Shown piece by piece: positions 1 through 64,000 of a DNA stretch of 64,000 nt. The stretch spans positions 3,051 to 67,050 of the forward strand of contig JACRPF010000012.1 of assembly GCA_016214035.1 (NCBI GenBank), written 5' to 3'. Origin of the DNA: Spirochaetota bacterium. Its GTDB lineage: Bacteria > Spirochaetota > Brachyspiria > Brachyspirales > JACRPF01. The position numbers were made by a program, and so were the translations under genes. The notes below the pieces were generated by a model that did not search any database, was not told the DNA's origin, and saw nothing but the letters and a program-made list of their open reading frames with translations. How positions within the stretch are numbered: the first letter of the stretch is position 1; every line of letters starts with the position of its first letter.

Positions 1-569
1 CTTACCGCCAAGTCGGTGCGGATGCCGTTGTTCACGAACCTGAGCGCGGCAATGAATGACGGATCGATACGTTTCTCCACATCATTCCGGCCGGAGTGCA
101 TTATATTCCGGGCAAAACCGATGAGCGCACCGAGCAGGATATGACGTGCTGCAGACTCCCACTCGTTTTCTCTGCGCATCGATTCGTCAATGACCTGAAC
201 GCATGCCGAAAGCAATGCCTCCTGCGCCGCGAACCGATGCGTCACGGAGATGCTGTTCGAAGCATCCCTGATCATCACGTGGAATGCGTAAAATGATGCC
301 GGAGATTCAACGGAGCGTGTGTGGGCTTCATGCGGCGCGATGACTATCGCATCACCGCGTGCAACACGCAGCTTTTCATTCCCTATCTGATAACTCAGCC
401 GTCCCGATCGTACGATGATGCATTCGTGGTATGGATGCGCATGCAGGGCGACACGATGGCCCTTGACGTCGGTGACAGCAAGGAAATTCAGGATAAACAC
501 AAAGCGGCTGCCGTAGGTGAAAAAGAGCGGGAACGGCAGCGGGACCGGCGTGGTGTTTTCATTGCTCAT
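1..569 (-). CDS. AraC-family regulator, cupin N-terminal part; 3' end lies beyond window start (partial)
   Basis: Manual reverse-strand translation from the ATG at 569 is stop-free down to position 3: MSNENTTPVPLPF...HAHPYHECIIVRSGRLSY (cupin-like)...IDPSFIAALRFVNNGIRTDLAV (start of AraC-type HTH). It is absent from the ORF track only because no stop codon falls inside the window. Confidence 0.7.
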   Translation of the reverse strand, partial: MSNENTTPVPLPFPLFFTYGSRFVFILNFLAVTDVKGHRVALHAHPYHECIIVRSGRLSYQIGNEKLRVARGDAIVIAPHEAHTRSVESPASFYAFHVMIRDASNSISVTHRFAAQEALLSACVQVIDESMRRENEWESAARHILLGALIGFARNIMHSGRNDVEKRIDPSFIAALRFVNNGIRTDLAV

Positions 570-625
570 GAGCTGATTATATCATAATGTCCGATTATTC
601 CCAGACAATAAAATAGACGTCACTG

Positions 626-1204
626 TTATCGATTGAACAGTATGCCGAGATGCACCCGCGGTCCATATGAGCTGCCGGAGATGATGCGTGTGCCGAAAAG
701 CCAGTCCGCCATAACGGCGATTGAAAACGCCGGGGTTACCGGCATCTCGATGATACAGAACGGTACCGCGATGAATGTGCCGGTAGACGTATATGATACG
801 GTGCTGACGCCTGCGCTTTGGTTGCTGATGATATGAAGCTGACGGATGGTGCCCCCGCCGGCAAGCATTCCTATCGAGCAGACAACGGGGCCGAAAGCGG
901 TGAACGCTTCAACGGTGGCGCCGCCGGCGCCGATGGAGCAATAGCTTCCGGGAAGGCCCGGGCCGTTGTAGTCGAACCCGCTTGCGAATCCCATGCCGCC
1001 GGCGCGAAGCCACGGCAGCACGGAAAAAGCGAGCCGTCCGCCGAGACCGGCTGAAAGTCCGGATATATCGCCGAACGGCGACCGTACATCGCCGTATCCG
1101 GCGTGATAGAACATGCCGCCGTTGAGGAACGGCGCAGTGAGCAGCGGTGCGGATGATGCGGAGATCAGCAGTGAGATCATGACGGCAGCTATTTTTTTCA
1201 TCAT
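626..1204 (-). CDS. small secreted Gly/aromatic-rich protein, beta-barrel OMP-like (hypothetical)
   Basis: Track ORF 626..1573 trimmed to the internal signal-peptide start MMKKIAAVMISLLISASSAPLL (ATG at 1204). The longer version would overlap the + strand mutase gene. Gly/aromatic-rich segments; C-terminus HLGILFNR. Confidence 0.55.
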   Translation of the reverse strand: MMKKIAAVMISLLISASSAPLLTAPFLNGGMFYHAGYGDVRSPFGDISGLSAGLGGRLAFSVLPWLRAGGMGFASGFDYNGPGLPGSYCSIGAGGATVEAFTAFGPVVCSIGMLAGGGTIRQLHIISNQSAGVSTVSYTSTGTFIAVPFCIIEMPVTPAFSIAVMADWLFGTRIISGSSYGPRVHLGILFNR

Positions 1205-1322
1205 GACCGGATAATATAGTAATTTACTGCAATTGCCACCGGTGCGATAGCCGGGTTGCTGCAAATTGCATTTCCCGCCTGTCGCGATATAATGACGGCA
1301 ACATGAAACGTCAGGACTGCAC

Positions 1323-2681
1323 ATGAGCACAAAGAAAACCGCTGCAAAGACACTCAAGGCAAGCATTTCAGGCATACGCGGCATTATCGGCGCGGGACTT
1401 GATGTAGAGACCATCGTACGATATGTGAACGCATATGCCTCGCTGTTCCCGAGAAAAAGCGCGTTCGCGGTGGGGCGCGACACACGCATTACCGGCGACG
1501 CAATAACCAAGGTTGTTTGCGGTGCACTTGCGGCGAACGGCATGGATGTGCACGACTGCGGCATTGCACCCACACCGACGGTGCTCTATACGGTGAAGAA
1601 CAGGAAACTTGCCGGCGGCATCATCGTCACGGCAAGTCATAATCCCATAGAATGGAATGCGCTGAAATTCGCGGGGGCCGGCGGCGTGTTTCTCGGACAG
1701 AAGCAGGTAGACAGGCTTCTGGCGGCAAGCGCGGTGAACGAGCCGGTCACGACGGGCGCGCGCGAGTATGGCAGTATCGGCGTGTATCCCTGCGCGGTGA
1801 GCGATCACGTTGATGCGGTGGTCCGCTATGTGAACGCGAAAAAAATACGAGCGGCGAAACTCACGGTTGCCTGTGATTTCGCCAACGGTACGGGACTCGT
1901 GTCGACACCAGTGCTCCTTGAACGGCTTGGAGTGAAACTTGTCGCTGTCAATGACGAACTGACGGGCACATTCGCGCATTCGCCTGAACCGACGGTTGAG
2001 ACTATGGCGGAACTGTCGCAATTCATAAAACGCAAAAAAGCGGACATTGGTTTCATGCAGGACCCGGACGCCGACAGGCTTGCGTTTGTCGACGAGAAGG
2101 GACGCATCGTGGGCGAGGAATACACGCTCGCGGTGGCGGCACAGCATATCTTCTCAAAGCACACGACGGACGCCGCAGTGAATCTGTCCACATCGCGAAT
2201 GATAGACGATGTGGCGAAGGAGTATGGGCGCAAAGTGCTGCGGACGAAGATAGGCGAGATAAATGTCACGGAGACCATACTCGCGAAAAAGCTCTATTTC
2301 GGCGGCGAAGGCAACGGCGGCGTCATTGTCCCTTCAGTGACCGCGGGGCGCGACTCACTGCTTGCAATGGCCATCATCCTTGAACGAATGGCCGAAACCG
2401 GTTCACGTATCAGCGAAATAGTTGATGCGATACCGTCGTACAGCATTATCAAAGACAAAGTGAATGCACGTAATGCTGATGTTAAGAAGATATATGCCGC
2501 AATGCGTAAGGTCTTTGCCGGCGCCGTGATCAACGATATCGACGGCATACGCGCCGATGTTGCGGACGGCTGGGTGCATGTGCGCACATCGAATACCGAG
2601 CCGGTGATACGCATTATTGCTGAGGCCAGGGATATCGATACGGCACGGCAGCTTATTGAAAAAGCAAAAGCGACTATTTAA
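1323..2681 (+). CDS. alpha-D-phosphohexomutase family enzyme (phosphoglucosamine/phosphomannomutase-like)
   Basis: 452 aa. Phosphoserine loop GIIVTASHNPIEWNALKF, metal loop FMQDPDADR, sugar loop FGGEGNGG. Confidence 0.85.
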   Translation: MSTKKTAAKTLKASISGIRGIIGAGLDVETIVRYVNAYASLFPRKSAFAVGRDTRITGDAITKVVCGALAANGMDVHDCGIAPTPTVLYTVKNRKLAGGIIVTASHNPIEWNALKFAGAGGVFLGQKQVDRLLAASAVNEPVTTGAREYGSIGVYPCAVSDHVDAVVRYVNAKKIRAAKLTVACDFANGTGLVSTPVLLERLGVKLVAVNDELTGTFAHSPEPTVETMAELSQFIKRKKADIGFMQDPDADRLAFVDEKGRIVGEEYTLAVAAQHIFSKHTTDAAVNLSTSRMIDDVAKEYGRKVLRTKIGEINVTETILAKKLYFGGEGNGGVIVPSVTAGRDSLLAMAIILERMAETGSRISEIVDAIPSYSIIKDKVNARNADVKKIYAAMRKVFAGAVINDIDGIRADVADGWVHVRTSNTEPVIRIIAEARDIDTARQLIEKAKATI

Positions 2682-2757
2682 ATCACCATTTACTTGCCTT
2701 TTTGTAATTCAGTATTATTATATCCAAGCGCTTGTATTTAAATAAAACGAGGTATTT

Positions 2758-5700
2758 ATGATCGAATTCATGAAAAAGCTTGAAAATGAACGCATGAAAC
2801 AGGCCAGGAACTTTGCAAAACGCGTTTCCGGCCTTATTTTGACCGGTAATCTGCCGTTCACGGCGGAATATCATAAATCGATGAAGCATATACCGCTTAA
2901 GGAATCAATCAGCCTTAATCGCACACCGATTGCCGAGGGGGCGACCTGGGGCGAGACCTGGGAGAGCGGATATTTCCGCCTCACCGGTGCGGTGCCGAAA
3001 GAATGGAAAGGTAAGACAGTCGCCGCTCATATCGACCTCAATGGTGAGACGCTTGTCTATTCGAAAGAGGGCGTTCCGCTCTACGGGCTTACGAACGGCT
3101 CGGTTTTTTCCGGCAACTATTCGAAAGATGTGTATCGCATATTCGAACCCTGCAAAGGCGGCGAGCAGGTGGAACTGTTCCTTGAAGCGGCGGCCAACGG
3201 ACTCTTCGGTGTGAACCGCGATCCGAACTCGGAACGCTCCGCTCCCACGCGCCACGGGAACTATAAAGGCGAAGTGAAACATATACGCCTGTGCATGCTC
3301 GATGAAACGATGTGGCATCTGTATCTCGATCTCACGTTCCTTGTCGATCTCGCCATGCAGTTTGACGAGGACAATGTGCGCCGCAGCCGCATCGTCAAGG
3401 CGCTCTATGAATCGATGAACGTGTTCGCGGATGATCCGGTGAATGCGGACAAGACGCGCGCGGTGCTCAAGCCCGTCATGGCGTCGAAGAACGGCGGCAC
3501 GGCGCTCACATCGATATCCGTGGGTCATGCGCACATCGACACCGGCTGGCTCTGGCGCATCGAGGAATCGGTGCGTAAGACCGCCCGTACGTTCGCAAGT
3601 CAGATAGCCAACATCGAGCGCTATCCGGGTTTCGTGTTCGGCGCGTCGCAGGCGCAGCTTTATAAATTCGTGAAGGACCATTATCCCGAATTGCACGCCA
3701 AGGTGAAGAAGGCTATACGCGACGGCTCGTGGGAAGTGCAGGGCGGCATGTGGGTTGAGGCGGACTGCAATCTCATCAGCGGCGAGTCGATGGTGCGTCA
3801 GTTCGTCCACGGCAAGAACTTCTTCAAGGACGAATACGGCGTTGATGTGAAGAACCTGTGGCTGCCCGACGTATTCGGCTATTCGGCGAACCTGCCGCAG
3901 ATACTCAAACGCTCCGGCATCGATTTTTTCCTCACACAGAAGATATCATGGAGCCAGTTCAACGTGTTCCGTCACAACACGTTCATCTGGCGCGGCATCG
4001 ACGGCAGTGAAGTGATAACCCATTTCCCGCCGGAGGATAATTACAATTCACCGCTCACGCCGGGTGTGTTCCGGAGGGCCGAGCGAAACTTTAAGGAAAA
4101 GGCTTTCCTCGATGAATACATGACCTTGGCCGGCATCGGCAACGGCGGCGGCGGACCTAAGGAAGAACACATTGAGAGCGGTCTCAGGCTTACCGACAGC
4201 GAAGGCATGCCGAAAAACAAATTCGGCCGCGCGGACGGGTTCTTCGAACGCCTCGCGAAACGGTCGGATGAACTTTCAACATTCGTGGGCGAACTGTATC
4301 TGGAACTGCATCGCGCAACACTTACCACACAGGCGCGGACAAAACGCTATAATCGCCTGCTCGAGAACCGCCTGCGCCAGACGGAAGCCGTGGCGTCACT
4401 TCTGCCGCTCGGCGACTATCCGCGTGAAAAGCTTGAGGCAATATGGCAGATGCTTCTCACCAATCAGTTTCACGACATCATCCCCGGTTCGAGTATTAAT
4501 CTTGTCTATCAGGACGCGCACGCTGCATATGAGAAAGGGCTTGCGGACTGCGATGTGATGATAGCCGACGCCGCAAAGAAAGTATTTACGAAGGATGAGA
4601 ACGCGCTTTCGCTCATGAACATCACATCCTATTCAGCTTCACAGCCTGTCGTGCTTCCCGCGGCATGGAAAGGCGCGGGCGTTGAACGCGCGGACGGCAA
4701 GCCTGTTGCCGTGCAGCTTGAGAACGGCGTTCCGGTGATTGCCACCGACATTGCGCCGTACGAGACAGTTGTGCTTAAACGAACGGCAAAGGCATCGGAA
4801 GCGGCGGCCGGGAACGACCTTACGCTTGAGAACGACATTGTCCGTTATACGTTCGATAAAAACGGAACCCTTGTTGATGCGTTCGACAAGGAAGCTAAAC
4901 GCCCGGTGCTCGCGTCCGGTGCGAAGGCCAATGTATTCTCGCTCTATGCCGATCATCCGAACAACTGGGATGCGTGGGATATCGATTTCAACTACACCGA
5001 ACAGCTCCTTGAAACGGCGAAATGCGTATCGATTAAAAAGACCGCGTCGGGTCCGGTGCGTAGCGTTCTGTCGGTGAGCATGACGATAGGCCATTCGAAG
5101 ATCGAGCAGACGGTGTCGCTGGATAAAAACAGCAAGCGGCTCATGTTCACCTCGAACGTGGCATGGGACGAGGCGCACCGCATGCTTCGCGTGGCGTTCC
5201 CGGTGAACGTGGTTTCCACTGAAGCGTCGTTCGACATACAGTACGGTTTTGTGAAACGCTCTACCCATGAGAACACAAGCCTTGATTTCGCGCAGTTCGA
5301 AGTGGTGGGCCACCGGTATGCGGACCTCTCGGCCAACGATTATGGTGTTGCGCTCCTCAACGACTGCAAATACGGCTACAAGGTGAAGGATAATATCATC
5401 GATCTTAACATTCTCCGCTCGCCGCGCGATCCGGACCCGGATGCCGACATCGGAAATCATGTGTTTACCTATGCGCTTCTGCCGCATAACGGAACGCTCA
5501 TCGAATCGAGCGTGATGGCCGAGGCTGAAGCACTCAACGTGCCGCCGGTGATGCTCGCGGGATTTGCGGCGAATCATACGGCGCTTCCCGCAACAGTGAC
5601 CGGTGATGGAGTATCGATAACGGCAGTGAAGAAGGCCGAGAAGGAAGAATGTCATATCGTGCGCATCGTGGAAACGTGCGGCAAACATACCACTGCGGTA

Positions 5701-5829
5701 CTGAAAGCGGCGGGGACGGTGACCGAGACGAATCTCATGGAATGGGAAAACGGCGCAAAACTGGACGCGAAGAACGGCGCGGCGATAGAACTGTCTCCGT
5801 TTGAGATTAGGACTTATAAAGTCAAATAG
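2758..5829 (+). CDS. GH38 alpha-mannosidase
   Basis: 1023 aa. GH38-type motifs SVGHAHIDTGWLWRIEES, LWLPDVFGYS, NQFHDIIPGSSI. Confidence 0.9.
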   Translation: MIEFMKKLENERMKQARNFAKRVSGLILTGNLPFTAEYHKSMKHIPLKESISLNRTPIAEGATWGETWESGYFRLTGAVPKEWKGKTVAAHIDLNGETLVYSKEGVPLYGLTNGSVFSGNYSKDVYRIFEPCKGGEQVELFLEAAANGLFGVNRDPNSERSAPTRHGNYKGEVKHIRLCMLDETMWHLYLDLTFLVDLAMQFDEDNVRRSRIVKALYESMNVFADDPVNADKTRAVLKPVMASKNGGTALTSISVGHAHIDTGWLWRIEESVRKTARTFASQIANIERYPGFVFGASQAQLYKFVKDHYPELHAKVKKAIRDGSWEVQGGMWVEADCNLISGESMVRQFVHGKNFFKDEYGVDVKNLWLPDVFGYSANLPQILKRSGIDFFLTQKISWSQFNVFRHNTFIWRGIDGSEVITHFPPEDNYNSPLTPGVFRRAERNFKEKAFLDEYMTLAGIGNGGGGPKEEHIESGLRLTDSEGMPKNKFGRADGFFERLAKRSDELSTFVGELYLELHRATLTTQARTKRYNRLLENRLRQTEAVASLLPLGDYPREKLEAIWQMLLTNQFHDIIPGSSINLVYQDAHAAYEKGLADCDVMIADAAKKVFTKDENALSLMNITSYSASQPVVLPAAWKGAGVERADGKPVAVQLENGVPVIATDIAPYETVVLKRTAKASEAAAGNDLTLENDIVRYTFDKNGTLVDAFDKEAKRPVLASGAKANVFSLYADHPNNWDAWDIDFNYTEQLLETAKCVSIKKTASGPVRSVLSVSMTIGHSKIEQTVSLDKNSKRLMFTSNVAWDEAHRMLRVAFPVNVVSTEASFDIQYGFVKRSTHENTSLDFAQFEVVGHRYADLSANDYGVALLNDCKYGYKVKDNIIDLNILRSPRDPDPDADIGNHVFTYALLPHNGTLIESSVMAEAEALNVPPVMLAGFAANHTALPATVTGDGVSITAVKKAEKEECHIVRIVETCGKHTTAVLKAAGTVTETNLMEWENGAKLDAKNGAAIELSPFEIRTYKVK

Positions 5830-5836
5830 GCCGCAT

Positions 5837-6772
5837 ATGTCTATACGTCTCAAGGATATCGCTCTTGAGCTGAAACTCGATCTTTCCACGGTGTCACGCG
5901 CGCTGCGTGATGACGCCCGTGTGCATCCGGATACCAAGACCAAAGTGCGGGAGGCCGCGGCACGGCTCGGGTATCGGCCCAACATGCTGGCACGGCGTTT
6001 AGCCGAGGGAAAGACAAAGACGGTCTGGCTGCTCCTGCCGCACCTCAATGCCCCCATCGAGCGGGAACCGGCGCAGTATGCCGCCGACATGCTTTACGAA
6101 TACGATTACGACCTGATGATAGTGCAGCACCGTGGTAAACCGGAAGTCTATGAGCGGCTTATGGGAAGGCTTGTTGCGGGGCTTGCGGACGGCGCGCTTA
6201 TCATTCCGGGTCCCGAGGGCGATCCTCCATATGAAGAAGTGCTGGTGCATGCCGGTTTCCCGCTCGTGTTTATGGACAGGCATCCGCGAACCCTAGAATC
6301 CATTGATGTTGTCACAACGGATAATAAAAACGGCGCCTATGAACTTACCCGTAAGCTCATACGTCGCGGTGTAACCCATGTGTTTGCCGGCTTTTATGAA
6401 GGTAATCCGGTGGCGGATGCCAGACGTGAAGGCTGTATACAGGCGATGCGTGATAACAATATCGCCTATACGCTCTTGTCGCCGGATATGCCGGTGCCGG
6501 ATACTTCAGGCAGTATCGGTATCATCAGTTCATCGCAGCCGCTGCTTATGGATACGGCTAAAGCGCTTCCACGGGCTTCCGTACTCCACGGGGCGCTGTT
6601 TGACCAGTGGTATGGCGGGATTGCACCGTTTCAGAGCATGGACGTATGCGTACAGGACTTCAAAACGATGGCCGAGGAAGCGGTACGGGTGCTGCTTAAC
6701 CGCATCGGTGGAACCGTACAGGCCGGAGAAATACGTAAAGTGCCTCCGCTGACATTTAAAGAAGTGATATAG
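5837..6772 (+). CDS. LacI-family transcriptional regulator
   Basis: Track ORF 5801..6772 trimmed to the ATG at 5837 (MSIRLKDIALELKLDLSTVSRALRD, a LacI-type N-terminal HTH). A periplasmic-binding-like C-terminal domain follows. The start lies 8 nt after the mannosidase stop. Confidence 0.85.
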   Translation: MSIRLKDIALELKLDLSTVSRALRDDARVHPDTKTKVREAAARLGYRPNMLARRLAEGKTKTVWLLLPHLNAPIEREPAQYAADMLYEYDYDLMIVQHRGKPEVYERLMGRLVAGLADGALIIPGPEGDPPYEEVLVHAGFPLVFMDRHPRTLESIDVVTTDNKNGAYELTRKLIRRGVTHVFAGFYEGNPVADARREGCIQAMRDNNIAYTLLSPDMPVPDTSGSIGIISSSQPLLMDTAKALPRASVLHGALFDQWYGGIAPFQSMDVCVQDFKTMAEEAVRVLLNRIGGTVQAGEIRKVPPLTFKEVI

Positions 6773-6827
6773 TCATCGAAATTCGTCAAAAAATGAAGGT
6801 GCTGACGTCTAAAACATCGGTAAGGTC

Positions 6828-6856
6828 TTGACATCTAAGAAGACGTGATGTACAAT
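6828..6856 (+). promoter_or_regulatory. sigma-70-type promoter for the OMP gene
   Basis: TTGACA (6828-6833), 17-nt spacer, TACAAT (6851-6856). The predicted leader is ~160 nt up to the ATG at 7026. Confidence 0.55.
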
Positions 6857-7025
6857 GTCTCTACACATGAGGCAGTCGAGTCAGGGATACATCTACGCTA
6901 AAGACCTTCTCTGGTCGTCAAATACCTCTGGTGGGGAGGTGAGGAAAGCTAACAACTACATCTAACGTTCCTTTTCGTATCTAAGGGTTCTTGTATCTAA
7001 AACACATTTTCGGAAGGAGAGTCAA

Positions 7026-8684
7026 ATGAAGAAGTTCGTAATCCTAATGGCATTGGCGGCAATGACAACGTCGCTGTTCGCCATACAGTACAACCCGTAT
7101 CCGGTCACTTCGGTCAAATTCGATACGACCGTCGGCCGCATCCTGAACGACCTTGACCGGTTGCAGGATCCCATGTTTATACTTGATGTGAAAAAAAGCA
7201 CCTTTTCACTGAAAACACCCGGTACGCTTGCAACGCTCCTCAGCAACAATGGAGCTGAGCTTTCGGGTGTTTTCGGTATTGTGAACCCGCTTGGCTTGCC
7301 GATGTCTCTTGGAATTCTTGGATCTGCACAGATCAATGCGACAACACCGGGAACTTACCAGACAACAACCGCATCAAACCTTGCGGCTAACATTTACACC
7401 AGCACCGTAACCTCTTTCGAATCATATCAGAGCGCCGGTGCGAATAAATGGGTCGCTGTCGGCGGTTTCAATCTCGGCTCGATGCCGGTTGGTATCCGCG
7501 CTTTTGTAACCAATGGCGGAACACGCACCGAAGCGTTTTACAGAACCAATGCTACCTTCGGTGTTGATACAGCCACCGCGCAGAGTTCGGTAATCCGCAA
7601 AACGTATGATACCAATGCTGCCAACAAGGCGCTTCTTGATGAAAGCCTCAAATACAAAAGAGGATTCAACGACTCCGCGGTCTGGTCCGGTGACCTCACT
7701 GCCGCCGCAAAAATGATGGACATGTGGTGCTTTTTGCCTATTCTGTTCAATCTGAACAACAACGACAAATATGCAGAATTTAACTACACGCTTACCGACG
7801 TTTCAAACTCGTCTTTCGTTATCTCCAACGACAACCACAAGTCAACTGAATCCACAAGAATACTGACACTCGGTGTTGAACCGCATGCGTACCTCCCGGT
7901 CAACGCAAACGGCTTCACCACCCTTGAAGTCGGTGTCGGCGCATCATACGGTATCGGCTATGGAGATACGAAGAATTACACTGAAACAACCGAGAACCGT
8001 AACGGTGCAACAACCAATAAATCCGATGTTTCCATGCTGATCAAGGGCCAGGACGGCTATCTTGCTCAGGATTATCTCGCCCGCGCAGCTCTCCGCTTCA
8101 AGGCGAAAGAAGGCGGACTCACTGTTTCGACTAAATTCTGGGCTTCGTATGCGTTGAATCTCACCGGTTACAAGGCTAGTGAAAAGACCACTACAACCGC
8201 TGAGAACATCGGTGTTTCTAAGACCGTTACGCGCAGAGATTTTACATCAAGCGAGTTTTCGTCAAACGCTAATATCATTACCTGGGGTATCCCGGTTGGT
8301 GTTGAATATGCGTTCAATGATGTGTTCTGCCTGCGCATGGGTGGAAACTACAAAGGCACCTATACTCTCGCCAACACAACTACCAAGAACCTCGACTACA
8401 AGACGTATCAGGACAACTACAATGCTGCCGGTACTTTGACCAGCATAACAACGAATACTACGACATCCGTAACGCGTCAGATTGACACGGTGAATGCTTC
8501 GTATGTGTCGTCTTATGCTATCAGCTTCGGCGCTGGTTTCACGTTCAGTGAGAATTTCATGCTTGACCTCATGATGAATGTAACCCCGGCTGGCGGACTC
8601 ATACTCGCAGTCGGCCCGAATGGATTCCTCGATGTTGCTTCATGGAACGCTCAGTTCACGTACCGCTTCGGCGGCGCGAAATAA
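7026..8684 (+). CDS. outer-membrane protein, uncharacterised (putative beta-barrel/porin)
   Basis: 552 aa. Signal peptide MKKFVILMALAAMTTSLFA; Thr/Asn/Gly/Tyr-rich alternating pattern; aromatic-rich C-terminal segment NAQFTYRFGGAK. SD GGAAGGAG upstream and a strong terminator downstream. Confidence 0.7.
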   Translation: MKKFVILMALAAMTTSLFAIQYNPYPVTSVKFDTTVGRILNDLDRLQDPMFILDVKKSTFSLKTPGTLATLLSNNGAELSGVFGIVNPLGLPMSLGILGSAQINATTPGTYQTTTASNLAANIYTSTVTSFESYQSAGANKWVAVGGFNLGSMPVGIRAFVTNGGTRTEAFYRTNATFGVDTATAQSSVIRKTYDTNAANKALLDESLKYKRGFNDSAVWSGDLTAAAKMMDMWCFLPILFNLNNNDKYAEFNYTLTDVSNSSFVISNDNHKSTESTRILTLGVEPHAYLPVNANGFTTLEVGVGASYGIGYGDTKNYTETTENRNGATTNKSDVSMLIKGQDGYLAQDYLARAALRFKAKEGGLTVSTKFWASYALNLTGYKASEKTTTTAENIGVSKTVTRRDFTSSEFSSNANIITWGIPVGVEYAFNDVFCLRMGGNYKGTYTLANTTTKNLDYKTYQDNYNAAGTLTSITTNTTTSVTRQIDTVNASYVSSYAISFGAGFTFSENFMLDLMMNVTPAGGLILAVGPNGFLDVASWNAQFTYRFGGAK

Positions 8685-8716
8685 GCGTTTTCGCAACAGT
8701 TCAGTTTCGTTCACTC

Positions 8717-8752
8717 GAAGGACGGGCAGCAATGCCCGTCCTTCTTCATTTT
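8717..8752 (+). terminator. rho-independent terminator of the OMP gene
   Basis: Perfect 12-bp stem GAAGGACGGGCA / TGCCCGTCCTTC with loop GCAA, followed by TTCATTTT. Confidence 0.8.
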
Positions 8753-8763
8753 AAAGGGAATAC

Positions 8764-8811
8764 CGGTTTTATTGAAGGTGCGGATATATATCCGCGCCTT
8801 CAATAAAACCG
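8764..8811. repeat. REP-like 48-nt palindrome (copy 1)
   Basis: The arms CGGTTTTATTGAAGGTGCGGATAT | ATATCCGCGCCTTCAATAAAACCG are reverse complements with a single T/C mismatch. The core is GAAGG(T/C)GCGGATATATATC(C/T)GCGCCTTC. Confidence 0.8.
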
Positions 8812-8989
8812 TTGTCTGATATGACTATCGGTCGAAGATAATGGTTATATCGCAAGGCACGGCCTCGAGACCGCACCTGCAAATAGATACAACCACACGG
8901 GCGCAATTGTATAATCGCGCCTGCGTACAACGATGCCGTCATTTTTTCGGCAGTCTTCATTTTTTTCAACAACACGGTATGATAATAAC

Positions 8990-9532
8990 ATGCATCGCGA
9001 TTCACAAAAGCGGATATATCTGGAAAATGCCGTATATTTTATTACGACGGTAACGAAGGAACGGTATCCGTATTTTCATGAAAAGATAGTATGCGATCTT
9101 TTGGCCGAAGACATCCGCATGGCGTCGGAATTGAAGCAATGCGATGTTATCGCGTATAAGATCAATCCGGATCATGTGTATTTGATCATTCGGCCGTTGG
9201 GGAAACCGAATTACTCGGAATTCATGCATAACATGAAACGCGTATCATCATTGCATATAAATTATAGTATGGGTATGTTCGATTTTCCCGAAGGCGCGGA
9301 TATATATCTGCGCCTTCGGGAAAATCGACTTACATGGCAATCCCGGTATAACACCCGTATCGATATCCCGAAGTTCGCATGGCAGAAATCATATCGCGAT
9401 CATTTAGTTCGCGATGACGATGACCTCATACGTCATGTCGAATATATACGGAATCAATGGATAAAACATGATCTTCAGGAAAACGCTTATTGTTTCGTTT
9501 CCGAAGCGGCTATGCAATCGGTTTTAGAATGA
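8990..9532 (+). CDS. REP-associated tyrosine (Y1, IS200-like) transposase homologue (RAYT-like)
   Basis: Family-typical blocks RIYLENAVYFITTVTKERYPYF, AYKINPDHVYLIIRP (HUH region, here H-V-Y), FAWQKSYRDHLVRDDDDLIRHVEYIRNQ. Flanked by and containing REP-like palindromes. An alternative upstream start exists at 8933. Confidence 0.75.
   Translation: MHRDSQKRIYLENAVYFITTVTKERYPYFHEKIVCDLLAEDIRMASELKQCDVIAYKINPDHVYLIIRPLGKPNYSEFMHNMKRVSSLHINYSMGMFDFPEGADIYLRLRENRLTWQSRYNTRIDIPKFAWQKSYRDHLVRDDDDLIRHVEYIRNQWIKHDLQENAYCFVSEAAMQSVLE
9280..9327. repeat. REP-like 48-nt palindrome (copy 2), located inside the RAYT-like CDS
   Basis: The arms CGATTTTCCCGAAGGCGCGGATAT | ATATCTGCGCCTTCGGGAAAATCG carry one mismatch. 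The core is the same as in copy 1. The length is a multiple of 3, so the frame is preserved (encodes ..FDFPEGADIYLRLREN..). Confidence 0.8.
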
Positions 9533-9539
9533 ATGAGCC

Positions 9540-9561
9540 GGCGCGGTCACATATCCGCGCC
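9540..9561. repeat. degenerate REP-like half element just after the RAYT stop
   Basis: GGCGCGG-TCACATAT-CCGCGCC: a 7-bp stem that shares the ATATCCGCGCC half-site with copies 1 and 2. Confidence 0.4.
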
Positions 9562-9669
9562 TGCGTGCATTCCGTATCTGCTCCGCACCTGCTCCGTTTC
9601 ACCTTCGCTTCCGCTCCGGTCCCGATACACGCCTTAAATTCAATGTAACACATTTACGTATAGTATAGC

Positions 9670-10173
9670 ATGGAGTTTATTATGGCGCTTATATCACTTT
9701 CATTCCCCATTGCCCGGCTGCATGGCCGGCTGGGCACGGTTGTCTTCTGCGTGTGGAAAGGCGTGCGTTATGCGCGGAGGTATGTCCCGCATAACCGCAG
9801 CAACACACCGCTGCAGGCGCACCGGCGCATGTCGTTCAGACTGGCGGTATACGCATGGCGTATGCTTGACGGTACGGCAAAAGAGCGCTATGCGCAGCGG
9901 GCGATGCACCTCAACATGAGCGGTTACAACCTCTATATCAGCGAAACGCTGCGGGGCGGCAAAGAACATGAAGCATGCGGCATATCCCGCGGTTTCTATA
10001 CTGCAGATCGTCGTGATGGTGCATGCATACGCCCGTTGATGCCATCCATACAGCCGGTATATCGCCGATTGGGTATCACTGCCAATGCGGGCAGACTGCT
10101 GTACCATGCGCACAATGACCGGGAAGCGGTAAACTATCACCGTCATTGCGAGGGCTTTGTACGGAGCACGTGA
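9670..10173 (+). CDS. hypothetical protein (weak call)
   Basis: 167-aa ORF. The first ~100 aa look protein-like (GRLGTVVFCVWKGVRYARRYVP..NTPLQAHRRMSFRLAVYAW..SGYNLYISE). The tail is Arg/His-rich and runs into repeat-like DNA. No recognisable domain. Confidence 0.3.
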   Translation: MEFIMALISLSFPIARLHGRLGTVVFCVWKGVRYARRYVPHNRSNTPLQAHRRMSFRLAVYAWRMLDGTAKERYAQRAMHLNMSGYNLYISETLRGGKEHEACGISRGFYTADRRDGACIRPLMPSIQPVYRRLGITANAGRLLYHAHNDREAVNYHRHCEGFVRST

Positions 10174-10278
10174 TGCGTTGCACTGCCGATTCGTCCATAC
10201 ATTTTGCAGATTTCTCCATTTCCTTTCAGAGCGATGTATTTATTATTGTTGCATCTTTCAGCATCAAAGGAATACATC

Positions 10279-11589
10279 ATGAAAAAACTGACCGCCATCA
10301 TCGTCGGAGCCGGACACCGGGCGCTGCTCTATGCCGAATATGCGCTGGTAAAACCCGATGAGCTTGAGATCGTGGGCGTGGCGGAACCCGACAGCACCAA
10401 ACGCGCGCACGCGGCGAATGTGCATAAGATACCGCAGGAGCGATGTTTCACAACGGCGGAAGAACTTTCCCGGGTACCAAAGTTCGCCGATTTCGTCATC
10501 AACGGCACGATGGATAAGCTTCATGTGCCGACGTCCGTCCCGCTCCTCAAAGCGGGGTACGACATACTGCTTGAAAAACCGTTCGCCACGGATAAAAACG
10601 AGATGCGGCATCTGGTGAAAACCGCGCAGAAGCTCAAGCGCCGTATCGCCATCTGCCATGTGCTCAGATACGCACCGTTCTATGCGGGCATCAAGCAGCG
10701 CATACTCGCCGGCGACATCGGCGATATTATGAACATACAGACCACGGAAAATGTGAGCTATCACCATGTTGCGGCGGCGTTCATACGCGGCAAGTGGGGT
10801 ACGAAAAAGTACGGCGGTTCATCGTTCCTGATGGCGAAATGCTGCCATGATCTCGATCTCATCACCTGGCTGAAAAGCGGCATACATCCGTCACGCGTGG
10901 CGAGTATGGGCAGCCGCATGTTCTTCATACCGGAGAAGGCGCCCGTCGGTTCGGGCATGCATTGTCTTACCGACTGCCCGAAGGAAGTGGAGGCGGCGTG
11001 TTTATATTCGGCACGCAAGCACTATGTTGACCACAACTGGTGGCCGTTCTATGTATGGGATTTCAACGATAAATTCAAGGACCAGACTCTCCCTTCAAGT
11101 GAAGAACGCATTCGCAGATTGTCCGATCCGGCTAATCCGTACGGACGCTGCGTCTGGAAGACCGACGGTGATATCATCGATCATCAGTCCGTGGTCATCG
11201 AGTTTGCGGACGGCGCAACGGCAACGCATAATCTCGTTTCCGGCGCGTCGAAATCGGAGCGCAATATTCAGATCATCGGAACGAAGGGCGAGATACGCGG
11301 CGCATTTGAATCGGGGAAGTTCACCATAGTCCGCATGGACCCGCGGCCGGGTCATGAACATGCCGAAGAGGTTGTCGATACGAATATCAGCGGCGACTTC
11401 AGCGGACTTTCCGGCGCACACGGCGGCGGCGATGCGCGTCTCATCGCGGATTTCGTGCGCGTTATGCGCGGCGAACAGCCGAGTTTCTCATATACCGGCA
11501 TCGAGGACTCCGTGTACGGCCATATCACCGGCTTTCTCGCCGATGAAGCCATGGCGAAGCGCACCGAGATGACCATACCGCGCATCTGA
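10279..11589 (+). CDS. Gfo/Idh/MocA-family NAD(P)-dependent oxidoreductase
   Basis: Trimmed to MKKLTAIIVGAGHRALLYAEY (ATG 10279, SD AAAGGA). Rossmann N-terminus and the family EKP motif (LLEKPFAT). Confidence 0.85.
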   Translation: MKKLTAIIVGAGHRALLYAEYALVKPDELEIVGVAEPDSTKRAHAANVHKIPQERCFTTAEELSRVPKFADFVINGTMDKLHVPTSVPLLKAGYDILLEKPFATDKNEMRHLVKTAQKLKRRIAICHVLRYAPFYAGIKQRILAGDIGDIMNIQTTENVSYHHVAAAFIRGKWGTKKYGGSSFLMAKCCHDLDLITWLKSGIHPSRVASMGSRMFFIPEKAPVGSGMHCLTDCPKEVEAACLYSARKHYVDHNWWPFYVWDFNDKFKDQTLPSSEERIRRLSDPANPYGRCVWKTDGDIIDHQSVVIEFADGATATHNLVSGASKSERNIQIIGTKGEIRGAFESGKFTIVRMDPRPGHEHAEEVVDTNISGDFSGLSGAHGGGDARLIADFVRVMRGEQPSFSYTGIEDSVYGHITGFLADEAMAKRTEMTIPRI

Positions 11590-11729
11590 TACATCCGCTC
11601 CGGCGCACATCATCCCGCCTGAGGTGTGTGTTCTCCTGTTGCTCTCCTTGACTTATTCAGCCGTTGATTGTAGCATATTATTATACTAAGATAAGCCCTA
11701 TATTTTTATCGGCATGAAATCTGCAAGGA

Positions 11730-13100
11730 GTGCGCGTGAAGAACGCTCTGCATCTGAATTTAAAACTGAAACAGCAGCTTCGTTTAAGCCCGCAGATGAT
11801 TCAGTCAATAAAGCTTCTGATGCTGTCGAATCTCGATCTTCTGACGCACATTGAACAGGAATTATCCGACAATCCGCTGCTTGAAAGCGATAATAACTCG
11901 AATGTCGTTGATGTTGACTCCAATCTCTACCTCAACGATCCCGACATGCCGAACTTCGACTGGGTTGACTACACCGACGACCCGGCCGATGTACCCGCAG
12001 TCCACAGCGATGACGATGATAAAAAGCGGCAGTTTATCGAGGGTGGTATTTCCGAGGCGAAGGAAAGCTTGCATGAGCATTTGATAAATCAGCTCCGGCT
12101 CGCATGCAGCGACGAGGAACTCATATCGCTCGGGGAAACGGTCATAAGCTATATCAATAATGACGGGTATCTCACCATGGATGCGCCGCTCATCGCGCTT
12201 GATCTTTCAGCGGATGCCGCGGTCATCGAAAAGATCATCGCCACCATCAAGACGTTCGAACCCACCGGCGTTGGCGGGCGGAACCTGCGGGAAGTGCTGC
12301 TCCTCCAGCTCGCGGCGCTCAAACCCCGCAATGAGCTTGCCGAACGCATCGCGGATCAGCATCTCACGCTCCTCTCGCAGAAGGATTATACTGCGATTGC
12401 GAAAGCGCTCAATTCAGATGCGGAGCGTGTGCGTGCGGCGGCAGGCGTCATCGCTTCCTGCGAACCGTTTCCGGGACGTCAGTTCGACAATACCAAGATA
12501 CGGTATATCGTTCCCGACCTCCGCATCGAGAAGAAAGAGGGCGAATGGCATGTGGTCATCACCGACGATTATCTGCCGTCGCTCAGGATTAACAAGAAAT
12601 ACGGAGCGACGCTCCGCACCTCGGGTGAAGATCTCGGCAAATTCGCCGCGGAGAAAATGGGTTCGGCGCTCGCACTCATCTATGCCATCGAACAGCGGCG
12701 CAAGACACTCTATAAAACGGGGAAGGCGATACTGGAGCTGCAGCACGATTTCTTCGAACACGGCCGAGAGCATCTGAAACCGCTGCTCCTGCGCGATGTG
12801 GCATCGGCTATCGGCATGAGCGAGTCCACCGTGAGCCGAATCAGCAACAGCAAGTACATAGAGACGTCGTGGGGCGTCTTCCCGGTGAAGTATTTCTTCT
12901 CGGTACCGGTGCGTTCGTCGTCGGGAACGGCGTCGAAGCAGTCGGTAAAGGAGACGATACGCCTCATCATCGCCGAAAACTCCGGATTATCGGATGAAAA
13001 GATCAAGGCGCTCCTCAGTGAGCGGGGCATCGAAATTGCCCGCCGGACGGTTGCGAAATATAGAAAAGAGCTTAAAATACTTTCCTCCCGTGACCGATAG
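11730..13100 (+). CDS. rpoN: RNA polymerase sigma-54 factor
   Basis: Region I LKLKQQLRLSPQMIQSIKLLMLSNLDL; acidic region II; C-terminal RpoN box ARRTVAKYRKEL. GTG start at 11730 or 11736, after AAGGAG. Confidence 0.9.
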   Translation: MRVKNALHLNLKLKQQLRLSPQMIQSIKLLMLSNLDLLTHIEQELSDNPLLESDNNSNVVDVDSNLYLNDPDMPNFDWVDYTDDPADVPAVHSDDDDKKRQFIEGGISEAKESLHEHLINQLRLACSDEELISLGETVISYINNDGYLTMDAPLIALDLSADAAVIEKIIATIKTFEPTGVGGRNLREVLLLQLAALKPRNELAERIADQHLTLLSQKDYTAIAKALNSDAERVRAAAGVIASCEPFPGRQFDNTKIRYIVPDLRIEKKEGEWHVVITDDYLPSLRINKKYGATLRTSGEDLGKFAAEKMGSALALIYAIEQRRKTLYKTGKAILELQHDFFEHGREHLKPLLLRDVASAIGMSESTVSRISNSKYIETSWGVFPVKYFFSVPVRSSSGTASKQSVKETIRLIIAENSGLSDEKIKALLSERGIEIARRTVAKYRKELKILSSRDR

Positions 13101-13137
13101 GCCCCGGGGACCAAAATTAATGATCGGAGCATAACAC

Positions 13138-13953
13138 ATGCATGTGAACATTCAAGGACGGCATTTCAAAGTACGGCGCGACATGCGCGAATACATCGCC
13201 AAGAAAATGGCAAAGATCAAATTCTATTCGAAAAAGATCATCGACGCCCACATCCTGCTAGAGGAGATAAAACTCGAGCACAAGGTTGAGATCACCATCA
13301 TGCTCAACGGCAAGGTGTTCCGTTTTGCCGAAATAGGCAAGACGTTCTATGAAGCCATCGATCTCCTGTTCGACAAGCTTGAGCGGAAGGTAAAGTCCAC
13401 CAAGAATATCATCAAGAACCACAAGCATGACGCGGGTATTAAGCAGCGGGCCATGGCGAATGCCGGCGCGGACGATCGCGATATCGATACGGTGCATATG
13501 GAATTCGCCCCGTTCGCCGACAAGCCCATGGACAGCATCGAGGCGGCGCTTGAACTCGCCGCTGACAAGGGATACTGCATCGGCTTTTTTCCCATAGCCA
13601 AGAACACGGATATGCTCAATGTACAGGTGGCATCCGTACCGGCATTTATCATTAAGCATGAGACCGATAGCGCCATGCATCTGTTCTCCTATGAGTCCGG
13701 CGGCATCATTTCAACGGTCTTCGGCAAAGAAGGCTGGCACGAGTGCTCAGTCAGCGTGGCGCAGGGCAAGGTACGGACGTCTGCGAAGAAAAAGATAAAG
13801 ACAGCGGAATGCAATGTGAGTACCGCGTGGAAAATTCTCCGCGAGGACGATGCGATGCGCTTTATGGTGTTCCGCAACAGCGTGACCGGTAATTATGAAG
13901 GCATCTATAAGAACGGGAAGAACAAGTGCACCGTGATAGGCTACGGAAGATAA
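13138..13953 (+). CDS. hpf: ribosome hibernation promoting factor, long form with expanded C-terminal region
   Basis: The N-terminal ~95 aa show a RaiA/HPF pattern (MHVNIQGRHFKVRRDMREYIAKKM..FDKLERKVK). The C-terminal ~170 aa contain KPM..FF and FMVFRN..GIYKNGKN segments resembling the long-HPF dimerisation domain more than once. Confidence 0.85.
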   Translation: MHVNIQGRHFKVRRDMREYIAKKMAKIKFYSKKIIDAHILLEEIKLEHKVEITIMLNGKVFRFAEIGKTFYEAIDLLFDKLERKVKSTKNIIKNHKHDAGIKQRAMANAGADDRDIDTVHMEFAPFADKPMDSIEAALELAADKGYCIGFFPIAKNTDMLNVQVASVPAFIIKHETDSAMHLFSYESGGIISTVFGKEGWHECSVSVAQGKVRTSAKKKIKTAECNVSTAWKILREDDAMRFMVFRNSVTGNYEGIYKNGKNKCTVIGYGR

Positions 13954-13999
13954 ACGCACACACTGCCGTTACGCTGGTTCTCATGGAGGCCCGATTGCT

Positions 14000-14467
14000 A
14001 TGAAATTGATTGACTGCATGGATGAGCGCGCCATCATCCTGAACATACAGGACACCGATAAAGAGGCGGTCTTAAGCAAGATCGTCGATGTGCTCGCGCA
14101 GAACGCGCTGGTGTCCGATAAGGCTGAGGTCGAGCGTGCCATTCTCACGCGCGAGCGGCTCATGTCAACCGGTGTGGGCAGCGGCATCGCCATACCGCAC
14201 GCAAAGACCGAGAAGGTTGACAAAATCACGATAGCGTTCGCTACGTCGCGTCTCGGCATACGGTATAAGGCCGTCGACAAGAAGAACGTGCATGTCATCT
14301 TCATGCTCATCGCGCCGAAGGACGCGGCAAGCGAGAACCTGAAGATACTCACCATCATCGCAAAGATACTGCGCGGCAACACCGCGCTGTCGGAAAAGCT
14401 GCTCAAGGCGGAGAGCCCGAGAGAGGTCATCGATCTCATCGCGAAAGAGGAAGCCAAGATTCAATGA
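14000..14467 (+). CDS. ptsN: PTS EIIA-Ntr-type protein
   Basis: 155 aa. Active-site His context GSGIAIPHAK. Position directly after rpoN-hpf. Confidence 0.85.
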   Translation: MKLIDCMDERAIILNIQDTDKEAVLSKIVDVLAQNALVSDKAEVERAILTRERLMSTGVGSGIAIPHAKTEKVDKITIAFATSRLGIRYKAVDKKNVHVIFMLIAPKDAASENLKILTIIAKILRGNTALSEKLLKAESPREVIDLIAKEEAKIQ

Positions 14468-15423
14468 ACCGCATCAGCATCGAGAAGTTCCTCACGCTCA
14501 ATGACCGCAGCAGCAATCACCTGAGCATACGCTCGCTCACCGGGACGCAGGGTTTCGAGAACACCATCGCGAGCTACCATATCAACCGCCCCGGCATGAA
14601 CCTGTTCGGCTATTTCGATAATTTCGGTTATGACCGTCTGCAGGTGTTCGGACGCGGCGAGGCGGGGTATGTAGTGGAGCTCGTGAACGCCGGAAATTTC
14701 GCAACCATCGACAAGATATTCGAATACAAGATACCGCTGTGCGTGTTCACCAACAGCAACGAACCCCCCGCTGCGTTCATAGAGCGGGCCGTGAAGAACG
14801 CGGTGCCGGTGTTCGTCTCATCGCTCACCACCGGGGATTTCATCCAGAAGCTCAATACGCTTCTCGAGGATGAGTTCGCTCCGCACATCACCGTGCACGG
14901 CGTGTTCGTTGAGGTGTTCGGCGTGGGCGTGCTCCTGAAGGGTAAAAGCGGCGTGGGAAAGAGTGAAGCGGCGCTCGAGCTCGTGCAGCGCGGTCACCGG
15001 CTCATCGCTGATGACAGCGTGGACTTCAAATGTCTGCGCGGACTTATCATCGAAGGTTCGAGCAGCCGGGTGCTCAAATACAACATGGAGATACGGGGAC
15101 TGGGCATCATCAACATCGCCCGGCTTTCGGGCATGTCGGCGGTACGCGACAAGAAACGCCTTGAACTTATCGTCATGCTTGAGGATTGGAAGGAAGACAA
15201 GGAATATGACCGCACGGGGCTTGAGGACCATACGGAGAACATCCTCGGCGTGGAAGTCCCGTCGCTGACCGTACCGGTGCGCCCGGGACGCAATATACAC
15301 ATACTCATTGAGACCGCGGCGAAGAACGAACGCCTGAAAAAACTCGGGTATCACTCCGCAAAGGAATTCAATAAACGGGTCATGCGTCTTTTTGAAGGTG
15401 AAGACGATGATACAGGTTTTTGA
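14464..15423 (+). CDS. hprK: HPr kinase/phosphorylase
   Basis: Walker A GKSGVGKSEAALEL, then LIADD and MEIRGLGIINI. The ATGA start/stop overlaps ptsN. Confidence 0.9.
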   Translation: MNRISIEKFLTLNDRSSNHLSIRSLTGTQGFENTIASYHINRPGMNLFGYFDNFGYDRLQVFGRGEAGYVVELVNAGNFATIDKIFEYKIPLCVFTNSNEPPAAFIERAVKNAVPVFVSSLTTGDFIQKLNTLLEDEFAPHITVHGVFVEVFGVGVLLKGKSGVGKSEAALELVQRGHRLIADDSVDFKCLRGLIIEGSSSRVLKYNMEIRGLGIINIARLSGMSAVRDKKRLELIVMLEDWKEDKEYDRTGLEDHTENILGVEVPSLTVPVRPGRNIHILIETAAKNERLKKLGYHSAKEFNKRVMRLFEGEDDDTGF

Positions 15424-15462
15424 TTGGACGCTCCGCTATTTTACTCAAGGGAAGAAGGACGC

Positions 15463-15789
15463 ATGACGCTTACCACACTGCTTGAAGTCAAGAACAAAAA
15501 CGGGCTGCATACACGCCCGGCCGGCATTCTCTGTAATATCGCCAACCGCTCAAAATACAGCCCGCTCGGTGTGTTCATGGTCCATAACGGACTTCGCGTT
15601 GATGTGAAGAGCATTCTCAACGTGCTTACCCTCGGGGCGGTGCACGGTGCAAAGATCATCCTCGAGATCGAGGGTGAGGAACCGGAAAAGACAATGATGG
15701 AAGAGGCGTTGAAGGAAATTTCCGATTTCTTCGAGGCGTCATTCGATGTCGTTGCACCCGATCTTGAACAGCCGGACGGCGATTTCTAA
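15463..15789 (+). CDS. ptsH: phosphocarrier protein HPr/NPr
   Basis: Trimmed to the ATG at 15463 (the track start at 15424 is TTG). His15 region KNGLHTRPAG; Ser46 region VDVKSILNVLTLG. Confidence 0.85.
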   Translation: MTLTTLLEVKNKNGLHTRPAGILCNIANRSKYSPLGVFMVHNGLRVDVKSILNVLTLGAVHGAKIILEIEGEEPEKTMMEEALKEISDFFEASFDVVAPDLEQPDGDF

Positions 15790-15809
15790 GCGGTACCGCC
15801 CGCACCGCG

Positions 15810-16685
15810 TTATGATTTTCTATCGATGATATACCGCGCAAGAGCGGATAAATAACCCGATGATTTGAACGATGAAAGCGCGTCTACCGCTTTCGCCACC
15901 GCTTCCGCCGCCTTCCGCTGCGCGCCCTCGATTCCGAAAAACTTCACATACGTGGCTTTGTTGTTTTTTACGTCGCTGCCGACATTTTTGCCGAGCGTCG
16001 CGTTGTCCGACGTTACATCGAGTATGTCGTCCTGTATCTGAAACGCCAGGCCTATGGCTTCACCGTACGCGGTGAGCGCGTCGAACGTACGTTCATCAGC
16101 GTTGCCGATGATGCCGCCAACACGTACCGCCGCCCGAATGAGCGCGCCGGTCTTGCATTCATGTATCGTTCTGAGCGTTTCGAACGGGATATCCTTTCCC
16201 TCGTTCTCAAGGTCCAGGAACTGTCCGCCCACCATGCCGGAGATACCCGATGCCACACTCACCTCGCGTACAATGCCGACAACAGCGGCAGGCGGGAGCG
16301 GCGCATTCGCGATAAGTGTGAAGGCATGGGTGAGTAGCGCGTCGCCCGCGAGAATGGCGTTCGCCTCGCCGTGTACTACGTGCATCGTGGGTTTCCCGCG
16401 CCGAAGGTCGTCGTCGTCCATAGCGGGAAGGTCGTCATGCACGAGCGAATAGGTGTGGATGAGCTCAAGCGCGGCGGCGGCCTCAAGTGCGTTCGTCTCA
16501 TCGCCGCCGAGCATCTCGTTCACCATGAGCGTGAGGACGGGTCTGAGGCGCTTTCCCCCCGCCAGAAGCGGATAGCGGAGCATCTCGTAGTACGATGCAA
16601 GCGGATCCGGCGCGTTTCTGAACGATCCGTCAAGATACCGTTCTATCAGCGATTGTTTTGCGCGGTAATATTCCTGGAAATGCAT
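15810..16685 (-). CDS. (E)-polyprenyl diphosphate synthase (FPP/GGPP synthase family)
   Basis: Trimmed to MHFQEYYRAKQ (ATG at 16685). First and second Asp-rich motifs LVHDDLPAMDDDDLRRG and FQIQDDILD. The start lies 1 nt from the stop of the upstream esterase gene. Confidence 0.85.
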   Translation of the reverse strand: MHFQEYYRAKQSLIERYLDGSFRNAPDPLASYYEMLRYPLLAGGKRLRPVLTLMVNEMLGGDETNALEAAAALELIHTYSLVHDDLPAMDDDDLRRGKPTMHVVHGEANAILAGDALLTHAFTLIANAPLPPAAVVGIVREVSVASGISGMVGGQFLDLENEGKDIPFETLRTIHECKTGALIRAAVRVGGIIGNADERTFDALTAYGEAIGLAFQIQDDILDVTSDNATLGKNVGSDVKNNKATYVKFFGIEGAQRKAAEAVAKAVDALSSFKSSGYLSALARYIIDRKS

Positions 16686-16686
16686 G

Positions 16687-18699
16687 TTATTTGTTGCTGA
16701 TAGTCCTTCCGGGCCAGTCGTCCGAACGGAACGGGCAGGCCGGCAGGAGCGCTGTATTGTAGAGCGATGCGTCGGGGTTGTCGGCCCATGCGTAGCGCAC
16801 CGCGACGGGCTTGGGTACATTCGGGCTTTTTACAAGCACGGTGTTGCTTTCGATGACCGCGGATGCCCAGTAGAACACCTTGTCCGCACCGGCAACGGCG
16901 AAACCGGTAAGCTCGTTCGCGCCGTACAACGTAAGACCGCCGGCAACATAGTCAAACGACACTCTGATTGCATCATTCTCTATCTGCATAGAACGGTACA
17001 TCGGTCCCGAGCTTGCAACGCGTTTGCCGTATGTTTTTTTGAGCGCCTGCAGTGCGAGGCGGCGGCCTACATCCTGTTTGTTCTTCGGGTGTATGTCCTT
17101 TTCTTCGCCCACATCGATGATTACCGCCTGACCGGTGTTGGTGAGCGAGAGTGTCATTGTCTGCGCTTCACGAAGTTCTGCCCATCCGCTCTCAACCGGC
17201 GTCGGGTTTTTTTTCATGTAATTGGCAAGCTGCACGAAGTAGAACGGGAAATCGCCGATGTTCCACGCTTTGCGCCACGTCTCAATCATCGTCCGGAAGA
17301 GTTTCCGGTACTGATACGAGCGTCCCGCGTTCGATTCACCCTGATACCAGATGGCGCCGCGTATCGCGAAATTGGTGAGCGGGGCTATCATGGCGTTGTA
17401 AAGCGCCGCCGGTATGTTCTGCGGACGCTGTACCGGTTCCGCGGGTCGGGGACCTTTTGCGGTAAGTGGAGCGGTCTGGAATTCGATGATATATTTCCAA
17501 TCACCCGTGAGGGCCAGTGCTTCTTTCGGAGCGGATACGGGATAGAGCTTCATCTCGGCATCGGGACCGGTGAGTCCGCCGCCGCCGAAATCGTCGAACA
17601 TGCGCACGGCGATGACCGCTTTACCGGCCTTCACCGATGATGCGGCGATCTTATACCGCCGCTGGGCCATATACCAGTTTGACACTTCCTTGCCGGTTGT
17701 GCCCGCCTGTGTTCCGTTAAAATAGGTGACGTCGATATCATCCACCGCGCCGATGCAGAGCATGAGGTCTTTGCCCGCCCACGACTGCGGTATATCAACT
17801 GTTTTGCGGAACCACAATGCGCCGTCGATGTTAAGCCCTGCGCTCTCGATAGTCGTCGGAAGCTTCATCGTCTTCCATGAAGCATCGTTGAAATCGGCTT
17901 TTGCATAACCCAGGTCAAAACCCTTGTTACCGGGATCCTTTACGCGCTGGCTGTCTTCCCATGTCTTGAGTTTTTTTGCGTAATCGTCCTGAGCTTTCGT
18001 GCTTTTATTTGCATATGAATTGGTCATCTGCACGAAACGTTCCTGAAAAACCTTCAGCTCCTCATCGTTGAATCCTTCCATGGGTGTCCACGCTTCCGCC
18101 GGGGTGCCGCCCCATGACGTGTGTATGAGGCCGACAGGCACGCCGAGTCTCTGATGCAGCATGCGTCCGTAATAGTACAGTACCGCTGAGAAACCGCCCA
18201 CATTGCTCGGTGAGCATTCAGCCCACTGCACGGCGTCCGCGTCGTTGGTGGGTGCGAACAGCGTTTTCTTTTTCACGGTGAAGAGACGGATACCGGGAAA
18301 GGCGGCATTGCTTATCTCGATGGATGAATTCGTGGTGTTTTTGACGACCCATTCCATATTCGACTGACCGCTGCCTATCCATATCTCGCCGATGAGCACG
18401 TTCGACAGTGTAATCTTATTATTGCCCTGAATGACGATGGTGTACGGGCCGCCAGCTTTCATCGGTTTCAGTTTAACTATCCAGCTGCCGGTCTGGTCGG
18501 CAACGGCGGTGGCTTTCTGATTGCTCAGTGTAATAGTTATCTTCTCGCCGGGAGCGGCGAAGCCGAAGATTTTGATGTCGGCATCGCGCTGCAGGACCAT
18601 ATTGTCCGAGAAAAGCTGCGGCATTTTGACATCGGCGAACATGGGGGTAACCGAGAGCATGATGACACAGATAATGGCGGAAATACTGAAACGGCGCAT
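16687..18699 (-). CDS. secreted sialate O-acetylesterase-like SGNH hydrolase
   Basis: 670 aa. Signal peptide MRRFSISAIICVIMLSVTPMFA. The GSGQSNMEW block is typical of sialic-acid 9-O-acetylesterase-type (DUF303) enzymes. A central beta-sandwich-like insert is present. Confidence 0.8.
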   Translation of the reverse strand: MRRFSISAIICVIMLSVTPMFADVKMPQLFSDNMVLQRDADIKIFGFAAPGEKITITLSNQKATAVADQTGSWIVKLKPMKAGGPYTIVIQGNNKITLSNVLIGEIWIGSGQSNMEWVVKNTTNSSIEISNAAFPGIRLFTVKKKTLFAPTNDADAVQWAECSPSNVGGFSAVLYYYGRMLHQRLGVPVGLIHTSWGGTPAEAWTPMEGFNDEELKVFQERFVQMTNSYANKSTKAQDDYAKKLKTWEDSQRVKDPGNKGFDLGYAKADFNDASWKTMKLPTTIESAGLNIDGALWFRKTVDIPQSWAGKDLMLCIGAVDDIDVTYFNGTQAGTTGKEVSNWYMAQRRYKIAASSVKAGKAVIAVRMFDDFGGGGLTGPDAEMKLYPVSAPKEALALTGDWKYIIEFQTAPLTAKGPRPAEPVQRPQNIPAALYNAMIAPLTNFAIRGAIWYQGESNAGRSYQYRKLFRTMIETWRKAWNIGDFPFYFVQLANYMKKNPTPVESGWAELREAQTMTLSLTNTGQAVIIDVGEEKDIHPKNKQDVGRRLALQALKKTYGKRVASSGPMYRSMQIENDAIRVSFDYVAGGLTLYGANELTGFAVAGADKVFYWASAVIESNTVLVKSPNVPKPVAVRYAWADNPDASLYNTALLPACPFRSDDWPGRTISNK

Positions 18700-19159
18700 A
18701 AGTCCCTCCGAAACACTTGATATGCATAAAATTATAACGCCATGGGGAATAATAGCAAGTGCGCGCTGGCGCGCGTGGAGTGGTGTTCGCGCTGACGTTC
18801 GGCTGGAAATATCTTTCTGAGCGCCATGCGCTCCTCAGCCGTCCATCCGTGGACGGATTCGTCGCATTCGCGGCATCGTGCCGCTTTCATGCAGATATAA
18901 CTCAACAATGAATGGCGCCTTATATTCATTTATTGTCAAACGTGCACGGCGCGCAGAAAGACATTTCCAGCCTCACTGCCGCGCTTTTGTGGGTGGTGGC
19001 AGGTGTAAATTCTGGTGTTTGTCCTTCCAACGCTCGAACGCTGGACGCTGCAGCATTTCCTGAAGTGACGATACAAAGATATGGGTTTCTGCCTTGCATT
19101 AACGGCTGTCTTATGGTACAAAACACTACGTCAGCACAACATACTTTAAAGGAATTTCT

Positions 19160-19609
19160 ATGAAACTTACAACACTTGTTCCGGCGCTGCAGACGGCAAT
19201 AGGACCGGTGATCGTAATCTCGGGTGTAGGGCTGCTCATCCTTTCGATGACCAACCGTCTCGGGCGCATCATCGACCGTGCGCGTCTGCTCGCGGAGAAA
19301 CGCCGTAACGGCTTGCCGGACGATGTGCGCAGGGCAGCCGCGCAGCTTACGATACTCTCACGGCGGGCGAAGATAGTCAGAAATGCTATTGCGTTTGCGT
19401 CACTCTGCATTCTTTTCACATCGGTGCTGATAATCACGATCTTTGTCATGGCGCTTGCCGGCAGCGACGGCGCGTCCGTCATCGCATCGCTTTTCATCGC
19501 GGCGTTCGTAAGCCTCATCATATCGCTCATATCGTTTCTCAGGGATATCAATATCTCGCTTACGGCGCTTGATGTGGAGATCGACCTTCCGGGCAGCACG
19601 AAGTCCTGA
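19160..19609 (+). CDS. DUF2721-like membrane protein
   Basis: 149 aa. N-terminal TM GPVIVISGVGLLILSMTNRLGRIIDRARLL is typical of DUF2721, and two C-terminal TM helices follow. SD AAAGGA. Confidence 0.65.
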   Translation: MKLTTLVPALQTAIGPVIVISGVGLLILSMTNRLGRIIDRARLLAEKRRNGLPDDVRRAAAQLTILSRRAKIVRNAIAFASLCILFTSVLIITIFVMALAGSDGASVIASLFIAAFVSLIISLISFLRDINISLTALDVEIDLPGSTKS

Positions 19610-19614
19610 GCGGC

Positions 19615-20361
19615 ATGACGTTCAGGAGCCTGAGGAAAGTCAATGCCGTGCGGGGCAGGCATGTCGTACCGCATACGCATGATCTTCTCGAGGTGGTGAT
19701 CTATGTCCGCGGCAACGGCGGCACCGTTATCGCGGGGAAACATTATCCCGTCCGCGAGAATGATTTTACCGTCATACCTGCGGGCATAGCGCACGATCAG
19801 ACGAACGACACCGATCTTGTTTCCATATGCGTCGAGTTCAGGGACAGCGGCCTTGAGCGGTTCACCGGTCTGTGGCATGACACCTCGGGTCTGATACGGC
19901 TTGCCGGCGAACATCTTCTCGCTGAAAAAAAACTTACCGACAAAGGGGCTGATGATCTTCGCACCGGATATGCATACGAGATCATCGGTCATGTCAAGCG
20001 CACGGTCGAAGGCACGGCGTCGGACAGGCGCGATGACGGCGTCCTGCTGCAGCGTTCGCTTGCCGTAGTCAGCAATCATAACGGCATGATAAGCGTGCGG
20101 GAATTGGCGCAGCAACTGGAAATGCCCGAACGGCGGCTGCGCGATCTCTACCGAAGCCGCATGAAAACGTCACCGATGAGGCATATCATCAACCAAAGGC
20201 TCGAGCATGCCCGCGCAATGCTGTGCGCAAAGAGCGGCAGCATCGAATCGATTGCGGCGGCGTGCGGGTTTGAGGACGTGGCGTATTTTACGAGGATATT
20301 CAAACGATATACGAACGTAACTCCGGCGCTGTTCCGGGCCCGGGCAAAAGCCGGAAGATGA
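19615..20361 (+). CDS. AraC-family regulator with cupin sensor domain
   Basis: Cupin-like PHTHDLLEVVIYVRGNG..IPAGIAHDQ. C-terminal HTH AAACGFEDVAYFTRIFKRYTNVTPALFR. Confidence 0.8.
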   Translation: MTFRSLRKVNAVRGRHVVPHTHDLLEVVIYVRGNGGTVIAGKHYPVRENDFTVIPAGIAHDQTNDTDLVSICVEFRDSGLERFTGLWHDTSGLIRLAGEHLLAEKKLTDKGADDLRTGYAYEIIGHVKRTVEGTASDRRDDGVLLQRSLAVVSNHNGMISVRELAQQLEMPERRLRDLYRSRMKTSPMRHIINQRLEHARAMLCAKSGSIESIAAACGFEDVAYFTRIFKRYTNVTPALFRARAKAGR

Positions 20362-20383
20362 CGGGCTGCGGGCGCGGTTCGCG

Positions 20384-21655
20384 TTACTGCATCACCGCAT
20401 GCTGCGCCAGAATGACAATGAAACCCGCGACATACCCGGCTACCGCAAGCGGGCCGATGCGTTTAGCGTACCAGAAAAAATCTATCTTCTCCATGCCCAT
20501 TGCCGCAACCCCGGCGGCGGATCCTATTATCAGCATGCTTCCGCCGGTGCCCGCGGTGTACGCGAGCATCTGCCAGAAGACGTTGTCCATCGGGTATACG
20601 GCATGCGGATACATGCTGATGACCGCGGCGACCAGCGGGACATTGTCCACAACCGCCGACAGTGCACCGATGCAGAACAGGATTATGTTCCGGTCTTTGA
20701 TCGTTGACGAAAGCGCGTCGGCGGCATGATGCAGAATGCCCGTCGCTTCAAGCGATGCCACCGCGATAAGTATGCCAAGGAAGAACAGGATACTGGTGGA
20801 ATCGATGCGCTGCAGCGCCTTCGCAACGGATAGTTTGGTGCGGTAGTCGTGTTCCTTGCCGCGATGCATGAGCTCGGTGATAATCCAGAGTACGGAAAGT
20901 CCGAGCAGTATTCCCATGTACGGCGGCAGATGCGTCAGCGCTTTGAAGACCGGTATGAGCACCAGCACACCGACACCCGTGAAGAAGACGATGTATTTCT
21001 CCGGCGAGACCACGCGTTCATTGCGGCTGGCGGCCGGTACGTCAACGGTGCCGCGCATCCCGAACGACAGAACGGTAAGCGGTACGATAAGGCAGGCTAT
21101 ACTGGGAAGGAACAGATGCGTCATGGTCTTCAGGGAACTGATATTTCCGGCTATCCAGAGCATGGTGGTGGTCACGTCGCCGATGGGCGTCCAGACACCG
21201 CCCGCGTTCGCGGCGATGATGACGATGCCTATGAAGGTGAGCCGGTCCTTGCGGTCGCTCATGAGCCGGCGTGTCATCGAGGTCATGACGATGGCCGTGG
21301 TGAGATTGTCGAGGACGGCAGAGAGAAAGAACGTCACCAATCCGATGATCCACAGGAGCAGGCGCTTGTTTCCGGTGGTGATGCGGCTGGTAATGACATC
21401 GAATCCGTCATGCGCATCGATAAGCTCGACGATGGTCATCGCCCCGAGAAGGAAGAAGACGATTTCGGCAATCACCCCGAGATGTTCCCTGAGTTTCGGT
21501 ATCGCGGCGGCATGTTCCGGCGTGAAGATGATGAACAGAACCCAGGTGATTACCCCGGTCGCCAGCGCTGTTGCGGCTTTATTGATATGAACGCCGTTTT
21601 CAAATGCGATCAGTATGTATCCGATCAGAAAGACCGAAATAATGGATAGTTCCAT
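20384..21655 (-). CDS. nhaD: NhaD/ArsB-superfamily Na+/H+ antiporter (copy 1)
   Basis: Trimmed to MELSIISVFLIGYILIAFENGVHINKAA (ATG at 21655). Polytopic. Close paralogue of 51143..52411 along its full length. Confidence 0.85.
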   Translation of the reverse strand: MELSIISVFLIGYILIAFENGVHINKAATALATGVITWVLFIIFTPEHAAAIPKLREHLGVIAEIVFFLLGAMTIVELIDAHDGFDVITSRITTGNKRLLLWIIGLVTFFLSAVLDNLTTAIVMTSMTRRLMSDRKDRLTFIGIVIIAANAGGVWTPIGDVTTTMLWIAGNISSLKTMTHLFLPSIACLIVPLTVLSFGMRGTVDVPAASRNERVVSPEKYIVFFTGVGVLVLIPVFKALTHLPPYMGILLGLSVLWIITELMHRGKEHDYRTKLSVAKALQRIDSTSILFFLGILIAVASLEATGILHHAADALSSTIKDRNIILFCIGALSAVVDNVPLVAAVISMYPHAVYPMDNVFWQMLAYTAGTGGSMLIIGSAAGVAAMGMEKIDFFWYAKRIGPLAVAGYVAGFIVILAQHAVMQ

Positions 21656-21773
21656 CAGCCGTCGCCTCACGCATGACTTTGTGTCTGTTGAATTTTTATA
21701 GTACAGGAACAGATGATATCTGTCAATGCGCATCATGAACCCGCCCGTCCGGATAAAAACGCGCGGGTAATGT

Positions 21774-21801
21774 TTGACATTCCGGGTATTTGTGATATCA
21801 T
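21774..21801 (+). promoter_or_regulatory. sigma-70-type promoter for yajC-secD-secF
   Basis: TTGACA (21774-21779), 16-nt spacer, TGaTATCAT extended -10 (hexamer 21796-21801). Confidence 0.5.
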
Positions 21802-21831
21802 CGCGCTACGTTTTATCTCTTCAAAAAGGAA

Positions 21832-22179
21832 ATGACTATGTTTACACAGGTTCTTTACGCACAGGGCGCAGCTCCCGCAGCAGGCGGTCAGGCCGGAATG
21901 ATGGGGATGATGCAGCTCCTGCTTATCGTCGGTATTTTCGTCATATTCTACTTCGTGCTCATCCGCCCGCAGCAGAAACAGCAGAAGATACTGCAGCAGA
22001 AGATTGCCGCACTCAAGAAGGGCGACAAGGTTGTTACCGCCGGCGGTATTTTCGGCGAATTCGTTTCCGACAAAGACGGCGGGAAAATCGCTATCGTGAA
22101 GATCAGCGATGAAGCCAAAATCGAGATTCTGAAAAGCTCTATCTCGACCGTTCTCGGCGACGACACTGCAAAGAAATAG
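21832..22179 (+). CDS. yajC: preprotein translocase subunit YajC
   Basis: 115 aa. Single TM followed by FYFVLIRPQQKQQK..LKKGDKVVTAGGIFG. Confidence 0.85.
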   Translation: MTMFTQVLYAQGAAPAAGGQAGMMGMMQLLLIVGIFVIFYFVLIRPQQKQQKILQQKIAALKKGDKVVTAGGIFGEFVSDKDGGKIAIVKISDEAKIEILKSSISTVLGDDTAKK

Positions 22180-22237
22180 TATTTCACGTATATAATGCAT
22201 TCCGCAGCGATGCGGGAATTCGTAATGGGGCCGTGCT

Positions 22238-23749
22238 ATGAGTAAAAATGTTAAGCTCGTTATCGTACTATTGTTGTTCGGCATCACCCTCTGGTTTTTG
22301 TGGCCGACACTGCAGTGGTATTCATTCACGCCGAAAGCGGAAAAAGAAAAGACAGAATATTCCATCGATACGATGATCAGTAAGGGATATACCAGCGAGC
22401 AGGTGACGCAGGTACTCAAACTGAAACGGCTGCGCAGCCAGGCGGTGAACCTCGGACTCGACCTTCAGGGCGGCATGCGTGTCGTGCTTGAGGCTGATTT
22501 CGACGATTACGCCAAACGCCTTGAAAAGAGCGTAAAGGAAATTACCCCCGAAGAGAAAAGCGACGGTATGGCCCGTCTTCTCGAGCGGCTTCGCGGACGC
22601 ATCGACAAGTTCGGCGTGAGCGAAGTGGGCATACGGCGTATGGACGATGCGCGCATCATCATTGAACTTCCCGGCGCGAAAGACCCCGACCGCATCATGG
22701 ACGTGATCAAGGCGAAAGGAAAGCTTGATTTCATGTTCGTCGACGAAGAGGCCACCAAGGCCATTTCCACGAACGACGTCTGGCTCGGTTCGTTTACGAA
22801 TTATGCAAAAGTCCCCGCGGGATGCACCAATCTGTATTTCTACGGCAAGAAAGACGAATTCCACCGCCGTGTACGCGGTGCGCCGCTTATCCTGAAAACC
22901 AACATTGTGCTTGCCGGCGACATGCTGAAAGAGGCGCGTGTGGGCAGCGGCGAATTCATGGAAGTTACCGTCGATTTCGAATTGAACGCCCAGGGCGCCG
23001 AGATATTCGGCGAAGTGACTGCGGCGAACATCGGTAAACAGCTCGCCATAGTGCTTGACGGGAATGTCATGAGCGCTCCGAACATCAGAAGCGAGATACC
23101 CGGCGGACGCGGCCAGATTAGCGGCGGTTTCGACGCGCAGGAAGCGCAGGACCTCGCCACCATACTCCGCGAGGGCGCACTCCCGCTCAGCATCAAGATA
23201 GGCCAGCAGGAGATCGTGGGTGAGTCGATCGGAAGCGATGCGGTGAAGGCCGGCGTAAAAGCGCTTATCATCGCCATTATCCTCATCGTCTCGTTCATGG
23301 TACTCCGATACAGGATCTCAGGCGTCATCGCATCGATCGCCATGGTCATCAACGTGATCATGACCATCGCGGTGCTTGCGCAGCTGCAATTCACACTCAC
23401 CCTCCCCGGTATCGCGGGTATAATACTTACCATCGGCATGGCGGTTGACTCGAATATCATCATGTTTGAGCGCATCCGCGAAGAGCTCAGAAAACAGCAG
23501 CCGATAAGCGAAGCGATACATCTCGGTTTCGACCGGGCATTCTGGGCTATTCTCGATTCGAATATGACCACGTTAATATCCGCAATGGTGCTCTGGTCGC
23601 TCGGTTCCGGCCCTGTGCAGGGCTTCGCGGTGACGCTGTTCTTCGGGGTGCTCATCAACCTCTTTACCGCAGTGTTCCTCATGCGGGTGATCTTTGATGT
23701 GATCCTGTCGATGAATCTTATCAAAGAAAAACACTGGCTGTTCATCTAG
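22238..23749 (+). CDS. secD: protein translocase subunit SecD
   Basis: 503 aa. N-terminal TM, large periplasmic domain, and a C-terminal 5-TM bundle with SecD/F motifs (GIAGIILTIGMAVDSNIIMFERIREE). Confidence 0.9.
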   Translation: MSKNVKLVIVLLLFGITLWFLWPTLQWYSFTPKAEKEKTEYSIDTMISKGYTSEQVTQVLKLKRLRSQAVNLGLDLQGGMRVVLEADFDDYAKRLEKSVKEITPEEKSDGMARLLERLRGRIDKFGVSEVGIRRMDDARIIIELPGAKDPDRIMDVIKAKGKLDFMFVDEEATKAISTNDVWLGSFTNYAKVPAGCTNLYFYGKKDEFHRRVRGAPLILKTNIVLAGDMLKEARVGSGEFMEVTVDFELNAQGAEIFGEVTAANIGKQLAIVLDGNVMSAPNIRSEIPGGRGQISGGFDAQEAQDLATILREGALPLSIKIGQQEIVGESIGSDAVKAGVKALIIAIILIVSFMVLRYRISGVIASIAMVINVIMTIAVLAQLQFTLTLPGIAGIILTIGMAVDSNIIMFERIREELRKQQPISEAIHLGFDRAFWAILDSNMTTLISAMVLWSLGSGPVQGFAVTLFFGVLINLFTAVFLMRVIFDVILSMNLIKEKHWLFI

Positions 23750-23752
23750 GGG

Positions 23753-24709
23753 ATGTCAATGAAAACAAATATACCCTTTACATCGTTCCTCAAGTTCTTT
23801 TTCGCGGTCACGATAGCGCTGTCGGTCGCTTCCGTGGGACTTATGCTGTACCAGTGGAAGACCGGCAGCATGGTGGTCGGTATCGACTTCGCCGGCGGCA
23901 TCGAACTGAAAGTGCAGTTCTCCGAAGCGAAGAATATCGCTGAACTCCGCGCGATTTTTGAAAAGAGCGGCGGCGGTGTGGATTTGCAGGAAGTCATCGG
24001 TACTGAACGCGGTCGTCTGTTCATCCTGCGCATGAAAGGTTCCACCGAGGATAACGCGGTATATACGCGGACAATTGCCGCGCTAACCGCGCAATTCGGC
24101 GCTGATAAATTCGCAGTGATTGGAAAGACCGCCATCAGCGGCTCTATGAGTAAAGATAATCTGCTCAAATCCGCGTTGATTGTGGCGCTGTCATGGGTGC
24201 TCGTATTCGCGTATATCGTTTTCCGCTTTGAGTTCAGGTATGCGTTTGCCGCGGTCATCGCACTGCTGCACGACGTTACGCTCTGTTTCGGTTTCATCGC
24301 GATTACCGGTATTGAATGGAATATTCTGACGCTCACGGCGATATTGACCATCATCGGTTATTCGAGCAATGATACGATCATCATCTTTGACCGCGTCAGA
24401 GAAAATGCGGCGATGAAGGGATTGTATCCGTCATACAAGGCGCTCATCGATGCGAGCGTCAATCAGACGCTTTCACGCACGATAGGTACCGCGGCGGTGG
24501 TCATACTGGTCACCCTGGCGATATTCTTCTTCGGCGGTCCGGTGCTGCACAGTTTCGGATCGGTGATGCTCGTCGGGCTCATCGCGGGAACATACTCAAG
24601 CGTGTTCGTCGCCTGTCAGATAGCCATCATGTTCGATAATCTTTCGAACAAAATGAAGAAAAAGGGCGCAGCGAATACTCCCGCCGCAGCGGTTGCCGCA
24701 GGAAAATAG
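23753..24709 (+). CDS. secF: protein translocase subunit SecF
   Basis: 318 aa. IIGYSSNDTIIIFDRVREN motif. Starts 4 nt after secD. Confidence 0.9.
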   Translation: MSMKTNIPFTSFLKFFFAVTIALSVASVGLMLYQWKTGSMVVGIDFAGGIELKVQFSEAKNIAELRAIFEKSGGGVDLQEVIGTERGRLFILRMKGSTEDNAVYTRTIAALTAQFGADKFAVIGKTAISGSMSKDNLLKSALIVALSWVLVFAYIVFRFEFRYAFAAVIALLHDVTLCFGFIAITGIEWNILTLTAILTIIGYSSNDTIIIFDRVRENAAMKGLYPSYKALIDASVNQTLSRTIGTAAVVILVTLAIFFFGGPVLHSFGSVMLVGLIAGTYSSVFVACQIAIMFDNLSNKMKKKGAANTPAAAVAAGK

Positions 24710-24711
24710 CA

Positions 24712-25278
24712 ATGGACAGGGAACGGATGCATGCGGTGCGGCTGCCGGCTGCGTGGCTGGTTTGTTTTTTCACGCTGATAATCGCAGGCTGCGGGCGTTC
24801 ACCGTCGCGCCCCGAGCATGTAAGTTTTGACGATATTATCATCTGCGCGGACAACAGTCTGCGTACACTCGCCGGATTCGCTCCGGGACAGGATCCGTCA
24901 AAGGTGGGGCGCTATTTTCCGAAAAGCGCATCCGCCGAGACGCTCCGAAAACCTGTTACCATAGCAGGGCGGGCGGGTGAGATAACGCTTTTCATCGAAG
25001 GGAAAACGGTGAGCCAGGTAACCGTGAGTTTCACCGCGCCGGTATCTGATACGCGCTTTGAACCGTTCGTAAAGCGTCTCTTGGAAGCGGTTGCCAAAAA
25101 GAAACCCACCTACAACGCACGCGATACGCAGGAAGACGACGCCGGAAAAGTGGTTGTCACCACGCTGACCTACTCGGACACCGGCGGTGTATTGACGGTA
25201 ACGCACGGCATTGCCAATGAATCGGAACAATTCATCACGCTCAGCCTGGGCGCGCAGAACCAGTCGCCCGTTAAGTAG
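24712..25278 (+). CDS. lipoprotein, hypothetical
   Basis: 188 aa. Signal peptide with lipobox LIIAG-C. Follows secF directly. Confidence 0.6.
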   Translation: MDRERMHAVRLPAAWLVCFFTLIIAGCGRSPSRPEHVSFDDIIICADNSLRTLAGFAPGQDPSKVGRYFPKSASAETLRKPVTIAGRAGEITLFIEGKTVSQVTVSFTAPVSDTRFEPFVKRLLEAVAKKKPTYNARDTQEDDAGKVVVTTLTYSDTGGVLTVTHGIANESEQFITLSLGAQNQSPVK

Positions 25279-25281
25279 TTT

Positions 25282-26400
25282 TTAGCGATACCTGCCGATC
25301 GCCCGTGCCGCCGCTGCGTAGGAGAGAATGTTTTCCTTCGGTGCATGAAAAAAGTGGTCACTCGGCATCATGATATAACCGCCGTTCTTTCCATATCCGT
25401 TGAAGGCGCGTTCCACATCTCGAAAAATATCATCCCGTGAGCCGTCCTCGATAATCTGGCTCTGATTAACACCGCCCATGAGCATCACACGGCTGCCGAG
25501 ACTGTTTTTCACCGTTACTTCGTCGATGTTGTCGCGGATATCTCCGCCGCAGGCAACCGGCGACAGCGTTTCCGATATATCACAGCCGTTCTCCGGAATA
25601 AGATTGAGCAGCTTCATCATGCCGCCGCAGGTGTGGTATGATATTTTGAGGTTGGGGTCCATATCGTGGAGGATGTCGTGCTGGCGCTTGTCGTACGGGA
25701 GACAGAACTCTTTGAACATATCGGGTGATATCACCGTGTTCGACGCGGCCCCGCCGCCGGTTTCTATCATCGAAAACATTCCTTTGAACGGAGCGATATT
25801 CTTCTTATAAAATTCGATCTTTTTCCTGAGCAGTATCTCCATGCATTCGTGAGTCCAGTCCGGCATGTCAAAGGCGAAGTATATCATCGTCTCCGTGCCG
25901 TACCACGAGCATGCGTCCTGCCAGGGCGACCCCTGCGGTCCGTTGGTGAACATCCGGCATATTCCGTTGTCGCCGAGTGCATCGCGTCGTTTCGCAACCA
26001 GTGCCGGATCGAGCTCGGGTGTCGGAAAATACCTGTCCAGCAGATAGATGTCCTCGGGTTTTTTCAGGAGATGTTCGGTGTCAGTGGTGGTGAAATAGGT
26101 GCGGACGCTTTTTTTCGTGAGCGTGCCGTCCGGCGTTGCAACGGTCGTCGTGATCTCGTCATTGCCGTCCTCGCGTTTCACTGCGGTGGATACGGTCTTC
26201 CAGTCCGGCGATGCAAGCGGCTTGTAACAGCCCGAAGGATACACGACGGCGTCAAGACCGGACATGGCGAATGCGTCGATATCATCGCTGCAGCCCATGG
26301 CCGTTTTAAGATGATATCCCTGCCATTGATGTACGGTTGCCGGTACGCGGTCCGGTATTCCGCCGGCGAGTACGGTGAGGAGACGTTCGCGGGAAGTCAT
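25282..26400 (-). CDS. uroporphyrinogen-decarboxylase (URO-D) family protein, paralogue A
   Basis: 372 aa. N-terminal MTSRERLLTVLAGGIPDRVP and SYHTCGGMMKLLNLI are typical of URO-D/MtaA-like TIM barrels. Confidence 0.8.
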   Translation of the reverse strand: MTSRERLLTVLAGGIPDRVPATVHQWQGYHLKTAMGCSDDIDAFAMSGLDAVVYPSGCYKPLASPDWKTVSTAVKREDGNDEITTTVATPDGTLTKKSVRTYFTTTDTEHLLKKPEDIYLLDRYFPTPELDPALVAKRRDALGDNGICRMFTNGPQGSPWQDACSWYGTETMIYFAFDMPDWTHECMEILLRKKIEFYKKNIAPFKGMFSMIETGGGAASNTVISPDMFKEFCLPYDKRQHDILHDMDPNLKISYHTCGGMMKLLNLIPENGCDISETLSPVACGGDIRDNIDEVTVKNSLGSRVMLMGGVNQSQIIEDGSRDDIFRDVERAFNGYGKNGGYIMMPSDHFFHAPKENILSYAAAARAIGRYR

Positions 26401-27536
26401 TAATATTTTCCGTACGTTCGCGCCGTTTCCACCATCGCATGAAGGTTCTCAAACGGCGTGTCGCGTCCGCACTGGTCGCCCGTGGAGAGCACAAAACGTC
26501 CGCCGGTCGCGGCGTCATCAATACACTTTTTACTTTCGCGGATGACATCATCCACCGTGCCTTTCAGCATGACCTCGGTGGTGTGGAGATTGCCTTTCAG
26601 CGTGAGTTTGGTGCCGTACTTCTGTTTGAGTTCCTTGAGGTTGCAGTCGCCCATCGGCGGTATCTCGAGCGGGTCGATGATGGTGAGCCCCGTTTCTTCC
26701 GCCATGAGTTTTACGAGTTCGGTTTCCGGTCCGCAGGAGTGTACGTGCGTCGGCATGCCGGCGGCTGTCGCAAGCTCAACGACGCGTTTGACTGCCGGGA
26801 ATGAGATCTTCCGAACCATCTCCACGGTGTTGAACACAAGCGTGCCGGAACCGCCCACGCTGATGAAATCCGGTTTCACATCGAGTGCCATGATGCGGGC
26901 GAATCGTTTCTCGGTGTGCTCAACACGCTGCGCCGCCCACGCCTCGTGCTTTTCAGGGTGATCATAGTAGTCATAGATGCCCTGCTCATTGCCGAATGCA
27001 CAGGTGCTGGCTCCGCCCCAGACACCGACGAGTCCCTGATCGCCCATGAGCGCCTTCACATGTTTGAGCCCTTCCGGTCCGCGGTCGACCTGCTTAACTC
27101 CCTCAAGCGGCTCAAAGCGTTCCGGCACCGGCCCAAGTCCCACCTTTGCCGGATCGACATTATGTGTGGGCGGATCGGCGACGTAGTAGACATTAACGCG
27201 GTCGCTCCATGTCCGTTTGCCATTCTCCTTGAATGAGCGCTGCGTGACGATGCGTTCGCTGTCTTTGAATACGATGAACGTCTCCCACGGGCGCTTGTCG
27301 GTATTCTCTTCGGGGAAGACAAGGGGGAAGTAACCGTCCATAAGCGAATCGATGTTGAAATACTTTGCGCAGGTGATATACGCCTCCCACGGCGGCGGGT
27401 CATTGTAGAGATACAGGTCCCAGAACGGTTTGCCGGTGAGGCGGCAGGGTATCATATTGGAGAAATCGGGCGCCACGGGAACACAGTCCGGTATCTCTCC
27501 TTTGAGCGTTTTCATGAGCCGTTCGCGGTTTGTCAT
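26400..27536 (-). CDS. uroporphyrinogen-decarboxylase (URO-D) family protein, paralogue B
   Basis: 378 aa. MTNRERLMKTLKGEIPDCVP..THVHSCGPETELVKLM. Its stop overlaps the start of paralogue A by 1 nt (TAATG). Confidence 0.8.
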   Translation of the reverse strand: MTNRERLMKTLKGEIPDCVPVAPDFSNMIPCRLTGKPFWDLYLYNDPPPWEAYITCAKYFNIDSLMDGYFPLVFPEENTDKRPWETFIVFKDSERIVTQRSFKENGKRTWSDRVNVYYVADPPTHNVDPAKVGLGPVPERFEPLEGVKQVDRGPEGLKHVKALMGDQGLVGVWGGASTCAFGNEQGIYDYYDHPEKHEAWAAQRVEHTEKRFARIMALDVKPDFISVGGSGTLVFNTVEMVRKISFPAVKRVVELATAAGMPTHVHSCGPETELVKLMAEETGLTIIDPLEIPPMGDCNLKELKQKYGTKLTLKGNLHTTEVMLKGTVDDVIRESKKCIDDAATGGRFVLSTGDQCGRDTPFENLHAMVETARTYGKY

Positions 27537-27676
27537 CGGTGTCTCCTTGCATTCTCAATGCATATAATATAGGCGATTACGGCGTTTCGGGCTACTTGCT
27601 GATTGACGGGAGATGTGGTATATTGATACGGCGCGTGCTTAGCATACCGCCAAAAAAGGAAGGATAGTCTTATATT

Positions 27677-27836
27677 CCGCGCCGGATGCGCGACAATAAC
27701 GTGTGGAAAAACCCTGCCCGCGTACGCCAGCGCAAGCCGTGGGGCAGGATGCCCCGAGGTGAGCGGCGGCAAGGATGCCGCGCAGCGAACGATGCCGGAT
27801 GCATCGCGAGAGCGACAATAATTCAGATAAAATACG
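27677..27836 (+). repeat. dispersed intergenic repeat family, copy A (longest)
   Basis: Shares three modules with 42247..42360 and 56171..56280: a (A)GCGCA-loop-TGCGC hairpin plus GACAATAA; CCCGCGTACGCYAGCGCMAGCSGT; and GGATGCNNCGCGAGMGCGACRRTAATTA. Copy A has extra internal GATGCC units. Confidence 0.6.
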
Positions 27837-27859
27837 TAATAGGAACGGCAGCCAGAATC

Positions 27860-28705
27860 ATGGACACCATTAAGAAACTCACCGGTTCCACATTCTTCAA
27901 CCCATCAGCACCGGTATACTCCGCGGACTCAGAGTTCACCGCCGGCATGTCATTCACACCGCATCGGCACGATTTTTACGAGTTTTTCATTGTCCGTGAA
28001 GGAACACTCATACATCATCTGAACGGCAGCGAGCAGAATCTTGCCGCGAATGACCTGGTGTTCATCAATCCCGATGATGCGCACTGTTTTGAAAAGCGCG
28101 GCACGGGCACGGCGGTCATCACCAATATCGCGGTTTCCACCGATGTTTTTACTGAAGTGCTGCGGTTTTCATCCGGTGATGTGACGTTGACGGTCCCGCG
28201 GCGTCCGGTACGCGCAGCATTGAGCGCGGCACGATTCATCTGCGAACGTGCGGTATCCCTCCGGGCCGAACGCGATACCATTGAGCGGCTTCGCGCGGGA
28301 AAGGTGCTGCTTATTATAGCACTTGATGCGGCATCCGCTACCGCACACGAGGCCGAGTCCATACCCGCATGGCTTGACGACGCATGCACGAAAATGAGGA
28401 CAACCAGCAATTTCACGGAGGGGCTTCGCCGCTTTGTGGCAATCGCCGGAAAGAGTCAGGAACATCTTACGCGCATGATGAAAAAATATTACGGCATGAC
28501 GCCGACCGCGTATATCAACGGACTTCGTCTTTCGTTTGCCGCGGAACGCATTGCGACAACGGACAACGACATCCTTACAATCATGTATGACGCGGGCTTC
28601 AACAATGCGGCGCATTTTACCGCGCTGTTCAAAGCGGCCTACGGTGTCCCGCCGCGCGTATACCGTAAACAGAACGCGATGGTTTTTGCGAAACATCTCC
28701 GCTGA
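27860..28705 (+). CDS. AraC-family regulator with cupin sensor domain
   Basis: Trimmed to MDTIKKLTG (ATG 27860); the upstream extension only translates the repeat element. HRHDFYEFFIVREG cupin; C-terminal HTH IMYDAGFNNAAHFTALFKAAYGVPPRVYR. Divergent from the URO-D pair. Confidence 0.8.
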   Translation: MDTIKKLTGSTFFNPSAPVYSADSEFTAGMSFTPHRHDFYEFFIVREGTLIHHLNGSEQNLAANDLVFINPDDAHCFEKRGTGTAVITNIAVSTDVFTEVLRFSSGDVTLTVPRRPVRAALSAARFICERAVSLRAERDTIERLRAGKVLLIIALDAASATAHEAESIPAWLDDACTKMRTTSNFTEGLRRFVAIAGKSQEHLTRMMKKYYGMTPTAYINGLRLSFAAERIATTDNDILTIMYDAGFNNAAHFTALFKAAYGVPPRVYRKQNAMVFAKHLR

Positions 28706-28827
28706 CAATGCACATCGATGTACTGCGTGCATCAGCCGCGGTACTCCGTTCCCAAAAATGCGCGCGCCTTGTCTATATTGCCGATGTGATTATATTATAA
28801 TCATATGGTACAAAAGGAGGCGTCCCC

Positions 28828-30796
<1,969 letters not shown>

Positions 30797-30800
30797 TGAA

Positions 30801-31208
30801 ATGGCTGCCGACAGAATGATGAAACTGAAGATCATGATGCCGCTATCGGTACTGCTGGAGACCGATGCCCGTAAAGTATCTGTCAAGACGGTCTCGGGCT
30901 GGTGGACATTCCTGCCGCGGCACACGGATATGGTAACACTGCTCCTGCCGGGTGTTCTGGAATATGTCGACGCATCTGATGCTGTCCGATATGCGGCGCT
31001 AGATGAGGGTGTTGCGGTGAAGCAGGCGATGTCGCTCATGATGACGGTTCGCCACGCGGTAGTGGGCGAACAGCGTGACGCGCTTGAAAAAGTGATTGCA
31101 GAACAGTACCGGACGGTCATTGCGGAGGAGAAGGATATCCGTGAGATGACCGCAAAGATAGAAGCTGATTTTCTCAGACAATTTTCGGAGATGACACGGG
31201 CTCGTTAG
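30801..31208 (+). CDS. atpC: N-type ATPase epsilon subunit
   Basis: 135 aa. Position directly after atpD. Beta-sandwich-like N-terminal half followed by a helical tail. Confidence 0.75.
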   Translation: MAADRMMKLKIMMPLSVLLETDARKVSVKTVSGWWTFLPRHTDMVTLLLPGVLEYVDASDAVRYAALDEGVAVKQAMSLMMTVRHAVVGEQRDALEKVIAEQYRTVIAEEKDIREMTAKIEADFLRQFSEMTRAR

Positions 31209-31220
31209 GAGGTGAGGGAC

Positions 31221-31508
31221 ATGGATGAAAAGCGTGACCGCATGACCAACGCTGTCAGAAAGGATAATCTCCGGAAAAAGAACGGCGAGCGGGACAGAAA
31301 AACGAGTGTGTTCCGCTGGCTCGGATTTTCCGGCATTGTGGGGTGGAGTGTTGCCGTGCCGACGGTGCTTTTCACCATGTTCGGCATCTGGCTTGACAGA
31401 AGCTATCCGTCAAGGATCAGCTGGACCATTACACTGCTGCTCGTCGGCGTAGTCACCGGTTGTGTCATCGCATGGAATTGGATATCAAAGGCGCGCAGAG
31501 GAGGCTGA
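31221..31508 (+). CDS. atpQ: N-ATPase AtpQ (AtpZ/AtpI-like small membrane protein)
   Basis: 95 aa. Two TM helices: GFSGIVGWSVAVPTVLFTMFGIWLD..TITLLLVGVVTGCVIAWNWI. SD AGGAGG. Confidence 0.75.
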   Translation: MDEKRDRMTNAVRKDNLRKKNGERDRKTSVFRWLGFSGIVGWSVAVPTVLFTMFGIWLDRSYPSRISWTITLLLVGVVTGCVIAWNWISKARRGG

Positions 31509-31509
31509 C

Positions 31510-31794
31510 ATGTGGCATATAACGGCAGGAGTACTCCTGGGAATTGCCGGAGGGCTTTGTTTTTTTCTCGGGCTTTCATGGACTGTTGAACGGCTCGCGC
31601 AGGCAAAGCGTCCGTCATTGCTCATGCTGGCAAGTTTTTTCGTCCGGTTCGCCGTTGTAGGCATCTGTTTTTTCATAGCGGTGAAGTACGGAGGAATTGC
31701 CGCGGTACTTTCATGTCTTGCGGGTTTCGCGTTGGTACAGGCCGCAGCCGTCATTATGAAAAAGCGGGAATCACCCGGCAGCCGACGGGTGTAG
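31510..31794 (+). CDS. atpR: N-ATPase AtpR subunit (small membrane protein)
   Basis: 94 aa and three hydrophobic helices. Its position between atpQ and atpB is diagnostic of the atpDCQRBEFAG arrangement. Confidence 0.7.
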   Translation: MWHITAGVLLGIAGGLCFFLGLSWTVERLAQAKRPSLLMLASFFVRFAVVGICFFIAVKYGGIAAVLSCLAGFALVQAAAVIMKKRESPGSRRV

Positions 31795-31816
31795 CGCGCT
31801 GTACGCGGGAGCGGAT

Positions 31817-32533
31817 ATGCATATCACACCGGATACGATAATATTCTTTCAGTGGCACGGGCTCCGCCTCAATGCCACGATTGTATGTACCTGGATAGTG
31901 ATGGGCATTCTCCTGACCGTCTCACTCATTGCGACACGGAAGCTCAGCTCCGGGCCGAGGGTCTCACGCTGGCAGACGATTATGGAAACGGTTGTACTGA
32001 CAATACGTTCGGAGATACGCAACACCATGCAGATGGACCCGGCTCCCTTTCTGCCGTTTCTCGGCACGCTGTTTCTTTTCATCTCGATATCAAATCTGCT
32101 TGCCGTGGTTCCGGTATACCGGCCGCCGACCGGCTCTATCTCGACAACGGCTGCATTGGCGACGACCGTTTTACTGACGGCGCCGGTTTACGGGATATCA
32201 AAACAGGGGGTGCTCGGATTTCTGAAAACGTATCTGCATCCCATACCAATCATGCTGCCGCTGAACATACTGAGCGATATTTCACGCGCCATTGCGCTGT
32301 CCGTCCGTCTTTTCGGAAATATCATGAGCGGTCACCTTATCGCCGCCATCATGATCGGCATCATCCCCCTCATCTTTCCGCTTGTTCTGGACGCCATTGA
32401 ACTTCTGCTCGGACAGATACAGGCGTATATTTTCACGGTTCTATCCTCGGTCATACTCGCGGCCGCAGTACGGCCCGGTGAGACGGATAGAGATAACGTA
32501 ACGCTGAACGCCGAAGGAGGCACTCATGGATAA
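31817..32533 (+). CDS. atpB: N-type ATPase a subunit
   Basis: 238 aa. Essential-Arg helix ALSVRLFGNIMSGHLI. Confidence 0.85.
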   Translation: MHITPDTIIFFQWHGLRLNATIVCTWIVMGILLTVSLIATRKLSSGPRVSRWQTIMETVVLTIRSEIRNTMQMDPAPFLPFLGTLFLFISISNLLAVVPVYRPPTGSISTTAALATTVLLTAPVYGISKQGVLGFLKTYLHPIPIMLPLNILSDISRAIALSVRLFGNIMSGHLIAAIMIGIIPLIFPLVLDAIELLLGQIQAYIFTVLSSVILAAAVRPGETDRDNVTLNAEGGTHG

Positions 32534-32804
32534 CAGCACTATCATTGCAGTCGTTTCAATCATCTCAGCCGCGGCATGCATCACGGTCGGCACCATTATT
32601 CCGGCAATCGCTGAAGGCATGTCCGTGATGAAGGCTATGACGGCTATTGCACAGCAGCCCGACGAGTCCGGCTCGATATCGCGTACCCTGTTCATCGGGA
32701 TGGCGATGATTGAGGCGATAGCTATCTATTGCCTGGTCATCTCCATCATTCTCATCTTCGCCAATCCGTTCTGGAATTACATGATTAAAACCGCGGCGCA
32801 CTGA
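32526..32804 (+). CDS. atpE: N-type ATPase c subunit
   Basis: 92-aa hairpin with AQQPD loop and carboxylate helix GMAMIEAIAIYCLVISIILIFANPF. SD AGGAGG. Confidence 0.9.
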   Translation: MDNSTIIAVVSIISAAACITVGTIIPAIAEGMSVMKAMTAIAQQPDESGSISRTLFIGMAMIEAIAIYCLVISIILIFANPFWNYMIKTAAH

Positions 32805-33592
32805 TGGAATTCGATCTCTTCACATTCATCGCAGAGATAGTCAATTTTCTGCTGCTCGTGTGGCTTTTGAACAAATTTCTTTTCAAACGCATCATCACCA
32901 TGGTGGATGCGCGGGAAAAGCGTATCGCCGATACGCTCGCGCAGGCGGATGCAAAAGAAAAGTCGGCGGCGGACCGTGAAGCGGCGGTGCAGACAGCGCT
33001 GGCCGGGATGGAAGCGCGGAAAGATGTGGTCATGGCTGAAGCGGCTGACCAGATGAAAGCGCTGCGCGAAACACTTGGTATTGAAGCGCGGGCGGCAGCG
33101 GAAAAAGAACGCCTCATGTGGCTCGCTGAATGGCGGCGTCTTCGGCTGGAGGCTGAGACGGAACTGGCTGCGGGAATATCGGGGATTGTCATCTCCTCGC
33201 TGCGGAACATGATGAAAGAACTCGCCGATGAGGATCTTGAACGGCGGGTTGTCGCGCGTTTCATCACGAAGCTCAAGACGGATCAATCGCTTTTCAATGA
33301 TCTTCCGCGGGTACCGGCATTCGAGATACGCACATGCTATACGCTTGATCCGCATCAGGAAAAGTCCATCAGGGACATTATCGCCGCGCGTCTCAATGCC
33401 CGGACGTTTGAGCTGACCACCCGGCAGAGCGACCTGTTCGGCATTGAGATAATCGCCGGCGGTGAGCGTCTCGCCTGGCATGTCGACGATCATCTGGAAC
33501 AGATGCGGTTCGTATTGGACAATGCAATCCGGAAAATAGCAGAGGCAGGACAGCCGGTGGACTCGCTCGCGGGCAAAGAGGACTCCCGATGA
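32804..33592 (+). CDS. atpF: N-type ATPase b subunit (long)
   Basis: 262 aa. N-terminal TM FIAEIVNFLLLVWLL followed by a long charged helix. ATGA overlap with atpE. Confidence 0.8.
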   Translation: MEFDLFTFIAEIVNFLLLVWLLNKFLFKRIITMVDAREKRIADTLAQADAKEKSAADREAAVQTALAGMEARKDVVMAEAADQMKALRETLGIEARAAAEKERLMWLAEWRRLRLEAETELAAGISGIVISSLRNMMKELADEDLERRVVARFITKLKTDQSLFNDLPRVPAFEIRTCYTLDPHQEKSIRDIIAARLNARTFELTTRQSDLFGIEIIAGGERLAWHVDDHLEQMRFVLDNAIRKIAEAGQPVDSLAGKEDSR

Positions 33593-35130
33593 GTGAACGC
33601 ATAAAAAACTTTTTCCGTGAGCCCTTGGCAGCGATTGCCGATGCCGCGGCCGAGGTGAAACCCGCGCTCCGAGCCGTGGAGTTCGGTACCGTAACCTCAA
33701 TGAACGCCGGTATTGTCCGGGCAACGGGGCTTTCGAACGCGGGATATCTTGAGCTTGTGCATATCACGGCAGCGGACGGTTCCGCACATACGGGGATGAT
33801 CATCGATCTGTTAGCCGATGCAGTGCAGATAGCAATGCTCGACGCCGCGCCGGGAGTGGCCGCCGGTGCCGAGGTGACGCGGACCGGACGTTCACTCGAG
33901 GTGCCGGTGGGTACGTCGCTTATCGGGCGCGTGGTGAACGGTCTCGGTGAACCGCTCGATGACCGGGGCGCGGTTGCCGCCGAGGATCACTGGCCCGTGG
34001 AACGCGACTCGCCGCCGATTATGGACCGGCAGGCGGTAACGGTGCCGCTTGCGACAGGCATTCTCGCCGTCGACGCGCTTATACCCATCGGGCGGGGACA
34101 GCGTGAACTTATCGTGGGCGACCGGCAGTGCGGGAAGACGGCTATCGCGCTCGATACGATAATCAATCAGAAGGGACAGGATGTCGTCGCGATATACTGC
34201 GCCATCGGCATGCCGCTCTCGTCCGTGGCTACGGCTATCGCGGAACTTCGCAGTCACGGCGCGATGGAGCACACCATCTGCGTTGTCTCGTCGGGAGAGG
34301 ATACGCCGGGACATAATTTCATCACGCCGTTCGCCGCAACCGCCATGGGTGAATATCTCATGGCGAAAGGCCGCGATGTACTCATTGTCTATGATGACCT
34401 TACGCATCACGCACGGTCATATCGCGAGCTCTCGCTCCTCCTGCGGCGTCCGCCCGCCCGCGAAGCGTTTCCCGGTGATATTTTCTATCTTCATTCGCGA
34501 CTTCTTGAACGCGCCACGCATCTGTCGTACGACAACGGCGGCGGATCGCTCACGGCGCTTCCCATCGTCGAAACCGAGGCCGAGAACATCTCCGCATATA
34601 TACCCACGAACCTCATCTCCATAACAGACGGACAGATTTATGTCTCGCCGCGTCTCTTTTCGCAGGCGCAGCTTCCCGCCATCGATGTGATGCGGTCGGT
34701 GTCGCGCGTGGGCGGCCAGGCGCAGCTTCCCGGATACCGCGGCGTTACGGGCGAGTTGCGTCTATCATTCGCGCAGTTCGAAGAGCTTGAGGCGTTCTCC
34801 CGGTTCGACGCGGCCGCGGACGAGAACACACGAAAGGCACTCGAGCGCGGACGGCGGGTGCGCGAGGTGCTCAAGCAGGTGAGGCTCTCGCCCCGCAGCG
34901 TGATGGAGCAGATAGCACTCATCCTTGTCCTGAATGCCGGTATCCTTGATGCCGTACCGATAGAAACCGTCTCAATGCTCATTCCGGCGTTCATCGCATC
35001 ATTGCGTAACCTGCCGCAAACGATGACGGAGCATGTGCTTGGCGGGCACAGGCTTACCGACGGGGAAACAGAATCTATCATCGCCGCCGGAAAGAAAATA
35101 TTCCAAGCGTCGGCAAAGGATATGACCTGA
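33589..35130 (+). CDS. atpA: N-type ATPase alpha subunit
   Basis: 513 aa. Walker A GDRQCGKTAIA, plus VYDDLTHHARSYRELSLLLRRPPAREAFPGDIFYLHSRLLERA. Confidence 0.9.
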   Translation: MSERIKNFFREPLAAIADAAAEVKPALRAVEFGTVTSMNAGIVRATGLSNAGYLELVHITAADGSAHTGMIIDLLADAVQIAMLDAAPGVAAGAEVTRTGRSLEVPVGTSLIGRVVNGLGEPLDDRGAVAAEDHWPVERDSPPIMDRQAVTVPLATGILAVDALIPIGRGQRELIVGDRQCGKTAIALDTIINQKGQDVVAIYCAIGMPLSSVATAIAELRSHGAMEHTICVVSSGEDTPGHNFITPFAATAMGEYLMAKGRDVLIVYDDLTHHARSYRELSLLLRRPPAREAFPGDIFYLHSRLLERATHLSYDNGGGSLTALPIVETEAENISAYIPTNLISITDGQIYVSPRLFSQAQLPAIDVMRSVSRVGGQAQLPGYRGVTGELRLSFAQFEELEAFSRFDAAADENTRKALERGRRVREVLKQVRLSPRSVMEQIALILVLNAGILDAVPIETVSMLIPAFIASLRNLPQTMTEHVLGGHRLTDGETESIIAAGKKIFQASAKDMT

Positions 35131-36002
35131 TGGCCGCACTGGAAGCTTTGAAGAACTCGCTCAAGAACGCCGGGGATATCCACGGCATCGTACGGACGAT
35201 GAAGCTCATGGCTGCGGTGAGGATTAAGCACTATCAGAAAGCCGAAGCGGGATTGGAGGAGTATGAAGCCGCCGTTGAACGTTCGTTCGCGCTCCTGCTC
35301 AAGGATGCGCCGGGAATAGTGCCGGATGACGGCATCAAGGCGGATGGGATTACCGGTGTCATTGTCTTCGGCTCGGATCAGGGACTTGCCGGTTCGTTTA
35401 ACGAGCAGGCCGCACGGGCGCTGACAGACTATCTCGCAGCGGAAAAAATAAGCCGCGAAAAGTTACGAATCTGCGTTATGGGACACAGGCTTGTCCGTCA
35501 CCTGGACGATGCGGGTGTCAGCGTTGATGAAAAACTCGGCATGCCGCTTTCGCTTCCGGCGGCGTCGGCGCACCTGCGTGATCTGCTGGCAATACTGAAC
35601 GGCTGGCGGAAGTCACATCAATTCGGGAAGATTATACTCATCAGAAACAGGATGAAGAATGCCGTTGCCGGTGAGGGCTTTGTTTCAGAACTGCTGCCGC
35701 CGTCAGAAGAACGGATTGCGAAGATGCATTCGCTGACACCGGAACACGGCGTACGGCCGTTGACTACCGTTTCGCACGAGACCGTGGTTGCGGCGCTTCT
35801 CGATCACTATATTTTTTCGGGGCTTTTTCACGGACTCATCGGATCATTGCGGAGCGAGAACGCCGTGCGCCTGGCCGCGATGCAGCAGGCGGAAAAACAT
35901 ATCGAGGAGTTTCTCGATGAACTCACGCTGGCGTTCAATCAGGAGCGGCAGAATCAGATTACTGATGAAATTATGGATATTGTCGGGGCGATTCCGGAAT
36001 AA
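35130..36002 (+). CDS. atpG: N-type ATPase gamma subunit
   Basis: 290 aa. N-terminal IVRTMKLMAAVRIK and C-terminal QNQITDEIMDIVGA helices are typical of gamma. Confidence 0.85.
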   Translation: MAALEALKNSLKNAGDIHGIVRTMKLMAAVRIKHYQKAEAGLEEYEAAVERSFALLLKDAPGIVPDDGIKADGITGVIVFGSDQGLAGSFNEQAARALTDYLAAEKISREKLRICVMGHRLVRHLDDAGVSVDEKLGMPLSLPAASAHLRDLLAILNGWRKSHQFGKIILIRNRMKNAVAGEGFVSELLPPSEERIAKMHSLTPEHGVRPLTTVSHETVVAALLDHYIFSGLFHGLIGSLRSENAVRLAAMQQAEKHIEEFLDELTLAFNQERQNQITDEIMDIVGAIPE

Positions 36003-36009
36003 CGCGGGC

Positions 36010-36834
36010 TTAATCCGCATCCATCATACTCGGCAGCGAGCGTTTCACCTTCCGCCAATCAATACCGAGCTTCTTCTCGGGGCCGACAAACGTCTTTGCG
36101 TGTTCTTCGGCGCGGCGAATCCGTTCCGCGGTCTCCGGATGCGTGCCGACATATTTGAGTATCGCCTCGGCCTGTTTCGTGCGGGTGTTCTGGAGTTTCT
36201 TGAAAAAATCCGCGATGTGCACCGGGTTCAGTTTCGACCGGGCGAGAAGCGCCGTCGCATAATCATCCGCAGCTTTTTCCTGCGTCTGGGTGAATTTATT
36301 GCTGATGAGCTGACGGACGATGTCACGCACCGCTCCGGTGGAGTCACCGCCGAGCGAAAAGAGCACGGCAAGGCCCACGTTGCGCGCGAGTGCGTTCATT
36401 GAATCCCGATGCACCACATGTCCCATCTCATGCGCGATGACGGCCGCGGCTTCCTCCGCCGAATCCGCCTCCTTGATAAGTCCGGTGGTTACGACAATGA
36501 GACCGCCGGGGAATGTGAACGCGTTCACCACCGAGGAATCGATGATCATCACTTCGATATCGTAATTGAGATTCGTTTCGTTTGCGGCGAAGCGTTTGAC
36601 CATAGCCGCGAATGCTTTGTCTGCCGCGGTGCTGTGGATTATTTTCGAGTCGCGCGACACTTCCTTTTTGAAAAGTTCCTTGAGCTTCATCTCAAGCGAT
36701 GCGGGAACTGCCGCCGATGACGTGTTCTTATCCTTCCCGCCGGTTGCGAGATGATAGATGCCGAACGAAGCGACGGCAACCAATGCAGTAATGCCGGCGA
36801 GAACAGCGATGTCGCGGATGAAATAACGGTTCAT
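36010..36834 (-). CDS. M48-family zinc metalloprotease
   Basis: 274 aa. N-terminal TM and HEMGHVVHRD (HExxH). Confidence 0.8.
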   Translation of the reverse strand: MNRYFIRDIAVLAGITALVAVASFGIYHLATGGKDKNTSSAAVPASLEMKLKELFKKEVSRDSKIIHSTAADKAFAAMVKRFAANETNLNYDIEVMIIDSSVVNAFTFPGGLIVVTTGLIKEADSAEEAAAVIAHEMGHVVHRDSMNALARNVGLAVLFSLGGDSTGAVRDIVRQLISNKFTQTQEKAADDYATALLARSKLNPVHIADFFKKLQNTRTKQAEAILKYVGTHPETAERIRRAEEHAKTFVGPEKKLGIDWRKVKRSLPSMMDAD

Positions 36835-36842
36835 GGCGGAGA

Positions 36843-37358
36843 TTAGAGGCCTTTCGGCGGTTCGTTCCGGTCGGAAACGGCGTTCCTACGCGGCGTAAGA
36901 TAATATCGCCGGAATGCATGACGGCCGAAGAACATGACATAGTAAAATCGTCCTTTACGGGCGTATACGCATGCGATGATCGATACGATGATATAGATGA
37001 TGTTCCATACGGATACAACCGCAACGGCGGCCCAGAACCAGGCGTTCAGTGACGCGTATGGCGTAAATATAAGAACGGCCCACACCACGATGCCCGCGTT
37101 TGCTATGGATACCGGGGTCTCCATGAGCAGCGACTGCAGCGAATGAAAACCGACGAACGGCGATTTTTTCCGGTTGATCATGTGATAGATGAAAGCGGCG
37201 ATGAGTCCGACGAACGGCAGCGGCAGTCCGATGCCCCATGACGCGAACATCATGAGATATGCGCCCATGGCGTCCTCGCGTTCCACTTCACTGATGTCGT
37301 CGGGCTGCGGCACGGCGATGACGCCGTCATCCGTTACCGATTTTGCTTTTCTAGGCAT
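36843..37358 (-). CDS. DUF4870-like membrane protein
   Basis: Trimmed to MPRKAKS (ATG at 37358, SD AGGAGG). The segment YLMMFASWGIGLPLPFVGLIAAFIYHMINRKKSPFVGFHSLQSLL is typical of the family. Confidence 0.6.
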   Translation of the reverse strand: MPRKAKSVTDDGVIAVPQPDDISEVEREDAMGAYLMMFASWGIGLPLPFVGLIAAFIYHMINRKKSPFVGFHSLQSLLMETPVSIANAGIVVWAVLIFTPYASLNAWFWAAVAVVSVWNIIYIIVSIIACVYARKGRFYYVMFFGRHAFRRYYLTPRRNAVSDRNEPPKGL

Positions 37359-37386
37359 AGTGACCTCCTGCGGGCATGCGCGAAAT

Positions 37387-37424
37387 AAAAAAAGCAACGG
37401 CGCACTGAAACGTACGCCGCTGCT
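37387..37424 (-). terminator. rho-independent terminator after the DUF4389 gene
   Basis: 10-bp stem (AGCAACGGCG / CGCCGCTGCT, one mismatch) with a 12-nt loop. It is followed on the minus strand by a T-run (plus-strand A-run 37387-37392). Confidence 0.6.
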
Positions 37425-37448
37425 TTTGTTTTACACCAATGCGTCAGA

Positions 37449-38039
37449 TTATTCTTTTCCGGTGAACTTCGGATATTCATCGGTCATAAGGCCGGTATAG
37501 AGGCTGAGATTGTTCATCCAGCGCAGTGTGCCGACATTGAAATCGAAGAACCGTTTGGGATACTTGCCGGTGAACAGGATTGCAAACCAGGCAAGGAACA
37601 TCAGGAACATCATGCCGTAGACGCGGAAGACGAGGCAGAATCCGTGCGGGATCCAGATGTAGAATATACCGAAGAACATGCGGAGCAGCAGAAGACCGCG
37701 GCTGCTTTTTTCAGGATACGGTACCGTGAGCGAAACGCTCTGGCTCGTGCCCTTGGTCCCGAAAGCCGGATACTCGTCGGTGAAATTGTACATCGAAGCC
37801 ATCAACCGGTTCGACCATGCGAGCAGTTTCACCTGATAATCGAACCAGCTCTGCGGATACTTGCCGGTGAACAGCACCGCCCAGAACGCAAGAAATCCGA
37901 GGATCATCGCCCAGATCGATGCGAAGAAGAGCAGAAAACCGTGCGGCAGCGCGATGTAAAACATGCCGAACAGTGTTCGCAGAAGCAGCTGACCGCGGGA
38001 GTAGCGCTCCTGATGAGTAATTGAGAACTGCATAGACAC
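37449..38039 (-). CDS. DUF4389 membrane protein with two tandem repeats
   Basis: 196 aa. Two homologous halves, each with SRG(Q/L)LLLR..F..IPHGF..FTGKYP..F(D)..TDEYP(A/K)F. Confidence 0.7.
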   Translation of the reverse strand: MSMQFSITHQERYSRGQLLLRTLFGMFYIALPHGFLLFFASIWAMILGFLAFWAVLFTGKYPQSWFDYQVKLLAWSNRLMASMYNFTDEYPAFGTKGTSQSVSLTVPYPEKSSRGLLLLRMFFGIFYIWIPHGFCLVFRVYGMMFLMFLAWFAILFTGKYPKRFFDFNVGTLRWMNNLSLYTGLMTDEYPKFTGKE

Positions 38040-38068
38040 TCCTTCTAGAAAAGATTTGATACCCTACT

Positions 38069-38096
38069 ATTATAACATGATATGAAACCGTGTCAA
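38069..38096 (-). promoter_or_regulatory. sigma-70-type promoter for the DUF4389 gene
   Basis: On the minus strand: TTGACA (38096-38091), 16-nt spacer, TGtTATAAT extended -10 (hexamer 38074-38069). SD AAGGAG lies before the ATG at 38039. Confidence 0.6.
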
Positions 38097-38116
38097 ACAA
38101 TCAGTCAAGGTTTTTT

Positions 38117-38902
38117 TCATTTTTTCCATAAACCGCCCCACCAGTCCTCATACTTCTCATATGTGGTGACCACAGTATATCCGTCCTTGTGGACGCCGTC
38201 TGCGCTGTCCGCATTTTCCGTGTGTTTATAGGTGATGGCGACTTCAACCGGAGATTTAAACGTGAACGGTTTCACCGTTTTCGCCTTGCCGACCGCCTCG
38301 CGCGCAGCGTCAAAAATTATTTTTCCCGTGCGTTCTTTCGGATAGCATAATGCGCGGTGACGTCCGAGCCCGAGCTTGACCGTGGCGGTTGCTACACCCG
38401 GCAGAAGCGCGCTTGCCTCGGCGCATACTTTGTCGTCGCCGGAGACGAGCGTAACGGGAACGCCGGAAACACCCGCAATGGCCGCGTCGATGGCCACTTC
38501 GCCCACCGGTATGCCGTTCACGCTCGCCGCAAACCAGTCTTTGGATGACATCGTGTGTTCAAGTACCGCGTGCTTCGTGCCCGCCATCGCGTGATAACCG
38601 AGCAGGAACATCGCATCGATGGACTCGTCGAGGAACGGGAAGCGCGGATTCTTTCCCGGCGCCCCCCAGAGCACTTCCGCTTTCGGATGTATCTCGTCGA
38701 AGATGAAGTTGTACGATCCGCCGTGGACATCGGCTGCCAGTATCCTGGATGCTCCGCCGGCGAGCGCACCTTCAATCGCGGCGTTCACATCGTGCATGAG
38801 CAATTTGCGTCCTTCATTATAATAGGGATTGCCTTTTGATGTGAAATCCCGTGAACAGATCCCGGTTATTCCTTCCATATCAACTGCGATGTAGATGTTC
38901 AT
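38117..38902 (-). CDS. M55-family D-aminopeptidase (DppA-like)
   Basis: 261 aa. N-terminus MNIYIAVDMEGITGI..LMHDVNAAIEGA is typical of peptidase M55. Confidence 0.75.
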   Translation of the reverse strand: MNIYIAVDMEGITGICSRDFTSKGNPYYNEGRKLLMHDVNAAIEGALAGGASRILAADVHGGSYNFIFDEIHPKAEVLWGAPGKNPRFPFLDESIDAMFLLGYHAMAGTKHAVLEHTMSSKDWFAASVNGIPVGEVAIDAAIAGVSGVPVTLVSGDDKVCAEASALLPGVATATVKLGLGRHRALCYPKERTGKIIFDAAREAVGKAKTVKPFTFKSPVEVAITYKHTENADSADGVHKDGYTVVTTYEKYEDWWGGLWKK

Positions 38903-39067
38903 GTCATGGTTCCTGCCGACGGACCGCTGTACGCGGTGTCGTTATTTTCTAATAAGATAAGCGCGTTTTTAAAAATTGCAAATTCAGCGCCGGCCGTTCC
39001 ACGAGTGACCGGTACCGCCGGTCGTATCGAGGGGAGCGGCCGGATGACAGCTCGAAGCTAATCGCGG

Positions 39068-39095
39068 TTGCCAAAATCCACTACTCTGATATAAT
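39068..39095 (+). promoter_or_regulatory. sigma-70-type promoter for lepA
   Basis: TTGCCA (39068-39073), 16-nt spacer, TGaTATAAT extended -10 (hexamer 39090-39095). The ATG lies only 10 nt beyond the -10. Confidence 0.55.
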
Positions 39096-39105
39096 ACTCC
39101 GGCTT

Positions 39106-40923
39106 ATGGTAGACATAAAAAAAGTACGCAATTTCTGCATTATCGCCCACATCGATCACGGCAAGTCAACGCTTGCCGACCGCATCCTTGAGGTGACCAA
39201 GGCTATCGCCAAGCGCGATATGCGCGACCAGATACTCGATTCGATGGACATCGAACGGGAACGCGGCATCACGATAAAAAGCCAGGCGGTACGCCTGAAC
39301 TTCACGTCAAAGAACGGCGAGACCTATACGTTCAATCTCATCGATACGCCGGGGCATGTGGATTTCAATTATGAGGTCTCACGTTCGCTTGCCGCCTGCG
39401 AAGGCGCGGTGCTGCTCGTCGACGCGAGCCAGGGCGTTGAGGCGCAGACGATAGCCAATTTCTATCTCGCGTTCAACAGCAATCTTGAGATAGTCCCGGT
39501 GATCAATAAGATCGACCTTCCCGGCGCGAACATCGAAGAATCTAAGCGCCAGATGGTGAAGGAATTCGCCGTTGATGAAAAGGACATCGTCTGCATCAGC
39601 GCGAAGATGGGGCAGGGGATAACCGACGTTCTTGAAAAGGTCATCGAGAAGATTCCGCCGCCGCAGGACAACCGCGACAAGCCGCTGCGCGCGCTCATCT
39701 TCGATTCGTTCTACGACTCCTTCCGCGGCGCGGTAATGATAGTACGCGTTCGCGACGGCGTGCTCCGCAAGGGTGACGCGCTTAAGCTCTTCTCGAACGG
39801 CCGCGAGTGTCAGGTGGAAGAATGCGGATCACTTCTTCTCGGGCTCTATCCGAAGGATGAACTTGCGTCCGGCGAAGTGGGCTATATCGTCAGCGGCATC
39901 AAAAGCATCCACGACGTGAAGATAGGCGATACGGTTCTTTCGGCGGTGAATACTGCCACCGAACCGCTGCCGGGCTACCGCGAAGTGAAGCAGATGGTGT
40001 TCGCGGGCATGTATCCGTCGCTGAACGAAGAATACGACATGCTCAAAAAGGCACTTGATAAACTGCACCTGAACGACGCCGCGCTCACGTATGAGCCCGA
40101 ATCGTCGGTGGCGCTCGGTTTCGGATTCCGCTGCGGTTTTCTGGGTCTCCTGCACCTAGAGATTATACAGGAACGGCTGGAACGTGAATCGGGCATAGAC
40201 CTTGTGGTCACGAGCCCGTCGGTGAAGCTCAAAATGCTTACGACGAAGGGCGAGGAAAAGTGGGTGAACAATCCGGCGGATTTCCCCGCGGCCAGCGTCA
40301 TCGAAAAAATATACGAACCGTATGTGAAGGCGATGATAATCGTCCCGAAGGAATTTCTCGGCAATATCATCACACTCTGCATCGAGAAACGCGGCATACA
40401 GACGTCGATGAACTATATCGATGACAAGCTCGTTGAAATAAATTATGAACTCCCGCTCATCGAAATATTGTATGATTTTTTCGATAAACTGAAATCATAC
40501 TCGCGCGGTTACGCTTCGCTTGATTATGAGCTTCTCGACTACCGCGAGGGCGAGATTGTCAAAATAGACATCCTTGTCGCCGGCGATCCGGTGGATGCGC
40601 TTTCAGTCATCGCGCACAAGTCCAATTCGGTCATGCGCGGCAGACAGATCATCGAAAAACTGAGGAAGCTCATACCGAAGCAGATGTTCCAGATAGCACT
40701 GCAGGCGGGCATCAGCGGGAACATCATCGCCCGTGAGAATATCGCCCCGCTCAGGAAGAACGTCATCGCCAAATGCTACGGCGGCGATATCACCCGAAAG
40801 CGGAAACTCCTCGAGAAGCAGAAAGAGGGTAAAAAACGGATGAAATCGATCGGTAATGTTGATATCCCGCAGGAAGCGTTTATCAGCATCCTCAATGTCG
40901 ATGACGACGTTGAAGAGGAATAG
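39106..40923 (+). CDS. lepA: elongation factor 4 (LepA)
   Basis: 605 aa. G1 NFCIIAHIDHGKSTLADR, G3 DTPGHVDF, NKID, and a LepA-specific C-terminal domain. Confidence 0.95.
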   Translation: MVDIKKVRNFCIIAHIDHGKSTLADRILEVTKAIAKRDMRDQILDSMDIERERGITIKSQAVRLNFTSKNGETYTFNLIDTPGHVDFNYEVSRSLAACEGAVLLVDASQGVEAQTIANFYLAFNSNLEIVPVINKIDLPGANIEESKRQMVKEFAVDEKDIVCISAKMGQGITDVLEKVIEKIPPPQDNRDKPLRALIFDSFYDSFRGAVMIVRVRDGVLRKGDALKLFSNGRECQVEECGSLLLGLYPKDELASGEVGYIVSGIKSIHDVKIGDTVLSAVNTATEPLPGYREVKQMVFAGMYPSLNEEYDMLKKALDKLHLNDAALTYEPESSVALGFGFRCGFLGLLHLEIIQERLERESGIDLVVTSPSVKLKMLTTKGEEKWVNNPADFPAASVIEKIYEPYVKAMIIVPKEFLGNIITLCIEKRGIQTSMNYIDDKLVEINYELPLIEILYDFFDKLKSYSRGYASLDYELLDYREGEIVKIDILVAGDPVDALSVIAHKSNSVMRGRQIIEKLRKLIPKQMFQIALQAGISGNIIARENIAPLRKNVIAKCYGGDITRKRKLLEKQKEGKKRMKSIGNVDIPQEAFISILNVDDDVEEE

Positions 40924-40946
40924 CTCTTTTCTGCTGCCGTTTTCTA

Positions 40947-40975
40947 TTGACTAAATCGGCGCATTGCCGTATTAT
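40947..40975 (+). promoter_or_regulatory. sigma-70-type promoter for metK
   Basis: TTGACT (40947-40952), 17-nt spacer, TATTAT (40970-40975). A ~47-nt leader carries SD GAGGAG. Confidence 0.55.
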
Positions 40976-41028
40976 GTGGCGCGTTACTAATGAACCTTAA
41001 AATGTAAACTACCGCTGAGGAGACAACG

Positions 41029-42201
41029 ATGAGCGACACGAGAAACTATTTTTTCACTTCAGAATCCGTCACTGAAGGGCATCCCGATAAAATATGCGAT
41101 CAGATATCCGACGGCGTGCTTGACGCCTGCCTCGCCGAGGACAAGAACTCGCGCGTGGCCTGTGAATCGCTCGCGAAGACCGGCATGATAATCGTTGCCG
41201 GCGAGATAACCACCTCGGCTACGCTTGACTATCAGAAGATAGTCCGCGATACCGTGAAACGCATCGGCTATTCGGACAGCGCCATGGGTTTTGACTATAA
41301 GACCTGCGCGGTGCTTGTGGCCGTTGAACAGCAGTCCCCCGATATTTCTCAGGGCGTTACCAAAGGCAAAGGCCTTCACAAAGAACAGGGCGCCGGCGAC
41401 CAGGGCATCATGTTCGGCTATGCCATCAACGAGACAAAAAGCCTCATGCCGCTCACCATATATCTTGCGAACCGGCTTTCCGAGCAGCTTTCCAAAGTCC
41501 GCCGTGACGGCACCATGCCGTATCTCCGGCCGGACGGAAAATCGCAGGTTACCATCGAATACAAGAACGGCAAAGCTGCGCGTGTCGACGCCGTTGTCGT
41601 GTCAAGCCAGCATTCGGATGATGTTACCCACAAACAGATTGAAACCGACGTGAAAAAGCATGTCATCAACCCGGTGTTCGAGGCTGAAGGCATCACCGAT
41701 ATGCTCGATTCGAAGACAAAGCATTACATCAATCCCACCGGACGTTTCGTTGTGGGCGGACCGCAGGGCGACTGCGGGCTTACCGGCAGAAAGATCATCG
41801 TCGATACCTACGGCGGACATGGAGCACACGGCGGCGGCGCTTTCTCGGGCAAGGATCCGTCGAAGGTGGACCGTTCGGCCTGCTATATGGCCCGCTACAT
41901 CGCGAAGAATATCGTCGCGGCGAAACTCGCGGAACGCTGCCTCGTTCAGCTTTCATACGCCATCGGCGTGGCGCAGCCGCTCTCGATATTCGTCGACACC
42001 TACGGCACCGGCAAACGCCCCGATGACGAGATAACGAAGATCATTCAGAAACATTTCGATCTTTCACCGGAAGGCATCATCCGGAAACTCGATCTGAAAC
42101 GCCCGATATATCAGAAAACGGCCGCGTTCGGTCACTTCGGCCGCGAGCTACCTGAATTTACCTGGGAAAAAACGGATTCGGTGAAGGTATTCGCGAAATA
42201 G
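41029..42201 (+). CDS. metK: S-adenosylmethionine synthetase
   Basis: 390 aa. [48 protein letters not shown]. Confidence 0.95.
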
Positions 42202-42246
42202 CGCGGGCCATTAAATATCCCGATCTGAATAGATAATAGCACCCCT

Positions 42247-42360
42247 AAGCGCATGGATGCGCTGCAATAACGTGGAGTAAGCTATATCCGCGCTATCGCC
42301 GAGCGCAAGCGGTGCTGGATGCCCCGCGAGAGCGACGATAAATTATCTAGATAATTTACG
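42247..42360 (+). repeat. dispersed intergenic repeat family, copy B
   Basis: AGCGCAT-GG-ATGCGCT hairpin plus GCAATAA, then ..CGCCGAGCGCAAGCGGTGCTGGATGCCCCGCGAGAGCGACGATAAATTA. Lies between the convergent metK and channel genes. Confidence 0.6.
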
Positions 42361-42401
42361 CGAGGATAGACACTAATTCAGGCAAATAGAACGCGCCTTT
42401 A

Positions 42402-43871
42402 TCATTCTTTCGGCTGTTTTGTCTTAGCCTGTGTGTCCCGCATATTCGCTTCGGCGACCTGCTTTACCTGCGTGTCGAACTCGGGATATTTGCTCCGTAA
42501 AACGTCGAAATCACTTTTCTCAAGTTTGTATACATCGCAGTAACTGACCGCGCGTATGCTGGCGGTACGTTTCTCGCCCTGAATAAGCGCCGTCTCGCCG
42601 AACGGTGAACCCGTGCCGAGATGCGCGACGATGTTGTTATTCACGACAACTTCCACATCGCCGACGCTCAGGAAGTACATGCAGTCGCCGAATTCCCCCT
42701 GCCGGATGATATAGTCGTTGGGCAGGAATACCATGGGCTTTAACAGCTGCGTGATCTCACGTATGAATATGTCATTTGCGTTCCTGAACAGCGACACCTT
42801 TTCCAGTATACCGCGGTTCATGAACAGCGATATTTCCATGGCCAGCGTGTAGGGAAGTTCTTCCATAACACTGCCGGTAGCCGCGCTTTTCTGTGTTTCC
42901 CAGAGATAGTTGTAATAATTGCGTACTTTCTGCTGCAATGGTGCCGGAACGCTCTTGGTCCGCATGTAATCATTCACTTCCTCAAGCTTTTTGAGGAAGT
43001 TGGCTTTTGCCACGTCGAGATTGGCGATAAGTCCCGATACGTTACCGATGATGTAGCCGTACATGCCTACGCCGAATATCTGCGCGACGATGGTGAAGAT
43101 TATCTCTACGTTCTTTTCATGGTTCGGGTAGTAATCGCCGTAACCGATGGTTGCCACCGTGGTGACGGTCCAATAGAGCGCCCGGATGTACTGGTCCATG
43201 TGCGAGCGGTTCTGCTCAACCGCGCCTATCATTATCCAGCCGAGGGCGATGAAGTGCACCATCTGGATGAACCAGAAGGCGAAAACGCTCAGACGCATGA
43301 CGCCGGGATTGATGTTCAGCGCGGTCTGAATCTCACGGAAGGTACCGCTTGCCTTGGTGAGTTTCAGGAGCCGGAAGAACCAGAACGACGCGAGTATGTT
43401 CGCGACAACAGGATTATGCAGGGTTTCGGGCCGGAACAAACCGATGAATATAGGGAAGGGGAAAGCTGCCAGAAAGTCGAATATGAACCATGATCTGAGA
43501 TATGTTTTAATGATCGTAGGCCGGTCCGATATGACATCGAGCTTTTTTTTCACCGATAAATTAAGGTTTACGAAAATATCCAATGAAAATATCACCGTAA
43601 AGAGCACGTAGATAAAGTCGGTTTTATCTTCGCCGTGAACCATGCGGTATGAAAATATGATTGTTGCCGCGAGAATTGAAAGAACGATGAAAACATTCCA
43701 GAATACACGGAATTTACTGTCATACGGTATCACAGGGATAGAGAATTTGCTCATAATATCACTCAATTCGGGAAATAACGTTGGTTCCGGTATATTATCG
43801 GTCAGGGGCTGATGAAATGTTATCGTTTCCGCTTGCATTTTTAAGCGCCGCCTGTACAATCGAATGCACAT
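42402..43871 (-). CDS. cyclic-nucleotide-gated/voltage-type K+ channel
   Basis: 6-TM core with S4-like FWFFRLLKLTK; selectivity filter TVATIGYGDYYP; C-terminal cNMP-binding domain FGETALIQGEKRTASIRA. The start may instead be the ATG at 43838 (MQAETITF). Confidence 0.85.
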   Translation of the reverse strand: MCIRLYRRRLKMQAETITFHQPLTDNIPEPTLFPELSDIMSKFSIPVIPYDSKFRVFWNVFIVLSILAATIIFSYRMVHGEDKTDFIYVLFTVIFSLDIFVNLNLSVKKKLDVISDRPTIIKTYLRSWFIFDFLAAFPFPIFIGLFRPETLHNPVVANILASFWFFRLLKLTKASGTFREIQTALNINPGVMRLSVFAFWFIQMVHFIALGWIMIGAVEQNRSHMDQYIRALYWTVTTVATIGYGDYYPNHEKNVEIIFTIVAQIFGVGMYGYIIGNVSGLIANLDVAKANFLKKLEEVNDYMRTKSVPAPLQQKVRNYYNYLWETQKSAATGSVMEELPYTLAMEISLFMNRGILEKVSLFRNANDIFIREITQLLKPMVFLPNDYIIRQGEFGDCMYFLSVGDVEVVVNNNIVAHLGTGSPFGETALIQGEKRTASIRAVSYCDVYKLEKSDFDVLRSKYPEFDTQVKQVAEANMRDTQAKTKQPKE

Positions 43872-43880
43872 CAGCTAACT

Positions 43881-45761
43881 ATGGAAACACCCGCACGAAA
43901 AACACTGTTACCTCTGAGCGTCGGCGCATTGGGCGTGGTCTTTGGTGACATCGGAACATCACCGTTATACACCCTTCGCGAGTGTTTTTCACCGCAGCAC
44001 GGCCTTTCATACACATTTCCGGACGTTGCGGGGATATTATCGCTTGTTTTCTGGGCGTTGACGCTTGTCGTCACGGTAAAATACGTCACCTTCATCATGC
44101 GGGCGGACAATCAGGGCGAAGGCGGCATTCTCTCGCTGCTTGCGCTTATTATAGGCAATCGTGACATCAAAAAGACCGTTTTCCCCATCGTCGTGGTGGG
44201 TCTTACCGGTATGTCGCTCCTCCTCGCAGAAGGCATGATAACGCCGGCTATTACCGTGTTGAGCGCCGTTGAAGGGCTTAAAATGGCCGCGAGCGGCATG
44301 CAGCCGTTCATTATACCTATCAGCATCATCATCCTTATTGCGCTGTTCTTCATTCAGCGGCGCGGCACCGGTTTTATCGGCGTGATATTCGGGCCGCTCA
44401 TGATAGTCTGGTTCCTGTCTATCGCCGCACTCGGCATCAATTCCATCATCAAATCGCCTGAAATACTCTGGGCTGTCAATCCCTGGTTCGCGATGCAGTT
44501 CTTTATGACGCATAAAATAGCCGGCGTATTGGTGCTCGGCGCCGTAGTGCTTGCCATCACCGGGGCGGAAGCGCTGTATGCCGACCTCGGCCATTTCGGG
44601 AAATCACCGATACGGCTTGCATGGCTCGCGCTCGTTTTTCCATCACTCGTCCTTAATTATTTCGGGCAGGGAGCCGCGGTGCTCCGTCACGGCGAGGCTG
44701 CCGTTGCCAATCCTTTCTTCTATATCGCGCCGTCGTGGGCGCTTTTTCCGATGATAGCTATCGCAACCATCGCCGCGGTGATTGCTTCTCAGGCGCTCAT
44801 ATCCGGGGCTTTCTCTCTGGTGCAGCAGGCAATGCAGCTCGGGTATGTACCTAAGATGAAAATCATTCACACGTCATACGCCACACACGGTCAGATTTAT
44901 ATGCCGGTTATCAACTATTTTCTCATGTTCGCATGCATCTTCCTTGTCATGTTTTTCCGCTCATCGAGCAATCTCGCCTCCGCATACGGTATTTCCGTCA
45001 TGGGGACGATGACCTGTACAAGTATTCTTTTTTTCATCATGTCGCGGCAGGTATGGCGCTGGCCGCTGGCGCTGAGTATGGTCATCTGTATGGTTTTTTT
45101 CGTCGTGGACGGTACGTTCCTGTCCGCCAATGCGAATAAGGTGATGAGCGGCGGATGGTTCCCTGTTGTCGTTGCCATAGTGTTTTTCACGGTGATGCAG
45201 ACCTGGAAGCGCGGCAGTACGGAAATACACCGCATCATGTCCGCGGGAAGCGTTCCGTTCGACAATTTTCTGAACGGCCTCGCGCACAAGCAGTACGCGG
45301 TCACCCGTATACCCGGCACCGCGGTGTTCATGATCGGCAACCCGAAGAACAAGCTCAGCGTACTCCTGCATCACCTCAAACACAATAAATCCCTGCATGA
45401 GTCGGTTATCCTTCTCTCATTCGCCTTTGATAAGGTGCCGTCGGTGGCGCGCAGTGAACGGTTGTCTATCGTGCGTCACATTGAGGGCTTCTGCGAGATC
45501 CGCGCGCGCTTCGGCTATATGGAATCGCCGCGTATAGATGAGGTCATCGAGCTTTGCAATGAGAACGGCTTCACGCTGAACGTGTATCAGCTGAGTTTCT
45601 TTGTGGGCAGGATCAGTCTCAGCGTCAGTGAAAAGCCGGGCTCCGGCAATTGGCCGCGGCGGCTTTTCCGGTTCATGCACCGGAACGCGGAATCGGCCAT
45701 CGATTATTTCGGCATACCGCCCGGACGCGTTATTGAAGTCGGCACGCAGATAGAACTTTGA
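43881..45761 (+). CDS. kup: KUP/HAK/KT potassium uptake protein (copy 1)
   Basis: 626 aa. GALGVVFGDIGTSPLYTLRECF and RADNQGEGGILSL. Confidence 0.9.
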   Translation: METPARKTLLPLSVGALGVVFGDIGTSPLYTLRECFSPQHGLSYTFPDVAGILSLVFWALTLVVTVKYVTFIMRADNQGEGGILSLLALIIGNRDIKKTVFPIVVVGLTGMSLLLAEGMITPAITVLSAVEGLKMAASGMQPFIIPISIIILIALFFIQRRGTGFIGVIFGPLMIVWFLSIAALGINSIIKSPEILWAVNPWFAMQFFMTHKIAGVLVLGAVVLAITGAEALYADLGHFGKSPIRLAWLALVFPSLVLNYFGQGAAVLRHGEAAVANPFFYIAPSWALFPMIAIATIAAVIASQALISGAFSLVQQAMQLGYVPKMKIIHTSYATHGQIYMPVINYFLMFACIFLVMFFRSSSNLASAYGISVMGTMTCTSILFFIMSRQVWRWPLALSMVICMVFFVVDGTFLSANANKVMSGGWFPVVVAIVFFTVMQTWKRGSTEIHRIMSAGSVPFDNFLNGLAHKQYAVTRIPGTAVFMIGNPKNKLSVLLHHLKHNKSLHESVILLSFAFDKVPSVARSERLSIVRHIEGFCEIRARFGYMESPRIDEVIELCNENGFTLNVYQLSFFVGRISLSVSEKPGSGNWPRRLFRFMHRNAESAIDYFGIPPGRVIEVGTQIEL

Positions 45762-45788
45762 AGTACGAATTCCCATGGGAGATATGCA

Positions 45789-47693
45789 ATGTCTTCTGAT
45801 ACAGGCAATGATTCGCTGAAAAAAGCGATAGCCCCGCTGAGTCTCGGCGCGCTTGGTGTCGTATTCGGCGATATCGGCACATCACCGCTCTATACGCTTC
45901 GCGAGTGCTTTAAACCGGCGCACGGGCTTACATTCTCGTTTCCCGATGTTGTCGGTGTCGCCTCGCTGATATTCTGGGCTATCGTAATGGTGGTCGTGGT
46001 GAAATACGTCGTGTTCATCATGCGGGCGGACAACCAGGGCGAGGGCGGCATTCTTTCACTGCTCGCACACATTATCCACAGCAGCAGTCCGGATCAGAAA
46101 AAATCGAAACGATATTCGCTGATCATCATCGTTGGGCTTGTCGGTACTGCGCTTCTGCTTGCCGACGGTATGATTACACCCGCTATCAGCGTACTCGGCG
46201 CTATCGAGGGATTGAAGACCGCTTCGCCCGGTTTCGAGCGTTATATCGTACCGCTTGCCATTGTCATATTGACCGCGTTATTTCTGTTCCAGCGCAGCGG
46301 TACCGCACGCATCGGTATTGTGTTCGGTCCGGTCATGGTTATATGGTTTCTGACAATAGGAACGCTCGGTCTCGTGTCCATCATCCGTTCGCCCGAGGTG
46401 CTCTGGGGTCTTAATCCCTGGTACGCGGTGCGTTACTTTCTTATACACAAGATTGCCGGTGTGCTGATACTGGGCGCGGTGGTACTGGCGATAACCGGCG
46501 CCGAAGCGCTTTTTGCCGATCTCGGTCATTTCGGGAAACGGCCCATCCGCATAGCGTGGTTCGCGCTCGTGTTTCCGGCATTGATACTCAATTATTTCGG
46601 GCAGAGCGCCGCGGTGCTCCGTGACGGTGCGGCTGCTATTGTGAACCCGTTTTATTATATCGCCCCGTCATGGGCGCTGTACCCGGTCATCATCATCGCG
46701 ACCGCAGCTGCGATCATCGCATCGCAGGCGCTCATTTCCGGCGCTTTTTCGCTCGTGCAGCAGGCGATGCAGCTTGGTTATGTGCCGAAGATGAAGATCG
46801 TCCATACCTCGTTCGATATGCACGGCCAGATATACCTGCCGACGCTCAATTATTTTCTCATGGCAGCCTGTATCTTTCTGGTACTTTTCTTCAAATCGTC
46901 TGATAACCTCGCGTCGGCTTACGGGATATCGGTCATGGGGACGATGCTGTCGACGACGATCCTGTTTTTCGTTGTGACGCGTCAGGTGTGGCGCTGGAAG
47001 CTCATCGCGGCGCTGCCGGTATGTCTGCTCTTCTTTGTTGTTGATGCACTGTTCCTTTCGGCGAATATTTCCAAGATCGTGACGGGCGGATGGTTTCCGG
47101 TGCTGGCTGCGGTCATTTTTCTCACGATGATGCAGACCTGGAAGCGGGGCAGCCTTGAGATATACCGTGCCATGTCGGTTGCCAATGTGCCGTTCGATAA
47201 TTTTCTCAACGGACTTGCCGGCAATCAGTATGATGTGACGCGTCTCTCGGGTACGGCGGTGTTCATGATCGGCAACCTGAATAACAAGCTCAGCGTGCTC
47301 CTGCATCATCTGAAACATAACCGTATGCTCCATGAGACGGTTATCCTCATGTCCATCGTATTCGAGCGTGTGCCGTCGGTTTCGCCGGGGCAGCGTCTTG
47401 ATATCAAGCGATATCAGGAGGGGTTTATCGAGGTCCGCGCACGCTACGGTTATATGGAATCACCGCGCATGGAGGATATCATCGGCCTTCTGAACACGAG
47501 CGGTCTGTCGCTGAATATCCATCAGATAAGTTTTTATGTCGGTCATATAAGTCTTGCCATTTCAAAAAGATCCAAGGCCGCGTGGGGCCGGCATATTTTC
47601 CGGCTCATGCACCGTAATGCGGAATCGGCCATCGATTATTTCGGCATACCGCCGGGACGCGTTATTGAAGTAGGCACGCAGATAGAACTGTAG
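45789..47693 (+). CDS. kup: KUP/HAK/KT potassium uptake protein (copy 2)
   Basis: 634 aa. Same motifs as copy 1; tandem paralogue 27 nt downstream. Confidence 0.9.
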   Translation: MSSDTGNDSLKKAIAPLSLGALGVVFGDIGTSPLYTLRECFKPAHGLTFSFPDVVGVASLIFWAIVMVVVVKYVVFIMRADNQGEGGILSLLAHIIHSSSPDQKKSKRYSLIIIVGLVGTALLLADGMITPAISVLGAIEGLKTASPGFERYIVPLAIVILTALFLFQRSGTARIGIVFGPVMVIWFLTIGTLGLVSIIRSPEVLWGLNPWYAVRYFLIHKIAGVLILGAVVLAITGAEALFADLGHFGKRPIRIAWFALVFPALILNYFGQSAAVLRDGAAAIVNPFYYIAPSWALYPVIIIATAAAIIASQALISGAFSLVQQAMQLGYVPKMKIVHTSFDMHGQIYLPTLNYFLMAACIFLVLFFKSSDNLASAYGISVMGTMLSTTILFFVVTRQVWRWKLIAALPVCLLFFVVDALFLSANISKIVTGGWFPVLAAVIFLTMMQTWKRGSLEIYRAMSVANVPFDNFLNGLAGNQYDVTRLSGTAVFMIGNLNNKLSVLLHHLKHNRMLHETVILMSIVFERVPSVSPGQRLDIKRYQEGFIEVRARYGYMESPRMEDIIGLLNTSGLSLNIHQISFYVGHISLAISKRSKAAWGRHIFRLMHRNAESAIDYFGIPPGRVIEVGTQIEL

Positions 47694-47750
47694 CAGCGTC
47701 AACGTGACGGTGCGCAAACAATAGTATGCGTTTTTTTTATCGCATAATCA

Positions 47751-47779
47751 TTGCAAAAACAACGCCGCTTTGATATAAT
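47751..47779 (+). promoter_or_regulatory. sigma-70-type promoter for the DUF1538/PII-like pair
   Basis: TTGCAA (47751-47756), 17-nt spacer, TGaTATAAT extended -10 (hexamer 47774-47779). Preceded by a T8 run (47731-47738) after a weak hairpin downstream of kup copy 2. Confidence 0.6.
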
Positions 47780-47820
47780 AAATTTGTGCGGTGATTTCAA
47801 CATCATTCGGGGAGCGTACC

Positions 47821-49935
47821 ATGGCAACACAGCAGGCAACCGGCAAAGTAAACATCTCGTTGAAGCAGGCGTTCGGCATGCTCGGGCCGTACGCGTGGGC
47901 GAAGATCCTCGATCAGATTAAATCGGTATCGCTCATCGTTGTATACCTTGTTCTCTTTCAGGTCCTTATTCTCGGTGTCCCTATTGCAAACGCTTCCATT
48001 CTCGCGCTTGGTATCGGCGTGGTGATTATCGGTCTTGCTTTTTTTATGGAAGGTCTTTTTCTCGGACTCATGCCCCTCGGTGAGACCTGCGGAGTCAAGC
48101 TTCCGCAAAAGACGGTATTGCCCGTCATACTTATTTTTGCATTCCTGCTCGGGGTGGGTGCAACGTTCGCTGAGCCCGCCATCGGTGTTCTCAAACAGGC
48201 CGGGTCGTCGGTCACGGCATGGGATGCACCGCTGCTGTTCCTTCTGCTCAATAAGAATTCCGGCTTGCTCGTATGGGCCGTCGGTGCCGGTGTCGGTATT
48301 GCCGTTCTTTTCGGCATGCTCCGTTTCATGTATAACTGGTCGCTCAAGCCGTTCATCTATGTGCTTTATGCAATTGCCGGCGCCTTGTCCATCTGGAGTT
48401 ATTTTGAACCCAATATGGTGTATCTCACCGGTCTTGCCTGGGACTGCGGCGGTGTTACCACCGGTCCGGTGACCGTACCGCTCGTTCTCGCGCTCGGTAT
48501 CGGCATCTGCCGCGCGGCGACGAAAGGCGATGCGGGCAGCAGCGGCGGCGGATTCGGCGTAGTAACGCTTGCGTCGGCCTTTCCCATTATAGCGGTGCTC
48601 GGACTCGGGCTCATATTTCTCGGTTCCGTACCGAAGCCGATGAGTGCGGTAAAACTGTTCAGCACCGAGCAGCGCGATAAAACATTGAAAATGTTCGACA
48701 GCGAGGACGCCATGCGCGGCTATGCGCTCCTGAACGCATCCTATGACGCGCAGCTTGCCGCGTTCAACAATGATACGAAATCGATGCTCGCCTTTGTCAC
48801 CGAGCTCGGTACGAACGCCGCAAAACGTACGGCGGTTGCCGGCGGTGACGCGGCATTTACCGGGTGGCTTTTAAAACGCGGAAGTCAGGAACAGCGGATC
48901 GCCGTGTACGGTTCACCTGAAGCGGTTAAAGCGGCAATTGACCGTTTATCCGCGGCACCGGCGGTCAAGATTGACTTCCGGAACATTTTCGTCGTCAATG
49001 GTCTCGGCGCATTACAGGCAATCGTTCCGCTCAGTCTGTTCCTGCTGTTTGCGCTGTTCGTCATTCTCCGTGAAAAACTGAAACGCGCCGATGAGATATT
49101 TCTCGGCATACTGTTCGCGGTCGTCGGGATGACGCTCTTCAGTATAGGCATAACACTCGGTTTATCGCGTCTGGGCGAGGATGTGGGCAAGAAACTGCCG
49201 TCATCGTTCAAAGCCATTGAAATGGCGGAGCAGACGCAAGTCATCCGGAATTTCAATCCGGCTATCGTCAACAAAGCGATTAGTCCCGACGGCAGTGTCG
49301 ACGAGTTTTTCTATAAAAAAGCGGGCACCGCGTATGCGGCATTTCCCTACCGCTCGAATAATTTCGATCCGCATACGGCGCAGTATGTCTATACCCCCAC
49401 GCGAGGGCCTCTGTTCGGAGGAGTTATGGGTATTGTCATCGTACTCTTCTTCGGATTCATGATGGGGTATGGCGCAACACTTGCCGAACCCGCGCTCAAC
49501 GCGCTTGGAGCCACGGTTGAAGAGCTTACCGTCGGGTCGTTCAAAAAAAGTCTCCTCATGCAGGCGGTCGCTATCGGTGTTGGTGTGGGTATTGCGGTTG
49601 GTGTGGCAAAGATCATATACGGTCTTCCGCTTATCTGGCTGCTGGTGCCGCCGTATCTTATCCTCATGGTATTGACCATTCTGTCGAGTGAGGAATTCGT
49701 GAACATCGGATGGGATAGCGCCGGCGTGACTACCGGTCCGGTAACCGTACCGCTTGTACTTGCAATGGGTCTCGGCATCGGAGGACAGGTGGGCGTAGTT
49801 GAGGGGTTCGGCATTCTTGCGCTCGCGTCGGTATACCCGATCCTCTCGGTGCTCTGCGTCGGCCTCTTTGTAACGATGAAACGTAAATCAGCGCTGAAGG
49901 AAGTGACCACCGCTTCATCTTCGGCTGCGGCATAG
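47821..49935 (+). CDS. fused tandem DUF1538 integral membrane protein (unknown transporter-like)
   Basis: Trimmed to the ATG at 47821 (SD GGGGAG). The two halves share FFMEGLFLGLMPLGE/LFSIGITLGLSRLGE, GATFAEPAIGVL/GATLAEPALNAL and WDCGGVTTGPVTVPLVLALGIG/WDSAGVTTGPVTVPLVLAMGLGIG. Confidence 0.8.
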   Translation: MATQQATGKVNISLKQAFGMLGPYAWAKILDQIKSVSLIVVYLVLFQVLILGVPIANASILALGIGVVIIGLAFFMEGLFLGLMPLGETCGVKLPQKTVLPVILIFAFLLGVGATFAEPAIGVLKQAGSSVTAWDAPLLFLLLNKNSGLLVWAVGAGVGIAVLFGMLRFMYNWSLKPFIYVLYAIAGALSIWSYFEPNMVYLTGLAWDCGGVTTGPVTVPLVLALGIGICRAATKGDAGSSGGGFGVVTLASAFPIIAVLGLGLIFLGSVPKPMSAVKLFSTEQRDKTLKMFDSEDAMRGYALLNASYDAQLAAFNNDTKSMLAFVTELGTNAAKRTAVAGGDAAFTGWLLKRGSQEQRIAVYGSPEAVKAAIDRLSAAPAVKIDFRNIFVVNGLGALQAIVPLSLFLLFALFVILREKLKRADEIFLGILFAVVGMTLFSIGITLGLSRLGEDVGKKLPSSFKAIEMAEQTQVIRNFNPAIVNKAISPDGSVDEFFYKKAGTAYAAFPYRSNNFDPHTAQYVYTPTRGPLFGGVMGIVIVLFFGFMMGYGATLAEPALNALGATVEELTVGSFKKSLLMQAVAIGVGVGIAVGVAKIIYGLPLIWLLVPPYLILMVLTILSSEEFVNIGWDSAGVTTGPVTVPLVLAMGLGIGGQVGVVEGFGILALASVYPILSVLCVGLFVTMKRKSALKEVTTASSSAAA

Positions 49936-49945
49936 GAGGCGTATC

Positions 49946-51061
49946 ATGGAAACAAAAAAATACGCTGAAATCACCTGCAAAGTATATAAGACGATAGCTC
50001 ACCTTGTCACCGATGCGCTGCAGAAGGCAGGCATAACCGAAGTGCATATACAGACCGGCCGGGCGGTGGTGCTCCGTGAAAAGAAAGGAATCCTGGGCAT
50101 CGGTGCCGGCGAGGTGCTCGATGAAGACCCCGCCGAGGTATTCCGTTTCCATGTGCCGTCAGAACAGGCCGATGCGGTCATGAACACCGTCATCGCCGCG
50201 GCGCATCTTGATTCTCCGGGACGCGGAAGTATTTTTGTGAACGATGCGGAAGTCATCCGCAGTGTACATGAACCGGTGCAGCTATCGGTTCCAACCGAGC
50301 GGCCGGTAACGCTGGCATCAGGCCTTATGGGCATCTGCTGCATCGTCCAGCGCGGTCAGGGCAATACCGTCATTCAGTCGGCACTCGATATGGGTTTTTC
50401 GGTGCCGGTGGCGACATTCGGTGAGGGAACCGGTTTACGGGATAAACTCGGTATTCTCCGCATCACGATACCCGCCGAAAAAGAAGTCATCAATATGACG
50501 GTAGCCGAGCAGGACGCACGCGAGGCTATGGATACGCTGGTGGACGCCGGCAAGCTCGATCAGCCGGGAAAAGGTTTCATATATACGTATCCCGTGGGAC
50601 GCGGGCTTATCAATACGAAAATATTCCGCGGTACGCAGAAACATGCCGCAAGTGTCGAGCAGATGATTTCCGCGATCGACGACATCAAAGGCTCGATGGA
50701 ATGGCGCAAACGTTCCGGTGAAGGCCGCAGCGGCGCCGGCGGACGCAAATATCTCAGTAATCTTGTCAACTTCACGCTGGTCTGCAATGAGGGCCGTGCG
50801 CATGAACTCGTTAAGGCCGCCATGTCGGTGGGTGCAGCGGGTGCCACCATCAGCAAGCTCCGGTATTCACGGCTGAACGGTACGGGTGATGATTCAGTTT
50901 CGCCCGCGCGCGAGATGAGCGACCTTATCGTAGGCGCCGCGCAAGTGGATGCCATACGGAAAGCCATTGAAGACGCAGACGGTTTCGGAAAAACATCATC
51001 GGCAATGATTACGCTCAAACCGGTGCCTTCCGCATGCACTTATCTCGGCGGGAGCCGTTAA
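49946..51061 (+). CDS. single-chain protein with three PII-like (GlnB-fold-like) modules
   Basis: 371 aa. Module 1 is ~aa 8-104 (..DSPGRGSIFVNDAEV). Module 2 is ~aa 128-217 (..DQPGKGFIYTYPV). Module 3 is ~aa 275-358 and degenerate. SD AGGAGG overlaps the stop of the DUF1538 gene. Confidence 0.7.
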   Translation: METKKYAEITCKVYKTIAHLVTDALQKAGITEVHIQTGRAVVLREKKGILGIGAGEVLDEDPAEVFRFHVPSEQADAVMNTVIAAAHLDSPGRGSIFVNDAEVIRSVHEPVQLSVPTERPVTLASGLMGICCIVQRGQGNTVIQSALDMGFSVPVATFGEGTGLRDKLGILRITIPAEKEVINMTVAEQDAREAMDTLVDAGKLDQPGKGFIYTYPVGRGLINTKIFRGTQKHAASVEQMISAIDDIKGSMEWRKRSGEGRSGAGGRKYLSNLVNFTLVCNEGRAHELVKAAMSVGAAGATISKLRYSRLNGTGDDSVSPAREMSDLIVGAAQVDAIRKAIEDADGFGKTSSAMITLKPVPSACTYLGGSR

Positions 51062-51142
51062 CCGAATCTGACAGATGAATGCCGTGCGGGTACCAGACCT
51101 GCGCCCCATGATCGGGATCTTGATCTGTCGAAGCTAGTTCCG

Positions 51143-52411
51143 TCAGAATATCATATTCTGTGCCAGCAGAACAAGAAACCCTGCAACATATCCCGCCGCC
51201 GCAAGCGGACCGATCCGCTTCAAGTACCAGAAGAATTCTATTTTCTCCATACCCATTGCGGCGACACCGGCTGCCGAGCCGATGATAAGCATACTGCCGC
51301 CCGTACCCGCCGCATACGCGAGCATCTGCCAGAATGCATGGTCAACCGGATACACCGCATGCGGATACATGCTTATCACCGCCGCGACGATGGGGACGTT
51401 GTCGACTACCGACGATAGGATGCCGATGCAGAACAGGATGATATTCTGTTCCTTGAATGTAGATGAAAGCATATCCGCCGCATGCCGGAGAATGCCTGCC
51501 GCTTCAAGCGATGCCACCGCGGTGAGTATGCCCAGAAAGAATAGAATACTCGTGGCGTCGATGCGCTGCAGGGCGTTCGCCACTGAAAGTTTTGTCCGGT
51601 AGTCGTATTCCTTGCCGCGGTGCATGACCTCGGTGATGATCCAGAGCACGGAAAGGCCCAGGAGTATCCCCATATACGGCGGCAGATGCGTCAGCGATTT
51701 GAATACCGGTATGAATATCAGCGCGCCGATGCCCGTGAAGAAAACGATATTCTTCTCAAGTGACACGATGTCTTTGCGTTTCTCGGGCGGTTGTCCCGGA
51801 ACGCCGCCGCGCATGCCGATTGAAGCGATGATGAGCGGTACGAGCAGGCAGGCAAGGCTCGGCAGAAACAGATGCGTGATGGTGTTCATCGATGTGATGT
51901 TCCCGGCTATCCAGAGCATGGTGGTGGTCACATCGCCGATGGGGGACCATGCGCCGCCCGCATTCGCCGCGATGATGACGATGCCGATGAAGGTGAGGCG
52001 GTCATTGCGGTCATCCACCAGCCGGCGCGTCATCGATGTCATGACGATGGCCGTGGTGAGATTGTCGAGGACGGCGGAGAGGAAGAACGTCACGAAACCG
52101 ATTATCCACAGGAGCAGCCGTTTGTTCTTCGTCCTGATGCGCGAGGTGATGACGTCGAAGCCGTTATGCGCGTCGATGAGCTCTACGATGGTCATCGCCC
52201 CGAGCAGGAAAAAAAGAATTTCGGAGATTCCCCCGAGATGTTCCCTGAGTGAAACGATGATGCTGTGACGTTCCGGCGAAAACACGATGAAGATGACCCA
52301 TGTCACTACGCCGGTCAGAAGCGCGCTTGCAGCCTTGTTGATATGTATGCCGTTCTCAAGAGCGATGAAAAGATAGCCTACGATGAAGATAAGGATGATG
52401 ATGGTTTCCAT
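51143..52411 (-). CDS. nhaD: NhaD/ArsB-superfamily Na+/H+ antiporter (copy 2)
   Basis: 422 aa. METIIILIFIVGYLFIALENGIHINKAAS. Colinear paralogue of 20384..21655. Confidence 0.85.
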   Translation of the reverse strand: METIIILIFIVGYLFIALENGIHINKAASALLTGVVTWVIFIVFSPERHSIIVSLREHLGGISEILFFLLGAMTIVELIDAHNGFDVITSRIRTKNKRLLLWIIGFVTFFLSAVLDNLTTAIVMTSMTRRLVDDRNDRLTFIGIVIIAANAGGAWSPIGDVTTTMLWIAGNITSMNTITHLFLPSLACLLVPLIIASIGMRGGVPGQPPEKRKDIVSLEKNIVFFTGIGALIFIPVFKSLTHLPPYMGILLGLSVLWIITEVMHRGKEYDYRTKLSVANALQRIDATSILFFLGILTAVASLEAAGILRHAADMLSSTFKEQNIILFCIGILSSVVDNVPIVAAVISMYPHAVYPVDHAFWQMLAYAAGTGGSMLIIGSAAGVAAMGMEKIEFFWYLKRIGPLAAAGYVAGFLVLLAQNMIF

Positions 52412-52520
52412 GTTGTTGCAGCCCGCAGTATTTGTTGTGGGGCAATAGTACAGGAGTACCGGGGTTTGTCAACCTGACATTGAAAAAAATACGCATATCC
52501 GGATTATGTGAATGAATTTA

Positions 52521-52549
52521 TTGACATGTGAATGGGTTTCAGGTATAGT
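52521..52549 (+). promoter_or_regulatory. sigma-70-type promoter for nhaA
   Basis: TTGACA (52521-52526), 17-nt spacer, TATAGT (52544-52549). The ATG at 52556 sits at the expected transcription start. Confidence 0.55.
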
Positions 52550-52555
52550 GGACAT

Positions 52556-53911
52556 ATGAAGATAAAAAGAACGCCTCCGACACTCATCAGCAAGCGCGAT
52601 CGCCTGCCGGTGGATTATTTACTTCATCCGTTTCAATATGTCACTCGTGAGGAGGCATTCGGGGGCGTTTTGCTTATCGCGGCAACAGTTGTCGCACTGG
52701 TTCTGGCAAATTCTCCATGGAAGTTGCTTTATGATTCGATGATCGAAAGTAAATTTTCCATCGGATTTTCATGGTTCGGGCTGAAAATGTCCCTGGGGCA
52801 TTGGATTAACGACGGCCTTATGGCGCTGTTCTTTTTTGTCGTGGGGCTTGAGATCAAACGTGAAGTGTTTGTCGGGGAACTTGCATCCGTCCGGCGTTCG
52901 GCGCTGCCCATAGCGGCGGCGCTGGGGGGGATGCTGGTGCCGGCCGCGGTATACCTCGCCATAAATGCGGGACAGCCCGGTATGCGCGGCTGGGGGGTGC
53001 CGATGGCGACCGATATCGCGTTTTCCATCGGCGCACTCGCGCTCATGGGTAAACGCGTGCCGCTGGGCGTCAAGGTTTTTGTCACCGCACTTGCAATCGT
53101 CGATGATATCGGGGCGGTGCTCGTTATAGCCGTATTTTACACCGGACAGTTGTCGTGGCAGCCGCTCGTGGTGTGCGGACTTTTTCTGGGCATGCTTGTC
53201 GCCGTGAACAGGCTCGGGGTCCGGCATCCGCTCGTGTACGGCATTCTCGGGATATGTCTGTGGGTGGCGATGCTGAAATCCGGCGTGCATGCAACCATCG
53301 CGGGGATACTCACGGCGGTGATCGTTCCCTCACGCTCACGCATCAATGCCCCCGCATTCATCGAAGATAACCGGCTGTATATGAGCGAGTTCAAAGCGGG
53401 CGAAACGGGTGACGGACTCGTGCTTACCAGTAAACGCCAGCAGGCGGCGCTGCGCGCGCTTGAGACCGCATGCGGGAACGTGCAGTCTCCCATGCAGCAG
53501 CTTGAGCATGCCGTATTGCCGTGGGTGCGCTTCATCATAATGCCGCTTTTTGCGTTCGCGAATGCCGGTATAACGGTTACCGGAAACACCGTTTTTGCGA
53601 TGCAGCACCCCGTTGCCATAGGTATCATGGCCGGGCTTGTATTCGGTAAGCCCGCCGGCATCACCCTGTTCTCATGGATAGCGGTGCGTGCCGGAATTGC
53701 CGAGCTGCCGGCCGGTGTGGCGTGGCGTCATCTTATTGCGGCAGCGATGGTGGCGGGCATCGGATTTACAATGTCGCTCTTTATTGCGGAACTTGCGTTC
53801 AAGGATACACTGCTTCTCGACACCGCGAAAATAGGTATTATGCTGGGTTCGTTCATCGCCGCTGTTGCGGGGATGGCGGTTCTCCGGCTCGTTACGCGGC
53901 GACAGACATGA
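52556..53911 (+). CDS. nhaA: Na+/H+ antiporter NhaA
   Basis: WINDGLMALFFFVVGLEIKRE and the ALAIVDDIGAVLVIA (DD pair) motifs. The start is set to the ATG at 52556 because the ATG at 52532 lies inside the promoter spacer. Confidence 0.85.
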   Translation: MKIKRTPPTLISKRDRLPVDYLLHPFQYVTREEAFGGVLLIAATVVALVLANSPWKLLYDSMIESKFSIGFSWFGLKMSLGHWINDGLMALFFFVVGLEIKREVFVGELASVRRSALPIAAALGGMLVPAAVYLAINAGQPGMRGWGVPMATDIAFSIGALALMGKRVPLGVKVFVTALAIVDDIGAVLVIAVFYTGQLSWQPLVVCGLFLGMLVAVNRLGVRHPLVYGILGICLWVAMLKSGVHATIAGILTAVIVPSRSRINAPAFIEDNRLYMSEFKAGETGDGLVLTSKRQQAALRALETACGNVQSPMQQLEHAVLPWVRFIIMPLFAFANAGITVTGNTVFAMQHPVAIGIMAGLVFGKPAGITLFSWIAVRAGIAELPAGVAWRHLIAAAMVAGIGFTMSLFIAELAFKDTLLLDTAKIGIMLGSFIAAVAGMAVLRLVTRRQT

Positions 53912-54014
53912 TTGCACGAGCGTTTCATGTGTAAAAATGTGCAGGATTTTTCTTTTTCGCCGTATATCATTTTATATAGTGTAATACTGCCTAAAGGGAA
54001 ATACTTCTATCAAT

Positions 54015-54042
54015 TTGACATCCCGTGTGTCGGGAATATAAT
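54015..54042 (+). promoter_or_regulatory. sigma-70-type promoter with palindrome in the spacer
   Basis: TTGACA (54015-54020), 16-nt spacer, TATAAT (54037-54042). The spacer contains TCCCG-TGTGT-CGGGA. Confidence 0.55.
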
Positions 54043-54081
54043 ACAAGGTATGTTTTTGGCGACTGAGAAAAAGGACTAACC

Positions 54082-54939
54082 ATGCCGCAAAAAAGAATTA
54101 TTGTCACCTTGGTCGTTATCATTGCCGCGCTCTCAATAGCAGCCACCGGTCTTGCTCTTTTCTCCGGAGGCGGTGCGGAGCCATCAAGCATCACGTCCGT
54201 ACGGGGGCAGCCGGTTGTACTCTACGGCAAAGGCCTCTACCATCACATGAGCGCTGATGTTGCGGTGCAGGGCATTGCGCAGGATTGGGTAACCCTCTGT
54301 CTCGGCGTGCCGTTGCTTCTTCTCTCGCTTCTGTTGTCCCTTCGCGGTTCCCTGCGTTGGCGACTTGTACTTTCCGGAACTCTTGGATACTTTTTTGTCA
54401 CCTATCTGTTTTATCTGGTCATGGCGATGTACAATCCGCTGTTTCTCGTATACACAGCACTATTGGGCACAACGTTTTTCGCGCTTGCCTTTGCACTAAC
54501 GTCATTCGATTTGAACCATCTGGCGAGGAACGCGAATCCCGCGGTATCCGTCAAAGTCGCTGGTATATTCCTGCTTGTAAACAGCCTGCTCATCGGTATG
54601 CTGTGGATGAGCGTCATTGTACCGCCGCTAATTGATGGCAGCATATACCCTCGTTCTCTTGAGCACTACACGACTCTCATCGTCCAGGGATTTGATCTCG
54701 GGCTGCTCCTTCCGCTATCGGTATTCTCCGGCGTTCTGCTCATTCGTCGTAGTCCTCTCGGCTTCCTGCTCGGTCCTGTCTATCTCGTTTTTCTTTCATT
54801 GCTCATGACCGCCCTGGTTTCGAAAATTGCATTCATGGGTTCGCAGGGACAGCCCATTATGCCGGCAATTTTCATAATTCCCGTGCTTGCTTCGGGCGCC
54901 ATTTATTTTTCGGCGCGTCTCATTCGAAATATTTCATAA
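54082..54939 (+). CDS. polytopic membrane protein, unknown function
   Basis: 285 aa and about 7 hydrophobic helices. No recognisable motif. Confidence 0.6.
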   Translation: MPQKRIIVTLVVIIAALSIAATGLALFSGGGAEPSSITSVRGQPVVLYGKGLYHHMSADVAVQGIAQDWVTLCLGVPLLLLSLLLSLRGSLRWRLVLSGTLGYFFVTYLFYLVMAMYNPLFLVYTALLGTTFFALAFALTSFDLNHLARNANPAVSVKVAGIFLLVNSLLIGMLWMSVIVPPLIDGSIYPRSLEHYTTLIVQGFDLGLLLPLSVFSGVLLIRRSPLGFLLGPVYLVFLSLLMTALVSKIAFMGSQGQPIMPAIFIIPVLASGAIYFSARLIRNIS

Positions 54940-54981
54940 CAATGCGGTTCGTATTCTAATTTATATTGAAGGAATAAGTCA

Positions 54982-55713
54982 ATGAATCAGGTTCAAGTCT
55001 TTGCCAACAGCCGTTTTGTTTTCTGGATGGCCTTTGCCTGCGCTGTGACAACACTCGTCACGTTCGCCATTGCAATCATGACCCCGCCTCTTTCGGGTCC
55101 TTTTTGTAAAGCCGGTTGTTTTCAATATCCTTACCTTGACATTGCCTCCCGATTTCCGCGGGATTATTACTGGATGTTCCCTGCCATGATTTCGAACCTT
55201 TTTTTTGTGGCATTGATGGTAGGCCTGCATTATCGTGCAGAGGCCTGCCGCCGGGTTTTTTCGATGTTTGCCCTGATAATCTCATCCATGTCGGCACTCG
55301 TGCTCATTGGGGATTACTTTGTGCAGGTGTCGGTCATACAGCCAAGCGTACTGGCGAAAGAATCTGACGGTGTTTCGCTTCTCACCCAATTTAATCCCCA
55401 CGGTCTGTTTATCGCCTTGGAAGAACTGGGCTACCTCCTGATGAGCCTGGCCATGGCAAGCATTGCATTTGCCCTTTCCAAAGCATCGCTTCTTGAGAGG
55501 GTTGTGCGGTGGATTTTCATCGGTCAAGCGGTGCTTGCCATTGTGCTGCTCGTAACGATTGCGGGATTCATGGGGCATGCACGAGAGTATGTCTTTGAAG
55601 TGGCGATCATTTCTGTAGCCTGGTTGGCGCTCATTGCAGGCGCAGGTATGCTTTCTGTGGTGCTTCGGAGAGATATTCCACGAAAGGCTGAACGAATACA
55701 GCAAAGGCAGTAA
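54982..55713 (+). CDS. polytopic membrane protein, unknown function
   Basis: 243 aa and about 6 hydrophobic helices. Follows the previous gene by 42 nt. Confidence 0.6.
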   Translation: MNQVQVFANSRFVFWMAFACAVTTLVTFAIAIMTPPLSGPFCKAGCFQYPYLDIASRFPRDYYWMFPAMISNLFFVALMVGLHYRAEACRRVFSMFALIISSMSALVLIGDYFVQVSVIQPSVLAKESDGVSLLTQFNPHGLFIALEELGYLLMSLAMASIAFALSKASLLERVVRWIFIGQAVLAIVLLVTIAGFMGHAREYVFEVAIISVAWLALIAGAGMLSVVLRRDIPRKAERIQQRQ

Positions 55714-55715
55714 CG

Positions 55716-55949
55716 TACGTTTTTCATATAGACGGACGACCCGGGGCCGTGATCGGCATTGAAACATCGGGCGAATATCTGGATTTGAAACCACATGGCC
55801 ATATGATCGTGACCGATGGATTGTATACGCCCGGCGGTACATTCTATCACATGCCACGCTGCGATATTCGCGCGCTTCGTTCGGTGAAACATATCTTTCT
55901 CGAAAGACATTTTCTCCTTCACTACGCGTGCTCATGCAGAGAATATTAA
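55716..55949 (+). pseudogene. internal fragment of an IS91/ISCR-like (Y2, HUH) rolling-circle transposase
   Basis: The in-frame translation ..GAVIGIETSGEYLDLKPHGHMIVTDGLYTPGGTFYHMPRCDIRALRSVKHIF.. resembles the HUH-region block of Y2 transposases (..QTFG..L..HPH.H.LVTDG....G.F). The N-terminal and catalytic-Tyr parts are absent. Confidence 0.5.
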
Positions 55950-55985
55950 ATGTCAGGGGGTAAGGTTCGACGTGTCGTTATAGAT
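55866..55985 (+). repeat. ~120-nt direct repeat, copy 1 (transposase-fragment tail plus ~60 nt)
   Basis: ATTCGCGCGCTTCGTTCGGTGAAACATATCTTTCTCGAAAGACATTTTCTCCTTCACTACGCG...ATGTCAGGGGGTAAGGTTCGACGTGTCGTTATAGA aligns with 60087..60205. By eye roughly four-fifths of positions are identical, with one divergent ~15-nt block. Confidence 0.75.
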
Positions 55986-56170
55986 TTGCTAGATATCATC
56001 CATTATCGGCACATAACATTACATGAATACTAACAGAATTGGCCTCTAGGCGAGGATATTGAACTATTATTTGATACGCTACTCCCTCATGCATCAGCGT
56101 ACTCTCTGCTAGTTCCTGCCCATTCATACGCGGACGTGAAAGACATTTACAAAAACTTAATAGTATCCAG

Positions 56171-56280
56171 AACGCGCACGATGCGCGACAGAAAAAGAGA
56201 GCAAACCTTGCCCGCGTACGCTAGCGCCAGCGGTACCGGATGCACCGCGAGCGCGACGGTAATTATGTGAAAATAAAATC
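56171..56280 (+). repeat. dispersed intergenic repeat family, copy C
   Basis: CGCGCA-CGA-TGCGCG hairpin plus ACAGAAAAA, then CCTTGCCCGCGTACGCTAGCGCCAGCGGTACCGGATGCACCGCGAGCGCGACGGTAATTATG. Confidence 0.6.
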
Positions 56281-56525
56281 TTACTCTATCACATATAATC
56301 CAATATTGCCGCCTCAGTTTCTCTACAGCAGCCGTCCCGGTTGTTTTCCATTCATCTGCTATCGGCTCATAGATCAAGCATAGCCCAATTCTTTGCGCAC
56401 ATGCGCTGTACGTCTGTTGCAGCTTTTTCGTCACATACCCGCATCAGCTTATTCATAAGATGATCTTCAAGATGGGATATGGCTGCAGAACGCCCACGAT
56501 TGGTTATTGTCTGTTCTTCCCTTTT

Positions 56526-59500
56526 TCAGGGAAATACGATTTCAAAGAACGGTGTGGCATGTATTAGCCGGGCTGTATCGAGCGTTAGCGACAAGATGCC
56601 ATTGGTGAAATCGCCCGATACACGTTCCGCGCGGCTGCCGTCCATATTGAGCGCGTAAATTACGGGGGCAGCAACGTGCTCTGTTTTCATCCGAAGCGAC
56701 AGACGTGCTGTTTCCATAAGTACGGGTAGCGTGCCGATTTCGGCGCAGAGCATGCGGGAGGTACTATCAAATGTCATGCCGGTATTCAGCGCATCGGTGG
56801 CGAAAATGAGCAGCTGCCGTTTGGCCGCTGCGATCGGCTTATCCTGATCAATCGACGCGACGGTAATGGATGCTGGCGCGGTGCAGCCCTCGATACGCAC
56901 ACTGCCGAGATTTATCTGTTCGTTTTTTTTCACTAAGGCGCCGACAAGCCGCGGGGTAATCACCATCAGCTTTCCCGCTTTTCCATCGAGTGTTATCTCG
57001 CCGGTTTCACTCTGATATATCCGAGCTTCCGGGTCGGTGCGGTTGCCGGCGGTAATGATGCCTGCCTGCCGCAATTGCTCGAGTAACGACGGGAATATTT
57101 TTTCATCGGAGGAGGACGCGCTGATGAACATGGCTGACACGCGGAGCGGGGAGAATGATGCCGGTGTTACCGTAAGTTCCGCATGCGCGGTGCCGACGGG
57201 AATGAGCGGCTGAACATCGGGGTACACGATACCGATTTTTGTCAGCATCGACAGTTGCGCATAGTCGTCGCCGATGGCGGCGAGATAGTTTTTGGGAAAC
57301 AGATCGCTGTCGGAAACACTGATGGCCACGGTGTGCGGTGCTGTGGCAACATCACCCCGTCCCCAGGTAAGGCGTTCCACGATGTCGGAAGCCCGCGAAA
57401 TAGGATCGACGGCATTGTCAAAAGTTATGAACGGCAATGACGTCGTGCGCGGTGTTGCCGTGACCGTGCCGTGTGTCGTCAGGCTGTCCCATCCCTGCAG
57501 CGCCGCATATGATCCGAAAAACAACCCACGTTCGTGACGATAGCGGTTGAACGCCGCGTGCGAATGTTCGGTGATCAAGAAAGGACGATCGAGAAACCGT
57601 GCCGCGGCGACTGAACGCACATACGGTGAATACGCTGCATGCAGTGAGCTGTCCTGGTGTGTCGATATATCGATGTTGGTATCGCCGCATATTTTGTTCC
57701 AGTTCGACGATTTCGCCGCGAGTTGTTTTGATGGCACGTTCTGCGGATGCGCGAAGTATGTGTGCTGGGCGATGACGGGCATTTTTGCCCGCACGGGAAT
57801 TTCCATCGTCCGGATTATCATGTCCCACTGACTGATGAGTCCGCCGTAACCGATTTCCCGCAGTGTGGCGACATACCAGTCGGTGGTCTCCTGCATTGCT
57901 TGTATGAGAAATGTCCCCGCGTCGCGCGACCGCGCATCGCCTTTTCTGAGCAATTCTTCGGAAATCTCCGGCAATACATCCCGTGAGGCGGTAGTGTCTC
58001 CCCACGCGGTACGTAACGCCTCGTCCGTTGTGTAGCGGTTCCTGATATACTGATGGAAATGCAGTGAATGAACTCGCATCGCGTTGGTGTCGAACAGAAG
58101 AATGTCCTGCTCATTGTACGGTTCAAGGAGAGCGATAATCGGATCGTCCTTGAGCGCGGTGCCCGTATAGGGATTTTTGTGGTTGAGCAGATACGCGGCA
58201 CCGGCTGCCCAGTGGCGACGATAGTTCGTGTCGTAGAGGAGTTGCACTTTAAAGGTAAGATCGCTACGGATCTTTTTCGGGCGCGGAGTGATGAATCCGT
58301 CTGCATAGCTCATGATGTCGAGGTTCAGGTAAATGCTGTGCTTTTTCAGGCAGGCGAGGAGATAGTCGAACGTGTCAATTGCGGCTGCGTCGAACGCAAT
58401 CGGATTGGCATCGCTGTTTACCATGAACGCGGTGAAGTCGGGCGCGTTCTGGAATTGTTTCATGCCGAGCAAAAAACGGTTCCCGGCCTGAAACCGGACC
58501 ATCGTATATCCCTGCCGCGCAGTTGCAGCGGCAAATTCCTCAAGTTCATCTTTGGAACGTGTATAGAGCGATCCGTCCCAATATTGCAGCCAGGTGTTAT
58601 GGGCGTGAAAACGCACCTGACGGTCGGGATGGCGTTCGAACGCGAGCCTGCCTGCGGTGTTGACGATAACCCGTCCTCGTCCTTCCACCGTTTCCGGAAT
58701 ATTCGCCATACGGGAAAAATCGAGCGCGGTGCCCGGTTGTACCATGAGGTTGTTCATGTTCACCGCTTTCCATGCCGCGCCGGGTTTGACGATAAATATA
58801 CCGCTGTCGCCGGGCGCACGGGTCGGTTTTCCGCAGATGAATTTCCACCCCGCCGAACCGCTCAGTACTTTTATCGCGATGAGATTCGTTCCCGAGCGTA
58901 CCGGCACATCGATGATATGATCGTTGACGGTGAAATCATGCGTTTCGTTTCCCCGGGGAACAGTACCGAATACCTTATCTCCGTTCATATAGACTTCAAG
59001 CCACCAGTCGGCGGCTACACCGATACGCATTTTACCCGAAAACGGTGCCGTGAATTGCTGATAGAAAACGGCACACTTCTTTTCTCGTACAGGTCCGAAG
59101 CGCTGCGCAAGATCGATCGCACCGCCCATAAGACGTATCGTTTGTGCCTGCCGCCCGGTCTGCGAGCCGGGTGATGTATCGGGCATTGATGAGTAATCGT
59201 CAGGCTGCGGTACATCGACAAACGCAAGCCAGTCTTCGGATAGCGAATAGGAGAGCATCTGCTCCGCTTCCGACAGCGATGCGGGGCCGAAGTACAGTGT
59301 CGCCGGTTCCGTGCCGAATTTTGCAAGCATGAAACGCGGTATTCCGAACGTACCGGTGCTGTCGTCGTCTGGGGTGAAAGAAAGTTTCATAGTTTGCCAT
59401 TCCGTCGTAACGGACCGTCCCGTCATCGAGCCGAACATCTTCCACGTCCCCGTCTGGTCGGGCACGAGCATGATGTCCCCCGTCACCGATGCCCTGCAGG

Positions 59501-59795
59501 TAAAAACGATGTCGTAAGTCTTCCCCGCCCGCAGTGTTCCAGTAAACAGTAATCGAAGTTGTACATCCCAGGGTGTTGTTGTACTCCTGAGTTTCTGCAG
59601 ATGTACGGCAAGTACGGATTTTCCGTCGGGCGTTTTTTCAGGGGCGATGTTCATGGTGACATCATTGCCCTTTGCGGGGCTGAGACGGATGTCGTTCAAT
59701 CCGTTCATATCCCATGTTTTCAGGGGTGCCGCGAGAAGCAGGCTAATGCCGGCAATGAATCCATACGCAACTGCAAGCTTTTTTTTCATGTTCAT
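56526..59795 (-). CDS. secreted multidomain putative glycoside hydrolase (CBM4/9-like N-terminus, clan GH-A-like TIM barrel)
   Basis: Trimmed to MNMKKKLAVAYGFIAGISLLLAAP (ATG at 59795). The N-terminal beta-sandwich segment resembles CBM4/9. The central barrel has ..ALLEPYNEQD.. (an NE acid/base-like motif). The function call is tentative. Confidence 0.8.
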   Translation of the reverse strand: MNMKKKLAVAYGFIAGISLLLAAPLKTWDMNGLNDIRLSPAKGNDVTMNIAPEKTPDGKSVLAVHLQKLRSTTTPWDVQLRLLFTGTLRAGKTYDIVFTCRASVTGDIMLVPDQTGTWKMFGSMTGRSVTTEWQTMKLSFTPDDDSTGTFGIPRFMLAKFGTEPATLYFGPASLSEAEQMLSYSLSEDWLAFVDVPQPDDYSSMPDTSPGSQTGRQAQTIRLMGGAIDLAQRFGPVREKKCAVFYQQFTAPFSGKMRIGVAADWWLEVYMNGDKVFGTVPRGNETHDFTVNDHIIDVPVRSGTNLIAIKVLSGSAGWKFICGKPTRAPGDSGIFIVKPGAAWKAVNMNNLMVQPGTALDFSRMANIPETVEGRGRVIVNTAGRLAFERHPDRQVRFHAHNTWLQYWDGSLYTRSKDELEEFAAATARQGYTMVRFQAGNRFLLGMKQFQNAPDFTAFMVNSDANPIAFDAAAIDTFDYLLACLKKHSIYLNLDIMSYADGFITPRPKKIRSDLTFKVQLLYDTNYRRHWAAGAAYLLNHKNPYTGTALKDDPIIALLEPYNEQDILLFDTNAMRVHSLHFHQYIRNRYTTDEALRTAWGDTTASRDVLPEISEELLRKGDARSRDAGTFLIQAMQETTDWYVATLREIGYGGLISQWDMIIRTMEIPVRAKMPVIAQHTYFAHPQNVPSKQLAAKSSNWNKICGDTNIDISTHQDSSLHAAYSPYVRSVAAARFLDRPFLITEHSHAAFNRYRHERGLFFGSYAALQGWDSLTTHGTVTATPRTTSLPFITFDNAVDPISRASDIVERLTWGRGDVATAPHTVAISVSDSDLFPKNYLAAIGDDYAQLSMLTKIGIVYPDVQPLIPVGTAHAELTVTPASFSPLRVSAMFISASSSDEKIFPSLLEQLRQAGIITAGNRTDPEARIYQSETGEITLDGKAGKLMVITPRLVGALVKKNEQINLGSVRIEGCTAPASITVASIDQDKPIAAAKRQLLIFATDALNTGMTFDSTSRMLCAEIGTLPVLMETARLSLRMKTEHVAAPVIYALNMDGSRAERVSGDFTNGILSLTLDTARLIHATPFFEIVFP

Positions 59796-60086
59796 TATCC
59801 CTGCTAGTATTTGGTAACTATATCCGCCCGTTTTATATTGATATACGTTATGATCGCACCAAAGACCGTTTCGGCAATCGCATTCTTTCCCGCGTTTCGG
59901 AATGCTCGATGACGTCGTTGTATGCGGATGCACATTACTCCTAGATATTCTAGGATATCGAATAATCTTATTGTACTATAAAATGGAAAAAGGTGCTATA
60001 AGAATTTGCCTACTTTCTATAAATATTTCTTGATGCAACATAACCGCCGCGTCAAGCCACGTGTGCGGCCGGTTGGCCGGGCAGGT

Positions 60087-60205
60087 ATTCGCGCAATTCG
60101 TTCGGGGAAAAACATCTTTCTCGAAGTACATTTTCCCCTTCACTACGCGCGCTCACTATAGTAAAAAGTAATGTCAGGGGTAAGGTTCAATATGTCGTTG
60201 ATAGC
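60087..60205 (+). repeat. ~120-nt direct repeat, copy 2
   Basis: ATTCGCGCAATTCGTTCGGGGAAAAACATCTTTCTCGAAGTACATTTTCCCCTTCACTACGCG...ATGTCAGGGGTAAGGTTCAATATGTCGTTGATAG. Translates as IRAIRSGKNIFLEVHFPLHYARSL*, against IRALRSVKHIFLERHFLLHYACSCREY* in copy 1. Confidence 0.75.
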
Positions 60206-60540
60206 AGTGCGTACGCCGCACCGAAGAAGTACACCTGTTATCCAATCGTGCGAACGCACCGCCCGAAGGTGAGTTCGCTTATTTTGAACAACAGGGATGC
60301 TTCCCGGAATGTAAATAATTCCCAACGGAATGCCAGTCATGTAACGGGAATTCTTAATAATCTCAATTGAACACCCTGATTTCAGCATTGAACGTATTGC
60401 CTTCGACTGGGAATGCAGCGCCTTCGGCCGCATGAAACGCAAAGAGCACGGGGTTTTGGTCACTGAGCGGTTTGCGCTGAGTGCTGTCGAAGCGAGTCGA
60501 AGTGCGACCCCGTGTGTGTCACGCGATATACCTACACGCA

Positions 60541-60635
60541 GGCGCGGTCACGCGGTCCCCGAGCTTAGTCGAGGGGTGACCGCGCCAGCGGCAATCACGA
60601 ATGCCGCCCCGCCAGAAGAATGCGATATAAGCTCT
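60541..60635 (+). repeat. GC-rich hairpin plus partial (3' half) copy of the dispersed repeat family
   Basis: 11-bp stem GGCGCGGTCAC...GTGACCGCGCC (60541-60551 / 60576-60586). The following GCGCCAGCGGCAATCACGAATGCCGCCCCGCCAGAAGAATGCGATATAAGC parallels GCGCCAGCGGTACCGGATGCACCGCGAGCGCGACGGTAATTA of copy C. Confidence 0.4.
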
Positions 60636-60800
60636 GCACCGAGGAGCATTCGGGCTTTGGCGGGCTTGTCGAACCATGAGCCGGTGCTCTGCAAGACGCG
60701 GGCCTGCTCCGTAATCGAATATACCCGGAAACTGCTTGCAAATTTCGGTGCGGTGTACAAGCGAATGAACGTGCGCGTATCTACCCGCCTAAGATAGGTC

Positions 60801-63530
60801 TCAGCGTACATGCGGTGAAACCGGCCTGCGTTTTCGCAGCCGGTTGCGGATGAATTTCTCGGCGGCAACGATGACCATGATGAGGGAGCTTGCGCCGATC
60901 ACCATCCCCCAGTCGATAAGCGATATCGGCGCACTGTGAAATGCGGTGTTCATGAACGGGACATACGTGAACGCGATCTGCAGGAGGAGCATCAGCAGAA
61001 CCCCGAGCCAGAGCGGCGGGTTGGAGAACATGCCTACGGAAAACACCGATAGACGGAGCGAGCGGCAGTTGAACAGATAGAAGATCTCGCCGAAAACGAA
61101 GATGTTGACGGCAATAGTCCGCGCCGCCGCTTCCGGCTCGCCGCGCGAAAGTGCTATCTCATACGCGATGAACGACGACGCGCACAGCAGTGAACCGACG
61201 GTGATGATGCGTGCGATGAGCGGCTTCGTGAGTATCGGCTCACCGGGCGCCCGCGGCGGACGTTCCATGATGCCCGGCTCCTTCGGTTCAAAGGCGAGCA
61301 TCAGCCCGAGCAGTATTGCGGTGGTCATGTTGATCCAGAGTATCTGAACGGGAAGGATGGGGAGGGCGATGCCCATGATGACGGCGATGAGGATGACGAG
61401 CCCCTCTCCGAAATTCGTGGGCAGTGTCCAGGTGATGAATTTCACCAGGTTGTCGTATACGCCGCGGCCTTCCTCAACGGCGGCTTTGATGGTCGCGAAG
61501 TTATCGTCCGTGAGCACCATGTCCGCGGATTCCTTGGCCACGTCGGTGCCGGTGATGCCCATCGCTACGCCGATGTCCGCCTGTTTGAGCGACGGCGCGT
61601 CGTTGACGCCGTCTCCGGTCATCGCAACGACATTGCCGTTGTGCTGCAGCGCACGGACCAGTCTGAGCTTGTCCTCAGGTGATACGCGGGCGAACACCGA
61701 GACCGTTTTGACCACGTCGGTCAATTCCCCGTCGCTCATCGCCGCTATTTTTTTGCCGTTGAGCGCGGTGTCCTTCGGTGCGGCGTCTGCAACTACGATG
61801 CCTATCTTCTGCGCAATGGCGAACGCGGTGAGCTCGTGGTCGCCGGTGATCATCTTCACGCTGATGCCGGCGCGGCGGCAGTCCGCAACCGCGGCAACGG
61901 CTTCCGGCCGCGGCGGATCGATCATCGCCTGCAGCCCGAGGAATGTCAGCCCGCTCTCGATATCCTGATGCGCCAGACGGCCGTGCGACGGCGGCATGCG
62001 CTTTTCCGCAAGCGCCAGCACCCGTAATCCTCCGGATGCGTACGAAGCAGCCGCGGTATGGATTGCTTCCCTCCCGGCATCGGTAAGCTCCGCGCGCGCG
62101 AGTATGCTCTCGACCGATCCTTTCACGCAGCAGATGCGGTCCGTGCCGCCGGTTTCATGCAGCGTTGCCATATACTGATACTGGGATTCAAAGGGAATGG
62201 CGTCGATGCGCGCGTGACGGCGTTCGTATTCCGGACGATGCACGCCGGCTTTTTCTGCGGCGACGATGAGCGCACCTTCCGTCGGATCGCCCTCGATGAT
62301 CCATCGCCCGTCTTTCTGCACCAGCCGTGAGTCGTTGCAGAGCGTCCCCGCGGCGAATATGCGTTCGAGCACGGGTATATCCGCCGCCCGGATAACGGCC
62401 GCATCTTTCATCACCGCGCCTTCCGGCGTGTACCCCACGCCCGTGACCTCATAGCGCGCGGCATCGGTCCAGACGCTCACCACGGTCATCTGATTCTGCG
62501 TGAGCGTTCCCGTCTTGTCGGAGCATATCACGGTGGTGCTCCCGAGTGTCTCAACGGCCGGAAGTTTTCTGATAATTGCATGCCGGCGCGCCATCGTAGA
62601 TACGCCTATGGCAAGCGTGATGGTGAGCGCCGCGGGCAGCCCTTCGGGAATGGCGCCGACGGCAAGCGCAACCGATGCCATGAACATTTCGATCACCGAT
62701 GAGCCGCGGTAGATCCCGACGGCGAAGGTGACGGCGGCGAGCCCGAGTATCACATACAGCATGAGCATGCTCAATCTGCCGAGCAGTCTGGTGAGCGGCG
62801 TTTCCAGCGAGACCGCGTTCGAGATCATCGCATTTATTTTTCCAATTTCGGTCGCATCGCCGACCGCGGTCACTGTCCCGGTGGCAGTGCCGTAGGTGAC
62901 ATAGGTGGAGGCGTATGCCATGCAGGTCCGCTCCGCGAGCACCGCATCGGGAGCCGCCGCGGTACTCGTCTTCTCAACAGCCACCGATTCCCCGGTGAGC
63001 GCCGATTCATCGATGCTGCAGTCACGCACGGCGATAAGCCGGAGATCAGCGGGTACCTGATCGCCCGACTGGAGCAGTACGATATCGCCTACGGTCAAAT
63101 CCCGTGCATCGATCCGCCGGCGGATGCCGTCGCGCAGCACCGTAGCCTCTTTGGTGACCGCCCGGGCCAGCGCGTCAATCGCATTCCGCGCACGGTATTC
63201 CTGCACGAATCCGATGACCGCATTGACAAACACCACGCCGAAGATCACCAGAGAATCCACAAGCTCTTTGAGCACGGCGGTAACCGTCGCGGCAACGATC
63301 AGGATGACGACGAGCGGCTGATTGAACTGCATAAGGAACAGCACGACAGGCGGGGTATTCCTTTTCCTGGTGAGCGCATTCAGCCCGTACGTATGCTGCC
63401 GTTCGGTAACCGCCTGTCCGGTGAGACCGAGCTTCGGATCGACGCCAAGCTGCCGGCAGACGGCACTGCCCTCCTGGTGATGGAACGGATCCGTCTTTTC
63501 CGCGGTATCGTTGGGTAGTATGTCAGGCAT
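60801..63530 (-). CDS. P2-type cation-transporting P-type ATPase (Ca2+/Na+-type)
   Basis: CSDKTGTLTQN phosphorylation site, TGDGVNDAPSLKQADIGVAMG hinge, and TM4 IPEGLPAALT. The start is set to the ATG at 63530 (MPDILPND, SD GAGGA); the track start at 63611 is a TTG. Confidence 0.9.
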   Translation of the reverse strand: MPDILPNDTAEKTDPFHHQEGSAVCRQLGVDPKLGLTGQAVTERQHTYGLNALTRKRNTPPVVLFLMQFNQPLVVILIVAATVTAVLKELVDSLVIFGVVFVNAVIGFVQEYRARNAIDALARAVTKEATVLRDGIRRRIDARDLTVGDIVLLQSGDQVPADLRLIAVRDCSIDESALTGESVAVEKTSTAAAPDAVLAERTCMAYASTYVTYGTATGTVTAVGDATEIGKINAMISNAVSLETPLTRLLGRLSMLMLYVILGLAAVTFAVGIYRGSSVIEMFMASVALAVGAIPEGLPAALTITLAIGVSTMARRHAIIRKLPAVETLGSTTVICSDKTGTLTQNQMTVVSVWTDAARYEVTGVGYTPEGAVMKDAAVIRAADIPVLERIFAAGTLCNDSRLVQKDGRWIIEGDPTEGALIVAAEKAGVHRPEYERRHARIDAIPFESQYQYMATLHETGGTDRICCVKGSVESILARAELTDAGREAIHTAAASYASGGLRVLALAEKRMPPSHGRLAHQDIESGLTFLGLQAMIDPPRPEAVAAVADCRRAGISVKMITGDHELTAFAIAQKIGIVVADAAPKDTALNGKKIAAMSDGELTDVVKTVSVFARVSPEDKLRLVRALQHNGNVVAMTGDGVNDAPSLKQADIGVAMGITGTDVAKESADMVLTDDNFATIKAAVEEGRGVYDNLVKFITWTLPTNFGEGLVILIAVIMGIALPILPVQILWINMTTAILLGLMLAFEPKEPGIMERPPRAPGEPILTKPLIARIITVGSLLCASSFIAYEIALSRGEPEAAARTIAVNIFVFGEIFYLFNCRSLRLSVFSVGMFSNPPLWLGVLLMLLLQIAFTYVPFMNTAFHSAPISLIDWGMVIGASSLIMVIVAAEKFIRNRLRKRRPVSPHVR

Positions 63531-63582
63531 GGCATCCTCGCATATAAAATGACCACCAGGTACGTCATCGGCGGTTTCATTG

Positions 63583-63611
63583 AGTGTACCGTAATAGAAC
63601 CGCTTCGTCAA
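63583..63611 (-). promoter_or_regulatory. possible sigma-70-type promoter for the P-type ATPase
   Basis: On the minus strand: TTGACG (63611-63606), 17-nt spacer, TACACT (63588-63583). Confidence 0.35.
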
Positions 63612-63655
63612 GACGGCTTACCATTTCTGTAGTTCTATCAGGAGGGTAACGGCAG

Positions 63656-64000
63656 TCAGTACACCCGCTGCGCCGCACCCGATTCCGGTATGAACCGGCG
63701 CACTTCGATGCGATGCTTCTTTATTCTGAGCATCATCGCGTGTTCGGTAAGTCCGAGGTCCCTTGCGGCCTCGTCGATGCTGCCCGACCTTCGTTTCAAC
63801 GCTTCCACCAGCATCTCGTTCTCAACAGCCGATAGCGCGCTCTCAAGCGAGCCCCGGCATTCGGTACGGGTAAGCACCGCCGTCTGCAGCGTGGGCGGCA
63901 GATGGTAGGAATGTATGACGCCGTCGCTGCTGAGTATCACGCCCCGTTCGATGCAGTGCTCTAGCTCGCGTACGTTTCCCGGCCAGTGGTAGCTCATGAG
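63656..64000 (-). CDS. sigma-54-dependent transcriptional activator, C-terminal part (5' end beyond window)
   Basis: The end of the AAA+ domain (YHWPGNVRELEHCIERGV) and the C-terminal Fis-type HTH (AARDLGLTEHAMMLRIKKHRI). The reading frame is open to the window edge. Confidence 0.8.
   Translation of the reverse strand, partial: LMSYHWPGNVRELEHCIERGVILSSDGVIHSYHLPPTLQTAVLTRTECRGSLESALSAVENEMLVEALKRRSGSIDEAARDLGLTEHAMMLRIKKHRIEVRRFIPESGAAQRVY

Follow-up and report, generated by a model that had tools for sequence, protein, structure and literature searches.

Closest described systems

In E. coli, Stenotrophomonas and Marinomonas, RAYT proteins are known to bind the hairpins formed by single-stranded REPs and to cut and rejoin these beside a GTAG-like foot (PMC8266576). 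The question of how REPs spread, and of how RAYTs remain matched to them, has still to be answered (PMC8266576). In 2018 Quentin, Siguier, Chandler and Fichant described REPs lying in frame within tnpA_REP genes for subclass 2.4 (equivalent to Bertels group 4) and called the feature unique to that subclass, in a survey drawn from complete genomes only (PMC6006769). The locus described here lies in a 64-kb stretch of DNA from an uncultured spirochaete that was analysed as a whole (the window). It is very probably a REPtron-like unit, consisting of a gene for a RAYT-type HUH/Y1 single-strand DNA enzyme and cognate 28-nt perfect "double-foot" REPs, one of which sits in frame in the variable αC-β4 surface loop; this architecture is, with the same high confidence, the hallmark of a multi-phylum clade and not an accident of one gene.

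The locus resembles subclass 2.4 in having REPs both on either side of the gene and in frame within it, between the HUH and Tyr motifs. In both, the REPs are perfect double-foot elements with a GTAG-like foot at each end, and the W motif is WQ. The two differ in the position of the insertion, which falls between β3 and αC in subclass 2.4 but after αC and before β4 here, and in their motifs, which are NH[IFV]H and YIxNNP in subclass 2.4 but DHVY and YIRNQW in the window protein, with mostly DH[FVI]H across its family. Furthermore, subclass 2.4 is known from complete genomes, whereas the relatives analysed here were recovered almost entirely from metagenome-assembled genomes.

The E. coli REPtron (TnpA_REP, RAYT group 2, PDB 4ER8, with its REPs and BIMEs) provides the best structural match to the modelled window protein, which is predicted to share its HUH/Y1 chemistry, and its gene is likewise bordered by cognate REPs. 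However, the E. coli REPs are imperfect and bulged, occur in hundreds of copies and are strand-specific because they carry a single 5' GTAG, whereas the palindromes of the window clade are perfect and symmetrical, with few copies near the genes and one inside the ORF.

Subclass 1.2 (IS200-related, from Cyanobacteria and Bacteroidetes, low in copy number, with the motif YIKNQKEHH) is close to the window clade in its motifs, which in the clade read DH[VI]H, WQ and Y-I-x-N-Q-x-x-[K/H]-H and in the window protein itself DHVY, WQ and YIRNQWIKH (Q at +4, K at +7 and H at +8 from the Tyr). Several relatives have exactly Y---Q--HH, and low copy number and divergent paralogues are common to both groups. 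Subclass 1.2 was, however, described without REPs or insertions and with a median length of 148 aa, whereas flanking and internal REPs are present here, and in most window-clade members the residue at Tyr+4 is N and not Q (54 N and 21 Q among 77 relatives). Finally, the TnpA proteins of the IS200/IS605 family (IS608, ISDra2, IS200) share the fold, the hairpins bordering the gene and a Gln as third metal ligand at Tyr+4. Unlike these, the window protein falls below the IS200 cut-off, and there was no sign of tnpB, of distinct left and right ends, or of identical multicopy elements (no near-identical multicopy whole element was seen among 80 related loci or in the window).

Palindromes and repeat elements in the window

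The locus comprises six features, in order along the window:

8717-8744, + strand: terminator-like hairpin, GAAGGACGGGCAGCAATGCCCGTCCTTC then TTCATTTT, after an upstream 552-aa OMP-like ORF; -24.8 kcal/mol, z = -8.1
8764-8811, no strand assigned: upstream palindrome, 48 nt, with a double-foot REP core at 8774-8801; centre 202 nt before the ATG
8897-8924, no strand assigned: decayed REP, 28 nt, GCAG-foot type, GGCGC-N12-GCGCC then TGCGTACA; -14.3 kcal/mol, z = -2.7
8990-9532, + strand: RAYT-like HUH/Y1 gene, 180 aa
9279-9328, no strand assigned: internal palindrome, 50 nt, in frame, with its core at 9290-9317; encodes residues 97-113 (FDFPEGADIYLRLRENR)
9537-9564, no strand assigned: decayed REP, 28 nt, GGCGCGG-N8-CCGCGCC then TGCGTGCA; -18.6 kcal/mol, z = -3.4

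The upstream and internal palindromes are by far the longest in the window, in which the runner-up has a stem of 12 bp. A sequence-only reading of this DNA had described them as two 48-nt palindromes with one mismatch each and a shared 28-nt core, and recomputation bears this out: 23 of 24 pairs form at 8764-8811, and the second palindrome, given as 48 nt at 9280-9327, can be extended to 50 nt at 9279-9328, where 24 of 25 pairs form. The single mismatch in each is G/T on the + strand. The shared core, GAAGGYGCGGATATATATCYGCGCCTTC, is found only at 8774-8801 and 9290-9317 (chance expectation 0.00), and because the rest of the window holds no further copy at up to 3 mismatches, the core is not dispersed there. 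As RNA, the two fold at -36.9 kcal/mol (z = -10.3) and -42.2 kcal/mol (z = -9.3), respectively. A role for either as an intrinsic terminator was rejected, since neither has a T tract and neither was called; the hairpin at 8717-8744 was the only call. That hairpin, also 28 nt long and with GAAGG...CCTTC ends as in the REPs, is an uncertain member of the REP family.

REP-type elements flank the gene, as had been proposed, and consist of the core at 8774-8801 together with the decayed elements at 8897-8924, which had been overlooked, and 9537-9564. The latter had been read as a half-copy at 9540-9561; the repeat is real, but a full 28-nt element that has decayed is the better description: it has a 7-bp stem and an 8-nt loop and begins 5 nt past the stop codon. 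Both decayed elements share the tail TGCGTRCA and occupy the usual flank sites of the family, where hairpin centres lie about 25-140 nt upstream (79 nt before the ATG for 8897-8924) and about 17-90 nt past the stop. The palindrome at 8764-8811 is an extra copy, farther out than the usual flank position. Rfam families, tRNAs and tandem repeats were also sought in the window and none was found.

The gene and its protein

The 180-aa product matches Pfam Y1_Tnp (3e-12) and passes the NCBIfam RAYT profile REP_Tyr_transpos (NF047646) at 84.3 bits, just over the cut-off of 80, whereas it fails the IS200 profile NF033573 at 37.6 bits against a cut-off of 55. Its AF2 model (pLDDT 92.3) has as top PDB match 4ER8_A, the E. 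coli RAYT bound to a REP (E = 1e-7; TM 0.59/0.64 and rmsd 2.4 Å across 155 columns, at 17% sequence identity). These matches support the earlier description of the gene as RAYT-like, but homologues place its start at the ATG at 8990 and not at the codon at 8933 that had been chosen. The second palindrome does lie in frame within this transposase-like ORF, which is intact and full length. In the AF2 model, the REP-coded residues 97-113 sit between helix αC (75-93) and strand β4 (136-140).

The catalytic Tyr motif of the protein is EYIRNQWIKH and its W motif WQKSYRDH. The HUH motif reads D-H-V-Y, with Tyr64 in place of the second His, which is unique among 77 relatives; all other conserved residues are kept, including Y152, Q156 and H160. 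The second His is not absolute in the family, since H-x-N replaces H-x-H in 8 of the 77. With its HUH motif reading HVY, the window enzyme may be inactive. The neighbouring genes are housekeeping genes (rpoN, hpf, ptsN and hprK), and tnpB is absent.

The internal palindrome across relatives

At 50% identity, 885 clusters give a match at E <= 1e-3. The relatives compared mostly have the motifs DH[FVI]H and Y-x-x-x-[N/Q]-x-x-K-H, and YIxxNP only in a minority. Of 80 related loci, 66 have a near-perfect palindrome at the same place, the αC-β4 loop, between +270 and +385 nt, and the insertion falls after αC and before β4 in every relative checked. An in-frame stop is absent from 77 of the 80 matches. 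Carriers span Patescibacteria, Spirochaetota, Cloacimonadota, Bacteroidota and other phyla, and an assembly artefact was rejected because the same architecture recurs in more than 60 independent assemblies. The sequence-only reading had allowed for a recent, lineage-specific event or pseudogenisation, which is contradicted by homologues at 30-50% identity, from many phyla, that have the palindrome at the same position in open ORFs. Of the three options it offered, self-insertion of the cognate REP and a cis-acting hairpin are both viable, but a first step of pseudogenisation is not.

What is conserved at this place in these genes is the DNA. The core consensus is G[A/T/C]AGGCG-N14-CGCCT[T/A/G]C, and the inner stem is lineage-specific and fully compensated. 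In a gap-free alignment of 63 internal copies, 88% of cells were paired, compared with 70.7% after shuffling and 35-45% after sliding, and compensatory change was seen at 15 of 16 pairs. The palindrome is translated in all three phases (53, 10 and 3 loci), and cores of the GGTCACGTGACC type, which as read off the sequence would give TGA in the commonest phase, occur in another. The encoded peptides are very diverse and unconstrained. With three phases in use, and with non-coding flank copies that match the coding copy exactly, conservation of the internal segment at the peptide level was rejected: it is not the peptide that is conserved. The earlier statement that the palindrome adds exactly 16 codons is right in that the frame is kept, but it oversimplifies. 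Conservation extends over a unit of 28 nt, a length that three does not divide, and the segment absent from REP-less homologues is longer than 16 codons and variable in length.

The internal copy is dispensable, given that 8 loci with flanking REPs have none and that short homologues (156-165 aa) are without the whole internal segment. Several loci (L011, L034, L042 and L079) have 2-4 internal copies within one gene. A rough neighbour-joining tree, with resolution too weak for gains and losses to be counted, placed most absences in one spirochaete-rich clade and one Bacteroidota clade, and on it the inner stem changes between adjacent tips.

Persistence, matching and exchange of internal copies

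Flanks long enough for this comparison were available for 67 loci: an internal copy is present in 52 of them, a copy within 400 nt upstream in 22 and one within 400 nt downstream in 12. In 30 of the 67 the internal palindrome is the only one of its family within 400 nt. Homologues without nearby REPs thus formally carry an equivalent segment, a finding that the sequence-only reading would have counted against itself; however, the segment is the REP itself, conserved as DNA and not as peptide. Perfect palindromes are more frequent among internal copies (44 of 62, 71%) than among flanking copies (23 of 49, 47%; p = 0.012). In at least 25 loci, internal and flanking copies match exactly or almost exactly, and paralogues from the same genome bear different matched sets of palindromes (L010/L015, L007/L019/L023 and L013/L028). 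Genomes with two or three loci hold divergent paralogues at low copy number, and the far flanks of relatives contain only 14 palindrome copies in 639 kb.

Close pairs of loci differ by 0-1 positions per 28-nt core while third codon positions elsewhere diverge by 24-50%. Beyond the closest few, the conserved-core pairs were picked for a shared inner stem, so that their P values are biased and should be read as illustrative. Proteins that are about 80% identical in their conserved regions can bear different inner stems, and at this level of identity cores are either near-identical or separated by at least 4 compensated differences, which makes it less likely that the stem co-evolved gradually through point mutations. 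Sense-strand G-T versus A-C mismatches in the 28-mers number 5 versus 8 in internal copies and 15 versus 9 in upstream copies; with no sense-strand G-T excess in the mismatches, nothing here is specific to a role at the RNA level. Template-switch mutation, rather than selection, could maintain the perfect palindromy, as a mirrored SNP pair separating L090 and L101 hints. Greater persistence within the gene could also have no other cause than that an imprecise deletion there would destroy the ORF, which shields the copy from being deleted.

These patterns may relate to a tolerated passenger: the αC-β4 loop would be a permissive landing hot spot for REPs, and the internal copy, without function for gene or host, would be kept only since imprecise loss breaks the ORF. 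Quentin et al. read the subclass 2.4 insertions in this way, and they name αC:β4 and one other region as those that vary most in length within the fold (PMC6006769). The unconstrained peptide in three phases, the loci with multiple internal copies and the 8 loci with flanking REPs alone are consistent with such a passenger. Yet the internal copy is commoner than either flanking copy and more often perfect, and its core is unchanged where surrounding synonymous sites have diverged by 45-50%. A neutral passenger should erode at such divergence unless it were continually renewed, and we consider this explanation possible but rather unlikely.

Proposed mechanism

We regard a REPtron-like unit with a renewed, cis-acting internal REP as the best explanation overall, although our confidence in it is evenly balanced. 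Somewhat more tentatively, we propose that the internal REP is a substrate of the enzyme, kept matched by exchange and held for a role in cis. The internal palindrome would be a putative site for RAYT-type cutting and rejoining, and would be held identical to the currently active REP variant through the enzyme's own exchange or through gene conversion, which would explain why, from one relative to another, the internal copy has either stayed the same or been exchanged in full. Selection for an open frame would set which phase and which outer arms survive. The internal copy persists more often than the flanking copies and in better shape, which makes its retention for a cis role probable; the likeliest such role may be a brake on expression of its own gene. 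Such a brake could act via the -42 kcal/mol mRNA hairpin or via the enzyme on a hairpin extruded during transcription or replication.

In a stronger form, which we think unlikely, the internal REP would be an obligate, selected part of an undescribed RAYT clade: a master or anchor copy of the substrate carried in the ORF, swapped as a cassette when the active REP variant changes, and an autoregulatory site. Insertions at αC:β4 adjoin the region that contacts the REP in the E. coli RAYT (PMC6006769). Since the loop lies just past the DNA-binding helix and near this region, a cassette swap would also rewrite 4-5 residues near the recognition surface and, if real, would physically couple the evolution of substrate and enzyme.

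Decay and insertion-sequence explanations

Alternatively, the window unit could be a dying remnant, with the internal palindrome part of its pseudogenisation. The unit does look partly decayed, considering the His-to-Tyr change that makes its HUH motif unique and the erosion of both flank REPs at the usual positions, and no other copies exist within the 64 kb. However, the ORF is full length with its other conserved residues in place, the second HUH His is replaced by Asn in some relatives, and an internal palindrome is what clearly intact genes of the family normally carry. As the origin of the internal palindrome, a decay confined to the window copy is therefore quite improbable.

It is still less probable that the locus is an IS200-like insertion sequence, bounded on the left and right by the flanking hairpins as its ends, with the internal hairpin as a spare end. 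A gene of about 0.55 kb bordered by hairpins is much as in IS200, and the window clade's Tyr motif, Y-x-x-x-Q, is that of class 1 (IS200-type) proteins. Nevertheless, the protein passes the RAYT model and not the IS200 model, copies in the same genome are divergent paralogues with different hairpins, the hairpin also occurs alone at gene ends without the gene, and the neighborhood is one of housekeeping genes without tnpB.

Significance of a second in-gene REP

An in-gene REP is already known for subclass 2.4 (PMC6006769), and the in-frame internal REP, which the sequence-only reading had singled out as the unusual point, therefore has a precedent. The present case is a second site, in a different loop and a second lineage. 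A feature called unique to subclass 2.4 has thus arisen, or is maintained, twice, which argues for more than accident.

Judging from the loci compared here, it appears that in the window clade the ORF of each enzyme contains the hairpin cognate to it. Should this be so, enzyme-substrate pairs could be read from sequence for hundreds of divergent members. Nature would thereby supply the data from which to study the DNA-recognition code of HUH enzymes, which also serve as covalent protein-DNA tags. The clade would furthermore offer a direct test of REP exchange at fixed docking sites, and a clean system in which to look for self-regulation of a mobile-element enzyme by way of its substrate.

Copies of the core outside RAYT genes

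The sequence-only reading would have been weakened had the core occurred nowhere else, but the window's core is present on 26 metagenome contigs, representing about 16 distinct loci that are not RAYT genes. Most of these copies are enclosed by the ends of convergent ORFs, and T runs come after some of them. Such terminator-like sites and the very stable RNA folds would suit ordinary regulatory RNA hairpins or terminators, or else selection on the peptide, with the link to the enzyme incidental; this is scarcely credible, since the two long palindromes of the window have no T tract, were not called as terminators and have no Rfam match, over at least 60 loci the inner stem varies together with the gene copy it belongs to, and non-coding flank copies equal the coding one while all three phases are used. 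Only one copy of the core lies inside a RAYT-like ORF; on a second contig there is only a short RAYT fragment, at a distance of 7 kb from the core.

Palindromes and gene in the window

The two longest palindromes of the window share the 28-nt core GAAGGYGCGGATATATATCYGCGCCTTC, and one of them lies in frame within a RAYT-like gene (RAYT, REP-associated tyrosine transposase). The features concerned are as follows.

8764-8811: upstream palindrome, 48 nt, 23 pairs, one mismatch (sequence reading and repeat finder)
8897-8924: decayed 28-nt element, GGCGC-N12-GCGCC then TGCGTRCA (repeat finder)
8990-9532, forward strand: RAYT-like HUH/Y1 gene
9279-9328: internal palindrome, 50 nt, 24 pairs, one mismatch (sequence reading and repeat finder)
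9537-9564: decayed 28-nt element, GGCGC-N12-GCGCC then TGCGTRCA (repeat finder)

Only eight palindromes with stems of at least 10 bp were found in a scan of the whole window; the two longest have 23 and 24 pairs, the third-longest 12, and there was no further copy of the core with up to three mismatches elsewhere in the 64-kb window (0.00 expected). Predicted RNA folds reach -36.9 kcal/mol (8764-8811) and -42.2 kcal/mol (9279-9328), with z of about -10 and -9. The two long palindromes with a shared core, which the sequence-only reading had described, are borne out by sequence reading, repeat finder and palindrome scan; that reading had also seen the downstream decayed element but missed the upstream one. 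A terminator-like hairpin at 8717-8744, 3' of the upstream OMP-like ORF, is exactly 28 nt long and has the GAAGG...CCTTC ends of the REP core; the resemblance may be coincidental, or the hairpin may be a REP that has diverged and serves as a terminator.

The ORF is open from 8933; since all homologues begin M-(x)-HRNSQKRIY, its start is placed at the ATG of position 8990, for a product of 180 aa. The protein matches Pfam Y1_Tnp (3e-12). With the NCBIfam REP-associated tyrosine transposase model it passes the cut-off of 80 at 84.3 bits; with the NCBIfam IS200 model it reaches 37.6 bits and falls short of the cut-off of 55. Its AlphaFold model (pLDDT 92.3, from 40 homologues) finds its best solved match in 4ER8_A, the E. 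coli RAYT with a REP hairpin; the transposases of ISDra2, IS200 and IS608 rank below it. In both family and fold this is a RAYT-like enzyme, and the sequence-only reading was right to see a RAYT-like gene accompanied by REPs. An identical protein is already on record from a 'Spirochaetes bacterium' MAG, and the neighbouring genes are chromosomal housekeeping genes (an OMP-like gene, a GFO/IDH/MocA oxidoreductase, rpoN, hpf, ptsN, hprK and ptsH). An ORF of 167 aa directly after the downstream decayed REP (9670-10173) has no Pfam match; gene calling on the Logan assembly gave it 163 aa.

The HUH motif reads D-H-V-Y (codons 9170-9181) in the window protein alone among 77 relatives, with H-x-N in eight. 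Given H-V-Y at this metal-binding motif, the enzyme of this genome may be impaired, and the motif together with the eroded flank copies suggests that the unit is past its best. Against outright pseudogenisation stand the intact ORF and the near-perfect internal palindrome.

Conservation of the internal palindrome

The internal palindrome is a family trait, and the sequence-only reading was wrong in suggesting that the in-frame copy might be a recent accident: a near-perfect palindrome lies 270-385 nt into the gene in 66 of 80 related loci, drawn from species-representative genomes of Patescibacteria, Spirochaetota, Cloacimonadota, Bacteroidota, Margulisiibacteriota and others. An in-frame stop is absent from 77 of the 80 matches. 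The family is not a small one, with 885 cluster representatives matching at E <= 1e-3, of which 240 reach E <= 1e-10, and a strict EGx....RL signature is found in 46 of 189 full-length retrieved proteins. At the same position in the protein alignment, homologues of 35-49% identity carry the peptides CEGADIYPRL, HEGADSNPRL, LEGAIGQSRL and PEGAQTFARL, all of which back-translate to GAAGGCG...CGCCTTC palindromes. In the model of the window protein, the palindrome-encoded residues 97-113 fall between helix alphaC (75-93) and strand beta4 (136-140), and in every member inspected the element follows alphaC, whatever the motif type.

Gap-free alignment of 63 internal copies gives a fixed 28-nt core, G[A/T/C]AGGCG-N14-CGCCT[T/A/G]C, whose outer seven pairs are nearly invariant and whose inner pairs vary freely. 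Paired cells make up 88% of this alignment, against 70.7% when shuffled and 35-45% with the partner column slid; both-sided changes occur in 15 of 16 pairs, and the inner pairs are essentially without unpaired cells. All three reading phases are used (53, 10 and 3 loci), and GGTCACGTGACC-type cores, in which a TGA would be expected in the commonest phase from reading the sequence, occur in another. Covariation, the use of three phases and the placement of these TGA-type cores together indicate, at the level of sequence, that the conserved object is the DNA, not the peptide.

Internal and flank copies

At least 25 loci carry the lineage-specific core of their internal copy again next to the gene, either a short way upstream (with centres mostly 25-140 nt ahead of the start) or directly past the stop codon (centres 17-90 nt beyond it), and the matched sets differ between paralogues of one genome (loci L010/L015 of Peregrinibacteria CP064978; L007/L019/L023 of Kerfeldbacteria; L013/L028). 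The internal copy is the more persistent: among 67 loci with enough flanking sequence it is present in 52, compared with 22 for the upstream and 12 for the downstream copy, and it is the sole nearby copy in 30. It is also more often a perfect palindrome (44/62 versus 23/49 flank copies, p = 0.012). Close relatives have cores that differ at 0-1 of 28 nt, against 24-50% divergence at third codon positions in the rest of the gene; the more distant pairs of this comparison were picked because they share a stem. Wholly different, internally compensated inner stems are found between proteins about 80% identical over conserved regions (L038/L050, L013/L028). A core that is either unchanged or swapped whole is easier to reconcile with a cassette-like site than with gradual drift.

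RAYTs bind single-stranded, hairpin-folded REPs through a GTAG-like foot and stem/loop features, cut and rejoin beside the REP, and form enzyme groups that co-evolve with their REPs (PMC8266576). On the likeliest reading, the internal copy would be a substrate site of the encoded enzyme, its match to the active REP variant being upheld by enzyme-mediated exchange or gene conversion, and it would be retained for also limiting expression of the gene. The chief competing reading, still a plausible one, makes it a passenger that has no function but is well protected. A strict requirement for the copy is disfavoured, because palindrome mismatches show no strand bias and some members are without the element.

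Members without an internal palindrome include three Bacteroidota loci (L040, L065 and L074; Saprospiraceae and Lewinellaceae), where arrays of another stem-loop repeat flank the gene over about 700 nt on each side, such as six copies of ATCCGTGGGTAAAAGAACCCACGGCT in L074. Decay of the internal copy is exemplified by closely related loci in two Spirochaetia MAGs of the same study: L008 has a 52-nt internal palindrome, whereas L014 has only a remnant at that spot (KGDDTL versus EGDDPDRRL) and keeps a perfect downstream copy. The internal site can also expand, since two to four palindromes lie within the ORF in L011 (6295-6498), L034, L042 and L079, and tandem half-REP peptides such as PEGAIRPPEGAIRPLEGAIGQSRL occur in the homologous proteins P0044 and P0021. 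The called proteins P0034 and P0053 begin with three ANRAFGG units (protein alignment, columns 1-40), which looks like read-through of an upstream array whose repeats contain the GCGCCTTCGG foot.

Comparison with published subclasses

In-frame REPs are already in the literature, where they concern another subclass and another loop: they were called unique to subclass 2.4 (Bertels group 4) in a survey of complete genomes only (PMC6006769); the relatives considered here come almost entirely from metagenome-assembled genomes. Subclass 2.4 has a variable insertion between beta3 and alphaC, the motifs NH[IFV]H and YIxNNP, and REPs that include a 'double-foot' type (PMC6006769). The double-foot REP and the in-frame placement are common to subclass 2.4 and the present clade, but the clade carries its element in the other variable loop, alphaC:beta4, and has mostly DH[FVI]H and Y-x-x-x-[N/Q]-x-x-K-H. 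The window's branch, unlike subclass 2.4, has a Gln-type motif, YIRNQWIKH, that resembles subclass 1.2, yet it has REPs whereas subclass 1.2 was reported without them (PMC6006769). On these grounds the clade is classed as RAYT-like but placed in neither subclass. What is new is a second site for an in-frame REP, in a second lineage; that, of the trio of internal, upstream and downstream copies, the internal one is conserved best; that it is read in all three phases; and its 'conserved or swapped' dynamics.

Copies away from RAYT genes

Around RAYT-like genes the family palindrome is not abundant, with only 14 convincing examples more than 1 kb from the genes in 639 kb. The window's core does occur at intergenic sites away from RAYT genes: a metagenome scan recovered it on 26 contigs, representing about 16 distinct loci. 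Only one copy is surrounded by a RAYT-like ORF (40% identical to the window protein), and on a second contig the only trace of a RAYT is a short fragment 7 kb away from the core. Most of the remaining copies fall between two ORFs that converge with their 3' ends, which is the classical niche of a REP, and the element is kept at an orthologous site between contigs just 78% identical.

Each dispersed copy (contigs L081-L106) sits in a longer palindrome of 26-64 nt, whose outer arms are locus-specific yet symmetrical, which suggests either insertion into the loop of a pre-existing hairpin or growth of the palindrome at its outer ends through template switching. Two contigs, L090 (14234-14287) and L101 (2617-2670), represent one locus at 96.5% identity, with 7 mismatches over 762 nt. 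Their outer arms differ by a mirrored, compensating SNP pair (GCCCTGA/TCAGGGC versus GTCCTGA/TCAGGAC; chance estimated at roughly 1%), which hints at an active process keeping the palindrome symmetrical.

Follow-up and report, generated by a model that had tools for sequence, protein, structure and literature searches.

The DNA analyzed here (the window) is a 64,000-nucleotide stretch of contig JACRPF010000012.1 (positions 3,051 to 67,050, forward strand) from the assembly of a Spirochaetota bacterium (GCA_016214035.1). Its forward strand carries a gene for a fused double-DUF1538 membrane protein (47821..49935; 704 aa from ATG), a single-chain UmpAB-type transporter by family, followed directly on the 3' side and on the same strand by a gene for a 371-aa protein in which a single chain contains three PII-like domains in tandem (49946..51061; the triple PII). 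The 704-aa protein was 100% identical to entry P0001 ("DUF1538 family protein, MAG Spirochaetes bacterium"). A Shine-Dalgarno sequence, GGGGAG (47809..47814, forward strand), was read directly 6 nt 5' of the start codon (ATG, 47821), and alignments with homologs begin at residue 1; the 704-aa start was therefore favored over a longer GTG start at 47791, which is possible but unsupported. The 127-nt intergenic region between the second Kup gene and the DUF1538 gene contains a promoter-like site (47751..47779, forward strand; TTGCAA-17 nt-TATAAT, with the TG of an extended -10), matching the consensus at 10 of 12 positions. An initial annotation of this DNA, made from the sequence, had given the gene its own extended -10 promoter; the site is there, but only as a match to the consensus, and promoter-like sites in this intergenic region were no more numerous than expected from shuffled sequence. 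The same annotation called the two genes translationally coupled. They are separated by a 10-nt gap, and the TAG stop codon of the first gene is overlapped by a second Shine-Dalgarno sequence, AGGAGG (49934..49939, forward strand), which leaves 6 nt to the ATG at 49946; coupling is to be taken in this sense, and not as an overlap of codons.

Pfam PF07556 (DUF1538) matched the 704-aa protein in two stretches covering both halves (E value, 1.4e-110; 368 bits; gathering threshold, 22.6 bits). Compared with each other (BLASTP), the N and C halves aligned at an E value of 2e-17 (168 aa, 38% identical), and a further segment did so at 2e-5; the duplication is well past chance, as first proposed. The three motif pairs reported earlier were all present, and their order is kept between the halves: FFMEGLFLGLMPLGE (aa 74 to 88) with LFSIGITLGLSRLGE (aa 439 to 453), GATFAEPAIGVL (aa 113 to 124) with GATLAEPALNAL (aa 551 to 562), and WDCGGVTTGPVTVPLVLALGIG (DNA 48439-48504) with WDSAGVTTGPVTVPLVLAMGLGIG (DNA 49711-49782), the last pair at DNA coordinates that match those given initially.

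The N half (aa 1 to 269; 47821..48627, forward strand) is a UmpA-like DUF1538 repeat of seven transmembrane (TM) helices, predicted as N-in/C-out, and the C half (aa 396 to 704; 49006..49932, forward strand) is a UmpB-like 7-TM repeat predicted as N-out/C-in. Between them lies an all-helical soluble domain (aa 270 to 395; 48628..49005, forward strand; helices H276-378 in the model), for which no Pfam family match was found and which topology analysis predicted to be extracytoplasmic. The linker had been described as soluble and about 100 aa long; the first part stands, and the length is about 125 aa. PDB matches of the linker to OspA had E values above 0.1 and were discarded as noise. A beta-rich insertion in the loop between TM2' and TM3' of the C half (aa 449 to 533; 49165..49419, forward strand; strands E473-524 in the model) is likewise predicted to be extracytoplasmic.

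The AlphaFold2 model of the 704-aa protein was confident (pLDDT, 83.1; pTM, 0.82), and each half comprised seven helices in the membrane, whole or broken. In the N half, the breaks fall at residues 117 to 119 and 213 to 217; over the whole chain, they lie exactly at E118, E556, TTGP213-217, and TTGP637-641. Across 89 fused sequences, the invariant residues were E77, E118, R168, K176, D208, and R231 in the N half and E556, E567, K576, K597, and D632 in the C half. Among these, E118 and E556 sit in the GATFAEPA and GATLAEPA breaks, and D208 and D632 sit in the WDCGGVTTGP and WDSAGVTTGP breaks. Loop L4-5 carries the invariant segment RFxYxWSLKP. At residue 445, the window protein alone has Thr; Glu occupies this position in 84 of the 89 relatives.

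Positive-inside statistics gave 10.9 K+R in the inside loops of the N half versus about 2 outside and, under an inverted model of the C half, 9.0 inside versus 1.0 outside. Loop by loop (N versus C half), K+R values were 0.06 for L1-2 versus 3.39 for L1'-2', 2.0 versus 0 for L4-5, and 1.5 versus 0 for L6-7, the alternation of K+R-rich loops running in opposite register from one half to the other; both termini are positive, and the C half ends in a KRK tail. Together, the AlphaFold model and these statistics indicate two predicted antiparallel 7-TM halves, and the inverted repeat suggested earlier gained support from the charge bias. Among split forms of the family, subunit A was strongly N-in, and the opposite bias of subunit B was weak. 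The GVTTGP segments had been likened to re-entrant substrate-binding loops; the K/R-rich loops alternate regularly every two TM helices, and full crossings therefore suit these segments better, which would make them breaks within membrane-crossing helices. For DUF1538, neither sequence nor profile searches against the PDB returned anything significant, and no solved structure resembling the 704-aa protein was found. Since no DUF1538 structure has been solved, the confident model and the carboxylates at its four helix breaks offer direct targets for mutagenesis.

UmpAB of Halomonas zhaodongensis, a DUF1538 member, was characterized in 2017 (PMC5484666) as a Na+(Li+,K+)/H+ antiporter that works as a heterodimer, and the earlier claim that DUF1538 lacks an experimentally established function is for that reason outdated. 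Its pH-dependent exchange was reported in a single study, by heterologous complementation and in everted vesicles, and was observed without any PII; the paper is silent on PII, fusion, and antiparallel topology (PMC5484666). One could still regard the window protein as belonging to a wholly uncharacterized transporter family without experimental precedent, as the Pfam label of DUF1538 ("Protein of unknown function") and most database entries (hypothetical or DUF1538 proteins) would have it. We consider this barely credible and refuted at the family level, because UmpAB has been characterized, the NCBIfam UmpA and UmpB models match both halves, and annotations of UmpAB homologs have since appeared in genome papers.

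The match is one of family rather than of equivalog, so assignment to a characterized transporter family, which the initial annotation had named as counting against its reading, holds at the first level and not at the second. Against equivalog cutoffs of 490 bits (NF041627, UmpA) and 500 bits (NF041628, UmpB), the whole 704-aa protein scored 198 and 153 bits, respectively; for comparison, a split DUF1538 pair (L025) scored 359 and 318 bits, likewise under the cutoffs. Taken separately, the N half scored 112 bits on UmpA versus 64 bits on UmpB, and the C half scored 104.5 bits on UmpB versus 101.3 bits on UmpA. The idea that the fused protein is simply UmpA joined to UmpB was thus only partly supported, the N half being clearly UmpA-like and the C half nearly equal on both models. 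Both fused halves are equidistant from split subunits A and B (31 to 33% identity to UmpAB-like split subunits), and the fused family is a deep, separate branch of DUF1538.

Loop features agree with the order of the halves. In UmpA, loop III-IV is longer; in UmpB, loop II-III is longer and the C terminus is hydrophilic (PMC5484666). Aligned with split A and B subunits, the N half carries the UmpA-type features (a long loop III-IV and a positive N terminus), and the C half carries the UmpB-type features (a long loop II-III, which is the beta-rich insertion, and a hydrophilic, positive C terminus). The invariant pairs E118/E556 and D208/D632 align with the AEPA Glu and the W/Y-D Asp (Y-D in the split subunits), respectively. 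The window protein therefore shares with UmpAB the DUF1538 family, two paired homologous units of about 7 TM helices, and these carboxylates; it differs in being one chain rather than a heterodimer, with the helical domain between the units, about 32% identity, and an obligatory triple-PII partner.

The downstream gene had been called PII-like, which is correct; it is not a simple PII. Domain D1 (aa 5 to 105; 49958..50260, forward strand) aligned, as a family profile, over the full length of a solved PII (6yc6; E value, 1.6e-4). Domain D2 (aa 126 to 222; 50321..50611, forward strand) is the most conserved of the three (mean column identity, 0.70; 30 columns at ≥90%), with the conserved sequence GICCIVQRGQGN...FGxGTGLRDKLGLLRITIPAEKEV...LDQPGKGFIY, in which GxGTGLRDKLG is T-loop-like, and its family profile aligned to the C-terminal half of solved PII proteins. 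The degenerate domain D3 (aa 269 to 364; 50750..51037, forward strand) was recognized by hhalign to D2 (probability, 95.5%; E value, 1.4e-8); D1 matched D2 more strongly (97.8%; 6.7e-13), and D1 versus D3 was weak. As a single sequence, the 371-aa protein barely passed Pfam PF00543 (P-II; 25.9 bits versus a cutoff of 25). From the Pfam match, the profile match to solved PII proteins, and the homology of D1 with D2 and of D2 with D3, we conclude that the PII-like unit is present three times. The family (270 clusters) is uniform in length, at about 370 aa.

This is not the canonical PII plan, in which a subunit of about 112 aa forms a homotrimer; here, three diverged domains share one 371-aa chain. 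In the profile-to-PII alignment, the canonical contacts for ATP, ADP, and 2-oxoglutarate (R38/Q39 at the T-loop base, K58, and the B-loop GDGK with K90) were not conserved, the K58 and K90 equivalents being absent from D1: where PII has GDGK, the triple-PII consensus reads GrGs, K58 is faced by a hydrophobic residue, and D2 has PGKGF. The ligand of the triple PII therefore cannot be assumed. Conservation far higher in D2 than in D1 or D3 is consistent with one privileged contact domain. A single-sequence AlphaFold model of the 371-aa protein was unusable (pLDDT, 39).

The two genes travel together. All 80 of the 80 fused loci, which span more than 12 phyla, had a triple-PII gene directly downstream, and a reverse check that started from the triple PII confirmed the linkage. 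A single P-II accompanied 51 of 51 split-type loci (metagenome), and six further DUF1538 examples, annotated or called, carried a single or double PII. The double PII, of about 222 aa, accompanied two Clostridial fused proteins of about 500 aa and aligns to D1 plus D2 of the triple PII (hhalign, 97.3%). These counts bear out both the conserved linkage to PII-like genes that the initial annotation had proposed to check and its remark that DUF1538 commonly occurs as separate adjacent genes beside PII-like genes. This strict pairing of DUF1538 transporters with PII-like proteins appears to be undescribed; neither the "PII valve plug" preprint nor the Methanococcus RB-TnSeq preprint mentions the DUF1538 family. 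A lead from Borrelia, the "PII-like membrane protein" BB0017, proved to belong to the unrelated YitT/DUF2179 family.

The distribution also bears on whether the 704-aa protein might be a membrane sensor rather than a transporter, its external helical and beta domains detecting a signal and the PII-like protein serving as output. The linker and the beta insertion are large, conserved, and absent from split forms, and two-component regulators near about 10 loci would suit such a role. Yet split and short-fused forms without these domains keep their PII partner, the membrane core is where the invariant residues cluster, and one family member transports ions (PMC5484666), which makes a sensor very improbable.

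Within the window, the pair lies among genes for a cNMP-gated channel, two Kup proteins, an NhaD-like protein, NhaA, and a P-type ATPase, so that the K+/Na+/H+ transporter setting described initially is real here. As such it is not conserved elsewhere, and Kup, NhaA, and NhaD were rejected as strictly linked neighbors (Kup in 1 of 80 loci, NhaA in 0 of 80, and NhaD-like in at most two weak matches). By raw count, about 22 of 80 loci had RCK K+ channels, TrkA-like proteins, Kef-type CPA2 exchangers, cNMP-gated channels, or Kup within 7 kb. Machinery for K+ and other monovalent cations was the only recurrent specific theme among the 240 neighbor genes, in which no nitrogen- or carbon-assimilation genes recurred, including ammonium, carboxysome, RuBisCO, and carbonic-anhydrase genes. 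Two-component regulators stood close by in about 10 loci. No Rfam family, K+-related riboswitches included, reached threshold in the window.

We propose that the locus is a self-contained two-gene module encoding a PII-gated transporter of monovalent cations and protons (probability, roughly 0.55), in which both the substrate and a PII ligand are inferred. Gene 1 would encode a secondary transporter of the DUF1538/UmpAB type in which a UmpA-like and then a UmpB-like subunit are joined in the 704-aa chain. Antiparallel insertion of the halves would yield a 14-TM inverted repeat, with the helical linker and the beta-rich insertion of about 85 aa facing outside. The two broken helices of each half (GATxAEPA and WDxxGVTTGP) carry the invariant carboxylates E118/E556 and D208/D632 and Thr pairs (T213/T214 and T637/T638), to which E77 and the family position E445 may add further carboxylates; these helices could meet in mid-membrane and form a cation/proton binding site for alternating access. 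By homology with UmpAB, the likeliest activity would be exchange of Na+, K+, or Li+ against H+, serving salt, K+, and pH homeostasis. Gene 2 would supply a cytoplasmic regulator whose three PII-like domains may form a single-chain pseudo-trimer that senses a small-molecule signal, docks 1:1 on the transporter from the cytoplasmic side, and gates it in the manner of GlnK-AmtB and SbtB-SbtA. Weighing against this proposal are the distance from UmpAB, the single study behind the UmpAB activity and its independence of PII, the Thr at residue 445, cation genes near only about a quarter of the loci, and the lost PII contact residues of D1.

The same PII-gated architecture might instead move another substrate, with bicarbonate or a different anion, ammonium, and a small organic solute that is coupled to Na+ or H+ as candidates, in which case the cation/H+ antiport of UmpAB would be clade-specific or a partial reaction. 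With about 32% identity to UmpAB-like proteins and scores far under the equivalog cutoffs, the substrate may indeed differ from that of UmpAB; the well-studied PII-transporter pairs all handle nitrogen or carbon species, about 58 of 80 loci have no ion-transport neighbor, and no structural relative was found to constrain the substrate. Nevertheless, the lack of recurrent nitrogen or carbon assimilation genes among the neighbors, their cation theme, the retention of the family-wide invariant carboxylates, and the sole experimental datum for DUF1538, which is cation/H+ antiport (PMC5484666), render another substrate unlikely, if well worth keeping in view.

A further alternative keeps the cation and changes the mode of transport: a regulated channel, uniporter, or efflux valve, in which the antiparallel halves would enclose a pore plugged from the cytoplasm by the triple PII, working beside K+ channels and exchangers. 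The module does recur beside K+ channels with RCK or cNMP domains, and the plug mode of PII is established for the channel-like AmtB. Inverted repeats with broken helices and paired carboxylates are, however, a carrier trait, found in NhaA, LeuT, and GltPh-type proteins, and by that analogy the 704-aa protein would be a carrier. Moreover, UmpAB gave pH-dependent exchange in vesicles (PMC5484666), and we hold a channel to be distinctly improbable.

The proposed cation/proton transporter can be set against known PII-transporter pairs. As with GlnK-AmtB and SbtB-SbtA, the PII-type gene is immediately 3' of the transporter gene, in an order kept across phyla, and the analogy with these pairs drawn initially seems reasonable. 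The transporter itself is unrelated to Amt or SbtA, DUF1538 being the only family detected. In the GlnK and SbtB pairs, a PII homotrimer meets a matching homotrimeric target, whereas a pseudo-twofold inverted repeat would here face a single-chain, three-domain PII in which canonical effector-binding residues are not conserved, and the interaction is proposed by analogy.

Closer parallels come from the family itself. Split DUF1538-DUF1538-P-II operons (Desulfobacterales and Alphaproteobacteria) share the three functional parts and keep their order, as do the two Clostridial loci, where a short fusion lacks the big linker. The forms make a series, from two genes with a single PII, through a short fusion with a double PII, to a long fusion with a triple PII, the class found in the window. 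Antiparallel pairs of homologous membrane proteins and their fusions are familiar from the dual-topology literature (SMR/EmrE pairs and DUF606), which offers the same combination of homologous units of opposite K/R bias, each with an odd number of TM helices, encoded by adjacent genes or fused as an inverted repeat. The present proteins differ in family and fold and in their larger 7-TM units; the bias of split subunit B is weak, and the topology is predicted.

On this basis, we advance tentatively, and with the balance somewhat against us, a broader proposal: that DUF1538 proteins and their PII-like partners form a phylum-spanning, undescribed class of PII-gated ion transporters with a fold absent from solved structures. 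While two antiparallel subunits became one asymmetric transporter chain, the PII partner would have undergone stepwise fusion from single through double to triple domains, ending in a single-chain pseudo-trimer that would dock 1:1 through D2. Separate subunits, short fusions, and long fusions, paired with single, double, and triple PII, make a clean natural series that could serve for studying coevolution of inverted-repeat transporters with their regulators.

Few signal transducers are as widespread as PII proteins, and their best-understood membrane targets are AmtB (ammonium) and SbtA (bicarbonate). If the cation/proton reading is true, DUF1538/UmpAB would join them as a third kind of target, one that moves cations and protons, and salt, K+, and pH homeostasis would be tied to metabolic sensing. 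Under the broader proposal, an energy or second-messenger signal would make this link, and PII control would reach past nitrogen and carbon. Database annotations of the type "DUF1538 / P-II family nitrogen regulator," which make these look like nitrogen genes when they probably are not, could be renamed. In line with the cation/proton reading, a machine-learning study (PMC13255231) counts PF07556 among the features of pH adaptation.

The fused DUF1538 gene lies in an open reading frame on the plus strand (47791..49935), in which translation from the ATG at 47821, with GGGGAG 5' of the start (47809-47814), gives a 704-aa product, the length predicted by the initial annotation. This product is 100% identical to a database entry ("DUF1538 family protein, MAG Spirochaetes bacterium"). 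DUF1538 (PF07556) matched in two stretches (Pfam; E 1.4e-110, 368 bits), bearing out the suggested double domain, and the three motif pairs described earlier were all found, in order and at the positions first assigned to them in the DNA. The halves aligned with each other at 38% identity over 168 aa (BLASTP; E 2e-17) and shared a second collinear segment (E 2e-5); the internal duplication is real, far beyond chance. The gene had been credited with its own extended -10 promoter, and a promoter-like site (TTGCAA-17-TG-n-TATAAT, 47751-47779) does match the consensus, but its function is unproven. From the TAG stop to the start of the next gene are 10 nt, with AGGAGG overlapping the stop codon.

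The view that no function has been established experimentally for DUF1538 is out of date, as UmpAB of Halomonas zhaodongensis has been characterised (PMC5484666). Two adjacent DUF1538 genes rescued the Na+/Li+/alkali-sensitive Escherichia coli KNabc only when co-expressed, UmpA and UmpB co-immunoprecipitated as a heterodimer, and everted vesicles displayed pH-dependent Na+(Li+,K+)/H+ antiport (PMC5484666). "UmpAB homologs" have since been annotated in genome papers as genes for salinity adaptation, and a 2026 machine-learning study, correlative in nature, names PF07556, with cation transporters, among the gene features from which growth pH can be predicted (PMC13255231). The family is thus not uncharacterised, and the module (the fused gene and its downstream PII-like partner) does not represent a new type of system; the initial observation is confirmed and its interpretation partly supported. 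Beside antiport by UmpAB, it is very improbable that the DUF1538 protein is a sensor, and a channel or valve is an unlikely, though somewhat better, candidate.

The NCBIfam equivalog models "Na,Li,K/H(+) antiporter subunit UmpA" and "UmpB", which go back to Meng et al. 2017 (PMC5484666), both matched the 704-aa protein (198 and 153 bits). The halves scored 112 bits (UmpA) and 104.5 bits (UmpB), below the equivalog cut-offs of 490 and 500, and were 31-33% identical to UmpAB-like split subunits, with A and B about equally distant; these values place the fused proteins in a deep, separate DUF1538 subfamily. In UmpAB, loop III-IV is longer in UmpA, and UmpB has the longer loop II-III as well as a C-terminus that is hydrophilic (PMC5484666); the UmpA loop features recur in the N half of the fused protein and the UmpB features in the C half.

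An AlphaFold2 model of the 704-aa protein, built from an 89-sequence alignment, was confident (pLDDT 83.1, pTM 0.82). Each half has seven membrane helices in the model, two of them broken at conserved motifs, first at A117-E118-P119 (A555-E556 in the C half) within GATxAEPA, and second at T213-V217 (T637-V641) within GGVTTGPV. The linker (aa ~276-378) was modelled as an all-helical domain, and the loop TM2'-TM3' (primes denote the C half) as holding a beta-rich insertion (aa ~473-524). Foldseek identified no structural relative of the model in the PDB (best E 0.03, TM 0.12), and sequence and profile searches of the PDB with the protein found nothing. Over the 89 sequences, loops rich in K+R recur with a period of two helices, and the C half runs in the opposite register to the N half. 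Those of the N half are the N-terminus (5.6), L2-3 (1.85), L4-5 (2.0) and L6-7 (1.5), with 0.06, 1.8 and 0.08 in the other loops; those of the C half are L1'-2' (3.4), L3'-4' (2.0) and the C-terminus (3.6), with about 0-1 elsewhere. By the positive-inside rule, this register makes the N half N-in/C-out and the C half N-out/C-in, in line with the inverted-repeat topology proposed earlier, here a predicted 7+7 repeat with the linker and beta insertion outside. Parallel halves, by comparison, would place ~9 K/R outside. Among split proteins, subunit A is strongly N-in and subunit B has a weak opposite bias, mainly from its positive C-terminus. Within the membrane, the invariant charged residues of the N half are E77, E118 and D208, and those of the C half E445, E556, E567, K597 and D632; the four helix breaks would converge into an ion and proton site.

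Position 445 (TM2') is Glu in 84/89 and Asp in 2/89 sequences, and Thr in the window protein alone (codon ACA, 49153-49155). Since ACA to GAA/GAG takes two base changes, T445 is not a single-base error; it may change ion coupling or selectivity in this organism.

The next gene (49946-51061, plus strand, 371 aa) had been called PII-like, which holds by family profile, but its product is not a plain PII. The single sequence scored 25.9 bits against the P-II model (cut-off, 25). In a profile built from 44 family sequences, the first ~100 residues cover solved PII proteins full length (6yc6, E 1.6e-4), residues ~185-224 align to the C-terminal half of GlnK/GlnB, and adjacent domains match each other (hhalign; D1 with D2, probability 97.8%, E 6.7e-13; D2 with D3, 95.5%, E 1.4e-8); the chain accordingly consists of three PII-like domains in tandem. 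Conservation is much the highest in D2 (mean column identity 0.70, against 0.59 for D3 and 0.49 for D1), where 30 columns are near-invariant. The profile-to-PII alignment shows no conservation of the canonical effector contacts (K58 and the B-loop GDGK with K90), so no PII ligand can be taken for granted. When 1.84 billion cluster representatives were searched exhaustively, 270 clusters matched (E <= 1e-30), with full-length members almost all 365-390 aa long; the triple PII forms a separate family, uniform in architecture. Pfam assigns no domain to most members, and some carry the label "nitrogen regulatory protein PII".

Scanning one genome per species gave 80 loci with a ~700-aa fused DUF1538 (52-67% identity), from Gemmatimonadota, Latescibacterota, Planctomycetota, Desulfobacterota, Spirochaetota, Cloacimonadota, Fibrobacterota, Zixibacteria, Bdellovibrionota, Betaproteobacteria, Syntrophomonadaceae and others. 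The suspected linkage to PII-like genes proved strict: a full-length 371-aa homolog lies immediately downstream on the same strand in 80/80, and searches started from divergent triple-PII proteins led to a fused DUF1538 gene again. Among 80 split-type metagenome loci (two separate DUF1538 genes), the second gene was present in 57/57 with enough sequence and was followed by a P-II gene in 51/51. The same order occurs in Desulfosarcina BuS5 and one other contig, and the distant annotated replicons of Chelativorans and Methylocystis carry split genes with a 112-122-aa P-II. Together, the fused and split counts make PII linkage family-wide.

Two loci, on a Paraclostridium bifermentans plasmid (L166, 3272-5423) and in Vescimonas fastidiosa (L169, 4025-6219), show a third arrangement, in which a ~500-aa double DUF1538 lacks the long linker and precedes a double PII; their 222-224-aa "P-II family" protein aligns with the D1+D2 part of the triple-PII profile (97.3%, E 2e-11). 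In the examples seen, PII domain number tracks transporter fusion state. The literature searched mentions neither a DUF1538-PII association nor a tandem or single-chain PII. No earlier description appears to exist of the long-fused subfamily and its triple-PII partner, of PII coupling throughout the family, or of the predicted antiparallel architecture.

We propose a carrier of the UmpAB type in a single chain, whose most likely activity is to exchange monovalent cations for protons at a putative mid-membrane site. The dedicated triple-PII sensor would gate it on the cytoplasmic face by 1:1 binding, a presumed physical interaction, as is that with a PII ligand. D2 would be the privileged contact domain, with D1 and D3 completing a predicted pseudo-trimeric body.

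One Desulfobacterales contig (L025, 6980-14276) carries in tandem the fused module, UmpA-like (359 bits) and UmpB-like (318 bits) genes, a single P-II and an RCK-domain K+ channel, so one genome can keep fused and split forms side by side. DUF1538-DUF1538-P-II modules on conjugative or mobilizable plasmids of Chelativorans (L167, 3744-4747; first gene annotated at just 90 aa, possibly truncated) and Methylocystis (L168, 3285-4669) adjoin IS elements, making this module horizontally mobile. On a 4.9-Mb contig (L165, 2879-5004), the fused gene just 5' of the triple-PII gene was called as 566 + 135 aa, probably an assembly frameshift or pseudogene.

The module was said to sit among K+/Na+/H+ transporters, which is real in the window, but at the 80 loci this precise arrangement is not kept (Kup 1/80, NhaA 0/80). 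Among the two closest genes on either flank (240 proteins), 178 and 143 different Pfam families were represented, which marks the module as autonomous. Of the specific families that recurred, the most frequent were TrkA_N/RCK (9), cNMP_binding (5), Na_H_Exchanger (4) and Ion_trans (3), alongside generic two-component regulators. By clustering, ~22/80 loci have an RCK K+ channel, TrkA-like protein, Kef-type CPA2 exchanger, cNMP-gated channel or Kup within <=7 kb, an enrichment that is at most suggestive; no nitrogen or inorganic-carbon genes recur near the module. Transport of a different substrate, which the low (31-33%) identity to UmpAB-like subunits would favour and these cation genes speak against, is possible but the less likely reading.

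The ion-homeostasis island around the module spans ~21 kb of the window. Directly 5' are two tandem full-length Kup paralogs (K_trans + K_trans_C; 43881-45761 and 45789-47693, plus strand; 27-nt gap), and downstream are a CitMHS/NhaD-like transporter (51143-52411, minus), NhaA (52532-53911, plus) and a P-type cation ATPase (60801-63611, minus). Between the last two, open reading frames of 285 aa (54082-54939, plus), 243 aa (54982-55713, plus) and 1135 aa (56526-59933, minus) remained without a Pfam match (E <= 1e-4). A cyclic-nucleotide-gated-type channel (Ion_trans + Ion_trans_2 + cNMP_binding; 42402-43871, minus), divergent from the Kup genes, is of a kind also found just downstream of the module in two related loci (L035 and L038).

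Follow-up and report, generated by a model that had tools for sequence, protein, structure and literature searches.

Within 64,000 nt of DNA from a metagenome-assembled genome (MAG) of an uncultured spirochaete (the window in what follows), two direct repeats of about 120 nt enclose a glycosidase-like gene, and the first of them touches a fragment of a transposase gene. A preliminary description, made from the sequence alone, had derived the repeats from the transposase and had suggested that they mark the origin or termination ends of an IS91/ISCR-like insertion sequence (IS). This raises the question of whether the repeats are IS sequence at all and, if not, what links them to the IS and to the gene in between. 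The features concerned are the following.

54082-55713, plus strand: two membrane-protein genes, 285 and 243 aa (context)
55724-55870, plus strand: IS91-family transposase remnant, start of Y2_Tnp with HUH motif (Pfam, phmmer, clade profile)
55865-55985, no strand assigned: repeat R, copy A (R_A), overlapping the end of transposase homology by ~6 nt (TATTCG)
56003-56127, minus strand: IS91-family remnant, last transposase codons plus ~85 nt of 3' non-coding end (blastn versus L031 6261-6385)
56128-56305, no strand assigned: ~180-nt insertion relative to L031, a REP/BIME-like GC-rich hairpin array (core 56166-56285)
56306-56432, minus strand: IS91-family remnant, C-terminal transposase coding region in two pieces (blastn, 80% and 83%)
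56526-59795, minus strand: intact 1089-aa gene, CBM4-like module(s) plus clan GH-A-type (beta/alpha)8 barrel (domain search, predicted fold)
59796-60085, no strand assigned: AT-rich region ahead of the glycosidase-like gene, presumably holding its promoter, in which no IS-related sequence was detected
60086-60205, no strand assigned: repeat R, copy B (R_B), oriented like R_A

The bracketing repeats

R is a unit of ~120 nt present in two copies in direct orientation (55865-55985 and 60086-60205). Two blocks of 87% identity emerged from a repeat search, one of 70 nt (55865-55934 versus 60086-60155) and one of 23 nt (55957-55979 versus 60177-60199); blastn aligned 55865-55983 with 60086-60204 at 81.8% over 121 nt (E = 7e-25), and in a gapped global alignment of 123 columns the copies were 80.5% identical, differing by 11 transitions and 9 transversions and matching without interruption over 13 nt at most. 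The local alignment score of 142 compares with 16.8 +/- 2.8 for shuffled sequences (z = 44), confirming the direct repeat of about four-fifths identity (~81%) that had been estimated by eye. A 36-nt core of R, allowing <=3 mismatches, occurs at two sites in the 64-kb window, both of them R copies, where 0 are expected by chance; no further homologues were found in genome or metagenome collections, in which the own genome was covered over ~74 kb. The edges of the repeat are sharp, the flanks of R_B resembling neither those of R_A nor the IS, and on its right side R_B runs directly into a non-coding stretch toward a P-type ATPase gene.

The R...R arrangement is real. The source being a MAG, one might think of a misassembly or a chimeric contig, which we consider hardly conceivable: L001, a Logan assembly made independently from the same run, is 100% identical over 9.5 kb (52046-61559) and reproduces the arrangement, and 120-nt repeats at 81% identity do not confuse assemblers. 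Excision of the segment by recombination between the repeats, as had also been proposed, has become unlikely, since the copies nowhere share more than 13 consecutive identical nucleotides.

A plus-strand remnant of an IS91-family transposase

The transposase fragment starts 10 nt past the stop codon of the 243-aa gene. Its HUH motif reads HGH, i.e., the middle residue is degenerate. In the profile check proposed in the preliminary description, Pfam Y2_Tnp matched with 20.2 bits, just below the cutoff of 20.9 because only profile positions 1-36 survive. An exhaustive phmmer search yielded 185 matches at E <= 1e-3, the best non-self ones being P0002 (3.9e-17) and P0003 (1.4e-14; 79% identity), and all matches checked were Y2_Tnp proteins, with or without a Zn_Tnp_IS91 domain; a profile of the clade scored 80 bits (E = 1e-25). 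The early impression of a Y2 transposase HUH block was thus correct, and on these profile and pairwise matches we assign the fragment to an IS91-family (Y2/HUH) transposase.

The same MAG carries a fuller but frameshifted copy of the IS (L031), which has retained Zn_Tnp_IS91 (5057-5560), Y2_Tnp and the tyrosine motif NYYGVYS, kept in L031 and relatives as NYYG(V/E)YS. The window remnant is about 84% identical to L031 5379-5525 at the nucleotide level. It is devoid of the Zn_Tnp_IS91 domain, as homology begins only after the 10 nt that follow the preceding gene's stop codon; the equivalent of L031 5526-5941 is deleted, so that the window contains no catalytic tyrosine pair (YxxxY), and the remaining catalytic domain is missing as well. 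The suggested search for an intact copy in the same genome thus led to L031, and no intact copy at >81% identity is present in protein databases, this MAG included.

Regarding family assignment, P0024, P0176, P0178 and P0180, the closest relatives that are intact, reached 141-176 bits with the IS91 model NF033538 (transpos_IS91; cutoff 125). Membership in the ISCR group was rejected, since with the ISCR model NF052416, whose cutoff is 925, intact relatives reached 104-134 bits and the L031 piece 21 bits. Of the original label 'IS91/ISCR-like', the first half therefore stands and the second does not: judged by these models, the element belongs to the IS91 family and not to ISCR. Its clade, distant from IS91 itself, occurs in Spirochaetes, Planctomycetes and Verrucomicrobia metagenomes.

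Relationship of R to the transposase and to IS ends

Homology to L031 breaks off abruptly at 55870, the left boundary of R, taking in the first 6 nt of the repeat and no more; the other 115 nt of R score 18 against L031 5526-5700, compared with 17.6 +/- 3 for shuffles. The R_A peptide scored -1.1 bits with the clade profile, a value equalled or surpassed by 78 of 400 shuffles, and the R_B peptide gave no score. A derivation of R from the transposase is therefore not supported. The same applies to the idea that the repeats mark origin or termination ends: in 36 comparisons of R, in both orientations, with sequence flanking the transposase gene on its 5' or 3' side in L031, L032, L033, L034 and L036, among them three intact relatives, |z| was <= 2.5, to be read with the reservation that the relatives share ~60% aa identity and their non-coding ends may have diverged beyond recognition. 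Moreover, R_B is without IS sequence on both sides, R contains no significant hairpin, and the family is IS91, not ISCR.

Some features nevertheless speak for R as transposase pieces or IS91/ISCR ends left by one-ended rolling-circle transposition. The open frame of the remnant continues into R_A, where tblastn with P0002 reaches 55940 and a handful of residues (A, K, I, E, Y) agree with the transposase family in a MAFFT alignment. In addition, counted from the position equivalent to the stop codon in the minus-strand IS copy described below, R occupies 104-224 nt downstream, a possible place for oriIS if the L031 copy were truncated. That a reading frame stays open across a repeat, however, does not show the repeat to have come from the gene concerned. 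Weighing both sides, we regard this explanation as improbable; R would rather represent neighbouring DNA with no identifiable oriIS or terIS end.

Alternatively, R might be a functional cis element, such as a promoter/operator, a small RNA or a recombination/att site, maintained in two copies by selection. The two R blocks are still 87% identical, R_B lies upstream of the glycosidase gene at a distance of 290 nt on the minus strand, and R_B can form an 8-bp GGGGAAAA/TTTTCCCC stem. Yet R_A is without compensatory changes that would preserve this stem, folding of R is not significant (z-scores of +0.1 to -1.5) and not conserved, and neither an Rfam match nor a promoter-like site was found in R. 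The differences between the copies are not significantly clustered (p about 0.2), R_A, if read on the minus strand, faces a convergent gene at its 3' end, and, besides the lack of homologues in the collections searched, there is no integrase gene near R. Taken together, we consider a cis function very improbable.

An inverted remainder of the same IS

The region 56003-56432 had been described as AT-rich junk and short broken ORFs. It in fact consists of the C-terminal part together with the 3' end of the same element, in inverted orientation, on the strand of the glycosidase gene and just downstream of it. Here, 56003-56127 matches L031 6261-6385 at 71% identity (blastn, E = 5e-8), 56306-56371 corresponds to L031 6188-6257 and 56379-56432 to L031 5942-5995, the latter two pieces being separated by a 192-nt internal deletion relative to L031. 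A 95-aa 'ORF' (56147-56434) is built from this C-terminal remnant (BLASTP, 17/21 identical, E = 5e-11). What looks like junk beside a pseudogene can thus turn out to be the rest of that very element in inverted form.

The 3' non-coding end within 56003-56127 would, by analogy with IS91, represent the oriIS side. The window and L031 copies cease to resemble each other after ...GTGCCGATAA (window 56003, L031 6385), and the position of the IS 3' end is deduced solely from this divergence of two copies in the same genome; the IS 5' end is absent from the window. Neither copy has a GTTC/CTTG tetranucleotide next to the presumed 3' end, so that any likeness to IS91 ends is an analogy for this clade. 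In comparison with known members of the family (IS91, IS801, IS1294), the window remnant shares the start of Y2_Tnp with its HUH motif, L031 the combination of Zn_Tnp_IS91, Y2_Tnp and tyrosine motif, and intact relatives score above the NF033538 cutoff. Unlike these members, the window element is reduced to ~150 nt plus ~250 nt from a full length of at least 1.3 kb, without defined ends and without GTTC/CTTG beside the 3' end.

Between the two IS pieces lies the sequence termed 'repeat copy C' in the preliminary description. It lies between the R copies, as stated there, and can now be specified as a dispersed, REP/BIME-like, short GC-rich hairpin array inside the IS remnant. Further copies occur at 27678-27834 and 42250-42346, giving at least three intergenic sites in the window; the array is unrelated to R. 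The whole region between the NhaA and ATPase genes is a patchwork with several deletions and this REP-like insertion.

A possible history of the locus

In IS91, terIS is located upstream and oriIS downstream of tnpA; these distinct ends contain subterminal palindromes, and oriIS adjoins a tetranucleotide of the GTTC/CTTG type. When transposition is one-ended, DNA on the terIS side is carried along, and the target is left unduplicated (PMC13181058). In the window, the inverted IS remnant has its 3' end 18 nt beyond the right edge of R_A; the glycosidase gene follows on the same strand and on the terIS side, the side mobilised one-endedly in the IS91 family (PMC13181058). Since R adjoins the minus-strand IS at its 3' end and R_B lies beyond the gene's promoter region, the bracketed unit is R-[IS 3' end ... 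(deleted IS body) ... gene and its upstream region]-R, 4.2 kb in size, in which direct non-IS repeats flank the IS plus a passenger on the read-through side. With the IS 3' end inside the segment, the association with IS91-type DNA is stronger than previously noticed; the mobilisation step is one that we infer. Duplication of R would likewise require an extra step, since IS91-family insertion itself duplicates no target DNA.

The reading we favour, and hold to be somewhat probable, is that the locus is an old, inert and fully decayed scar of IS91-family activity, with an IS-associated duplication of R. In line with decay are the HGH for HUH, the differences between the R copies in the transposase frame (1 synonymous and about 9 non-synonymous, as read from the sequence), the failure to find an intact IS copy at >81% identity in the protein databases, and the lack of a conserved fold or Rfam match in R. 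The surviving IS pieces, an HUH piece on the plus strand and the C-terminal part with the 3' end on the minus strand, are non-overlapping and of one element type. Two routes can be envisaged. In the first, a one-ended rolling-circle event would have started at the 3' end of the IS, continued through the gene adjoining it upstream and terminated past R, generating a circle that was rescued via homologous recombination at R; in the second, tandem duplication of the R-bounded unit would have been followed by loss of one copy. Later, deletions would have taken away most of the IS, a REP-like insertion would have interrupted what was left of it, and drift would have brought R_A and R_B to about 81% identity. 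This order of events may well need revision in its details, and the circle and recombination step, viewed on its own, is possible though rather unlikely. A further complication is the plus-strand HUH piece beside R_A, which requires a second IS copy or an additional inversion.

Either route would leave R on both sides, reminiscent of complex class 1 integrons, where a duplicated 3'-CS flanks ISCR1 and captured genes, an arrangement proposed to have originated from a rolling-circle product rescued by homologous recombination. By analogy, a non-IS flank is directly duplicated here around an IS91-superfamily element and a passenger gene. The differences are that the transposase is not of the ISCR type (see the NF052416 scores above), that the repeat abuts the IS 3' (ori) side with the cargo on the ter side, i.e., in mirror image, and that the repeats are just 120 nt long, 81% identical and, like everything else at the locus, decayed.

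Slippage, illegitimate recombination or unequal crossing-over might also have duplicated an intergenic 120-nt segment, the IS fragments being mere bystanders. The lack of IS similarity in R, the deletions and REP-like insertion between the NhaA and ATPase genes, and the native composition of the glycosidase gene would fit such an event. It would leave to coincidence, however, that R_A meets an IS junction at either edge, with an overlap of 6 nt to its left and a distance of 18 nt to its right, and that the bracketed unit starts at the IS 3' end, a notable one if the events were unrelated; we therefore see this explanation as unlikely, albeit with an appreciable chance of being correct.

More doubtful still is a specific version of IS involvement, in which the R pair would form the boundaries of a one-ended rolling-circle capture of the glycosidase gene together with a 120-nt flank, the captured unit having become fixed in the chromosome through recombination at that flank. 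The two membrane-protein genes, which are the window's compositional outliers and immediately precede the HUH fragment on its strand, would then represent another cargo of this type of IS. The composition of the glycosidase gene, for its part, gives no indication of import. Were the capture model true, the locus would be an ISCR1-integron-like fossil with a CAZyme gene outside Proteobacteria, and ISCR-style capture would extend to CAZyme genes and to non-proteobacterial environmental bacteria. The IS remnants show that an IS91-family clade had a period of activity in this uncultured spirochaete lineage, in whose assembled genome it is now extinct. Genome collections hold no close relatives for comparison, with nothing closer than about 50% aa identity.

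The enclosed glycosidase-like gene

That the repeats bracket a CBM/GH gene on the opposite strand proved accurate. Analysis of 56526-59795, also proposed in the preliminary description, revealed a composition typical of the window; by this measure the gene looks native and is not marked as foreign. The 1089-aa protein has a signal-peptide-like N-terminus. Pfam gave a single weak CBM_4_9 match and no GH family, NCBIfam no match, and sequence matches in the PDB are confined to CBM4 modules. The AF2 model (pLDDT 82), in contrast, retrieved GH50, GH42 and GH5 structures in Foldseek (E about 1e-10 to 1e-8), with TMt values of 0.61-0.65 for GH5 mannanases at a sequence identity of ~10% to the structural matches. 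N561, E562 and E743 are invariant in 16 homologues, and we tentatively assign the NE pair N561-E562 as acid/base and E743 as nucleophile. The predicted fold and the invariant NE...E thus resemble clan GH-A enzymes with CBM4 (GH5, GH42, GH50), from which the protein departs in lacking a Pfam or NCBIfam GH family and in its low identity; we refer to it as a predicted glycosidase with a clan GH-A-like fold. While the scar itself is of limited importance, this GH-A-like family of ~25 homologues, without a Pfam family and sitting in sugar-utilisation loci, may be of more practical interest than R.

A direct repeat around the glycosidase-like gene

The window is part of the metagenome-assembled genome of a "Spirochaetes bacterium". 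Its stretch 52046-61559 is 100% identical to a contig (L001) that Logan assembled independently from run SRR12113407, so the arrangement cannot be put down to one assembler. Within this stretch, the gene for a 1089-aa glycosidase-like protein (56526-59795, minus strand) is enclosed by two copies of a direct repeat of about 120 nt, termed R:

55865-55985, R_A, left copy, in direct orientation relative to R_B
60086-60205, R_B, right copy, in direct orientation relative to R_A

The bracketing repeat is thus as real as the preliminary description had it: the copies share 81.8% identity over 121 nt by blastn (E = 7e-25), with blocks of 70 and 23 nt at 87% each, their local alignment score lies 44 sd over shuffles, and the pair is reproduced in L001. 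In a gapped alignment of 123 columns the identity is 80.5%, and the longest stretch free of mismatches measures 13 nt; substitutions show no significant clustering within R. Flank comparisons revealed sharp edges on both sides, the right one possibly extending by another ~8 nt via a weak ATAG..TGC similarity. On its left, R_A adjoins a plus-strand transposase (HUH) piece. The AT-rich region upstream of the 1089-aa gene separates that gene from R_B, which runs on into the spacer before a P-type ATPase gene; neither flank of R_B resembles the surroundings of R_A or any IS sequence. Searches for further copies of the unit gave no third site in the window (36-nt core, up to 3 mismatches) and none in the GTDB representative genomes, a collection without this MAG, or in JGI metagenomes, two chance matches to a 22-nt pattern being the sole matches.

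IS91-family remnants on both strands

The translation of the plus-strand piece at 55716-55949 (ORF 55749-55949, HZC28_10755, on a 73-kb contig) scored 20.2 bits against Pfam Y2_Tnp (cutoff 20.9), at profile positions 1-36 only. HMMER, run exhaustively against 1.84 billion representatives, returned 185 matches at E <= 1e-3, the best non-self ones being P0002 (3.9e-17, 62% identity) and P0003 (1.4e-14, 79% identity); all 10 matches inspected were Y2_Tnp proteins, several of them also with Zn_Tnp_IS91. A clade profile of 65 relatives matched DGRPGAVIGIETSGEYLDLKPHGHMIVTDGLYTPGGTFYHMPRCDIRALRS in the fragment at 80 bits, and the HUH motif reads H-G-H. Judged by its Y2_Tnp, HMMER, clade-profile and NCBIfam matches, the fragment is a true IS91-family remnant of the HUH region, as had been suspected. 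The earlier label "IS91/ISCR-like" can be narrowed to IS91, as intact relatives passed the NCBIfam IS91 equivalog (141-176 bits versus a threshold of 125) and stayed far under the ISCR model. No intact copy more than 81% identical to the fragment was found in databases that include this MAG.

P0003 is encoded on contig L031 of the same sample, which we assign to the same MAG because the neighbour of P0003 is HZC28_03575. The IS91-family gene on L031 is fuller, though frameshifted into three ORF pieces (5057-5560, 5607-5996 and 6053-6301). Blastn of L031 against the window gave four matches in all:

L031 5387-5525, window 55731-55870, same strand, 84% identity
L031 5942-5995, window 56432-56379, inverted, 83% identity
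L031 6188-6257, window 56371-56306, inverted, 80% identity
L031 6261-6385, window 56127-56003, inverted, 71% identity

The inverted pieces, confirmed by the protein-level match YEPIADEWKTTGTAAVE / YEPLADEWKATGTAAVE, are the C-terminal coding part and the non-coding 3' end of an IS of the same type; they account for what had been taken for AT-rich junk and short broken ORFs. This remnant lies on the minus strand, as does the 1089-aa gene, and just downstream of the latter. Relative to L031, it carries a 192-nt internal deletion and an insertion of ~180 nt (about 56128-56305) bearing the previously noted "repeat copy C", which is the 56.2-kb member of a REP/BIME-like hairpin array. Since this insertion interrupts the IS91 remnant, the REP/BIME-like family has been mobile. 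Its members, tandem arrays of short hairpins rich in GC, share a ...GGATGC... loop/stem motif and occupy intergenic positions at 27678-27834, 42250-42346 and 56128-56305 (core 56166-56285).

The window and L031 copies cease to be alike after ...GTGCCGATAA (window 56003, L031 6385), our best estimate from this comparison of the IS 3' end, which would then lie 18 nt or less from the right edge of R_A; GTTC/CTTG was not seen there. Along the minus strand one meets, in turn, R_B, the promoter region, the gene, the IS 3' part (its 5' part being deleted), 18 nt, R_A and the inverted HUH piece.

On L031, a 585-kb contig, the IS91-family copy likewise directly follows a gene for a large secreted CBM9/CBM4_9 protein of 1187 aa and has the orientation of that gene (1301-6400 for the whole arrangement). 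Paralogy of the two large CBM proteins was rejected (BLASTP E = 0.15), the 1187-aa protein being unrelated to the 1089-aa one. With two cases only, the location of an IS copy downstream of a large CBM gene may reflect coincidence or an insertion preference.

Repeat R as duplicated flanking DNA

R had been thought to derive from the transposase remnant. However, the identity of ~84% between window and L031 runs from 55724 to 55870 and then ends, so that R, starting at 55865, overlaps the transposase homology by only ~6 nt (TATTCG). Past this overlap, the other 115 nt of R_A, and likewise R_B, scored 18 against the next part of the fuller gene (L031 5526-5700), compared with 17.6 +/- 3 for shuffles, and peptides encoded by R in the transposase frame matched the clade profile no better than shuffles did. 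With DNA and peptide scores at this level, a few MAFFT-aligned residues and a tblastn extension to 55940 are not evidence of homology, and R as a continuation of the transposase gene can be dismissed. Nor does anything keep the frame as coding, as R_A and R_B differ in it by 1 synonymous and ~9 non-synonymous changes (read off the alignment). That R_B could be the tail of a longer duplication comprising both the HUH fragment and R was rejected as well, its flanks being at background against the window fragment and L031.

A role of the repeats as origin or termination ends fared no better: in neither orientation did R resemble the 350 nt up- or downstream of the transposase gene in five IS copies, those on L031 and on the relatives' contigs L032, L033, L034 and L036 (|z| <= 2.5, 36 tests). 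We also discarded an RNA or hairpin function, as R showed no significant fold, no Rfam match and nothing meaningful in a promoter/terminator scan apart from a weak terminator-like match in R_B only. On these sequence comparisons, R is best regarded as flanking DNA that has been duplicated, and not as a piece of the transposase gene or an end of the IS.

The enclosed gene

The 1089-aa protein starts with a signal-peptide-like stretch and contains a CBM4-like module (PDB 1k42, 8e-8). Its AlphaFold model (pLDDT 82) matches clan GH-A barrels, namely GH50 agarases, GH42 beta-galactosidases and, at TMt 0.61-0.65, GH5 mannanases; 16 homologues all keep N561-E562 and E743. No Pfam or NCBIfam catalytic family was matched; together with CBM4 and the predicted barrel bearing the invariant NE and E, this suggests that the family (about 25 homologues at 30-48% identity, from Spirochaetes, Verrucomicrobia and metagenomes) may constitute an unclassified GH family. 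The homologues reside in loci for sugar utilisation, together with GntR/AraC regulators, rhamnosidase, GH4 and GH109, whereas ion transporters surround the solitary gene in the window. In the composition check that had been proposed for 56526-59795, the gene does not stand out from the rest of the window by GC, GC3, codon usage or 4-mer signature, so it is no recent import.

Possible origin and present state

Elements of the IS91 family have terIS upstream of tnpA and oriIS downstream of it; in one-ended transposition the DNA past terIS is copied, and a target tetranucleotide adjoins oriIS without target duplication (PMC13181058). The 1089-aa gene is on the terIS side, oriented so that read-through would copy it, and the IS 3' end is where the bracketed unit begins. 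A rolling-circle product would hold the IS, the gene, its upstream region and R, and homologous recombination of this product with a chromosomal R would rescue it, yielding a-R-[IS...gene...]-R-b. Such capture and rescue at R may have taken place; the proposed R duplication would parallel the model devised for the origin of the duplicated 3'-CS around ISCR1. The same structure would result if the R-bounded unit had been duplicated in tandem and one of the two copies then lost, and a segmental duplication independent of transposition is a serious rival. The nearest relatives of the 243-aa flank protein (at most 52% identity) and of the large protein (at most 48%) occur in unrelated contexts, none being close enough to show an empty site.

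Under rolling-circle capture, the plus-strand HUH piece calls for a second IS copy or extra inversions. Among the single- and double-inversion histories considered for one IS copy, a single inversion works only if R was originally inverted around the gene and a further 416 nt were deleted, which is not more parsimonious than two IS copies.

Whatever its origin, the structure is inert now, because only pieces of the transposase are left, the databases that include this MAG gave no intact copy above 81% identity and perfect runs of R reach only 13 nt. Such runs are too short for efficient RecA-dependent homologous recombination between the R copies, and excision by recombination between the repeats, as once envisaged, is not to be expected today. 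What is left is an intact glycosidase-like gene among dead IS91-family fragments, a decayed case of an already known kind of structure.

Neighbouring genes and other repeats

Two membrane-protein genes (54082-54939 and 54982-55713, plus strand) deviate most in composition from the rest of the window (GC3 0.54-0.56 versus 0.657 +/- 0.046; RSCU distance about 1.5 versus 0.84 +/- 0.26; 4-mer r 0.55). They lie directly upstream of the plus-strand HUH piece, on the same strand and on its terIS side, and are for this reason candidates for horizontally acquired cargo. Both are without Pfam domains; homologues at 42-52% identity have a patchy distribution in Bacteroidales, Marinimicrobia, Chloroflexi and CPR, with the pair adjacent in 5 of 26 loci.

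Three further duplications were seen in the window. A 48-nt repeat of the perfect-palindrome type (CGGTTTTATTGAAGGTGCGGATATATATCCGCGCCTTCAATAAAACCG) occurs at 8764-8811 and 9280-9327, 516 nt apart and at 79% identity, and looks like a pair of strong hairpins or terminators on either side of a short segment. CitMHS-family transporter paralogues at 20384-21736 and 51143-52411 (minus strand), 30.8 kb apart, share 77-83% nucleotide identity over ~1 kb, and tandem paralogous genes of ~630 aa at 43881-45761 and 45789-47693 (plus strand) share 73-92% nucleotide identity in blocks.
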